NCBI GenBank assembly: GCA_003990765.1 | Contig: RBNJ01000090.1 | Span: 1-42,411, forward strand | Origin: Jimgerdemannia flammicorona | Taxonomy: Eukaryota | Direction of reading: 5' to 3' | Length of the DNA stretch: 42,411 nucleotides | Part shown: positions 1 through 42,411 of the stretch, in pieces | How the letters are laid out: each line of letters begins with the position of its first letter | How positions within the stretch are numbered: the first letter of the stretch is position 1 | The notes under the pieces: generated by a model | The model's input: only the letters and a program-made list of their open reading frames with translations | Databases searched by the model: none | Told to the model about the DNA's origin: nothing | Translations under genes and position numbers: made by a program

Positions 1-125
1 CCCCCCCCTACCCCTTCCCTATGAAAGACCACTTTGTTGAACACTATCCCCACCCTCCCACCACTCTGCTCACAGATCCTTACCACCAAACCGTGATGTC
101 ATCCCCCCTGAGGACCCCAACCTGT
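1..125 (-). mobile_element. 5'-truncated LINE fragment (3' end of ORF2), runs off the window edge
   Basis: The reverse complement (ggttggggtcctcaggggg...gatctgtgagcagagtggtgggagggtgggg...tttcatagggaaggggtagg) aligns by eye to the LINE 3' end at 19074-19192. Confidence 0.85.
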
Positions 126-928
126 GTTAGGACTACTGATATAGTATAAAAACTATATATATATTTATTATATATTAGCTAATAAAAGAGCCTAGTGAAA
201 TATATATATATATATATATAAAGAAAGTACTAAGTTCTAATTATCTGTCATAGTGATATAGTCTAGGTATTAATTTCTAGTTCTTATAGTGATATCATTC
301 TTATATCTCAAGTTAATTAGACTCAGAATTATTAACAAGTTAGGTGTGAGGGTTCAATAATAAGAATACTGCTTTATACTTATATTTGAGAAAAGTAGAG
401 CTAAGATTATAATAAACTCAGTATAGAGAATATTTATACAGATTTGAAGTTATGATTAAATATAGTATACTGGGTATATTTATATATAATTATACTATAA
501 ATTTTTATATTTAATATTTAGTTTTTTTTTTTATTTTAATTATAATAGGTTTTATTCAAAATTTAAATAATATATATAATTGCTTTAATATAGATAATAT
601 TTACTATATCAGAAATAATATGTATCTGAACATATCATAATTATCTATTAGCTTTACAAAATACCATAATGTGGCTTATATCATCAATTATATTAATGAC
701 TTCGACGTCTTCGTTTCTGAAACGAACCCAGCTAAACGTCTGCCGTCGACAATCACTGCTCTGTCTACTTCTGCAAGGAGAGCTGGAAGGGAAATGACAA
801 ACAACAAAGGCAAAGGCGTAGAGAGAGTAGAGAGTTCAATTATCACAAGTAGCCAAGCGAGGAAACGATCACTGGCACACTCAGGCGATCCTAATGCAAG
901 AGCCCTTGCCGCTGCTGAAGAGATCGAG

Positions 929-1031
929 GTGCATTAATGCGTTATGTTATACGACATACTTGTTTTAAAATGTTATGAGTTAGTAACACTAATGACCTTT
1001 GCAAATGCAACGTTATGTCATTGCTTGGTAG
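929..1031 (+). other. Intron 1 of the CRN-like pseudogene (phase 0)
   Basis: GAG|gtgcat donor, ctaat branch-like motif near 989, ttggtag|ACT acceptor. The reading frame is preserved. Confidence 0.7.
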
Positions 1032-1118
1032 ACTTCCGGAAATGCCTCATTCTCACCCGCGGAAACATTCTCTTCCTCCTCTACTGCTGTCATCCCCAAT
1101 TTTCTCCAACTTAAAAAC

Positions 1119-1328
1119 GTCGAGGATTGGAACACGGTAGAAGTTTTCCAATTCCTGGATGAAAACATAAACCGCCAGTTCGGAGACTCACACGTTAAAG
1201 CCATTTATGACCAAGAAACTGCCGGGAGCGTTTTACCCGAGCTGAACTACACAAAACTTATTGAGCCGCCTTACAACCTAAAGGCAGGACCAGCAGCTGG
1301 CATTGTCTCATAAATTAGGGAGCTAAAG
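1119..1328 (+). other. SAM (sterile alpha motif) header domain, broken by TAA at 1311
   Basis: Translation VEDWNTVEVFQFLDENINRQFGDSHVKAIYDQETAGSVLPELNYTKLIEPPYNLKAGPAAGIVS*IRELK fits the SAM pattern W..e.V..fL...G..L..L....L......GP...I...I..Lk. It is absent from the ORF track. Confidence 0.75.
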
Positions 1329-1356
1329 GTTGCCAAGGGGCTCTTCAGTGACTCTG

Positions 1357-1413
1357 GTGAGTGTCGCGCAATATATACATCTACTTTTTGATCAATTAGT
1401 GAACAGCCTGCTG

Positions 1414-1449
<36 letters not shown>

Positions 1450-1816
1450 CATTTATACAAGCGGTGTGACAAAAAAACATATTTATACTCGTTTCCAAAC
1501 CACTCTCTTACACTCTCTTTCTCGTGTCCTCGTTCTCCATCACCGTCTGCAGCTCCCCGAGGTATACATCGTTTTGCCCTTTCATTTCGTTATCTCCTCG
1601 AATGTTGGGCGAGCGGCGTTTGTCTGCTCTCTAGCGTGGCTTACGTTTCCACAATGCTTCGTTTTGCTATTTTTCTTGATTTTTCATTGCTGGCTTTGAC
1701 GTTACCTTACACATTGTATTTTCGCGTTAGAGAACGTTTTGGTAACTCTTTCCAAATGCTATTAATTTCAAAGCTTACCAACCTACCTTTTGCTTGAACC
1801 TCATTCTCCTCAATAG
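1357..1816 (+). other. Intron 2 of the CRN-like pseudogene (phase 1)
   Basis: G|gtgagt donor and ctcctcaatag|AG acceptor rebuild a GAG codon that reads into EPLPKKARLDNG, in frame with ORF 1840-2931. Confidence 0.75.
1415..1449 (+). repeat. Poly(T) tract (35 nt) in intron 2
   Basis: Directly visible homopolymer. Confidence 0.95.
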
Positions 1817-3729
1817 AGCCTCTTCCCAAAAAGGCACGTTTGGATAATGGACTCACCCTGGAGGAGGCGGTTGAGGAAGCCAAGCTTACGAGTAAAGCCG
1901 AAGTGAACGGTTCTCTCAAGCTTTCCAGCCTCAACCTGAAGGAAAGAGTTACCCTACTTGGGTTTTTAGGTCGCAAGGTCCCAAATGCAAAACATTCGTT
2001 TAAGGTGCTGTTCAGAACTGCCTGCGATCTCCAAAACAAGAAGATTCGGAACATCATATCTGTACCCCAGAGCAGCGTTGGCCTTCCTGTGATCAATATG
2101 CCGAACCTATATATCAGAGAGTCTTACAGAAACCTTTATAAATATATTGGCCAAAAATTTACGGCTACGCCATCGTGGGGGACAACGAATTGCATCACCG
2201 TCACCGGCACATCTGGTATCGGCAAGTCGGCGTTTCTGGTATACTTTACCATCCGACTTCTCGCTGAGAGCAATGCCGACAACCCTCCAATCATCATTTT
2301 CCACGCTAAAGGTTCAGATTCAGAATGCTATGCCTTTGGAGGGAAAAAAACTTTTCATGCTGGAATTATTACTGATTTTGCACCCTTGATCAACCTTCCC
2401 GAAACATGGTACTTGGCGGACGGTATCCCGCATCCCCAGCTCCGCGTAGCCAAGACCATAATAGCGGTATCACCAGAAACTCTCGATTCTGGTGCCAACG
2501 GCTATAAAGAAGTTACCAAACGGATACCAATTATATATTACATGGAGCCCTGGATGCTGGATGAATTAGAATTGTGCCGGAGCAAAATCTTCACAGATGT
2601 GCCAAAAGACTTGATGGAGGAGCTTTACAATATAATAGGTGGTGTGGCGAGATATGTCCTGGAAGGTGCTGCAACTATATTAAGCCGAGATGCGAAGAAT
2701 AGGGTTGGTGTTGTGAAATACACATATTCTCATGTCAACAAAGCTATTAGCGAAATCAAGAAACCGTCGATGCTTCTGCAATGTGTCGCTCAGGTGAGAG
2801 AATCTTTAGAGTTCAGCAGCCATCTGGTCCACCATTGGCCTAATCCTCGCGATCACACGACGTATCGCCTCGAATGGGCGTCAAACCATATCCTAGAGGA
2901 AATCCGCAATCAGCTGGATACCCAGCCATGAGAGGAAGTATTGAAAGATCTCGTCAAAGCAGATAAAGATCACAGCCTCAGGGGACATTTGTTCGAAATG
3001 CACGTGATACATATCTTTCCGAAGGGTGGCTTTGTATTTGAAGTCAAGAAACTCAAAAATAAAACATCAAGTTGGCTCTAGATTCCAAACAATCCAAAAC
3101 ACGAATCCTTTCAAAAGCTGAATCTGTCCAAATACGACAAACAATGGGAAGCGGAAGAATAACAAGGAGAAAAGGATTTATCCGTCGAGAAATTACTCCT
3201 TCCAACCAATCTTAAACCACCCTTGCGTCGACCTAGTCCTAATACCAGACAACATGTTCCAAGTTACATTAGCTTCACATTACCCTCTCCAACAAATCCC
3301 TTTAAAAAATATTATGAATAAAATCCCGAAATTCGACAGAAAATCTCGGCTATACTTTATCTTACCGGCCAATGTCTATACGAATTTCCGGCTTCTAAAT
3401 TACTAAACCTAGGAAGGTACGGTCTCCGGGGCTGTGCCTAAGGTTAAAACGGATCGCGTTGAGCAATGGCCTCTGAAACTCGATCTTAATTCTGCAACAA
3501 TTGGTAAATCACCTGGTGTAGGAAATGGCAAGCCGTTTTGTAGGAGCACCCAAAAGCCGAAGTTATGTTATTCATATAATACACCTGCTGGCATTGATAA
3601 AACACTTGACTATGCTTTTAAATTGAGTATATCAGTTAATAGAAAGAAGCACTTATGTTTGCGAAATATAGTTTACTGTAGATTACTCAGCACTTTCAAT
3701 ATCTGTTATAGACATAACTGTAAGCAGGC

Positions 3730-3898
3730 ATCTTCCTTCATTACAATTCACTTTACATAAGCTTTTACAATACTTTTGACACTGCTGGGAGAAAGGCAAC
3801 TAGCAACATAATGACATACAAAAATTCTGATAAGTGTACTGGGTCAAGCAGGTCTGGGGCCTTCAGTTAGCAGTATATTGAGAGAGGATATGACATTG
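3730..3898 (+). mobile_element. Relic 5' end of a LINE of the same family, directly upstream of LINE-A
   Basis: acaatacttttgacactg...actagcaacata...gcagtatattgagagagg resembles the 5' ends of LINE-A (3938-4060) and LINE-C (36572-36682). Confidence 0.55.
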
Positions 3899-5183
3899 AG
3901 CCCTTTCTCTAGTATTACTCAGGTGACACAAACTTCTGACAACACTTTTGGCACAACTTTTGAAAAAAAGGTAATAGTAACATAAAAACCAATGATCATT
4001 CTAAGGTGTGTGTTAGGCAGAGTGACTCTAGTGTATTTGACTAGTAGTATGTTGGATAGAGTCATAGCTTGGGAGAGAGTCTGTTGAGCTCTCTTTTAGG
4101 TAGATATTGAGGGAGAAACAGTAGTGCTAGTGGGCAAGAGATGGGAAAGGTGAGCTTTGCTGATAAGCTCAAGGCTGAGCATACTTCAATAAGTCTGAAG
4201 AGTTGGCTGTAGAGAGACAAGGAGAAAGAGAAAGCAGCTGGGCCCAGGAGAGTGGCCCCAGGTAGTAGTAGTAGTGGGGCTGAGAGAGTAGCAGCTAATA
4301 GGGGAGAGAAGAACTGCTGATAGAGGGGAAACTACTAATCTGACAAAAAATCCAGATATGATGACTAATGCTAGAACTAGGCAGAGGGGAGACACAAGGT
4401 CTAGGGATCTGGATAATGGTGTAACAGGTCTGATGGTGATACTATTACTCAAGAAATCAATGTCCAAATTCACTATCACATTGTACTTCCAGGGCTTAGT
4501 AGTTATAGCAAAAATAGTTCATGGACTTTGAGCCCAGAAGGTGAAAGAAGTAGAGGTGGGCTTTGAGGAAAAGGATTTGATATTTTGAATATTGGAGAAA
4601 AGAGTAGTAGTGGAAAGAGTAGTGATCTCCATGGCTCAATGTTTGCACTTGGACCTCTGGGTAGAATAGCTGGTATGGTAAATATATCTATAGTAAAGAA
4701 GAATATAGATAGGGGACAGATTGTTGATATTATCAAGAAGTATAGAGATATAGTAGATATTTGATTCTAGATCTAAAAAGATATAGAGTTCAGGACTGAA
4801 AATGTGGATGTCAAGATAAGGTTGACAGACAAGGAGAATACTGAGAAAGAAAGGGATTAGCCAGTAGTGCTTAATTGGAGAACAGTAGAGTATAATGCCT
4901 TGAGAGTGAAGAGAATGATAGAGGAGGTAAAAAACTTGCTAGAGGTATTAAAAGATCTGGCTAAAACAGTAGAAAAGAGATAGTTGGTCTGGAAGAAGTT
5001 CCCAACTACATAAGACAGTGGTAGAGATTATAAATAGTAAGAAAGTGAGACTAAATTGGACTACCTGAGAGAGAGTACAAGGGAGGTAGCATTAGAAAGA
5101 TTTTTGGGTAAATCTGGGAGAAAGGGCAGAGGGGGAGAATACTACTGAAAGATTTAGATTAAGAATGAGTGCTTGAGTAAAGG
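3899..5183 (+). mobile_element. LINE-A segment 1 (5' end and N-terminal ORF1)
   Basis: The 5' end matches the reverse complement of 30294 downward. ORF1 sequence (aaaaaatccagat, LLKKS.S.FT.TL.F.GL) is shared with 36885-37565 and 29329-29862. Confidence 0.85.
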
Positions 5184-5199
5184 TAGTGCTCTGAATAAG

Positions 5200-5560
5200 T
5201 CAATTTGAATCAAATCCCAATTCAATTCATCACATGACAGTTTGATCTGAATCTCAAATCCAAAGCCATCCAAATCAACTTGGATTAATCTGGATCACTC
5301 TATCTGAATTGTCCCATCTAAATCACTCATCTGAATTACCTCATCTGAACTATCCTATCCAAACCACTCAATCTGAATTACTCAATCTGAATCACTCAAT
5401 CCAAATCACTCAATCCAAATCACTCAATCCAAATCACTCAATCTGAATTACTCAATCTGAAACCTTCAATTCAAATCCTCTAATTCAAATTCTCTAATTC
5501 AAATTCTCTAATTCAAATCCTCATCTGAATCCTACAACCAAATTCTCTAATTAAATCCTC
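5200..5560 (+). repeat. Left subterminal repeats of hAT-1 (about 14-bp unit aatcactcaatc(c/t)(a/g))
   Basis: Tandem aaatcactcaatcc / gaattactcaatct units. Related atccagat/atctggat motifs occur at the right end (11428-11572). Confidence 0.9.
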
Positions 5561-5647
5561 CACATAACTCATATACTAGATATATCTATATATATAATAT
5601 ACATACATGTAAATATATACTTGTATATGCAAACATGCAAATACACA

Positions 5648-8100
5648 TATCAACAGATCAGTCTTCAACAGTTCACAGTACTGATGATGCTTTAAGTCAA
5701 ACATACCTGATAGTTCCACACCTTCCATATAATCCTTGCTCTGAAATCTGAAAACATTATGCTAAGATAGGATATGATGTTGTTTGTAATTATTGTAGGT
5801 AAAAAGTTAAGATACTTCTATTGATATAACTGATACTTTTGTTTGACACACACATGATACTGTTTCATCTACCTACATAAACTGTACCAGCCAGAAGTTC
5901 AAAATACTTAGTAGTATGACTTTGAATATATATTGATACATAAAAGACAAGTACTCTAACAAAATCAAAAAGAATCCAGAGATAAATAAAATTGACATCC
6001 AAGCTATAGTGGGTACATTTATCTGATTGCCTGACCATTTCTATACTAATAACCTCATTTAATCAAAAATATTTAGCCATACTCTTCAGCAAATTTCGAA
6101 ATCAGCTCATTTGCTGAATTGTATATACAGATCAGCCATTCACAACCATCAAGAGTAATTAATTGCATAGTATCTTTGGCCTTCTTAAGTATGATTTATA
6201 TTTTCCAAGTGCTGATACTATTCACAAAGATGTCCTGGAGGCCTATAGAAAGGAGCACAGCAATCTCCACTAGATACTTCAGATAAAATAAGAGTGGGAC
6301 TATGATCTTTGTAAGCTGAATTATATATATATTTTTATAAAGAGCTCACCAATTTAACCTCACATTCAATAAGCAGAATTCAGCAGGCAAAATTTCATTT
6401 ACAATTGACACATGGATATCTCTCAATGAATCATTTCTGGGCATTATCAGTCATTGAATTGATCTTAATTGGTGGCTTAAATCTCTCACCCTTGACTTCA
6501 TCAAACTTGCTGGCCCTCATTCTGAAGACAATATTGTAGATGCTTTTATTAGTTATATCTGGGAGCTTGGGATTACAACCAAGGTACAAAAGAGGGGCTT
6601 GCCATCAGGTTGGCATTTTGAAGGAAGTCCTAAATAAAACAGATTTTATTGGTTATTTATTTTTATATAAATTTACTGACTGAATATTTCAAGTATAGAT
6701 TTTGACCATTATGATGGACAATACCACAAACAACTCAACATTTGTCCAAGTTTTAGTGGTCAGCCTCAAACAGGAAAATGTAGCCTTCAGTACAGAAAGC
6801 TGCTATATATAATGTCAGGCCCATGTACTGAACCTTGCTGTTCAGTACAAATATTATACATGTAGACAAAACATCCAAGAGAAGAGGGGCTCTGAGTATA
6901 ATTTCCAAGCTGTGCAAACTAGTCATTTTAGTCTGATCATCCTCACACCAACAAGAAAAATTCACTACATAGTATAGGGCAATCAGTTTAGTCCCAAAAG
7001 AGCTTATATTGGACCTCTGTATGTATTGGAACTCAACAATTACAATGATCCAGCACATGCTGGAGTTTGCTATAGTATGAATCATTTTTTCTTCAGTCAG
7101 CTACAGTAACTTGTTTTGGATAATTGAAGATTTTTTTTTTTAAAAAAAAAAAACAAAAAAAGCCAATAGATTCAACAGTAGCTGCTGACAAGAAAATACA
7201 GAGTGAGGCTCTAGGTGAAAGCAATTGGTTGTCAGAGTTTTGGAAGTAAGTGGTGATTACTCTGGCTCTACATTTATTTTGTCTGCCTCTACACAATGCA
7301 ATACCTCACCACATATAACTGCTGGTGTTTTAACAATTATACAAAAGATATAGTCAAACAAATGACCCTGACAATAAGCTCTGCAATACCAGTATACAAC
7401 CTTCTGATTGACCAGCTAAAGGATAAGCTCAAGGATAGGCTAGAGGGTTGTAGTGATTTATAGTTAAGCTTGGATCAGAGAGATGTCATGGATGTTGCTC
7501 TAAGCAAACTCAGAAAATACTACTCCAAAACAGATACTGCTATATACTCAATCAGTACAGGTATGTTGGTATGTAGCCATTGCCTCTTCCAAAACAGAGA
7601 AACTCCTACAAAAACTCTCTCTCTTTTCTCTAAACAGTACTGGACCCATGCTTAAAGCTACAATACTATATAAATATATCAAGAGATCCCTCCTGTTTCA
7701 CATTTACTTCAGCAGAAAGTAGAAGAGAGAGCCATTAGTGGAAGAGCTGCCATCAATAGACAAACTTATCATTTATCTCACCAGTGACTACATGATCCTG
7801 CTGAAGGGTGTGGAGGTGCTTAACTAGTAGAAGGTGAGTTGTCAGGCAGGCATTGGGCCAATTTAACCCACCAATCTAACCACTTCTCTACCAACTAGAG
7901 TGTGCAGCTATATTAAATGGACTTCCCCAGCCTGTATAGTATGGCTTGGGACTATCTGGTGATTTCTATCTCCAGCACTCCCATTGAGTGGGTGTTCTCA
8001 GATAGGGTAAACCTCCTTACCCCAAAGAGATGTATACTGAATACTGAGACAATCTGGGCATATATATGTCTGAAGTCTTAGTGGGGCTCAGGTCACTAAA
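5648..8100 (+). pseudogene. Intron-containing hAT transposase pseudogene (BED finger, DDE core, dimerization domain)
   Basis: SEI*KHY...VVCNYC (BED); GKISFTIDTW, FLGIISH*ID, LDFIKLAGPHS; ILTIMMDN; AHVLNLAVQ; YWNST; VLDPCLK; DFPSLYSMAWDYLVI.ISSTPIEWVFS...ICLKS. Many stops. Confidence 0.9.
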
Positions 8101-8224
8101 ATTCAGTAGATTCTGGGGGTTTATGGATAAGTTGGTTGGTATGTGGAATATTTAATACCTTTCAAAAATAAAAGGAAAAAAAACCTGAGGACTCAGCTTA
8201 GAGTTTACAGTCCAAGTAGGGCAG

Positions 8225-8765
8225 TAGTCAGTGGAGTTGGCAGTGGCAGAGAGAGCATACAAAATTTGTCACCCTCTGCCAGCAGCAAGAGACAGCCCCA
8301 GGCTATCAGTGGGCAGGTCAGTAGGCATGGTGTCAGCAGAGAGAGTGTGCAAAATTTGCAGCCCTCTGCCAGTAACAAGAAGCAGCCCTAAGCTACAAGT
8401 GTCTAGAATGAGGGAGTTGGCAGAGAGGGGGGGGGTAGAGGGAGTGTGTAAAATTTATAGCCCTCCACCAGCAGCAAGAGATAGCCCCAAGCTGTCAGTG
8501 CCTAGGTCAGTGGGTGGGGTTGGTTGGCAGGGTCAGTGGGTGTGGAGTTGGCAGAGAGAGTGTGCAAAATTTACAGCTCTCTGCCAGCAGCAAGAGGTAG
8601 CCCCAAGCCACAAGTGTCTGGGATGGGCAGGGCAGGTGGAGAGAGTGTACAAAATTTGTAGTATCAGCAGTATAGAGCTCCCTCCAGCAGCCTGTATCTG
8701 GACCAGGGGTTGGCAGGGTTGGTGGAGAGAGTGTACAAAATTTGTAACCCTCTACCAGTAGCATA
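8225..8765 (+). repeat. Degenerate tandem array (units ~80-115 bp) with core gagagtgt(g/a)caaaattt...ccctctgccagcagcaaga
   Basis: The core recurs near 8250, 8341, 8441, 8556, 8641 and 8726. Confidence 0.85.
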
Positions 8766-8796
8766 GAGGCAGCCTCAAGCTGCCAAGGAGTCTGCA

Positions 8797-8893
8797 AGAG
8801 TACTTCTGGTGGTCAGAGGGTACTTCTGGCAGTTAGAGGGTACTTCTGGCAGTTGGAGGGCATTTCCAGTGGTTGGAGGGTACTTCTGGCAGT
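8797..8893 (+). repeat. Minisatellite, about 20-bp unit gagggtacttctggcagttg
   Basis: About five adjacent copies are visible. Confidence 0.9.
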
Positions 8894-9085
8894 CAAAGTC
8901 CACCACAGATTTGGGCCTCATTGCCAGTTTGGATCCCATGAGCACTCTGGCCCTGCACTGCAATACTATATTGGCAGCACTACAAGAGCAGGACCAAGGG
9001 GCTGGTAGGGCCCAGCATAATGGCTAAACTAGTGCTATAGAAGAGACACCCAGCTACTAGCCCAATCTGCACAAAATGACTGCTG

Positions 9086-9183
9086 AACCCTCATGAAAGA
9101 CTGTCTAACCCTAATGAAAGATTACCTAACCCTCACAAAAGATTGCCTAATCCTCACAAAAGATTGCCTAACCCTCATGAAAT
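9086..9183 (+). repeat. Minisatellite, 21-bp unit aaccctcacaaaagattgcct
   Basis: About five adjacent degenerate copies. Confidence 0.9.
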
Positions 9184-9189
9184 CTGCTC

Positions 9190-11200
9190 CATGTGCTGGT
9201 CTCAGGCCTTGATGAGCCTGTTATCTGTTATGAGTGTGATGACTATTGTGTCTGAGCTCTCCTTAAAGATGATGGTGTCATAGTGGTTATATGGTTAGAA
9301 TAGGGTGACCATGTTGGCTGCAAATGGGACCTCGAAACCATAGGTAAGGTTGTCCAGACTCTGCCACTATCCTTCCAGATTGGGCCCTTCTTTTCTAGGA
9401 TATAGAACCTTACTGGGGTGATATTGTTGTCTGTGGATGTAGGTAGAGAAATATTACACCTGACATATTCTGATGTAACACAAGCATACAGTTGGGTGAA
9501 CTCTTGGCCCAGGACCTTATACTGCCAGGCTGTGTTGGTAGATACCTATCCTTGGTCTAGCCCTGAGAGCCCCAGCTTGGAAATCTGCCAGATGGATGGC
9601 ATCTGGTTAGTTCTTTTTTTGTGTGGAGGGGCAGAAATCCCCCAGGCCACAGAAATCCCATGGGCTGCAGCACCCAAAAAAAGTGGAGCTCCTCACCTCA
9701 TACAGTATACTAAATTGTACAAAGAAGAAATATACAGCTACACTGAGATCACTACCAAGCTGACCTGCCATATACTCTAACAATCTGCACAAAGAACTCC
9801 AGATCATAGCTGCCATTGCTACACAGGCTGTGTCATGCTCATTCATAGTTTGCTCTTCAATGGTACTTCTAAATTTTCAGGAGGGGTACAGAATCTTGTA
9901 CATCTCTGGAATTGAATCAAAAAGTGTATGTCAGTAGAGAGTGTGATTATCTGGAGAGGAGTAAAAAAAAGGGAGATGAGTATGGGGGATTTCGGATCTC
10001 CAGAACCTATCTTTCACTAGTGTTGCAGTATATCCAATTCCCATCCAAACCCCCCTTCCTTGCTTATTTTGCCCACTCTTTTCTGCCACTAAGTATTTGA
10101 TACAATCCTCACAAACCTCATTGATGTGGTAGCAAAGCTCATTACCATAGAGGTTCCTTACCACCATCACAACCACCTCTCTGTATTCATTAATAATGAT
10201 AAAGTTCTCTTTGTCATTAGTTACTCCTACTGGCCAATAGATCCCCTGGTCGAAAATGATTGACTCTGATTTGAATGTAGAGCCCCAAGCCTTGATGATG
10301 ATGCTGGTATTACTCATGCTGAACATCTTACCCTTGAATTTCTCTATTTGATCAGATGCTGGACATGGTTGAACTCCAATAACTTTGAACTCTTCTTTTC
10401 AATGGAACTGAGCCCTGATCTCAGGAGCCAAGATAAGTATGCAGATGGGTTACATACAGATGGGTTGTGTGTCGATAGGTTGTATGTAGATGGGTTGCAT
10501 GTGGGCAGATTGTGTGCAGACAGGTTGCATGCAAGTATGGGTGTTTTTTAGGGAGAGATCATATAAAAAATGAAGTTAAATAAAACACAGAGATGGATAT
10601 TTCAGAAAAAGAGCATGAGTGAGTGAGTGAGTTAGTTGCATACTGACAAGTTGCATGCCGATGAGTTGTACAAGTTACACAAGTTATATAAGATTGCTCA
10701 TGAAGGCTTGCTTCTATTCCTTTTAAGACCTCTGCCACTCGATGCATTAACTCAACAGCTCAGCCACCAAAGACATGCCCTGCAATATCTATCAGCCTTT
10801 CTTCATCTTGATCAGATATTGCAAATAAAGTTGGCAGATCTTGCTGTAGAGCTGTAGACCCTAAGAAAAGCATGAGGTAAATTGAGTCATACTGGGAAAA
10901 TTTAAATAAATACAAGTAAACAAGTTGTAGCAGAGTGAGTATCCTATATCTACTATCAGCTGCTCCAAAAAGGCTACTGTGTACATAGCTGTGAGGTCTG
11001 TGAATTCCAAGGTCTAGTGGGCCACTGTAAGTTGTTGCCAGAATTCTCCCTCATCTCTGCCATTGCTACCACCATCACCATCACCACTACCATCATCACT
11101 GCTGTCACCCCTTTGGCTCTCAATGAGTAGCTTGTGTACTGCCCATATGAGAAAGAATCTAACATTATCAGCAGAGAGTATATTTTTACCTCAAATACTC
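9190..11200 (-). pseudogene. Multi-exon passenger pseudogene inside hAT-1, convergent with the transposase; tentatively a TET/JBP-like 2OG-Fe(II) dioxygenase
   Basis: Coding-like minus-strand segments are separated by introns (e.g. GAG|gtgagg...ctaac...cag|ATT, 9696-9585, phase 0). Motif order: IIINEYREVVVMVVRN, GRGVWMGIGY, YKVLGQEFTQLYAC, (H)..DNN, LDNLTYGFEVPFAANMVTLF*PYNHY, IVITLITDNRLIKA*. The presence of a gene is fairly secure; the family call is weak. Confidence 0.5.
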
Positions 11201-11593
11201 ACTCTTTTAATGATCATTGCAGGGTGAAAAATGAATAGACTGGACCAACATATGATTAAGGGCTGCTGTATTGTTTGCTCATAATGTAGCAGGAAAGAAA
11301 AAAGAAACAAGAAAAAGAACAAAAGAAGAGAGGGAATAAAAAAAAGGGTAATATCACCAAAGTGTGGCAGGAAAAAAAATCAAGAGCAAAAATGACCAAA
11401 AAAAAGGATGATATCACTAAAGATTTCAATCCAGATTAATCCAGAAGGATCAATTCAGATGAATTAATCCAGATAGATCAATCTGGATCAATCTGGATCA
11501 GATTATGAGACCAATATGAGTTGATTTGAATTAATCATATAACAAATCTGAATTGAATCTCATCCAGATCAACTCCATTTGTTTGGAGCACTA

Positions 11594-11928
11594 AGTAAAG
11601 AAGAAGAGAGTGGCTTCTATAGTAACTCTGGGGGAGAGTGGAGGCTCTGGACAGAGTATAGTAGCTGAGGATAAGGTGATTATAGAGGAGGCCCAAGTAT
11701 AGTATAGTGAGTCCATAAGAGGAGAAAGAACTGACAAGCTACAGGATATGCTGGAGAAGGACTGGAATGAGTCAGTGAGGATGAATGCTGAGAGAGGTCA
11801 GGGGATTGGTGGTCCTAAGTATCAATGAGGCTATAGAAGATGAGAGATAGTTATAGAAGATACTGATAAATATTATAGTAAATGAGTTAGGTAAGATACA
11901 TTTTTATATAATTAGTAAGAGGTACTGA
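11594..11928 (+). mobile_element. LINE-A segment 2 (middle of ORF1)
   Basis: tggaatgagtcagtgagg...tagaagat...aggtactga aligns to LINE-C 37999-38175. Confidence 0.8.
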
Positions 11929-12682
11929 TGTAATAAAATAAATAAATGAACAAGATGAACAGATGAGACATGACAAATAATCACATGACCTGATGATGAT
12001 ATCACTATCAATCATCAAATAACATATGATATATAATGAATATAATATAATAAACAAGATGCAAATAATGTGAATGATATAAATAAACAATATCCAGCTT
12101 ATTCTCAGTAACTGGAGCTATAACAAACACTGCAGTAACTAATCATTACCTAACAACAAAGATCCTGATCACAAACCACTTGATTATAAAGATTATAATT
12201 ATAAATCTCACCCATAGTTACTCAAATTAGTCACTCATATTTAGTCAGAAATTATGAACCAACTTGTATAAATATTTCCCAGTTTCTATTTGAAATAAGA
12301 CGGTTTTGGTTCAGTCCTTGATATAAGAATCAAGTTCTCCATATACAGATATATATTCCTCTGAGTTCTAGTAATACTATCTAAGTAACTCTACTATTTC
12401 TGACTAAACTTCAAAAGTCTAGCTAACTTTTGCCAAAACTGAGACTGGTATATAAATCCATTGAATCCGAATTCCAAGGTGAATTCAATCTGTATAAAGC
12501 AAAGAATAAGTTCCTTATAACTATAATTAATAAGAAAGATACTGCTGCTATAACTACTTTTAAGTGGGCACTTCCTTAAACTGAAGACTTCTTTGTATAC
12601 TTATATACTAAGTCTCTAAGTGATATCTGGTTTTCCTAATTATCCAAAAGATAAGAGAGGAGTTAAAATAAAAGTTATTACA
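11929..12682 (+). repeat. 5' LTR (754 bp, TGTAAT...ATTACA)
   Basis: Terminal inverted repeats tgtaat/attaca; colinear with 30672-31401. Confidence 0.92.
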
Positions 12683-12700
12683 ACTTGGTAATAGTGAATT
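12683..12700 (+). promoter_or_regulatory. Putative primer-binding site
   Basis: actTGGtaatagtg lies immediately after the 5' LTR (TGG is complementary to tRNA CCA). The tRNA cannot be assigned. Confidence 0.5.
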
Positions 12701-13149
12701 ACCAAGCCAAGAAGACATCAAGAATATACTTCTGAGAAGTTAAAATAAGACCAATCTTGGACATAAGTAACCTCAGAACTAACTGTGGATTCCCTAAGAA
12801 CAAAACCCTAAACCAGAGCCAGACAAGCTATTACAATTAGGACAAGGTAGTACCAAGACACCTTGGACCAAAGAACCCACCAGCTAGTAATTGATCTGAT
12901 ATATAGAGATTTATACAAGATCTTAAGAAACTACCACTAGGGCTGTTAAACAGTTCAAATTGATTTTAATTGGTTCAGATCATCAGTTTATATCCCAAAT
13001 TGGTTCAACTAATTAGTTTATTGCTATCTGGCATCAAAAATTATTTTATTAGCCTAGTAATTGATTTCACTAAGAATATAAGCAATTTGTAAAGTTGAAA
13101 GCTTGTGAAGTCTATCTTATAATCTGAGGCTTAAGACCATTACATAATT

Positions 13150-13885
13150 ATATGCCTGAAAGAGAGAGGGGAGGAGGGGGCATACTTGTCTTGTCTCATC
13201 ACTCAAAAGTGGGGAGGAGTTCCAAAGGGCACCTTAACTAAGGTATATATATATTCTCTTTATCTAGCTTTTCAAAAGGGGAGAGTGGGGAGGGTTTGAA
13301 ATGGTGCCTTAACTAAGGTATATAATTATATATTTTTTTCTCATCTAGCTTTTTGAAGGGAGAGAGTGTGTGCTTGTCTCATCTCACTGCTCATTTCAGC
13401 TTTTCAAAAGGAGAGAGTGTACTGCTAGGAGAAGGGTTCAAAATAGTGCCTTAACTAAGATATATAATTATATACTTTTTCCTTTTATCTAGCTTTTCAA
13501 AAGGGGGGGAGAGTGTGCACTTGCCTCATCTCACTACTCATTCTAGCTTTTTAAAATAGAGAGGGTTTGAAATGGTGCCTTAACTAAGATATATATTTAT
13601 ATTCCTTTTATCCAGCTTTTTGAAGGAGTGGAGGATGTATGCTTGCCTCATATCACTACTTATTCCAGATTTTTGAAAGGAGGAGGGTTCAAAATGGTAC
13701 CTTAACTAAGGTATATATATATATATTCCTTTTATCCAGCTTTTCAAAAGGGGAGGGTGCTCAGCTTTTTGGGTTTATAACAGCACCTTAACTAAGATAT
13801 ATATATATTTCTTTTATCCAGCTTTTCAAAAGAGCTTTTTGAAGGAGAGTATATGCTGCTCATTTCAGCTTTTTGAAAGAAGAGA
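13150..13885 (+). repeat. Degenerate tandem array in the hAT-2 3' region (core ccttaactaag(g/a)tatat...tccagcttt(tc/tg)aa)
   Basis: ccttaactaag recurs near 13232, 13307, 13449, 13578, 13700 and 13786. Confidence 0.9.
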
Positions 13886-14039
13886 GAGGATACAACTCAA
13901 ATAACCCAAGAAATATGTTGATGACTCTTCTCTTACTTTTAATATGATCTCTGATTGGCCTCAAGTAATTATAACAGAATAACTCTAACAACTATCAGTT
14001 TCTACATTTTACACTTTATCAGTAGACTCAGTAAATGAT

Positions 14040-15765
14040 AACCAAGAATGAAGGCACAACACTGCCAGAGCACTCTCCAGCAAAAGTGAGTTGTGGTTTT
14101 TTGTGATAGTGTTGCCAGTGATTGAAAAAAGCTGGAATTGTCAAAATATCCTAAGCCATAATGGCCAATGTTGGAAATTGGCTTTCAATTAGCTGCCACC
14201 AGTTGAGAGGATTGTCACTGCCATTTCCATTAGTAGTTTAAAGATAGCAATTGAGTTCATTGTTTACATTCATATTATAATTCTTCACAGAAGCACTTCT
14301 CTTTATGATAATAGATTCTCCAACCAGATCATGGAACTTTTGCACCAGTTTCTTCTTTTTAGAGGATGGCAGGAATATCAGAGCTCTCTGTGGAGTGCTG
14401 GAGATAGCCTGAGTAATGAGGTCTGCATACTCCTTAAGCTTGCTGATTTTCCAAATATATTTCTTATCATCTTTCTCTAGTTTTATGTCAGAATGTAGTA
14501 CTTGTGCTAACCAGTATATATCTGAAAGCTTAGTAGTATATTCTTGAAGTTTGCTTACTATAGCTCTATATGCTGGAATATTTTTATTGTTCAGGTATTT
14601 CTTTATAAGAGAATAAATTTCTTCAACTTTATAAAGTATTGGCTCCAAATATGTTGAGAGAGCTTTGGTGGCTTTGGCATAGATTTTTAAAACTTCAACA
14701 TGCATTTCAAGGGCCTTTCACTCATTTAACTCAAGTGTATTACTAATGTTCTTTGTTTGGAACTAGATAAACAAGAGCTGAAGAGCTGGCTTTTGGAGGA
14801 TAGTAGTATTGATCATGGCAAATGTAGAGGACCACCTTGTTGGACAATTATGGGGAAGGTCATAGTACTCAATCTTGCAGTCTTTGCAGCACTTTGAATT
14901 CTCCAATGATTTTAGAGCTCCTCTAGATTGTATTCACACAAAGGCAAAGCTTCATAAGTAGGCTGCTGGTGTTATCCTCATCAAATTCTTCCTCTACATC
15001 AAATAAATTCTTCAATCCATCCTGAACAACAAGGTTGATAACATGTGCACCACATCTGATATAGTATATTTCTCTCTTATATTTGCTGAGGATGATTTCT
15101 GCAAGTAAGTGAAAGCCACGAGTCATATTTGAGGCATTATCAGTGACAAGTACCGGAAACTTATCTTCAATACAATATTCTATAATAGTCATCAAAAGAA
15201 TGTCCTTTATTGCTTTGCCAGTGTGAGGATGCAGCATAGGGCAAATGACCAAAATGATTGCCTGGAGTTTTCAATTTGAATTGATGAAATGTGCTGTCAC
15301 TCCACAATAACTGTCCTTGGATCCTGAGGTCCAGAGGTCAAATGTCAAAGATATAGCTCCTGCTGTATGGTGTAGAGTATGTTGAATATGCCCTTTGTAA
15401 GATTCGAATTTCTCCATCACTAGTTTACAAGTAGTTTGACAGCAAGGAATATAATATCTTGGATTCAGGTGCTTTATGAAGGCTTTGAAGTCTTCATTAT
15501 CAGAAGTTGAGAATGGTTAAAGAGCTTTGACTATCCATGTAATGTAACTACTTGTAATAGTCTTGTGCTCTTGCTGGGTAAGAGGCAATTCAGTTTCCCC
15601 TTCCTTGGTCATCTTTTCGGGATGACATTTCTTGATATGAGTCCACAAGATAGATGTAGCGCTACCGGCTTGATAAATCTTCTCTTTAGGACAATAGTTG
15701 CACTGCCTTGAGCCATTGCCCAATTTCATAAAGTGGTGATAAACGCTGTTTCGGGAGGCACTCAT
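14040..15765 (-). pseudogene. hAT transposase pseudogene, apparently intronless
   Basis: MSASRNSVYHHF...QCNYC...TSILWTHIKKCH (BED); ISLTFDLWTS; PHTGKAI; VTDNASNM; IRCGAHVINLVVQ; PTRWSST; NPLNWWQ...FPTLAIMA*DIL. Broken into ORFs 15517-15822, 14923-15252 and 14238-14705. Confidence 0.92.
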
Positions 15766-15972
15766 TTTGATATATAAGTGTTTTTTGTAAAAGATGTAAA
15801 TTAGCGGCTCATGAGAGACCACAGGTCAATGAAGGCAGGAAAGTCTTAGGCACTTAGGTCTCGGGCATATTGTTTTCGGATGTATTGGTTTCAGGCATTG
15901 AATAGCTGTCTTCGTTTCGGGTGCCATCGTCATTGCATGGCTTGTCTCAGTCATGAGTAGTAACATCCACCT

Positions 15973-16329
15973 TTTGACCTGAGCATTTAAAATTTAATAA
16001 CTCCATGAATCCATATCCAATGTTAATAATCTTGGTCATGTTTGGAAGCTATGAATATTGGCCTCCAGGCATATTTTATTTCGATGAAATCGGATGTGTA
16101 TTCATCGAGCCATTGCACGTTAAAAAACTTAGGTCGATCGCGGGTTGACTCTTCAAACGGCGATCGACCCGAGTTTTTTTAAAGTGCAATAGCTCTATGA
16201 AAACACATCCGATTTCATCGAAATAAAATGTGCCTGAAAGCCAATATTCATATCTTTCAAAAGTAATCAAGGTCATTAAGACTGGGTGTAGTTTCATGAA
16301 GTTATTAAATTTTAAACGTTCAGATCAAA
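15973..16329. repeat. Long imperfect inverted repeat (arms ~170 bp, centre ~16150) upstream of the hAT-2 transposase
   Basis: For example ttttatttcgatgaaatcggatgtgt pairs with acacatccgatttcatcgaaataaaa, and ggtcgatcgc pairs with gcgatcgacc. Confidence 0.92.
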
Positions 16330-16575
16330 TGGCAGACACCTTGCGGATTGTACTTTTTGCTGAAAGAGACCGAGTTCTATTACTGTTTCAAGTCAAGTAG
16401 CCGATTCTGAATATATAAACTCATACAGGAAGTATTTATATGATTTATTCTTATGTAAATAAGAAATAAAGATACAAATCATTTTGAAACCGCTGACTGA
16501 ATCGAACCAAACCAAAGCGGTTCAAACTGGTTTGAACCTTTTGGCTTCAAACCATTTAACAGCCTTAACTACCAC

Positions 16576-18240
16576 CCAGGTCTCAGGAATACAGTCAGTC
16601 ATTGTAGGTTCTACAAACTTCTCAATAGCTACCTTGAAACCACTAGGACTCAAGAATCTACTGCTGTAGCCACCTAGGAATTTCTAGACTATATCTCACC
16701 CTCTACAGCAAGAGCAGCAGTGGCCAAGTGGTTAACATCTAGCAGATATCATCATACTCCTACCAGAACATCTCTCTACTACAGGCTAGTTGCATACTAT
16801 ATCACTACTATATCAAGATATAAGACTGAACAGGCAGGCCACCCACTCCCTACTGCTGATCAAGAAGCAGGCTCATCTACCTAGCCAGAAACTGATATCC
16901 TCTTCAAACTATCTCATCAAAAAAGGGAGTGAGACAAAAACTCTACAGGATATCTGTCTAACAATAGCCAACAAGAAACAGCAGGCCTAGGAATTTACCA
17001 AAGATCTATAGGTCAAGAAGATCAGACTCTAAAACCAATCCAGCCACTCATATGGAGGTTTGGTTTACCAACTCTTATAGGACTTTTTGATCTGATCTCT
17101 GGAAATCAAGTAACCCCAAGTCATACAGCACTATAACCTCTTCAGGCAGAATAAACATCAGGAGAATCTACCCATATAGGCCCACTACCAGTAGTTAAGA
17201 AAATAGTAAATACCAATATTATAGCCCTGACTACCCAGTTTGCTGTACTAGCAGGAATAGTAGGACAAATTACTGAATAGAACAAATCAACCAAAAGCTT
17301 GAGAATTGTCACCTTCAGTAGAAGAAATAGTGATATTGAAACATTCATCAATGCAGTTGATATAGGATACTGAGAAAATCAATAGAATGATAATTAAGTA
17401 CCTATAGGGATACTCACCAATAACTAAGACAATATCCTTTAACAGTTATTTGCCACATTAGTAGCACAAGTAGAATCAGTAGTAATATTCTTCACTAGAA
17501 TAGTAGCTGAGTTCTGGCATACTTACCCAGTAATCTAGAAAGACTGCCCTCAAGTCACTAGATAGATACTTGGTCATACTAGGCCAGATTGGGATGAATA
17601 TATAGTAGGCTCAGGACTCAAGACTCTGCTACTGACCAAATTTCGAAATATAGCCTACATATAAGAAACTTGGAACAAACTGGCTCAGATGAAGTTCTAC
17701 AAGAATAATGAGGAGGACCTAGAAACCTTTACCACTAAGATGAATATCTACCTCAAAACTATGAGACTTATCTACCAGAAAAACAATTTGGCCATCATTG
17801 GAACTAGGGCCAATTACCTCTTCATAGCTCTACCAGACTGACTCACCCAGAAGATTAAGATATAAGACCTTCCCCAAGGATGTCCCCACTACTTATAGTG
17901 CTTTGCCCAGATATAAAGATAAGTCTGTAAAATTCTTCCTATATAGGTCCCATGATATCTAAAATATAAGAAAGATAATCAAGATAGAGAGAATCTCACC
18001 AGAAGCAATAACTAAAGAAATGACCAAAGGAATGACCAAAGGAATCAGTAAAATCCCAGAGGACTAAGACTCCCTAATGAGGATAAAAAGAAACAACTTT
18101 GCAAAAAAGAATTGTGCTTCATTTTTTAGAAGGTAGGATATATCTCCTTTGAATATCTTGAGAAGAAAAATAGATCAGATGAACTCTATAACCAGAATAT
18201 CACTGTTATTAGAGAAGGTCCAGAAAAGAAGAACTCTAAG
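16576..18240 (+). pseudogene. Gypsy gag (decayed) ending in a CCHC zinc knuckle
   Basis: Position 5' of pol. ELCFIF*KVGYISFEY at 18109-18156 is a decayed C-x2-C-x4-H-x4-C. The start is not defined. Confidence 0.65.
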
Positions 18241-18650
18241 AATATTATCAAAGTACAGAAAATATGATAAAAGGCTATCATCTCCACTAAGGTCCACTTT
18301 ATTGATACTGGATATAACCTTTATAGTAGTCTAAACCTCATCATTCTACCAAGTACCAATGCCACAGTGTATACTGAAATTGTAATACTAGCTCTTAAAG
18401 GAATATATATTCATCTTCCTGAGCAAAGTAGCCTGGGCAAAGAATTCAACATTAGGCTAAAAGAAGGAGTAGTTGCTTAAGGATTTACTGGTGAAATCCA
18501 TATAATCTTGTAAAATTTTGGAGCCACCTCATTTGAAGTCAAAGTAGATCAAAAAATTGCTCAAGCAATCATCAAAGAAATCTATTTAGATCTCATCATT
18601 GAGGAAGTCTCCAAACTCTCCCAGATAGACTATAGTAAGAAAGGGTCAGT
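18241..18650 (+). pseudogene. dUTPase domain of the Gypsy polyprotein
   Basis: All five trimeric dUTPase motifs appear in one frame and in order: DTGYNLY (AGYDL), EQSSLG (RSSL), GVVA*GFTGEI (GVID.GY.GEI), DQKIAQ (GDRIAQ), DYSKKG (RG.GG). Confidence 0.88.
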
Positions 18651-18928
18651 CAAAAGGTTTTCACAATAATGAAAGATAATAAAAACTAGTATAAGAGAAT
18701 TATATATAGTTATGCACCATATGGACAATGTTCTCATTTTATTAATATACTATATAGAATATATTACTGAATACCATATATGCCTCTCCAAGGTTTCCTA
18801 ATTTCAATCTGAGAAATGCCAAGCCCAGTAGATAGAGAAACTCAAAACAGACCACTCTCTCTGTGAAGAATAGAGAGAGACTGACTTTGAGGAGACTGAT
18901 AGCAATTATAACAATAAGGACAAAGAGC

Positions 18929-19306
18929 CACTGTCGGGTGGGTGTTAGCAGTTTGGGTGGGTCTGGCAGGACATTGGCTATTTGTATTTGAGAAGGGGCG
19001 GCAGATGAGCCTGCAGGAGAAGGTTGTAAGGTGGGAGGAGCTGTTGGGGGATCTGTTGACTGGATGGTGGATAGGTTGGGGTCCCTCAGGGGGGTGGCGG
19101 CAAGGTTTGGTGACAAGGATATGTGAACAGAGTGGTGGGAGGGTGGGAATTGTATTCGATAGAGTGGTGTTTCATCGAGAAGGGGTAGGAAGGAGGGACC
19201 CCCCTAGGGGGATTGGTTAGGGGGTGGGTTTATTGTATTTATATAGGGTAGATGGGTGTAATAAAGAATGAGTCCAAGTGACTATAAAAAAAAATAAATA
19301 AAATAA
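18929..19306 (+). mobile_element. LINE-D: 5'-truncated LINE with an A-rich tail
   Basis: Perfect 16-bp TSD aataaggacaaagagc (18913-18928, 19307-19322); 3' end ccaagtgactat(A)n. ORF 18942-19220 is homologous to the ORF2 C-terminus at ~41870-42156. Confidence 0.95.
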
Positions 19307-19322
19307 AATAAGGACAAAGAGC

Positions 19323-22300
19323 TCAACACCATCAAGGAGAAGAACATTTGCATCAAGTTTATACAGACAGAATGTCAATGTCTTATTAGAAAGTTGTGCT
19401 ACTGGAAACTATATTAGTACCAAGACTGCAAAGAGGATTGGAGCCCAAAGTAGACCAGCTACTGAAAAAAGAAGTATTATCTTTGGTAATGGCAAAACTG
19501 CACCTTTGACCAAGATCTATAAAAATATCAAGAGAAGCTATATTTTAGCATCATACTCTTCCAGAATAAGACATTATCCTAGGAAAGACCTAGTTGACTC
19601 AGTACACCCAGGACATCACCTGGAGGATCAATGATGTTAACCTGACTTATGAGAGTAGAAAGATCATCCTATTATATCAAGAAGATTCTAACTATCAAGG
19701 AATCAAGATCATCTCTACCATTCAAATGAAGAGACTCTCTTGTAAAAAAGAAAATACATACTTAATCTGTATTGCACAAGAAGTCACTGAAGCCCCAAGA
19801 AGTCCAGTCTCATCAGAAGCTTAAGAATTATTTGAGAAATTTTAAGATATATTCTAGAAATCTAAAGAACTTCCAACAAAGTGCCAAATTCAATATGGAA
19901 TTAACTTCATACCAGGATCTGAACCTCTATACAAGAGTATCTACCATCTGGTCCAATCTAAACTCAAGATTCTCAAGGATGAGTTAATAAAACTATTGAC
20001 CTAAGGATATATTAAATCTAGCTGTTCTCTATTTGGAGAACCCATTCTGTTTATTAAGAAGAAGTATGGCTCTCTGCACAATATATATCAACTATAGAGC
20101 TCTCAATAAGATCACTATCAAGAACCAGTATATCTTACCTAGGATTGTTAAGTTATTATACCAAATCTTCAAGACCAAGACCTTTTTCCTACTGGACTTG
20201 TAAAATAGTTATTACCAGATTCTTATTGATAAGAAGAATATTGGAAAGACAGCTTTCAGAATATATTTTGGATACTACTAGTTCTGAGTCATGCCTTTTG
20301 ATTTGACCACTATACCAGTAATATTCCAATATCTAATTAGCAATATCTTTGGACTATTGCTCAATATTTATGTCCTTATATATAATGATTATATACTAAT
20401 CAACAGTAAAACAGTAGAGCTATACTACACTCATCTCAGGCATATACATACTGATCCTTTTACAAGAATACCAGCTATATGCCAAGATGGGTAAGTGTAA
20501 ATTCTATTAAGACCAGATTGAGTATCTAGAACATATCATCTCTGCTAAAGGCATCAATGTAGAACTCCAAAAGGTATCAGCTCTCAAGGATATCTCTATC
20601 TCTACTACCCTCAAGCTACTTCAGTATATCCTGAGTATTATAGGTTACTACCAAAGATTTATCTAAAGATATCTTGCTATTATAGTCCCACTAACTGATC
20701 TGGCCCACAAAAGAGTAAATATCAAGAATGAATGGATTTCCAAGTACACTCAGGCCATGGACCACCTCAAGAGATTTCTTATCAAGGCTCTAGTACTAAT
20801 TATATCTGACTCTACTAGGCTATTTACTCTGACCACAGTTGTCTCTAATATTGTCATTGGGGTAGTATTCAGCCAAGAAGATCATCCAGTGGCCTATCTC
20901 ACCTAAAAGCTCAAGCCAGCTAAGACTCAGTATTCTACTCATGAGAAGGAACTTCTGACCATTGTCACTGCACTCTAGGAATTGTACCACTTTCTTCTAA
21001 GACAAACATTTGTGACCTTCACTAATGACTCTATTCTGTGATTATACAGTCCATGCTGATCTACAGATAAGCCAATTGAATAGAAATCATAGCCAACTTT
21101 AATATAGAAAACAAGTATATCTCAGACAAAACCAACCTTATGACTAATGGTTTCTCCAGATATATGGAGGATAAATCTGTCTTTATGGTTGAGGTAATTA
21201 GAGACCTCACTCTGATTATCAAAGATGACTACCAACAAGGCAGCCTCCTGGTAAAATTCCTTCAATTCTATCAAAATGCAGAGGCTAAGATCTCAGAATC
21301 CATGAGGCAAATTTTCAAAAGATTTACTTATCATAATGCACTTATCTATAGAGACTATGACAGAGTGATTATACCCAATAATGATACTCTATAACTTAAG
21401 ATTTTACAGGAACTCTATAATATTTCTATAGTAAGACATTTTAGTTTTGAGAAGACCTGCAATCTCCTCTCAAGAGAGTTCTACTGACTAAAGATGACTA
21501 AAGATATCAAAGATTTCATAGCTTCATCTCAGATGTGTCAAAGATTCAAAAGTGGCAACAAGTTATCAATAGGACTTCTGCAACCCCTGTCCATCCTTTG
21601 CCATAACTGGGATCAGATTGCAATGGTCTTCATTGTCTAGCTCCCCAAGACTAAGGCAGGATAGAATACTATTATAGTATTTATAGACTGTCTGAGTAAA
21701 TAAGCTTACTTTACCCCCAATAAGACTACTGCTATAGTATCAGAAATTGCTAAAATCTTTCTCAACCAAGTATTCAGACTATATGGCATATCTAGTTCCA
21801 TTGTCTCTGAATGTGATGCTAAGTTTAAAAGCAACTTCTAGAAGACATTCTTCTCTCTCCATAGAACCAAGCTCAAGTTCTCTACTGCCTACCACTCTCA
21901 GACTAATGGTCAGACTGAGTGAACCAATAGGAGTCTCAAGAAGATGTTCAGTATTTTTTACTATTATAAGCAAAGTGATTGAGACAAATATCTAGTCCAT
22001 ACTGAGTTTGTCTACTACAATAGCTAGTAAATCTCTATGAAGATAACTCCATTCTTTCTAAACTATAATCAATACCCAAGAACCCTGAGTACTACTATAA
22101 AATTGGTAGTTCCAGCAGCTCAAGATCTGGTCAAGACTCTTTCGGATCTTATACAAATGACAAGAGAAGCTCTCATAGAAGTATAGGACTACTAAACTAA
22201 GTATGCCAACTTGAAGTAAAGGGAAGCCTCTTACAATATTAGTGACATAGTTATACTTAGAATAGACCATCACTATCCAGATACCCTAACACAGCAACAA

Positions 22301-22680
22301 TCTAAGAAACTCCATGCTAGATGAATTTGACCATATAAGATTGTGGAAAAAGTTAGCAAAGTTAACTACAAGTTACAACTCCACTACAATATTTGAGTAT
22401 ACTCAGTATTCCATGTCAGTCAACTGGTAGACTACAATGTGAACTCATTCTCTGAGCATACAGTTCTACCAATACCCCTAATTAGGATCAATAATCATGA
22501 GAAATTCAAAATTGAGGAAGTACTTGACTGCAAGGTCTACAAATATACTAAAACCATTAAGCTGTTTTTCCTTATTAAGTAAAAGAATTACCCCACCCAT
22601 AATGCTATCTAGAAAAAAGAAGTACTGGAGAATGTATATGAAGAACTTCAGGACTATATAGAAATACTCACCTCTTAGCA
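19323..22680 (+). pseudogene. Gypsy pol: aspartic protease, RT, RNase H, integrase, chromodomain (decayed)
   Basis: LLESCATGNYI (protease DSG, 19383); PILFIKKK, INYRALNKIT, KTAF, VMPFDL, IYNDYILI (RT); HPVAY, YSTHEKELLTI (RNase H); GLLQPL, STAYHSQTNGQTE (integrase); FKIEEVLD...FLIK*KNY (chromodomain, ~22500-22670). Confidence 0.93.
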
Positions 22681-23199
22681 AAGACAGAAAATGCAGCTCT
22701 AAGCTTAGAGTATATAGTAAATAAAGAAGATAACATATATTTATCTGGAATATATAATATCAAATGTTGTGAAAAATGAATACTATAATTAGCCAGCAAG
22801 ACAAACAGATTGTTGTGCTCTAGACCTCTGACATATAGTTAAACCAGAAGGACTGTTTGAATCAGTACAATATGCAGTGACTATACTGATATGATATAGT
22901 ACTTATTAGTAGCTACAGAAAGTCATCTGATCAGGCTTAAACCCCCAGTCTGCAGCCTGAAGAACAACATCTTAACAGAGCAACCAATTCTCTATTTAAA
23001 GTCAAAAGAAGGAAATTTCAAACTGATGAAACTCAGTAATTCCTATTTGATTAGCATATGCCCCACTTATAGTAACAGATCATATATCTCTCTAGGAATA
23101 TGATTGAAATGATATCACACTAGACTAATAAATAAGAATAAATACCCAGAGCTGGAATACACTATAACCTCTATCTCCCTCTCTTCTTCCAAAAGAAAA

Positions 23200-23893
23200 C
23201 CAATATAAGAATACCTACTATCTGCTACCAAACAGCCCAACATAGCCAGTCTCTAACCCTAACTCTTGACTGCCTCTTTGGATATATGTATCTAGATTAC
23301 TATTCAAGGAAGGAACTGCTGCTCTGTGATCCTTAATCTCACCAGCAAGAACCTAGAACACTATGTCCTCAACTACTGTGAAATCAAAGAAAGGGCCTAC
23401 CTTGCTACCAGTCACCTAAAGATCTGGTATAAATATGAAATTAGCCACCAACTACTTTTTTAATATGTATAAGGCCTACTCATTGACTCAGATTGCAGAC
23501 TGGACTAACCTGGACAGATTTTAGTAAAGACTAGTTAAGAAGGTTTATCAAATCATGTACTATATATCTTTTACAATTCCCAACCTCAACTATGTATAAC
23601 TGAAAGACTTCTAGAATGTCTTTTTCTTCAAGGTTGATATACTGGAGATCAAGATTATCCAGGAAGCCAACTTCTAGATTACTCTCAAGTCTACTGACTT
23701 CAAATCCCACTAAAGCTCTCTCCTAAATAACAACCCAGACCAATGGCTCAAAGGTCTTTCTGACCTCTTTGAAGGGTCTCTCTTCTAAATAGATTTCTCC
23801 AGACATGATGAGCAAGAACTCTATCTGAATGGTCCCAACTATATTAGATAGAGAACTCCTATCTCACTGCCTATACCAGTTTAAGAACTATTT
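23200..23893 (+). pseudogene. Decayed extra ORF between pol and the 3' LTR, 5' part (continues at 30313-30415 after LINE-B)
   Basis: A codon-like frame ...NLEHYVLNYCEIKERAY / FNMYKAYSLTQIADWTNLDRF...KVDILEIKIIQEANF...DQWLKGLSDLFEG continues in frame across the LINE-B TSD into ESFADLIDFFILDIKP. No recognisable domain. Confidence 0.45.
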
Positions 23894-23972
23894 TTTATTT
23901 TTTTCTTTTATAGTCACTCAGACTTTGCCATTTATTATCAGTCTATATATAAAATTACATTATCTTCTCTCA

Positions 23973-26900
23973 CTACCCAATCCACATAGGGGAACCCCCC
24001 CCCTTTATGCTTGAAAACCACCCTGTCTCCTATGATCCTAATTCTCTCCCTACTCTTTTCTCCACCAAATAGCATTGCTGACCACCCTGCAGTCCCCACC
24101 CATACCACCAGCCCATCAGAGTATCTGCCATCAATCCTTCTCATTATAACAGTTATACCCCAAAGCCCAGATGCCTCCCATTCTCAAACACAAACAACCA
24201 GTGACCTGCCAACCCCACCTATATAGCCAGCACCCACCCTAAAGTGAGCCACTTCTTTTCAACCTCTCCCACCAATCTATCCCATGGATCCTTCCACTGA
24301 CCCCTCACACTATCTCCTCTCTACATGACACCCAACCTCTTCACAACTCCTAGTGCTCCTAATGAGTCAATTTAATCTGGATTAGATTCAGATTGATTCA
24401 GATTGAATCTCATCCTGATCAACTTGGATGGGATTCAAATCCCATCTGGATGGATTCGAATTAACCATTGTTTTGATTTCCAAATTAGACAATTAAATGT
24501 TTACATCAATAACTCAATGAATAATCATCCAAATTTGATGATCTTGATGTCATTTGAATGCCCTTAATAAGACCAATCTAATGATATCAAGAACATTGCA
24601 ATTGGATCATGCGTTGCTGAGTTATGAAGGAAACCGTCTGAATTGCCAATTTTGGAAATTATTCAATTTGCCAATTTTGGAAATTTCATCAAATAGAATA
24701 TTTTCCTTAATATCTCATCTCGGCAACGCGTAATCCGATTTTAATGTTCTTGGTATCATTAGAAAGGCCTTATTAAGGTCTTTCAAATGACACCAAGATC
24801 ATCAAATTTGGATGATTATTCATCAAGTTATTGATGTAAATATTTAATTACCTAATTTGGAAATCAAAACAATTGTTGATTCGAATCCATCTGGATGGAA
24901 TTTGAATCCCATCTGGATTGACTCATTCAGAGAACTATCAACTGCTATCCAGAAGTTACTGAGCATCTCACACTCCTCTAGCCAATGTTCAGGCATCTGC
25001 ATAAAGCTCTCTTCCTGTCCAACATTATAGCACTCCTCACAGTCAAAGGTTCTCCCATCCACCAGGTGGCCAGAGTGAAAGTTGAGCATGATATTCTACT
25101 GCAATATATGTCACCAGACCACTCAATACTTTGGTGACAGCAACCACTGAACCTCAGCTCTCCAGGTCCAGATACCACTCTAGTCCCACTCTTCTCTGAC
25201 ACCCACTAATGACTATCTGCTGGGCCATAATCCTGCCCCAACCTCCTGTGGCACTCAACTCCATCACCAATATCAAAGTCACCAAGAGAGATGCCCTCCA
25301 GCAACACTTGGTCTCATCTCTATATTGCTGGGCCCAAGGCCTTTCTTTCTCATCTCTCTTCTAATGAATGCCACTGTGGTGTGCCCCATCAGCAACTCCC
25401 CACCAGAAGCTCTTAAACTACATATGCCTATTGTTCTGAAGCCCAACCAAGGACAGAAGATCTCCTGTGAAACCTCTCAGTGAGGAACTCATCTCCCAGA
25501 CCTTCTTCAATAGAGGAACTCAGCTGCTGCCCTCTAGCTCAACAGCTCTCTTTATCTACTATACTCTCAGATAGTGTAATTTCTTCAGGAAGTCCACCAG
25601 CCTGAGTCCCCCTCTAGTCACTGGTAGGGACAAAATTTCCCAGCTAATCTGACTCCTCCTCTCAGCCCAGATCCACCCCTTGGTCAGTTTTAGCAATCTC
25701 TTCACCACTCAGGCCAGGAAATTCAGATAATAGACCAGATATCACAACTTTGGCATCCAGTAAGTATTGAAGATGGAAACACATCTATACCAGAGACAAG
25801 TAGTGGCCTCCCTAGCTCCACAGGGCCTCTCCCCAGATAACCACCCACTGCTCCCACCAGAGTTTTGGGAGAACTGACCCATATACTGAAAGATAGATGC
25901 CTAAGTATCTCACTGCCTCCCCAGTAGAGACAATTGTTCTGATACATCCCCCCCCACCAGACCATTATCCAGCACTATTGTTTCATACTTATGTCAATTG
26001 AGTTTAGCCCCAGAATGTAACTCTTATCACTCTATAGTCTCCTTGAGTTCCTCAATATCAGTAATTGAGTCCAGACTAACTACTATATCATCCACAAAGG
26101 TACCAACTTTCCACTCAATGCCAAAAACTGAAAGCTCTCTTATCTTCTACCAAATTCTAAAATTCTATCCATTAAGAACTCCAAGATGAGTGCATACAAA
26201 ATGAGAGACAACAGGTCCCTCTGGGGAATACTCCTACCTAGAGAGAAAGTCACCCCTCAATGCCCATTATATATGATCACAGCCCTGCTCTCTTCCAGTA
26301 GACTGCCTATTGCTTCTAAGAACTATTGAGGGATATCAATTCTATCGAGTACTTTTGCCAATCTAACTCTCTGAACATGGTCATATGTCTTCTCCTGATC
26401 CAAGAAGACTAGGCACTCATCTAGTCCACAGGCTTATGTCCCTTCAATAACACTATATACCCAAGCTATATTATCCTGAATGTGTTGGCCTCTGACAAAT
26501 CCCCACTGCTCCACTCTCAAGACCTATTGGACCACCTTCTGCAGCCTCACTACCATTATATTAGTAATCAACTTCCTGTCTATATCCAGTATCATGATCA
26601 GTCTCCAGGTCTTCCAGTCCTCTCTCCTATCCTTGTTCTTATACTGCAGCATCACCAGCCTCAGATCCTGCTCACCTACCTATCTCTCAGACTGTAGTAC
26701 CAAGTCACATAGTGCCCTCAGCTCTCTCAGCAAATCAGAGATATCCACCATCTTCTTCCAGAAAGCCCAGGGCAGGCCATCCTCCCCTGGTGCTATACTC
26801 AGCATAGTTGCAGCAAGAATCTGATGAATCTCCTCCTCCTGCACTAGTATCACCAGATTGCCCAGCCCTTCTATCTATTGTGGGTGCCAATCCCCCAAGG

Positions 26901-28187
26901 CCAGACCAATGGTGGCTTCCTCAGCCCCACCCTCCTTCTCACTCCACAAGCCACTCTACTGCTCCTTCAGTGACCTGAGAATGTCATATATACTATGTAC
27001 AAATAGTTCCTCAGAAACTAGAACCCCTCCCACCTCTACTGAACCCTCCTTACTCAAAGAGCCCTTGTGAGAAACTTAAAGGGCCTCTCTCCTTCCTCCA
27101 GCCCCTGCCAATATAGATATACTGCCAAACTCTACACCTGCACTTCCTCCACCTCCTGCAATATCTGTTACAACTTCATAACCTCCATTTTTACCCATAA
27201 AAATCTCCAATCCTCCACCCTCTTCAGGACCAACAGACCTGTCCAATCTTCCAACAGTCTCATCAATATAACAGAAGCCCACAGTCTCTTCTTCCTCCTC
27301 TATCTCCCAGCAACTATACCTGTCTCTCTTCAATAAACCCTAGCAGCCTCTTTCAGCCTCATTCACCTAGCTCCAACTGAGACACCTTTCTATATCCACC
27401 CCTCCACCCTCTGCTAAATATCCTCAGTCCACTTGTCCCATAGTATCTTATTGTCTAATAGGGAGGAGTTGAGACACCAATGTCCCAGTCCATCCCTACT
27501 CTCACCAAAATGGCTCTATCTCAGCAATCTCTAATGATCAGACCATGAACACCATTCAGCCTCCAGAGACCTCTAAACATCCAGACTCCAGCAGTCCACT
27601 GTCAAAATCCAGTTAATCCTTATCTCCAGACAACTTGCCTAATGTGTGTACACCCTCCTGTCACCCCACAGCCTGCTACTAACATCCACCAAAGAACTCA
27701 GCCTCTCTACTTCCTCCCATATCTCCAGACCTCCACTCCTACTCTCTGGCCCCCACCCTCCATCAGTTCTCTCCAACAGTACATCTCTGACCATATTAAA
27801 GTCTCCACCAAGCATATCTAGTCCAGCCTTTGCCAGAGTCCCTTCCTTCTAGAGACTCTTCACTTACTCTACATACTCACTCTGCACTGCAGAACAGTAG
27901 TAAGATTCCACTGTAACTGGTTCCTGACCAAGGTGAATCCACTCTTCCCAAACCAGCCTATCTCCCCAGTTCTGCACATCTTGTACCTCTCCTCTGCCCT
28001 TCCAAACTGCCTCCCATCTCTATTCCTTCATCAATTCCAGTTTATCCAAATCATTCTCACACCTGACATCCTGCAAAAGAAAGAGATCAGCCTCCAATCC
28101 CTTCAGCCAAGCAAAAATATTCTATTAATAGAATGAACCCTATAGTCTATTTACATTTTAAGAAAAAATGTTAGTTGTACTATTTAT
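23973..28187 (-). pseudogene. LINE-B ORF2 (APE endonuclease, RT, C-terminal cysteine finger), interrupted by a MITE
   Basis: LGGDFNMV, WSDH, LDQEKTYD, PQRDLLS, FVDDI, FDCEEC...EHWLEEC. Confidence 0.88.
24351..24937. mobile_element. Non-autonomous hAT element / MITE (587 bp), largely palindromic
   Basis: TIRs tagtgctcctaatgagtcaat / attgactcattcagagaacta (same family as hAT-1 and hAT-3); degenerate 8-bp TSD acaactcc / tcaactgc; internal inverted arms ~24428-24632 and ~24702-24913; no ORF. Confidence 0.9.
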
Positions 28188-28218
28188 AAGAAAAAATATA
28201 TAATAGTAAGTATATCCT

Positions 28219-30200
28219 CTACTGCTCCATATTCATCTCATCTTAAGCTAGGTCCAGATCATATTCCACAGCTTTCTCCTCTTCTTCAGTCCTCTTAGCC
28301 TCCAATTCAACCAGAAGTTCTGTGAGCTTTCTATCCTCCTTCTCCTCAAATTCCTCATAATATTCCAGGCAGGCCTTCTGCCAGAGCTGCAACCCATGCT
28401 GCTCTGCCCAACAGAAAGCAGCCCTCTCACCAGCTACAACTGCCAGCCCAGCCTCCCTCTCCTTATCAATCTCATTCCCTTCCTCTTTCAGAAAAACTGC
28501 AAGAATCTTCGACTTCAGCACCTCCACCACACCCTCACTATACAGAATATGTACTCAATACTCATTACTCATCACTCATAAGTCCACCTCCCCCAACTTC
28601 TCTGCCACAAAGTTGTTTATCATCTTGCACATCTATAGCAGATTTCCCACTTCTTTCCTCTTGAAAGTTGCTGGCTGCCCTCCATCCAGTATTGAGATAT
28701 CAGCCCCAGCACTCATAGCCTTATCCCACTCCTCCTCTTGATCATCCACCAGTTCTTCCTCATCTACTGCCACAACCTGCCTCTCTTTTGCTACTTCAAG
28801 AACTCCAAAGTATACTCACTGAGCTCTCCACATAGGTACATCCTCTACATCCCTGCCCCTTAAAGCTGGACCCTATCTAATAAGAGGTGTAGAGATCAGG
28901 GATGGCTCTCAGACCTCAAAGGTATCATCCCCATATGGGTCATGTGCCTTCTCTGCCTCTCTCACTTCTGGCCCCTCCTCTGTAATTACACTATCATTGC
29001 TGGCCCAGATGCTCTCCTTGGCTCCCCCCACAATTTCAATACCACCAGCATCCTTCTTCACTCTTCTTTCCAGATTCACAAACAGCTCTCTCTGTCTCTT
29101 ACATTCTTGGGACCTTTCCCACTGCCCCTTATCTATCTGAATTATCTTTCCATCTACTACTTCCAAATGTATCAACTCAACAAATACTTTCCAAGCCTTA
29201 GTCCTCTACTCCACAGCCCCAATCAGCTCCTCCAGTGCCTCTAACAGATCCTCTTCCTCCTCCTCACTCCCCTTCATCCTAGTCACCTTGTGTAAGAAAG
29301 CCCCCCAGACCATCAATGAAGGCCAGTCTCAAGCCTTTCTGGTAGCTTCCTTCCCTGCTAACTGAATTCGAATATCTATATCCTCAGTCCTGAACAAGGT
29401 CCCCTCCCAGACCCAGAACCCAACATCAACCTCCTCACTATACTCAGCCATGACTTCCTCAACTCTCCTCCTTGTCTCCTTAGTGGTCACTGTAGGCACT
29501 CCTTTTACCAGCAATTGTACCACCCTGGGGTCCCATCTCAAGCAACACATCATCAGAACACACATCTCTCCAACTATCAACTCAGCCTTCAGCACCTCCT
29601 CCAAAGGTTCATTCTTCTTGAAGCCAACCTCCACTCCTTCTAGTCTCTTCAATAAATTCACAGATACAGCTTCAGCCACCTGCTTGGCAATTAGCCCCAG
29701 TACCATTTTCACTATCACTGCTAAGCCCCTGAAGTACAAAGTAGCTATGAACTCCAATATTGACTTCTTGAGTAATGGGGCCACCACCAGACCCATTACA
29801 CTATCCACTAGGTCCTCCATCTGTCTAAGTCCCATTCTCTCAGCCCCACCATCAGCAGTCATATCTGGATTTTTTCCAGATTAACAGTCCAACTACCATC
29901 AGGCATCATACTTGTCTCAGCCACTATACCTCTAGCTCTACTTCCCCTAGTGCCAAGGGCAGCCCCCTCCTGCCTAGTTGTTGCCACCATCATCTTGCCC
30001 CTCCTCAGCCAGCCCTTCAGCCCAGATGTTAGCCATCCTTCCTTCATCACATCTGCAAAACTGGCCCTCTCTGACCTCTGCCCTCTGACCCTCCCACCAG
30101 CAGACCCCTCATACTCCCCCTCAAGTCAGGGCCTCTCTCCACATACTGTCAGTCAAATACACTAGGGCTACTCTGCTCAATACATACCTCAGAATGTATG
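28219..30200 (-). pseudogene. LINE-B ORF1
   Basis: ORFs 29329-29862 and 28243-28530 are homologous to LINE-C ORF1 (VAPLLKKS.LEF, WDPRVVQL, VWEGT). Confidence 0.8.
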
Positions 30201-30410
30201 TTAGTCAATATGATACTAGATGCTTCTCTCTAAAAACTATATTGTGAGTGTTGCCAAAAGATTGTATAACCTGAATGTTACAGGAGAAAGGTTGCCAGTT
30301 TAAGAATCATTTGCAGACCTCATTGACTTCTTTATTCTTGATATTAAGCCATCAGTAACCACTCCTCTAATTACTGAAGGAAATGATAATAACAATGAGT
30401 TAGATAAGAA

Positions 30411-30559
30411 AGAGGAGAGAGAGGGTTGGAGTAGTGAGTAGTAAGATGGTATTTAAGTATGAAAGTATGGGGGAGGCCCCTATAAGGGGATTGGGTAGTG
30501 GGAGGGGGTACTGTATTTATATTTGATAGACTGATAATAAATAGTGAAATCTAAGAAAC

Positions 30560-30597
<38 letters not shown>
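30411..30597 (+). mobile_element. LINE-E: very short LINE 3' end with a 35-nt poly(A)
   Basis: cccctataaggggattgggtag...gatagactgataataaa...actat(A)35 matches the reverse complement of the LINE-B 3' end. No clear TSD; the 5' boundary is approximate. Confidence 0.85.
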
Positions 30598-30599
<2 letters not shown>

Positions 30600-30657
30600 T
30601 ACCCCACCCACCCCTCCCCTGGTTCTCAATTTTCAGATCAATACAGACATTGACATT

Positions 30658-30671
30658 TAAGGTAAGAAGAA
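30658..30671 (+). promoter_or_regulatory. Polypurine tract (decayed)
   Basis: taaggtaagaagaa immediately precedes the TG of the 3' LTR. Confidence 0.65.
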
Positions 30672-31401
30672 TGTAATAGAACAAATGAATGAATGAGATG
30701 AATAGATAAGATATAATAAATAATCACATAATCTGACAATGATGTCACTATTGAGTGATATATAACATATGATAAATATAATATAATAAATGAGATACTA
30801 ATGATGCCAATAATATACTAAATTATATCCAGCCAATCTCTAGTAACTGAGGCTACAAAAAATACTGTAGTAACTAATTATTGCCTAATAATAAAGGTCC
30901 TGATCACAAACCACCTGATCACAAAAATCACAATTACAAATCTCATCCATAGTTATCAAATTAGTCACTCATATTTAGTCAGAAATTACAAACCAATTTG
31001 TATAAATACCTCTTAGTTCAATCCAAATAAAGACAGTTTTAGTTCAGTCCTTAATAAAAAATCAAGTCCCCTATATAAATATATATTTTCCTTTGAGTTT
31101 TAATAATAACATCTATGTGATAAAGCCTAGCTAACTTCTGCCAGAACTGAGACTGATATATAAATTACAAAGACTTAAGTAAACCCCTTATTGAACCTGA
31201 ATTCCAAGATAAATTCAGTCTGTGCACAGCAAAGAATAAGTCCCTTATAACTACAGTTTACTTCTACTATAACTACTTTCTAGTGAGTACCTCCTCACAC
31301 TGAAGGCTTCTTAGTACACTTGTATACTAAGTCCCTAAGTAATACCTTGGTTCTTTAATTATTCAAAGAATAAGAGAGGGGTTGAAATTAGTGTTATTAT
31401 A
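30672..31401 (+). repeat. 3' LTR (730 bp, TGTAAT...ATTATA)
   Basis: Colinear with 11929-12682, e.g. the identical stretch caaattagtcactcatatttagtcagaaatta. The terminal CA has decayed to TA. Confidence 0.92.
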
Positions 31402-31977
31402 AAGTAAAGTGAGGTCTTACAAGGAGAAGAGGTGGTGTAGAAGTTTTGAGATAAGCTGATAGCAGATCTGTTAGAGGCAGAAGAGTATGAGATGGATGAT
31501 AACAGAGAGGCAGTACTTTTGATGATTACAAATGACTATGCAGCCTATCTGTAGGGCCCTAGGAAGAGATTGGCAAAGTGGCAGATACTGTGTAAGGAGT
31601 ATCAGTCTAACATAGAAATAGTAGATGGTGAGGACTATTGGGAGATCTTGGAAGTACTAGATACTCAGCTGAAAGAGACAGATAAGCTTGAGATAAAGAG
31701 GAACCTGGATGTTACTAGTAATACAGTGAGTATGGAATTATAAAGCAGTTAATTTATCTCCAAATATTATTCAATATGAACAGTATAACTAGAATTTTCT
31801 CTTTAAATATCAATGGATTAAGGGGTGCAGTAAGGTATCAGAATATTTTCAGCTAGTTGAAGAGATTGAATATAAATCAGTTCTTGCTGTAGGATATAAG
31901 ATACAATGAGAACTTAGATATATTAGATTAGATAAGAGAATTGAATAGTATGGCTATATAGTAGGGTTGGGTAGATA
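31402..31977 (+). mobile_element. LINE-A segment 3 (end of ORF1, start of ORF2 endonuclease)
   Basis: attattcaatATGAACAGTATAACTAGAAT (MNSITRIFSLNINGL) near 31776 is nearly identical to the LINE-C ORF2 start at 38542. Confidence 0.88.
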
Positions 31978-32199
31978 TAGTGCTCCTAACAAATTGAATT
32001 GAATTGAATTAAATCTAAATATAATTCAATTCAAATTTTGAATTTTGAATTAAATTTAAAATTTAATTCAAAGTTTAATTCAAAACTAAATATGGTAATT
32101 CAAAACTTATATGGGATAAAACTCACAATATTAATACATATATATATTCAAGTATATTACAATTAAGCATATCAGATATATCTTCTATAGTACCACTTA

Positions 32200-34965
32200 T
32201 AGTGGATACTATAACAATAGCTTCAGTGTCAGATACAGCTTCAACAAGTATAGCTACAACAAGTATAGTCTCAATACAACAGACTAAGAAAGAAAAAGAA
32301 AAAGCAAAAGAATACTTTAGTATTTGGAAAAGAGTATGTGGAGAATGGAGACATTAGAAGAGTTGAATATAATTACTGTAAAATGACATATATATTTATT
32401 GATGGCTCTATAACAAATCTATAGGTACATTTTGACAAATTTTACAAAAGAAATCAAATAGAAGTAAGAGAATTGTTTTTCTTAAAAGTATAGTTTTTAT
32501 ATTATTTGTTTGCATTTTTTGTTTTTTGTTTTTTGTTTTTCTTATTAATTTATTGCTATTTGATATATTAAATAGCCAAGATTTTTTATGAAATTATTTC
32601 AAAATATGCTTATCAATAGAATATCTATGACATTCAGTCTTTTACAGTTATTGAAAATTTAGAGCTGAGAGATCTTTTTTGCATTTTGAAATCAGATATT
32701 ACTATTCCTTCTGCTGGAACTATAGCAAGTAAAATTAAACTGGCATTTTAAAAGAATCATAATGCTGTTAAAATTACACTACAGAAAAGATCTAATATTT
32801 AACTTTAAATATCAGTTATAATATTCTGAATTAATCTCATTTCAATTAAATTTATTTCAAAATAGAATATTCTAGATAAAATATTCCTCATTGTTTATTC
32901 ATAGATATTATTGAATACACATATATTTTTTGGAATTAATATATATTAGATTTGTCAAAATTGGCAACTCAACTTTATATTGATTAATTTTGTTAAGCTA
33001 TTGGGATCTCATTTTGGTGAAAATCTTGCTGATGTATTTAGGAGCTATGCTTGAGATTTTGGTATACAAACAATGATATGTAAAGCTTGAGTGAGCCTTT
33101 TAAAAGAGATTTCAAAAAGCTCAAGTTTTCAAAAAAGTTTGAGATTTTAAAAAAAGTCAGGTTTTCAAAAAGGTCAGAGGTTTTCAAAAAAGATTAGGTT
33201 TTTGAAAAAGGTTTGAGTTTTTAAAAAAGGTTATATTTTTGAAAAGGTCAGATTTTCAAAAAAGGTATAGTTTTTGATAAAAGTTAGGTTTTTAAAAAAC
33301 AGTTATATAATATTTTGAATTATTGATTTTTCACTTTAGATATTGGCTATAACAAAAGATAATGTATCTAACAACTATATATTTTTTTAAACAATTGAAA
33401 TAGAGTTCAATTATAGCCACAACTATTGGTCAATATAATATATACTATATAATTCATATTATTAATCTGGCTGTTTAAGTCTTTTTAATCTGTCTGAAGG
33501 CTGAAGATAATGGAGAAATAATTTCAAGTCTTTGAATGAGTATTATTAAAATCTGTTCATTAACACAATATCATAAGAGATTTACTGTACAATGTAAAGT
33601 CTATAGAATCAACAATCAAAAAGAACTTATTTTGGATATTAAGACTCAGTGAATCTTAATATATTCAATAATTGAACAGACTATTGAATTATTAGAGATA
33701 ATTATATTTAATTACATTTAATTTGTTAGTTGTACATAGAGGTGATGTGAGTCCATAATTATGCCTTAGTCTAACCTAATAAATTAATTTTTATTAAAAG
33801 CCTGTAAATTAAATAGTTATAGCTGATAAAGATTTGGAACAATATATTATTAGAGATTGTACTTGATAATTGCTAAAAGATATCATTTTGGTGTTAAAGA
33901 GTTTTCAACATATAACAGATCTTACAACTTAGTAAAAATATCCAATAATTTATTATACAATTCTGATTTACAACTTTCTACTAGATATGATAGAGGATAA
34001 TGATAAAGTATTTCATAATCATATAACAGAATTGGAAGAATCTGGAGAGCAGAATACTCTTATTCAACAAGTGCTATCAGTAGCTATTAATAAGTTGAAA
34101 AATACAATTCAATGATATATTCTCTGATTTATTGTTTTGGTACTGATATGTAATTTATTTAATAAAAATCAGTTCTTGATCCCAGGCTTAAACTACAATA
34201 TTATTCAAACTACAATTGGGAAACCATTTGGATTAAAGTGGCCAAAACAACTGTTCACAGAGTCTATAATAAAAACTACACCCTGACATTAGTTTATCAT
34301 GAAAGTTCTGAAGATTATACTAAAGAGAAGACGATATTGATGATAATATTTATGATATTACTGAGCTATCTGAACATATATTCAACAATAAAAGGCAAGA
34401 ACTGATGATAAATCCTGAGAAGAAGTTAGATAATTATTTGAAAAGTGAAACTGTTAAATTTCAACTAGGAGTTAATATATTGTCTTGATGGCAAGTGAGT
34501 TGGTCTAATTCAAAATATTATAGGTCCAAATGGAAATATTATTAATTTTATTTAATTCATTGGAAACATTAGGGATATAAAAGAGATTATTCAAATCTAG
34601 AACAAATAGTATATGATTATTTGGCTATTCCAGTAATAAGTAAATCTATAAAGAGAGTTTTTTCAAGAGAAAAAGATCTTGTGGCACCTAAAAGAGGTAC
34701 TTTAGAACCTGAAACAATTTAAAATGATCAAGTGATTTATCTTGGCTATTGCCCTGATCCTCCTAGCTGTTCTGGTTACCTCTCCTGCCCTGATCATTGC
34801 CCTGGCCCTGGTGGTCACCTCAGCCCCCCTAGCTACAGTCATCTTAGTCACTCTAGCCCTAGTTGTCCTGCCACCCCAAAGCCAAAAGGCCATCCTCGGA
34901 CCAGTTGTAATAATTGCAGATAATATGGAAAGACTTATGGTATCCTCTCTAAAATTTACCTGAAG
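32200..34965 (+). pseudogene. Intron-containing hAT transposase pseudogene
   Basis: RVEYNYCK...GSITNL*VH (BED); FTVIEN; FVKLLGSHFGENLA; ILAITKDNVSNN; IHIINLAV; ELILDIKT; VLDPRLKLQYY; DYLAIP.ISKSIKRVFS. Confidence 0.88.
33095..33300. repeat. Intronic minisatellite (~20-bp unit, core T4-5[CA/TG/TA]A4-6)
   Basis: About ten copies, such as ggttttcaaaaagg, tttttgaaaaagg and tttttaaaaaagg. Confidence 0.9.
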
Positions 34966-35493
34966 TTAAACCCATTGACTCCTGATCTATCTTTGGGAAA
35001 AAGACCTTATGATAATTCCCATTAGTTGGCTATTTCTGTAGCTAGGCATGCTGCTAGTTACTAAGTATCAGATAAGTAGAATGGAAGAAGTCATGAGTAC
35101 TAAATATATTATATTGCTATATATTTAAACAATTGAAACACCAAACCACTAACTTTAAATTTCAAACCTAAATTTTTAGAAATTCAATAATTTGATAAAA
35201 TCATGTCCAAATTTTATAACCTTAGTTGTACTGGATTTGACTTAAAAAGGAAAATCCTACAAGCTAAAATTCTTCAAATTTGGAGTCATATTATTATATT
35301 TTAAAGTTTGGCTTTCAATTGCAAATCCAATCAGACCTCAATTTGATTTGAACAATTTGAATTGGATTCTAATTTGATTCAAACTCAATTTGATTAGAAC
35401 TCAATTTGAATTTGAAAATCCCCAGTTTAATTTGGTTCAAATTACCCTCAATTCCATTCAATTTAAATTGATTCAATTCATTTGAGAGTACTA

Positions 35494-36553
35494 GTTAACC
35501 CTAAGAAACTCTAAGCAGACAAATTCAAGAGCATCTTGAGAACTTTGCTATAGCTTAGAGATTGTTATGAATTCATTAGTTACAAGTCTACTACTCTATT
35601 AGACAATCTCTTCCAGACCCTATATATATAAAAAGGCTTGTATATTTAAACTACCAAATTGATATAGCTGCCAGAAGAATCTATATACTCTATAGATATA
35701 ATGTAAAAGTACTTGCCTAAGTACAGTTTCATCTCAATAATATCCAAAAGATGAATGAAGTGATCTTTCAGAGTTTTTGGTAACAAGTAGAGTTCCTATT
35801 CTTAGACCCCGAATAGCAAAACTCAGATCTCAAATAGAGTGATCCTAATTCCAACATAGATAATAGTACTAGTATTGATGCAGAAGATGTTGATGCCTAC
35901 TAGAATACTGACTAAAGGATAGTCTGAGGACAGACCATCCTTTAGTGGAGACTAGTATAATCAGCAATATAAGTATAACTAAATGATATGACTCCTATAT
36001 ATCATAGTTACCCTCATATTACCTAGTTGCTATAAAAATCATATAAATAGCATCAGATGCCTTGATCAAGACAAATGCATCCTAGAGATACTATACCCTA
36101 AAGTTACTATACCCTTAGAGTACAAAAGAAGTCACATACTATATTTAGCTATATAATATATTGTATAATTATATAGATTGTAGCTAAGATAGCAATCACA
36201 ATATATAAAACACCTCAGAAATAAGAATGAATAAACCTCAGCCTGAATTACAGTACTAATTTCAACTCTTGTTAACTTTCTAATACAAAGTTTGAGATTT
36301 GCTATCAATTTTGAGAACTTTGCTACTAATTGAAGAGAAACTTACTACTTAAGAAATATGTAAGTTACTCTATTTTGATCTATTTATTAGATAAGTTTGA
36401 AGAATTTGAGAAGTCTGCCATCTTGCTACACAGTCTATCTATCTGATGCAACTTTGTAGTAGAGCTAGTCTTCAATATAATAACATATAAATGAAGCCTA
36501 TCTTGATATATGTAACTTTGCTAAGTAAAAAATCTACTATCTGTTAATGGCCA
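35494..36553 (+). mobile_element. Possible 3' relic of a second LTR element (decayed ORF, PPT-like tract, LTR-like sequence from ~35956); target of LINE-C
   Basis: Coding-like frame (DKFKSIL..., YQIDIAARRIY...QVEFLFLDPE), then gaggacagaccatcctttagtggagactag|tataat. A ~100-bp unit at 36431-36535 recurs at 42313-42405. Confidence 0.35.
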
Positions 36554-36599
36554 GAGAGTCTCGTATAGCAGACAATACTCTTGATAATGTTTTTGGTAA

Positions 36600-38510
36600 A
36601 AAGTGACTAACAACATAGACAGTAATGATCATCAGCCAGGGGGGCAGTGCTTTTGACTGGCAGTATATAAGGAGAAAGGATGGTGATGGTTTGGAAATAC
36701 TGGGGCCTTCTATGGTGGGCTGCGGTATTGGAGGCAGAGGAAGAGGTAGATTGAGGCAATGAGGAGGAGAGAGGATGATCTTTGCAGATAAGGTCAAGAT
36801 GAGGAGAATGGCATCTGGGCTAGATAGTTGGTTGGGCCTAGAGAAGCCTTTGACAGCCACTGTTAGGGGACAGAGAGGGGCCTCTTGGGAGAGTTGGACA
36901 GTAGGGGAGGGAGGGGAGTAGGGGCTGGAGATGTGACTGCTGATGGGGCTGTGACTGGAGATCTGGAAAAAAATCCAGATGTAATAGTGGTTGGCAGTTC
37001 AGAACAGGGGAGGGGCACAAGACCTGGGGACCTGGCAGATAGTGTGATGGAGTTGGTGGCAGTACCATTGCTCAAGAAATCAAGGTCAGAATTCACTGTC
37101 ACACTGTGTTTCTGGGGCTTGGCAGTGACTGTGAGGATGATCTTGAGGTTAGTGGTACAGGAGGTAAAGGGGGCAGCATCAGTGAAGTTCTTGAAGGGGA
37201 AGGAAGGGATCAAGGTCGGATTTGAGGAAGAGGAGTCATTGTTAGCAGCCATGGAGAAGGGAGTAATAGTGGGTGAAGTGGTGGTCCCTATGGCCAGGTG
37301 CATGTGCTGGGACCCCTGGGTGGTGCAGTTGACAGTGTTGGATCTTCCTATGGTGTTGAGGGAGAGAGCCAGAGAGTAGATTGTGGAAGCAGTCAAGGAG
37401 TATAGAGAAATAGTGGACATCAGGTTTAGAGTCTGGGAGGGTACCAAGCTTTGGATTGCAGATGTTGACATCTGGGTAAGACAGGCTGGAAAGGAGAACA
37501 TGGGGAAGACAAGGGACTGGCCAGCAACTCTCAAGTGGGGTTTGGTGGAGTGCAAGATCTTGTAGATAAAAGAGATGCAAGAAGAGGAGGAGGATTTGCT
37601 AGAGACTCTTGAGGATCTAGCAGGAGTAGTTGAGAGGAGGCAATTAGCTTAGAAGGAGTATGAAGTCAAGATGGTGGTAGAATTGGTTGATGGCAAGAGG
37701 ATCAGAATGGACCAAGTGACCTAAATATAGGGGAGGTGAATCCAGAAGAAGCTACTGGAGAAGTTGGGAGGCAGTGGGGCTGGCAGTGGTACAGGAGAAG
37801 ATAGTACAGGACTGTGGGAGAGTACCTGGGCTGGGGAGCATAGGACAACCCAGGGTGGGGCCCAGGGGGGACCGAGTCAAGAGGGACAGGGTGGCATGGA
37901 GGCAGATGTAGAAATGAGTGAGGGAGTACAACCTCAGTATAGTGTTCCAGGTGGGGTCGGGGGTGAGAAGGAATTGCTGGATGTGTCTGAGGAGGAGTGG
38001 GATGAATCAGTGAGGAGGAGCACTCTGGTGGACCCAGTGATGGGGGTTGAGAGGGTTACCCAGAGTGTTGCTGAAGTAGTGGATGAGGAGAAGTTGTTGT
38101 AGAAGATGCTGGAGGGGGTGGTGGCAGAGGAGTCAGGGGTTGAGGACTTCTGGATTATAGAAGATAGGTATTGGGAGGAAATCCTTCATGGTGAAGAGGT
38201 AGTGAGGAAGGTTAGGAATGAGATTCTGGCAGTACTCTTAGAATTGGTTAAGTATCAAGTGGATGATCAGTGGGAGGAGGAACTTCAAGAGATTGCAAAT
38301 GACCAAGCAGCATACTTGTAGAATTCAAGGAAGGGCTTGGAGAAGTGGAGAGTGGTCTGCACAGATTATCGGGCAGAGATGGAGGTGGTGAATTAGGTGG
38401 AATGTTAAGAGATCTTGGAGGCATTGGATGCTCAGGCCATCATGGAAGGTGACCTGAAAGCAGAGTGGTAATTGGATCTGGCTGGGGATGAGATGAGCAT
38501 GGAATACTAG
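36600..38510 (+). pseudogene. LINE-C ORF1
   Basis: Chain of same-strand ORF fragments 36885-37379, 37383-37565, 37764-38102 and 38106-38321, ending gaatactag just before ORF2; homologous to LINE-A and LINE-B. The start is approximate. Confidence 0.8.
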
Positions 38511-38541
38511 GCTGGGTTCTCAAATTCAACCATTATTCAAT

Positions 38542-41500
38542 ATGAACAGTATAACTAGAATATTCTCTTTGAATATGAATGGATTGAGGGAGGCAGCTCA
38601 GTGAAATTCATATTTGGGTAGCTTAAGAGATTGGATGCAGATCTCTTCTTATTGCAGAATATATGCTATGATGTAGATGTGGACTTATAGGATTAGACTA
38701 GGGAGTGTGGGGGGGCAGCTGTGTGGATTGGGTGAGTGGGTATCCTAGTTTGAAAGAGGATAGGGGATATTGGTGACATTGGACATTAGGGGAGTCAGTT
38801 GGTATAGAGAGTGTGGAAGAGGTCTGGATGGAGCCCTTTGATAGTTGGATCATGTTATTGCCTGGCGGAAAGGTGGGAAAGAGTAGATTGGGTCAGAAAT
38901 TTGAGAGAGAGATCAATTGCCTGGGGGGGGATTTCAACATGGTAAGGGATAATGTGGTAGATAAGACTGATGGCAGGAGAGTAATAAGAAGCAGAAGTGA
39001 TTAATTGGAGGATTGGATGGAGATGGAGAGGTTGAGTTCTTTGGTTGATTTGGAGAGATAGTTCTGGGAAAAGCATCAAGTCTATACTCACTGGGTGGCA
39101 GGGCTGAGTTCCAGGATTGACTGGATATTAATGATAGAGTGCTGGGGAGCAGATAACTAGACTGTGCTGGAGGTGGTTTGGTGCCCATGGTCAGATCACT
39201 GGGGTCTGCTAGGGGGGGGGAGGTTTGGCAGAAGTGGGGATAGGTCTGGATATTAGTGACTGAATTTCTCTTTATTAGAGAATGGTACTTTATAGGCAGC
39301 CTGGAAGGAAGAGGTTATTGGGAAAATTGAAAGGTGGTGGGAGCAAGGTCTGGTGATTAGAGATCACTGGCAGAGGCTGAAATCGAGTGCTCAGGGATAC
39401 TGAAGGGAGGCAGGGAAAGGAAGGAGTATTCAGCAGCAGCAGAGAGTGCTTTGGGCTTCAAGGTGACAGGCAGCACTCCTGGAGAGATGAGTGGGTGTGC
39501 TTGAGGATTGGGAGGTGGCAGACAGGTATATTGTGCAGATTCAAAAGGAAGTCAAGGAGCTTAAGGAAGTGATATGATTGGAGAAAGAGGTTTACATGAA
39601 GGGGATGGTGGCAAGGCTGAGGTGGCAAGGATTGAAGGAGGGAGAAAGACTCACAAGGTTTTTATCACAGATGTTACAAGTGCAGAGAACTAAATAGTAG
39701 TGGAATGGTCTCTTGGATGAGGATGGAGAGATGTTGGTAGGGACTCAAGCAATTCTGGAATTGCTAAGGTCCTGCTGGGAGGGCCTATGGAGTGAGGAAG
39801 AAGGGGATGCAGATGCCTCGAACGTTGAAAGGCAGTTGGAGAATTGGTATCCAGATCCAGTAATGGGTCTGGGGACTCTAGGGGACCCAGTGAGGGGGGA
39901 GGAAAATTGTAAGGTTCTGGCCTGAGAGAGGATGGGCTTCTCTGGGAATTTTTGGAAAAAGATACCTGGGGTGGAGGTAGTATTGGAGAAGTTAATGGCG
40001 ATGTGTGATGAGATTCTTCATTCTGGAACTTGGATTGGGGGCCAGTGCCTAGGGCTGGTCTCCTTGCTCTATAAGGATAAGAGGAGAAGGGAAGATTGAA
40101 GGAACTGGTGACCAATCATACTCCTTGACATAGACTGCAAGCTGGTGATAAAGGTCTTGGTAACTAGACTGCAGGGGATAGCTCAGTAAGTACTTGGAGT
40201 AGAGCAGAGAGGGTCGTTTGATCCAAGATGGGATGGCCTGGGTCCATAGTGTGATTGAAGAGGCTTGGGTAGCTGGGGTTGATGGCAGATTAGTTTTTCT
40301 GAATCAGGAGAAGGCATATGACAGAGTGAGGAGGATCTGACTAGAGGGGGTGCTGAAATAGGTGTGTGCTCCCCTAGGGTTCAGGAGGTCACTAATCAGT
40401 CTTTTGGAAAACAGTCAGATGGTATTGGTAGTCAATGGACATAGGGGAATAACCTTTTCACTTGGTCGGGGGGTGCCACAAGGTGACCCTTTATTGTCCA
40501 TCTTATATGCCCTTTCCTTGGAGCCATTATTGGACAGGATCCAGCATTGAATTGGGGGTTTGGACATTCTGGAGATTAATTGGAAAGTGGGGGCCTTTGT
40601 GGATAATATTGCAGTCAGACTGGGTTCACTGGTAGATATGGAGAAATTGAGGAGGACTGTGGAATGGTATGAGAGAGGCTTCAGTGCTAGACTCAATTGA
40701 CACAAATGCGAGACTCTGGTGCTGGATGGCAGAATAGTTAGTGGTGATATGATCAGAATAGTAGTACCAGCAGAAGATCCAGTTTATTACCTGGGAATCT
40801 ACTTCTCAGTGTATGAGTCTCTCCTGCCCTGTGTTTGGTGGAAACAGCAACTCAGAGTATGGGGTGATGTGCTCTTAAGTTGGGGTGGTTGGCATATATC
40901 CTTGGCAGAAAGGATGATGGTGCAGAATGTATATTGGCTACCAAAGTTGTTATATATAGGGTATCATCTGGATTTCTCTGCATGAGTGGTCAGATGACTT
41001 CTGAAGATATGTAGCAAGATCATGGATCTGGGCTGGATGGGAAAGTCAGATAGGATGGGAGGTTCTGACCCTACCTGTGGACAAAGGTGGGCTAGGCTTG
41101 GTGGACTTTACCAAATGCCTTCATTACTTATGAGTATGGTGGCTGAAGAGAGTGAGTGAGTTAAGGGGCCAGGAGTGGGTTCCACTCATGCAGAGGATAT
41201 GGGAGGTCTGGTATTCTCCCCATAGAGTATCTGGTGATCTGCTTGCAGTAGTGGCCCTAGATGGAAGCAAGAGGATACAGTATGAGGGCTTTTGGTGGGG
41301 GGGTAGTAGATGGTGCTAGCAAATTCAACTTTGGTGGCAGGGGGCTGAGGGAGAGGACAATTGGAGACTGCAGATGTGGAGATGGGATAGGCTATTACTG
41401 GGTGGTGCTTTGGTGGAGAGTTTCTGGCTCAGTGATAGAATGGAGTATACATATGTGGGGCCTAGGGGGGGACCTGTGGCCTGAGGTATGGCAGAGGGTG

Positions 41501-42156
41501 GGGATTGGTAAGAAGTGAGACTGGAATGGTCTTTGGCCTTAGAGCAAGCAGGTGATGAGGTGGCTTCCCCCCAAGTTCTGAGTGATATGGTGGCAGTTAC
41601 TAAGGTAGAATGTGATGTTGAACTATCAGTCTAGGCACCTGGTGGTGGATGGTGTATTTGAGTGTGAGGAATGTTTTAATGTTGGACAGGAAGGTGGAGT
41701 GCTACAAATGCCTGAACATTGGCTTGGTGAGTGTGATGTTTTAGGAGAGTTTTGGTGCCACATTGCAGGCTGGTTAGGACTGTGGGCCCTGGTGGGAGGG
41801 GATAGAGAGAGATGGGGAGAGCTCTACCAAAGGCTAGTGAGAGGGGTTGAAGATGAATGGTTGATCCTGGGTTTGGCTCTGGCAATTTGGATTGGGCTGG
41901 CTGAGCATTGGTTACATATATTTGAGGAGGGCCAGCAGGTTGGGGTTGGGGCTAGAATAGTATATTGAGAATGGCTATTACTGGACATTTGAATGGCTGG
42001 TGGAGAGGGTGGGGGCTGGGTGGTGGGAGCTGCTGGAGTTTGGTGAAATGTATTTGCCAGAAAAGTAGAGGGAGGATTTGGGTGGTGGGTGACAGGGTTA
42101 TCCTTCAACAGAGAGGAATGGAGAGTGGAGAGAGAGATCCAAGAGGTATCAGTTGA
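38542..42156 (+). pseudogene. LINE-C ORF2 (APE endonuclease, reverse transcriptase, cysteine finger)
   Basis: MNSITRIFSLNMNGL, LGGDFNMV, WSDHW (APE); NW*PIILL, NQEKAYDRV, GRGVPQGDPL, AFVDNI, YYLGI, KGGLG (RT); FECEEC...EHWLGEC. Confidence 0.93.
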
Positions 42157-42219
42157 GGGGAAGTGGGTGATATTGTATTATTATTCTAGATTAAGGTAAT
42201 AAAGGGAAGTCCAAGTGAC

Positions 42220-42281
<62 letters not shown>

Positions 42282-42411
42282 AGAGCCTACTATAGGAATT
42301 TTGTCACCAAGTCAGTCTATCTGATGCAACTTTGTAGTATAGCTAGTCTTCAATATAATCCCATACAAATAAAGTTGATCTTTGATATAACTTGCCAAAA
42401 ATCCATATTAT

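Follow-up and report, generated by a model that had tools for sequence, protein, structure and literature searches.

The window, the whole 42,411-nt stretch of DNA that was analysed, contains an old and inactivated copy of a hAT transposon (5184-11593, 6.4 kb), which probably carries, convergent with its transposase, a gene with introns that encodes a TET/JBP-like 2-oxoglutarate/Fe(II) dioxygenase. Judged from sequence comparison, this enzyme would belong to a divergent lineage whose nearest described members are the PE-type proteins, a reading to which we assign a probability of roughly 65%. The element has the frame of a hAT transposon, the passenger gene (a coding-like remnant of ~2 kb on the minus strand, ~9202-11200) codes for a conserved protein, and the similarity of this protein to the PE type is weak and colinear. 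The predicted fold and catalytic activity of the enzyme, its presumed movement together with the transposase and its possible anti-silencing role go beyond these observations.

Structure and decay of the hAT element

hAT elements end in short terminal inverted repeats of the YARNG type. In the window copy, perfect complementarity between the two ends is confined to the first 8 bases (Table 1), and the word TAGTGCTC by itself is weak evidence: it occurs 4 times in the window, where 1.39 occurrences are expected, and a count of at least 4 turned up in 6 of 100 shuffles. The sequences that flank the ends, AGTAAAGG and AGTAAAGA, can be read as an 8-bp target-site duplication (TSD) agreeing at 7/8 positions or, with a one-base displacement of the left end, as a perfect 7-bp AGTAAAG. 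Inside the ends, inverted subterminal repeats are present on both sides (e.g. 5281-5295 and 11429-11443, 15 nt, 100% complementary). The transposase region was scanned against Pfam as 11 plus-strand ORF pieces, one of which contains the hAT C-terminal dimerisation domain (PF05699, Dimer_Tnp_hAT) at 7917-8081 (E 1.3e-7, 31.7 bits, cut-off 21.4). The other 10 pieces of this strongly decayed gene gave no relevant Pfam family for the RNase-H-like DDE core or the BED finger. The hAT frame described in the original prediction, with terminal inverted repeats and a TSD, is confirmed by TAGTGCTC at both ends and the PF05699 match, and the flanks fit a TSD of 8 bp at 7/8 positions.

Table 1. Features of the hAT element and its passenger gene (positions in the window)
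Feature	Position	Strand	Evidence or remark
Left TSD, AGTAAAGG	5176..5183		7/8 bases equal to right flank AGTAAAGA
Left terminal inverted repeat, TAGTGCTC	5184..5191	+	Complementarity of the ends
Left subterminal 14-bp repeats	5287..5522		Tandem, period 14 and 42; inverted matches to 11429-11531
Decayed hAT transposase remnants	~6160..8081 (start approximate)	+	Dimerisation domain
Internal repeats between the two genes	8130..9182		Self-BLAST and tandem-repeat scan
Last coding stretch, one frame off the preceding one	9202..9357	-	Sequence reading; hhalign
Coding stretch after acceptor, expected site of first metal-binding motif	9375..9545	-	By-eye resemblance
Next coding stretch, in the frame of the 155-codon frame, contains ACVAMAAMIWSSLCRLL	9697..9876	-	Sequence reading; hhalign
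155-codon open frame, putative N-terminal half of TET-like domain	9934..10398	-	P0001 relative; PE-type profile and single-gene matches
Upstream coding-like frames of passenger	10763..11190 (11014-11190 and 10763-11050)	-	ORF list
Right subterminal repeats	11429..11531		Inverted match to left end; tandem-repeat scan
Right terminal inverted repeat, GAGCACTA on the + strand	11586..11593	-	Word scan for TAGTGCTC
Right TSD, AGTAAAGA	11594..11601		Directly flanks right end

Both genes of this copy are dead: five in-frame stops and at least one frameshift interrupt the passenger, and CpG is nearly gone from the whole element. The four 2-kb bins covering 4001-12000 contain 0, 1, 2 and 4 CpG, compared with 58 and 69 in the two bins at the start of the window, in agreement with the earlier description of repeats that have lost nearly all CpG. 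The repeats between the two genes include degenerate ~95-bp copies with 66-80% identity (self-BLAST), a 20-bp array (8800-8893) and a 21-bp array (9086-9182).

This arrangement bears on the possibility that the segment at ~9200-11250 is foreign to this hAT family and derives from a different TET-carrying element (Helitron, IS3EU, EnSpm or similar), a fragment of which entered this copy by insertion or recombination. The ~1 kb of unrelated tandem repeats separating passenger from transposase would fit such an origin, as would the fact that a single copy was examined, there being no second passenger copy elsewhere in the 42,411-nt window. Against it, neither inverted repeats nor a target duplication bound the segment, and of the sole candidate pair (9035-9058 and 11599-11622, 71% complementary) one arm lies beyond the hAT element; the segment shares the complete CpG loss of the element, and the hAT subterminal repeats are intact in layout on both sides. 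We consider a foreign fragment unlikely.

The passenger gene and its relative P0001

The passenger is made up of several minus-strand stretches (Table 1). The upstream frame at 10763-11050 runs on past an in-frame TGA (10760-10762) into 10559-10759, and Pfam gave no family for the upstream frames (10763..11190). The 155-codon frame is bounded by in-frame TGA codons before (10399-10401) and after it (9931-9933). It is followed by a stretch with an in-frame TGA at 9877-9879, which ends at the splice donor GTGAGG (9696-9691); with the acceptor TAG at 9548-9546, this donor delimits, by manual reading, a phase-consistent GT-AG intron, so that at least one of the introns proposed earlier is supported. 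The last stretch contains an in-frame TAA (9295-9297) and the final TGA (9202-9204). All peptides quoted in the original prediction were found in place on the minus strand: IIINEYREVVVMVVRN at 10153-10200, GRGVWMGIGY at 10030-10059, YKVLGQEFTQLYAC at 9480-9521, STDNN at 9423-9437, LDNLTYGFEVPFAANMVTLF*PYNHY at 9280-9357 and IVITLITDNRLIKA* at 9202-9246. The description of a minus-strand coding-like remnant convergent with the transposase likewise stands.

An intact H-x-D/E ... H iron-binding triad is not present in frame in the passenger copy. The region of the first metal site reads S-T-D-N-N in frame, with no in-frame first His, and I-H-R occurs only in the neighbouring frame (YIHRQQ, 9424-9441); the caveat that the HxD is not cleanly preserved was therefore correct. 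The acidic residue at the metal position aligned by eye is D (GAC, 9429-9431), and the candidate second His (9286-9288) misses the aligned PE-type His by one residue. Since the passenger copy is a pseudogene, it is not a working system, and the missing triad tells us about this copy alone, not about the family as a whole.

The 155-aa frame has one true match among 1,835,955,588 representative proteins, P0001 (E 3.1e-18, gap-free over 116 residues). Pairwise BLASTP of the two gives 39/117 identities (33%, E 6e-24). P0001 is the sole member of its own cluster and comes from a 755-bp metagenome contig with a composition unlike that of the window. The match shows that the passenger is real coding sequence for a conserved protein, a conclusion drawn from sequence similarity. 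It also refutes the idea that there is no gene here and that AT-rich, CpG-free repeat DNA gave rise to the open frames by chance, since a gap-free alignment of this length and significance links the frame to an unrelated contig of different composition. Over the six reading frames of 42 kb, a 155-codon frame is in itself no extreme rarity, and the other frames are short and interrupted; with P0001 taken into account, we regard a chance origin as extremely improbable.

Further homologue searches with the 155-aa frame, or with the frame and P0001 together, returned no longer protein, and P0001 was the only one of similar length. Neither of the two had a usable match in the Atlas or a relevant one among PDB sequences, and a metagenome scan with both produced 305 pattern matches and no relative. 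A second candidate relative, the 1031-aa repeat protein P0002, was discarded as spurious, its match being made up of eleven stretches of 21 residues.

Similarity to PE-type TET/JBP-like proteins

The PE-type set was obtained by one motif scan of metagenome contigs, which yielded 26 loci (L001-L026), 25 of them with PE-type genes (all except L019). A profile of 79 rows and 278 columns, made from the six-frame ORFs of those loci, was searched against the 1782 window ORFs of at least 15 aa together with P0001 (1783 sequences). The top match was the 155-aa frame (HMMER, E 0.097), while the best reversed-sequence control had E 1.7. The four passenger stretches joined with X scored 7.5 bits against the profile, a value reached by 1 of 1000 within-stretch shuffles. 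Aligned separately by hhalign, the stretch at 9934-10398 fell on columns 25-88 (P 0.0034, score reached by 0/90 shuffles), that at 9697-9876 on columns 103-135 (P 0.074, 7/90 shuffles) and that at 9202-9357 on columns 228-278, which reach the domain end (P 0.05, 2/90 shuffles, 32% identity over 44 columns). These three placements run in gene order. The stretch containing the HxD region (9375..9545) gave no signal, with 52/90 shuffles reaching its score.

Over several comparisons, the P-values against the PE type were 0.00074-0.0057 for the N-terminal block and about 0.02-0.05 for the C-terminal block. A 9-row alignment of the N-terminal PE region gave P 0.0016 with the 155-aa frame and P0001 together and P 0.00074 with the frame alone; P0001 alone gave P 0.056, at profile columns identical to those of the window frame. 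One variant of the comparison, against the PE alignment A4, gave only P 0.096. BLASTP of the frame against single PE genes gave E 0.005 (L008) and 0.001 (L007). With tblastn, neither the window stretches nor P0001 matched the 26 loci directly below E 0.3; the likeness to the loci is picked up by profile methods only. The P-values for the PE link are all modest, and each comes from a single comparison.

Within the alignment at P 0.05, the T-D-N-R-L of the passenger, a candidate for the conserved Arg strand at the C-terminus of TET/JBP enzymes, falls on the terminal S/T-x-x-R-L/I of the PE profile. By eye, the passenger stretches are colinear with 12 PE-type sequences of Table S1 in PMC12730594, and the window gene, like several PE genes, stops three residues past a conserved hydrophobic-T-x-x-R-L block. 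An intron of the PE genes in the loci coincides by eye with the extra residues and the frame problem of the window gene ahead of I-H. Together, the weak colinear matches suggest that the passenger is a distant homologue of PE-type proteins; they support distant homology and not PE-type membership. The TET/JBP-like order of motifs proposed in the original prediction has thereby gained modest scored support in its N-terminal (P 0.0007-0.006) and C-terminal parts, and none in the HxD region.

Direct Pfam searches for the TET/JBP family were negative. No Tet family (PF12851 Tet_JBP, PF20515 Tet-like) was found by Pfam in 10 window frames at E up to 1 or 10, and none in P0001. The proteins of the PE loci behave similarly, with sub-threshold matches in 2/14 (PF20515, E 0.012; PF12851, E 0.22), both on the expected C-terminal block. 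AlphaFold2 gave unusable models for the 155-aa frame with a 2-row alignment (pLDDT 29.8) and for the PE-type relative L008 with 17 rows (pLDDT 42.0), and the PE alignment A4 retrieved only SUMO-E1 chains among PDB sequences, with E above 1. In section 3.2.3 of Kojima 2025 (PMC12730594), models of PE-type proteins are reported to have significant structural similarity to CMD1, NgTET and CcTET. The link from PE type to TET depends mainly on this one paper. By way of the PE type only, the sequence comparisons point to the passenger being TET-like, with about the same probability as the overall reading.

A less probable explanation, to which we would give perhaps a minor share, is that the passenger belongs to another family, as a captured gene or one specific to transposons, and that its likeness to the PE type reflects chance and shared composition. 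It would account for the absence of any Pfam family (Tet or other), PDB match or usable Atlas match and for the lack of profile signal in the stretch with the catalytic motif; the best single P-values are only about 1e-3, and the comparison by eye was done with the hypothesis already known. It accounts poorly for three separate stretches matching the PE profile in the right order and places, the last of them reaching the domain end, and for the top rank of the 155-aa frame among 1783 sequences with a joint score that 1/1000 shuffles reached. P0001, only 33% identical to the window frame, also aligns at the same profile columns. We therefore favour a divergent TET/JBP-like dioxygenase related to the PE type.

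Relation to described TET-carrying transposons

PE-type TET/JBP-like dioxygenases are described from transposons of Pezizomycetes and Agaricomycetes (PMC12730594), and their hallmark is HxE in place of HxD (section 3.4 of that paper). The blocks of the window gene that match them are colinear: the N-terminal strand and helix (P 0.0007-0.006), an A.A..W..LC+ helix matched at P 0.07, and a C-terminal Y-G-x-x-[IV]...A-N...P...H...T-x-x-R-L block matched at P 0.02-0.05. Both fall below the threshold of Pfam Tet_JBP. The relationship is very remote, with pairwise identity of about 27-32% over 30-53 columns only. HxE is not seen in the window gene, where D stands at the position aligned by eye, and this gene also lacks the intron that follows the N-terminal exon in PE-type genes. 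Short motifs from the window and P0001 had no close match among the Table S1 entries listed.

The original prediction held that TET/JBP enzymes were not known as hAT cargo, a statement outdated by Kojima 2025 (PMC12730594), where 20 hAT7 families with TET genes are described from six Puccinia species. These elements have 7-bp TSDs and PU-type enzymes, and in the three families of the P4 cluster for which orientation is described, the TET gene lies upstream of the transposase and is read in the same direction. Like them, the window copy belongs to the hAT superfamily, has a putative TET/JBP-like gene inside its terminal inverted repeats and may be assigned the same proposed escape from methylation-based silencing. 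The window copy appears to differ from the published cases in enzyme lineage, TSD and gene orientation: by eye, its protein is unlike the two PU-type sequences compared; its flanks are 8 bp at 7/8, or 7 bp only with offset ends; and its passenger is downstream of the transposase and convergent with it. The phenomenon is thus already in print; the window element adds a new and divergent case to it and does not represent a novel type of system.

The anti-silencing role of transposon-borne TET was proposed in Kojima 2025 (PMC12730594), and we infer such a role for the passenger from this published hypothesis. The presumed target of the passenger enzyme in intact elements would be 5-methylcytosine, or a related modified base, in the DNA of the element itself. 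Oxidising it would work against silencing through methylation and against the C-to-T decay to which methylation leads. Transposons with their own DNA-demethylating enzyme represent a direct counter-measure to genome defence, and the window copy also illustrates the limit of the strategy, having still lost essentially every CpG. The list of TET-carrying transposons was widened only in late 2025; through the window copy it would gain another enzyme lineage and another hAT type, and the association would be shown to have arisen yet again. As a dead copy whose family call has only moderate support, the window copy is of small practical value; its main use is that the window frame and P0001 can serve as a seed for finding intact members in the source genome.

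More tentatively, and with somewhat less than even odds, the window gene and P0001 might represent a fourth, so far undescribed TET/JBP-like lineage of transposons, a distant sister group to the PE type in which HxD is retained and which resides on a conventional hAT rather than on hAT7. Its near-absence from the 15-billion-protein collection would then come from its survival in nothing but unannotated repeats of large fungal genomes that have lost their CpG.

Canonical fungal TET/JBP proteins match PF12851 or PF20515, whereas the window frames match neither. In basidiomycetes, TET/JBP genes are associated with KDZ (Kyakuja-Dileera-Zisupton) transposons (refs 21 and 22 in PMC12730594). These systems differ from the window copy, a hAT, in transposase superfamily and in enzyme lineage, and resemble it in the transposon-linked expansion of fungal TET/JBP-like genes and in the idea of epigenetic self-defence.

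The hAT element and its two genes

The interval 5184-11593 is a hAT element, defined jointly by its ends, flanks, subterminal repeats and dimerisation domain (see the table). Its terminal word TAGTGCTC is not significant alone (four matches against 1.39 expected; at least four in 6 of 100 shuffles). The direct flanks of the two ends, AGTAAAGG and AGTAAAGA, are identical at 7 of 8 positions, and a one-base shift of the left end gives an alternative, perfect 7-bp duplication, AGTAAAG. From the single copy at hand the duplication is 7 or 8 bp long, an 8-bp target site duplication (TSD) being likely. Short inverted repeats lie just within both ends (e.g. 5281-5295 and 11429-11443, complementary at 15 of 15 positions). 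Apart from the dimerisation domain, the transposase sequence is decayed beyond recognition in the 11 ORF pieces scanned. The ends, the flanks and the PF05699 match bear out the original prediction of a hAT transposon with terminal inverted repeats and a TSD, and the peptide strings quoted there were all found in place.

The passenger gene is convergent with the transposase and lies beyond ∼1 kb of degenerate tandem repeats, in which units of ∼95 bp (66-80% identity) occur with two arrays of 20-bp (8800-8893) and 21-bp (9086-9182) repeats. Coding-like frames of the passenger extend on the minus strand from ∼11190 to a stop codon, TGA, at 9202-9204. The largest frame extends in-frame across TGA codons at 9931-9933 and 9877-9879 into the next stretch, which is followed by a phase-consistent intron, read by eye (donor GTGAGG 9696-9691, acceptor TAG 9548-9546), in agreement with the spliced GT-AG structure first proposed. 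The reading continues through 9545-9375, shifts frame, and ends in a final stretch interrupted by a TAA in frame at 9295-9297. Two more TGA codons, at 10399-10401 and 10760-10762, are likewise in frame. Because of these stops and the frame shift, the passenger is broken at at least six places. Both genes of this copy are disabled. Between the upstream end of the passenger and the right subterminal repeats, an A-rich segment (11285-11425) carries two copies of a AAAAAAAGG-N-A-N-TATCAC-N-AAAG-like word and may be a candidate promoter region.

Features of the hAT element and hhalign comparison of passenger stretches with a profile of PE-type proteins
Feature	Coordinates	Strand	Basis	P vs PE profile	Shuffles reaching score	Profile columns
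Terminal inverted repeat TAGTGCTC, left	5184-5191	+	word search			
Terminal inverted repeat TAGTGCTC, right	11586-11593	-	word search			
hAT dimerisation domain	7917-8081	+	PF05699, E 1.3e-7, exceeds curated cut-off (matched by 1 of the 11 ORF pieces searched)			
Degenerate tandem repeats (∼1 kb) between transposase and passenger	8130-9182		self-comparison, repeat search			
Passenger, largest frame (155 codons)	9934-10398	-	ORF reading; hhalign	0.0034	0/90	25-88
Passenger stretch	9697-9876	-	hhalign	0.074	7/90	103-135
Passenger stretch	9375-9533	-	hhalign	no signal	52/90	none
Passenger, final stretch	9202-9357	-	hhalign	0.05 (32% identity over 44 columns)	2/90	228-278 (domain end)

Relatives of the passenger and its resemblance to PE-type proteins

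An exhaustive HMMER search of 1,835,955,588 representative proteins gave two matches to the 155-aa frame at E up to 0.001. The true relative, P0001 (128 aa, E 3.1e-18), aligns by BLASTP without gaps at 39 of 117 identities (E 6e-24). It is the sole member of its cluster, comes from a 755-bp metagenome contig, and is rich in Arg and Gly, and is therefore encoded by DNA of quite different composition. The other match, P0002, a repeat protein matched through eleven 21-residue stretches, was dropped. Word-seeded searches of longer and similar-length proteins, the ESM Atlas and JGI metagenome contigs returned no further relatives. The passenger is a real gene.

In a full-text literature search on TET/JBP cargo in hAT elements, only Kojima 2025 (PMC12730594) was on point. 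It describes TET/JBP genes travelling in 11 lineages of fungal DNA transposons, with carriers including 20 hAT7 families across six Puccinia species, and names three enzyme types, PU, AG and PE. Such cargo in hAT and the anti-silencing reading are both already in print there, and the earlier statement that TET/JBP genes were not known as hAT cargo is outdated. The PE type, with HxE as its hallmark, is described as very remote from known TETs (HHpred only E 1.4); for its predicted structures, the paper reports significant similarity to CMD1, NgTET and CcTET. On visual comparison, 12 PE-type sequences printed in Table S1 of that paper run colinear with the window stretches, which do not resemble the PU examples there.

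To gather natural PE-type genes, metagenome contigs were scanned with one degenerate motif; of the 26 loci obtained, 25 have PE-type genes, and one of these, L008, holds an intron-free PE-type frame of 468 codons. Six-frame ORFs of the loci provided the PE profile (79 rows, 278 columns), which was searched against P0001 and every window ORF of 15 aa or more (1782 in all). The 155-aa frame ranked first, with E 0.097 at columns 25-68; E was 8.8 for the next window match and 1.7 for the best of the reversed controls. When the four passenger stretches were linked by X, their score was 7.5 bits, a value reached by 1 of 1000 within-stretch shuffles. In comparison with an N-terminal PE alignment of 9 rows, the 155-aa ORF plus P0001 had P 0.0016, the ORF alone P 0.00074 and P0001 alone, on the same columns, P 0.056; the 17-row PE alignment A4, in which one row alone covers the N-terminus, yielded only P 0.096. 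Pairwise BLASTP of the 155-aa frame gave E 0.005 to L008 and E 0.001 to an exon of a second locus, L007, and plain tblastn of the passenger stretches against the 26 loci gave nothing below E 0.3. Weak as it is, the PE-type sequence signal is consistent and colinear and was reproduced by two programs. We read it as distant homology of the passenger to the PE type, not as membership of it; the TET-like family call is moderately supported (about two in three).

Direct tests did not place the passenger in a family. Pfam scans of P0001 and of 10 window frames matched no family, Tet_JBP included, no PDB sequence was matched by the passenger, and the AlphaFold2 model of the 155-aa frame from a two-row alignment was unusable (pLDDT 29.8). 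The predicted TET/JBP-like motif order is partly supported, by the three colinear PE-profile matches, and is unsupported for the HxD stretch and by Pfam.

Putative metal-binding region and proposed role

No signal against the PE profile came from the stretch where the first metal-binding motif (first His, acidic residue) would lie. As originally cautioned, the expected HxD site reads S-T-D-N-N in-frame, with I-H-R in the adjacent frame. In the PE-type locus genes an intron falls precisely between the N-Y-S-R and A-I-H-x-E blocks; at this position the window gene has extra residues and a frame problem, possibly a decayed intron. The window gene has D, in contrast to the HxE given as the PE hallmark by Kojima 2025 (PMC12730594), and its second His is one residue off the aligned PE-type His. 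Most of the locus genes share two conserved intron positions, the one just named and another following the N-terminal exon, and in many loci the G-G-H-F-F block has N instead of H before F-F/Y.

The link from PE type to TET rests mostly on Kojima 2025 (PMC12730594), because Pfam gave sub-threshold matches for two of the 14 locus proteins (E 0.012 to PF20515 'Tet-like' and E 0.22 to PF12851), no TET was among the PDB sequence matches of the PE-type alignment, and the AlphaFold2 model of a PE-type protein was unusable (pLDDT 42.0).

In line with the published hypothesis, the dioxygenase expressed by an intact element would be expected to oxidise 5mC on the element's own DNA, which might relieve silencing and possibly also CpG-to-TpG decay after methylation; we infer the anti-silencing role by analogy. 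The element is stripped of essentially all CpG: counts in the 2-kb bins of 4001-12000 are 0, 1, 2 and 4 (observed/expected no more than 0.05), and TpG+CpA is raised, at 1.14-1.31. The present copy, with both genes disabled and essentially all CpG lost, is unable to act in this way. Compared with the hAT7 families of Kojima 2025 (PMC12730594), the window enzyme lineage is PE-like, not PU, and possibly a type of its own with one known relative; the element seems to be a conventional hAT, having TAGTG at its ends and probably an 8-bp TSD; and its gene layout is convergent.

Other elements in the window

The window is eukaryotic, repeat-rich DNA, and the passenger's relatives and the style of its intron suggest that the source is fungal. 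Its gene-like first 4 kb (58 and 69 CpG in two bins, observed/expected about 0.8) is probably a host gene adjoining the repeat field, and contains a 377-codon open frame without a Pfam family (1798-2928, +). A second hAT-like remnant (14241-15825, -) has a BED zinc finger (15520-15825; PF02892, E 2.7e-6), and neither TAGTGCTC ends nor a passenger copy were found there in a search of the window. An LTR-retrotransposon remnant (19302-20903, +) includes an RT_RNaseH_2 domain (20667-20903, E 5.6e-8) and an aspartyl protease below cut-off (19302-19631, +, E 8.9e-4). GC skew is strong and opposite in 24000-30000 (-0.3 to -0.55) and 37000-42411 (+0.34 to +0.55). Within these blocks, 24968-26119 and 40575-41736 are old copies of a single repeat in inverted orientation (67-72% identity), and a palindrome occupies 24427-24913.

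Follow-up and report, generated by a model that had tools for sequence, protein, structure and literature searches.

hAT transposons and Tc1-type, TA-flanked elements in the genome of Jimgerdemannia flammicorona carry a common symmetric module, a 115-bp dyad in which short boxes are held at fixed distances while the sequence between them diverges. The window in which it came to light is positions 1 to 42,411 of contig RBNJ01000090.1 (assembly GCA_003990765.1, forward strand), 42,411 bp in all. An earlier note on this window had described five CC...GG stretches of exactly 77 bp, and all five were present (16017–16093, 16209–16285, 24529–24605, 24735–24811 and 35207–35283) and could be aligned without gaps. 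The 77-bp stretch forms the inner part of a longer unit that measures 115 bp between its outer boxes. The exact dyad proposed for positions 28–32 and 46–50 was found in three of the five copies (16209, 24735 and 35207), while the copy at 16017 reads GGAAG/CCTCC, one base short of a reverse complement, and the copy at 24529 is two bases short. Nor are the five copies independent. Those at 16017 and 16209 are arms of one long inverted repeat (15970–16127 and 16175–16332, 84 % identity) and those at 24529 and 24735 are arms of another (24427–24621 and 24719–24913, 88 % identity), the modules matching their partners at 83 and 87 % reverse-complement identity respectively. The window therefore holds three loci and not five.

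The first locus is hAT-2 (12938–16567, minus strand), a decayed autonomous-type hAT with the terminal inverted repeat (TIR) TAGGGCTGTTAAA, an identical 8-bp target site duplication (TSD; 8 of 8 bases, 12930–12937 and 16568–16575) and a minus-strand transposase with zf-BED (E 2.7e-6) and Dimer_Tnp_hAT (PF05699, E 2.4e-7) domains; the family has 19 candidate places in the genome. The transposase frame starts with the BED finger (15517–15765, minus strand), and its first ATG lies about 290 bp away from the closer of the two module centres. The long inverted repeat at 15970–16332 holds module 1, of the GAAAG type (15998–16112, centre 16055; 16017–16093 plus the outer boxes), recognized by profile score and family alignment, and its inverted partner, module 2 (16190–16304, centre 16247). 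The second locus, MITE-A, is a gene-less hAT MITE (family A, TIR TAGTGCTCC, 24351–24937) inserted in a LINE. Its 8-bp TSD matches at six of eight bases in the window copy; of the 14 family copies for which both ends could be located, 11 match at all eight. A first look at the genome gave 1546 candidates. It contains module 3, the more decayed arm (24510–24624, centre 24567), and module 4 (24716–24830, centre 24773), which has five extra bases at its left outer box (171 bases vs 166 in other copies). Both hAT-2 and MITE-A also carry short subterminal repeats of their own besides the module. The third locus is hAT-3 (31978–35493, plus strand), an old hAT assigned by Dimer_Tnp_hAT (PF05699, E 3.2e-6) and its TAGTGCTCC-type ends; the window copy has TIRs and no recognizable TSD. 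Module 5, of the GATTY/RAATC flavour, lies at its 3′ end (35188–35302, centre 35245). MITE-A and hAT-3 thus have the same TIR type and hAT-2 alone is a distinct family within the window. Apparent modules at the 3′ end of hAT-3-like elements at two other loci (L017 and L010) turned out to be MITE-A insertions.

A profile built from 13 modules of families other than those in the window ranked the five modules as the five best sites of the window, with scores of 55.7, 49.8, 66.0 and 97.1 for modules 1 to 4 and −0.3 for module 5. The best score in 40 dinucleotide shuffles of the window was −2.1 (mean −22.6, SD 6.2), so that shuffled sequence did not give equally good matches. The hAT-3 copy is marginal by its own score and is confirmed through its family.

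The full unit reads TAACT-N14-CCGATTT-N20-GAAAG-N13-CTTTC followed by the mirror image, which places three boxes in each half, at 53–57 bp (TAACT), 32–38 bp (CCGATTT) and 7–11 bp (GAAAG) from the centre. The outer box, TAACT or TATCT, lies 14 nt outside the CC. Four box letters are near-invariant (C20, A23, G47 and A48), and conservation is weaker beyond the outer boxes. The suggestion that geometry is conserved without the intervening sequence was borne out, with boxes 85–94 % identical and spacers 36–49 % identical between GAAAG-type modules of the hAT MITE, hAT-2, family F and marine or soil contigs. A mutation hotspot 15–18 bp from the centre, seen in hAT-2, was not general (31 of 1368 vs 306 of 18 297, P=0.105).

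An exact-pattern search of the genome gave 413 GAAAG-type and 184 GATTY-type matches and none with a reversed control. Spacing was almost invariant: the 413 matches with 20/13/20 spacing compare with one for a centre of 14–17, two for a centre of 9–12 and three for one arm of 21–24, these being the variants tried, and all six off-length matches were single-copy indels. In the two flavours GAAAG goes with CCGATTT and GATTY with CCAAATT. The GATTT/AAATC pair of module 5, previously read as a single compensatory change, is an instance of a second flavour found genome-wide, and there are also hybrids that combine a box of each flavour and have unpaired cores. Descent from one recently nested element is ruled out, as the modules form 61 clusters at 78 % identity (280 distinct modules) and their hosts are both hAT and Tc1-type elements. 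The hAT hosts have 8-bp TSDs and short TAG-type TIRs (hAT-2 and MITE-A); family E has Tc1-type CAGTG ends with TA flanks in most copies; the hosts at L054/L061 and L066 are TA-flanked MITEs; and the host at L139 is a unit bearing a Tc1 transposase. The module is thus confined neither to one family nor to one superfamily. Membership of a Mutator-like (PF20700) element at L148 was not accepted because a hAT-type end stands between the modules there.

Contigs from marine and soil metagenomes show the same geometry. When arm lengths were left free between 15 and 25, there were 27 matches, 13 of them 20/20. The search pattern did not include the outer box, which stood at 14 nt (at least four of five letters) in 17 of the 19 matches that had an arm of 20 and in none of the eight without. 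The 13 matches of 20/20 type represent only three lineages, one being a 78 % relative of MITE-A. Several repeat families in the marine contigs contain the module, with flanks that diverge past about 70–80 bp. The contigs with the module are probably eukaryotic in origin; a Pfam search of six of their ORFs gave no match. Palindromic sites such as REP, attC and recombinase sites occur in prokaryote, phage, plasmid or viral DNA. The prokaryote collection gave four matches, none of them 20/20 and none with the outer box; the viral collections gave zero, zero and three matches, all off-length; and the phage and plasmid collections gave none. With no in-register match in these collections, a prokaryotic or viral origin was rejected.

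CpG survival is elevated around the modules of hAT-2, falling with distance from the module centre from 79 % within 70 bp to 68 % up to 150 bp, 53–57 % up to 450 bp, 20 % up to 600 bp and 3–8 % beyond. In 11 of the 12 copies, CpGs close to a module survived better than those farther away (P=0.001, paired Wilcoxon test). In window coordinates the zone of surviving CpGs spans 15590–16567 (41–70 % per 150-bp bin vs 2–14 % further in). General protection of element edges was rejected, as the module-free end of hAT-2 keeps only 7 of 88 CpGs (8 %). Since the transposase promoter coincides with the protected zone, module and promoter are inseparable there. In MITE-A, which has no gene, CpG survival ranges from 58 % in 15 copies picked by pattern to 78 % in 29 loci picked by similarity. 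These figures have no internal control, and search patterns that contain CG favour young copies; transversion divergence is 0.4–1.2 % for MITE-A and 0.6 % for the hAT-2 interior, where CpG survival is 6 %. Across pooled loci the observed/expected CpG ratio was 0.8 within 200 bp of a module and about 0.3 beyond. Survival was weak in family E (33–40 % near modules vs 18–20 % outside, the latter from only seven sites), and the hAT-3 family kept no CpGs at its GATTY module (two sites, 16 observations). The marine contigs show no CpG depletion (observed/expected 1.1–1.5); escape from CpG methylation therefore cannot be the whole function.

The earlier note proposed a dyad protein-binding site, a nucleosome-positioning signal or a cruciform or RNA stem, and the first of these three mechanisms fits best. 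The reading preferred here, to which we give about an even chance from the sequence evidence, is that the module is a symmetric duplex platform of nucleosome size, read by protein, that keeps transposon ends accessible and poorly methylated. It would be a cis-acting, two-fold symmetric platform of 115–140 bp, recognized in duplex form by a symmetric protein assembly contacting three boxes per half. This putative reader is most likely host-encoded, since one and the same site serves transposase families that are unrelated. Binding would keep a few hundred surrounding bases accessible and poorly methylated, the open zone would help the transposase promoter and the element ends to stay usable, and active elements would consequently be selected to keep boxes and spacing. 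Families may acquire the cassette from each other by recombination, and arm-to-arm copying may keep it roughly palindromic. A broader proposal, which we regard as tentative and on balance doubtful, is that the module is an ancient eukaryotic cis-element of nucleosome size, read by a conserved host chromatin complex. Transposons from different superfamilies and remote lineages would have captured this element and passed it among themselves, sparing their ends and promoters from heterochromatin, and the two flavours would correspond to two reader specificities.

The module could instead be read as a structure, a DNA or RNA hairpin or cruciform recognized by, for example, a recombinase or nuclease, which we consider unlikely. 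There is excess covariation: among 20 family representatives, with G-U scored as paired, arms pair in 79 % of cells vs 67.2 % in shuffles (34–46 % in slid controls), with 177 two-sided changes vs 88 and none of 500 shuffles as high, although relatedness and arm-to-arm copying, which yields the same covariation, may contribute to these counts. Covariation beyond shuffles is not needed by a pure box-reading model and counts against it. Spacer symmetry is also higher inside modules (0.64) than across families (0.52), and 8 of 11 folded modules had z below −2 (−4.3 for module 3 and −6.9 for module 4). The remaining three folded no better than shuffles, namely both hAT-2 modules (z −0.5 and −0.8; module 2, −0.53) and that of family K, all within −0.5 to −0.8. 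These modules keep their boxes without a stable hairpin, which was counted in favour of the duplex platform, and a hairpin is thus no requirement in hAT-2. A hairpin would need neither the 13-nt apex nor the fixed arm lengths, yet no family of other length turned up; the hybrid modules have unpaired cores, and a search of five loci against Rfam at the gathering score gave no match. Selection may otherwise have acted on bendability and on no specific protein contact, making the module an intrinsic nucleosome-positioning sequence, which seems about as unlikely. Conservation fades about 68–70 bp from the centre on both sides, close to nucleosome length, A/T dinucleotides have a period near 11 bp, and a universal reader would account for the spread. 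Canonical nucleosomal A/T phase falls at 5, 15, 26 and 36 bp, with a period of about 10.2 bp over about 147 bp; the outer peaks of the module (46, 57 and 66 bp) are in phase, but the inner ones (about 10, 23 and 33 bp) are not. Moreover, the near-invariant letters resemble base-specific contacts, and CpG survival reaches the linkers and 450 bp away.

Two further explanations concern the transposons themselves. The module might simply ride along as a palindromic passenger, either selfish or passive: a small, old mobile unit that repeatedly inserts into transposons, or is copied from one to another, without benefit to them. It occurs at one to four copies per element, singly, in inverted pairs or in tandem runs; it shows a genome-specific flavour across families; the hAT-2 module and central linker resemble (72–79 %) a cassette at the 3′ side of the Tc1-transposase unit at L139; and spacer identity of 36–64 % between lineages suggests common descent. 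Against this, neither a sharp shared boundary nor a target duplication of its own was seen, nearly all copies of each family have the module at a fixed place, neutral descent would not hold boxes and spacing while spacers turn over, and CpG survival is left unexplained; we judge a passenger to be improbable. Least probable is a transposon-encoded reader acting in trans among families, such as a VANC-like or TET-recruiting anti-silencing factor. Local CpG survival would fit, and TET genes pass between fungal transposon superfamilies (PMC12730594). However, known VANC targets are 9-bp, family-specific and fast-evolving (PMC5735166), no such gene was noticed in hAT-2 or the MITEs, and the module also occurs in contigs without CpG depletion.

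A literature search found no description of such a module. Known palindromes in the regulatory regions of transposons that influence epigenetic fate are similar in being palindromic and regulatory, but they are fast-evolving, variable and tied to siRNA targeting and silencing, whereas the module has conserved geometry, CpG survival and DNA transposon hosts. The unrelated Anopheles MITEs Joey and Pegasus reportedly have a common internal segment. This segment and a chaetognath insertion, palindromic and 90 bp long (PMC2997562), are likewise shared or mobile, palindrome-like and of similar size in animal repeats, a comparison made by description only. The VANC sites of Arabidopsis VANDAL (Mutator-like) elements are same-direction tandem arrays of 9-bp motifs in one family with a transposon-encoded reader (PMC5735166). 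They too are cis motifs in non-coding transposon DNA linked to local methylation loss, of which CpG survival is the only counterpart here, but the module is a fixed-spacing dyad common to hAT and Tc1-type families. The m1m2 pairs of the Caenorhabditis CERP2 and CELE2 MITEs are spaced motif pairs common to two MITE families; a host factor reads them, they show promoter activity, and TT recurs nearby with a 10-bp period (PMC9757741). They have two motifs at loose spacing (12–16 or 23–28 bp) and, compared by description only, differ from the three mirrored boxes per half at invariant spacing seen here. Subterminal transposase-binding repeats of hAT and MULE elements (Muta1) also lie near ends within long inverted repeats, but are short, tandem and family-specific (PMC5499845), while the module crosses superfamilies.

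The presence of one long, fixed-spacing site in hAT elements, Tc1-type elements and distant organisms implies that all of these exploit the same reader or the same structure. To our knowledge, transposon superfamilies are thought to have almost no DNA sequence in common, and the anti-silencing sites we know of are short and family-specific. The module would provide a superfamily-independent marker for finding transposons and is possibly a portable element against transgene silencing. It bears on the question of how the promoters and ends of DNA transposons stay functional where the genome methylates and mutates repeated sequence.

Five 77 bp modules, located where the earlier note had placed them, aligned without gaps, but they represent only three loci. 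The modules at 16017 and 16209 are arms of one long inverted repeat (84 %) and those at 24529 and 24735 are arms of another (88 %); paired arms align in direct orientation only because each module is roughly palindromic. The host elements are hAT-2 (12938–16567), with an identical 8 bp TSD on both sides, a MITE (24351–24937; family MITE-A) and hAT-3 (31978–35493), with no visible TSD. The hAT dimerisation domain is present in both hAT-2 and hAT-3, and the MITE and hAT-3 have one TIR type in common. No significant tblastx match was obtained between the hAT-2 and hAT-3 coding regions (best E 0.09). The MITE is located inside a LINE-like element (23890–30600) that faces another at 36400–42250, the two being ~67–72 % alike with a poly-A end on each. 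A run of 17–19 bp repeats, possibly intronic, occupies 33109–33316 within the hAT-3 transposase region and likewise occurs in a further family member (L010).

In other families the full unit was TAACT-N14-CCGATTT-N20-GAAAG-N13-CTTTC-N20-AAATCGG-N14-AGTTA (115 bp). Twenty representatives, cut to 115 bp around the centre, aligned without gaps across 115 columns, with information down to background ~68–70 bp from the centre. A profile trained on 13 modules, all from outside the three window families, placed the window modules at ranks 1–5, all above shuffled sequence, the hAT-3 copy marginally; four scored 50–97, and the hAT-3 module scored −0.3 vs −2.1 for the best of 40 shuffles. The profile had no match in a separate imperfect palindrome at 11429–11498 (70 bp, 77 %).

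The strict pattern had 413 matches in the 231 Mb eukaryotic assembly of which the window is one contig, and none in the reversed control; among 50 of these matches listed, most belonged to the MITE family. Altered spacings were rare (central spacer of 14–17, one match; 9–12, two; first arm of 21–24, three), and all off-length matches were known modules with one- or two-base indels. A second flavour, CCAAATT with GATTY/RAATC, had 184 matches (control 0), including the hAT-3 copy, and is used throughout the hAT-3 family. The GATTT/AAATC pair, previously taken for a compensatory change, is therefore a genome-wide variant. The middle box of this flavour was CCAAATT or CCAATTT, and many of the copies listed belong to one near-perfect palindromic family. 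Over the loci fetched by then, the profile detected 280 distinct modules, which clustering at 78 % identity placed in 61 groups, decayed singletons being numerous.

The hAT hosts have three end types. Family E, a 1.58 kb element, is assigned to the Tc1 type from its CAGTG ends and the TA flanking most copies. Another module-bearing unit with a Tc1 transposase (DDE_3, HTH_Tnp_Tc3_2) is common to two loci (89 % over 2.2 kb, ends indefinite), and family F carries modules in tandem with ends of yet another kind. Modules adjoining a PF20700 transposase may be part of a nested hAT end. At L139 (positions 98 and 2500), insertion of a TA-flanked element has split the module core, which is unsplit in L262. 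One family E element (L130) is interrupted midway by a retroelement that has reverse transcriptase-, RNase H- and tyrosine-recombinase-like frames, as judged by eye and without a Pfam match, and has kept CpGs throughout.

A metagenome scan, allowing arms of 15–25 and leaving the outer box out of the pattern, gave 27 matches in 25 loci, 13 of them at 20/20. Where a match had an arm of 20, the outer box (at least 4 of 5 letters, 14 nt out) was usually present (17 of 19); none of the eight matches lacking such an arm had it. Three lineages account for the 13: a single assembly contributed ten, the TA-flanked MITE family of L054 and L061 contributed two, and the last (L064) is related to MITE-A at 78 %. 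A further TA-flanked MITE with CAGGGTG ends (L055/L066) has one exact arm. One contig of the ten-match assembly occurs in a sequencing run labelled marine. These marine contigs carry a module roughly every 0.7–1 kb, in several repeat families with differing flanks; nine loci from one metagenome assembly (among L049–L068) have up to seven modules in 7.5 kb and are non-coding without CpG depletion. Being non-coding and repeat-rich, the contigs look eukaryotic; no gene pointing to their source organism was found. Prokaryote genomes gave four matches, all off-register, three scans of viral contigs gave 0, 0 and 3 (those three off-length), and phages and plasmids gave none. Between lineages, GAAAG-type boxes were 85–94 % identical vs 36–49 % for spacers; spacer identity between MITE-A and family E was 64 %.

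Across the window the CpG observed/expected ratio was 0.13; most repeats were close to 0, and the gene-bearing first 4 kb had 0.6–0.9. The host gene region at 640–3410 is CpG-normal, with a 377 aa P-loop frame (weak RHSP match) and a weak SAM-like piece, genes that presumably resemble the Crinkler type. Judging from sequence, the host would appear to be a fungus, probably an early-diverging one, with CpG methylation of its repeats. Ancestral CpG sites were deduced from CG/TG/CA columns in 13 fetched hAT-2 copies and the window copy. Survival was 79 % up to 70 bp from the module centre, 68 % to 150 bp, 53–57 % to 450 bp, 20 % to 600 bp and 3–8 % beyond, and was higher near modules in 11 of 12 copies in which the two zones are present (P=0.001). 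Irregular tandem repeats of ~80–140 bp (13200–13890) have lost their CpGs at the opposite, module-free end, where 7 of 88 sites were kept. The gene-less MITE kept 58–78 % vs 6 % in the hAT-2 interior, at like transversion divergence. The effect has been lost from L162, in which truncation follows the first module, and from L160, whose boxes carry several changes; these changes may be a result, not a cause, of methylation. Counting against protection by the module, the surviving hAT-2 zone doubles as promoter, family E showed 33–40 % vs 18–20 % at few sites, the hAT-3 family kept no CpGs at its GATTY module (two sites only), and the marine contigs show no depletion whatever.

Covariation was in excess, with 79 % paired vs 67 % in shuffles, above 500 of 500. 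Hairpins were strong or moderate in eight of 11 folded modules, but a module read as a hairpin is unlikely: a hairpin would not require its apex and arms to be of fixed length, and the two hAT-2 modules and the K module, which give no significant hairpin, still keep their boxes in register. An Rfam search of five loci gave no match. Nucleosome positioning is quite unlikely; A/T dinucleotides are periodic at ~11 bp and match the canonical nucleosome phase only in the outer half of the module. The symmetry was taken to have arisen incidentally, through inverted duplication and copying between the arms; that the whole module is a passenger palindrome is distinctly improbable. A reader encoded by the transposons is very improbable.

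The literature consulted included PMC12730594, PMC4728375, PMC11071193 and papers on ATon (PMC3422177), m1m2 motifs (PMC9757741) and a 90 bp chaetognath palindrome (PMC2997562), the last without its sequence. By membership tests the module falls outside obligate hairpins, prokaryotic sites, VANC targets as described (PMC5735166) and family-specific subterminal repeats as described (Muta1, PMC5499845). A full-text literature search, with few subscription papers in scope, did not find a description of the module. On the strength of the membership tests we regard it as categorically new, with the reservation that repeat curators may already have noticed the pattern, since similar motifs are presumably present in insect and plant repeats and an internal segment is reportedly common to unrelated Anopheles MITEs.

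The likeliest reading, at even chances, is a symmetric protein assembly, probably the host's, that would read the module as duplex DNA and through which nearby chromatin would stay open and poorly methylated; binding, the identity of the reader and causation are each what we infer. The open chromatin would serve the transposase promoter and the element ends. The resemblance of the hAT-2 inverted repeat to the cassette of the Tc1 unit (72–79 %) suggests exchange of the cassette between families.
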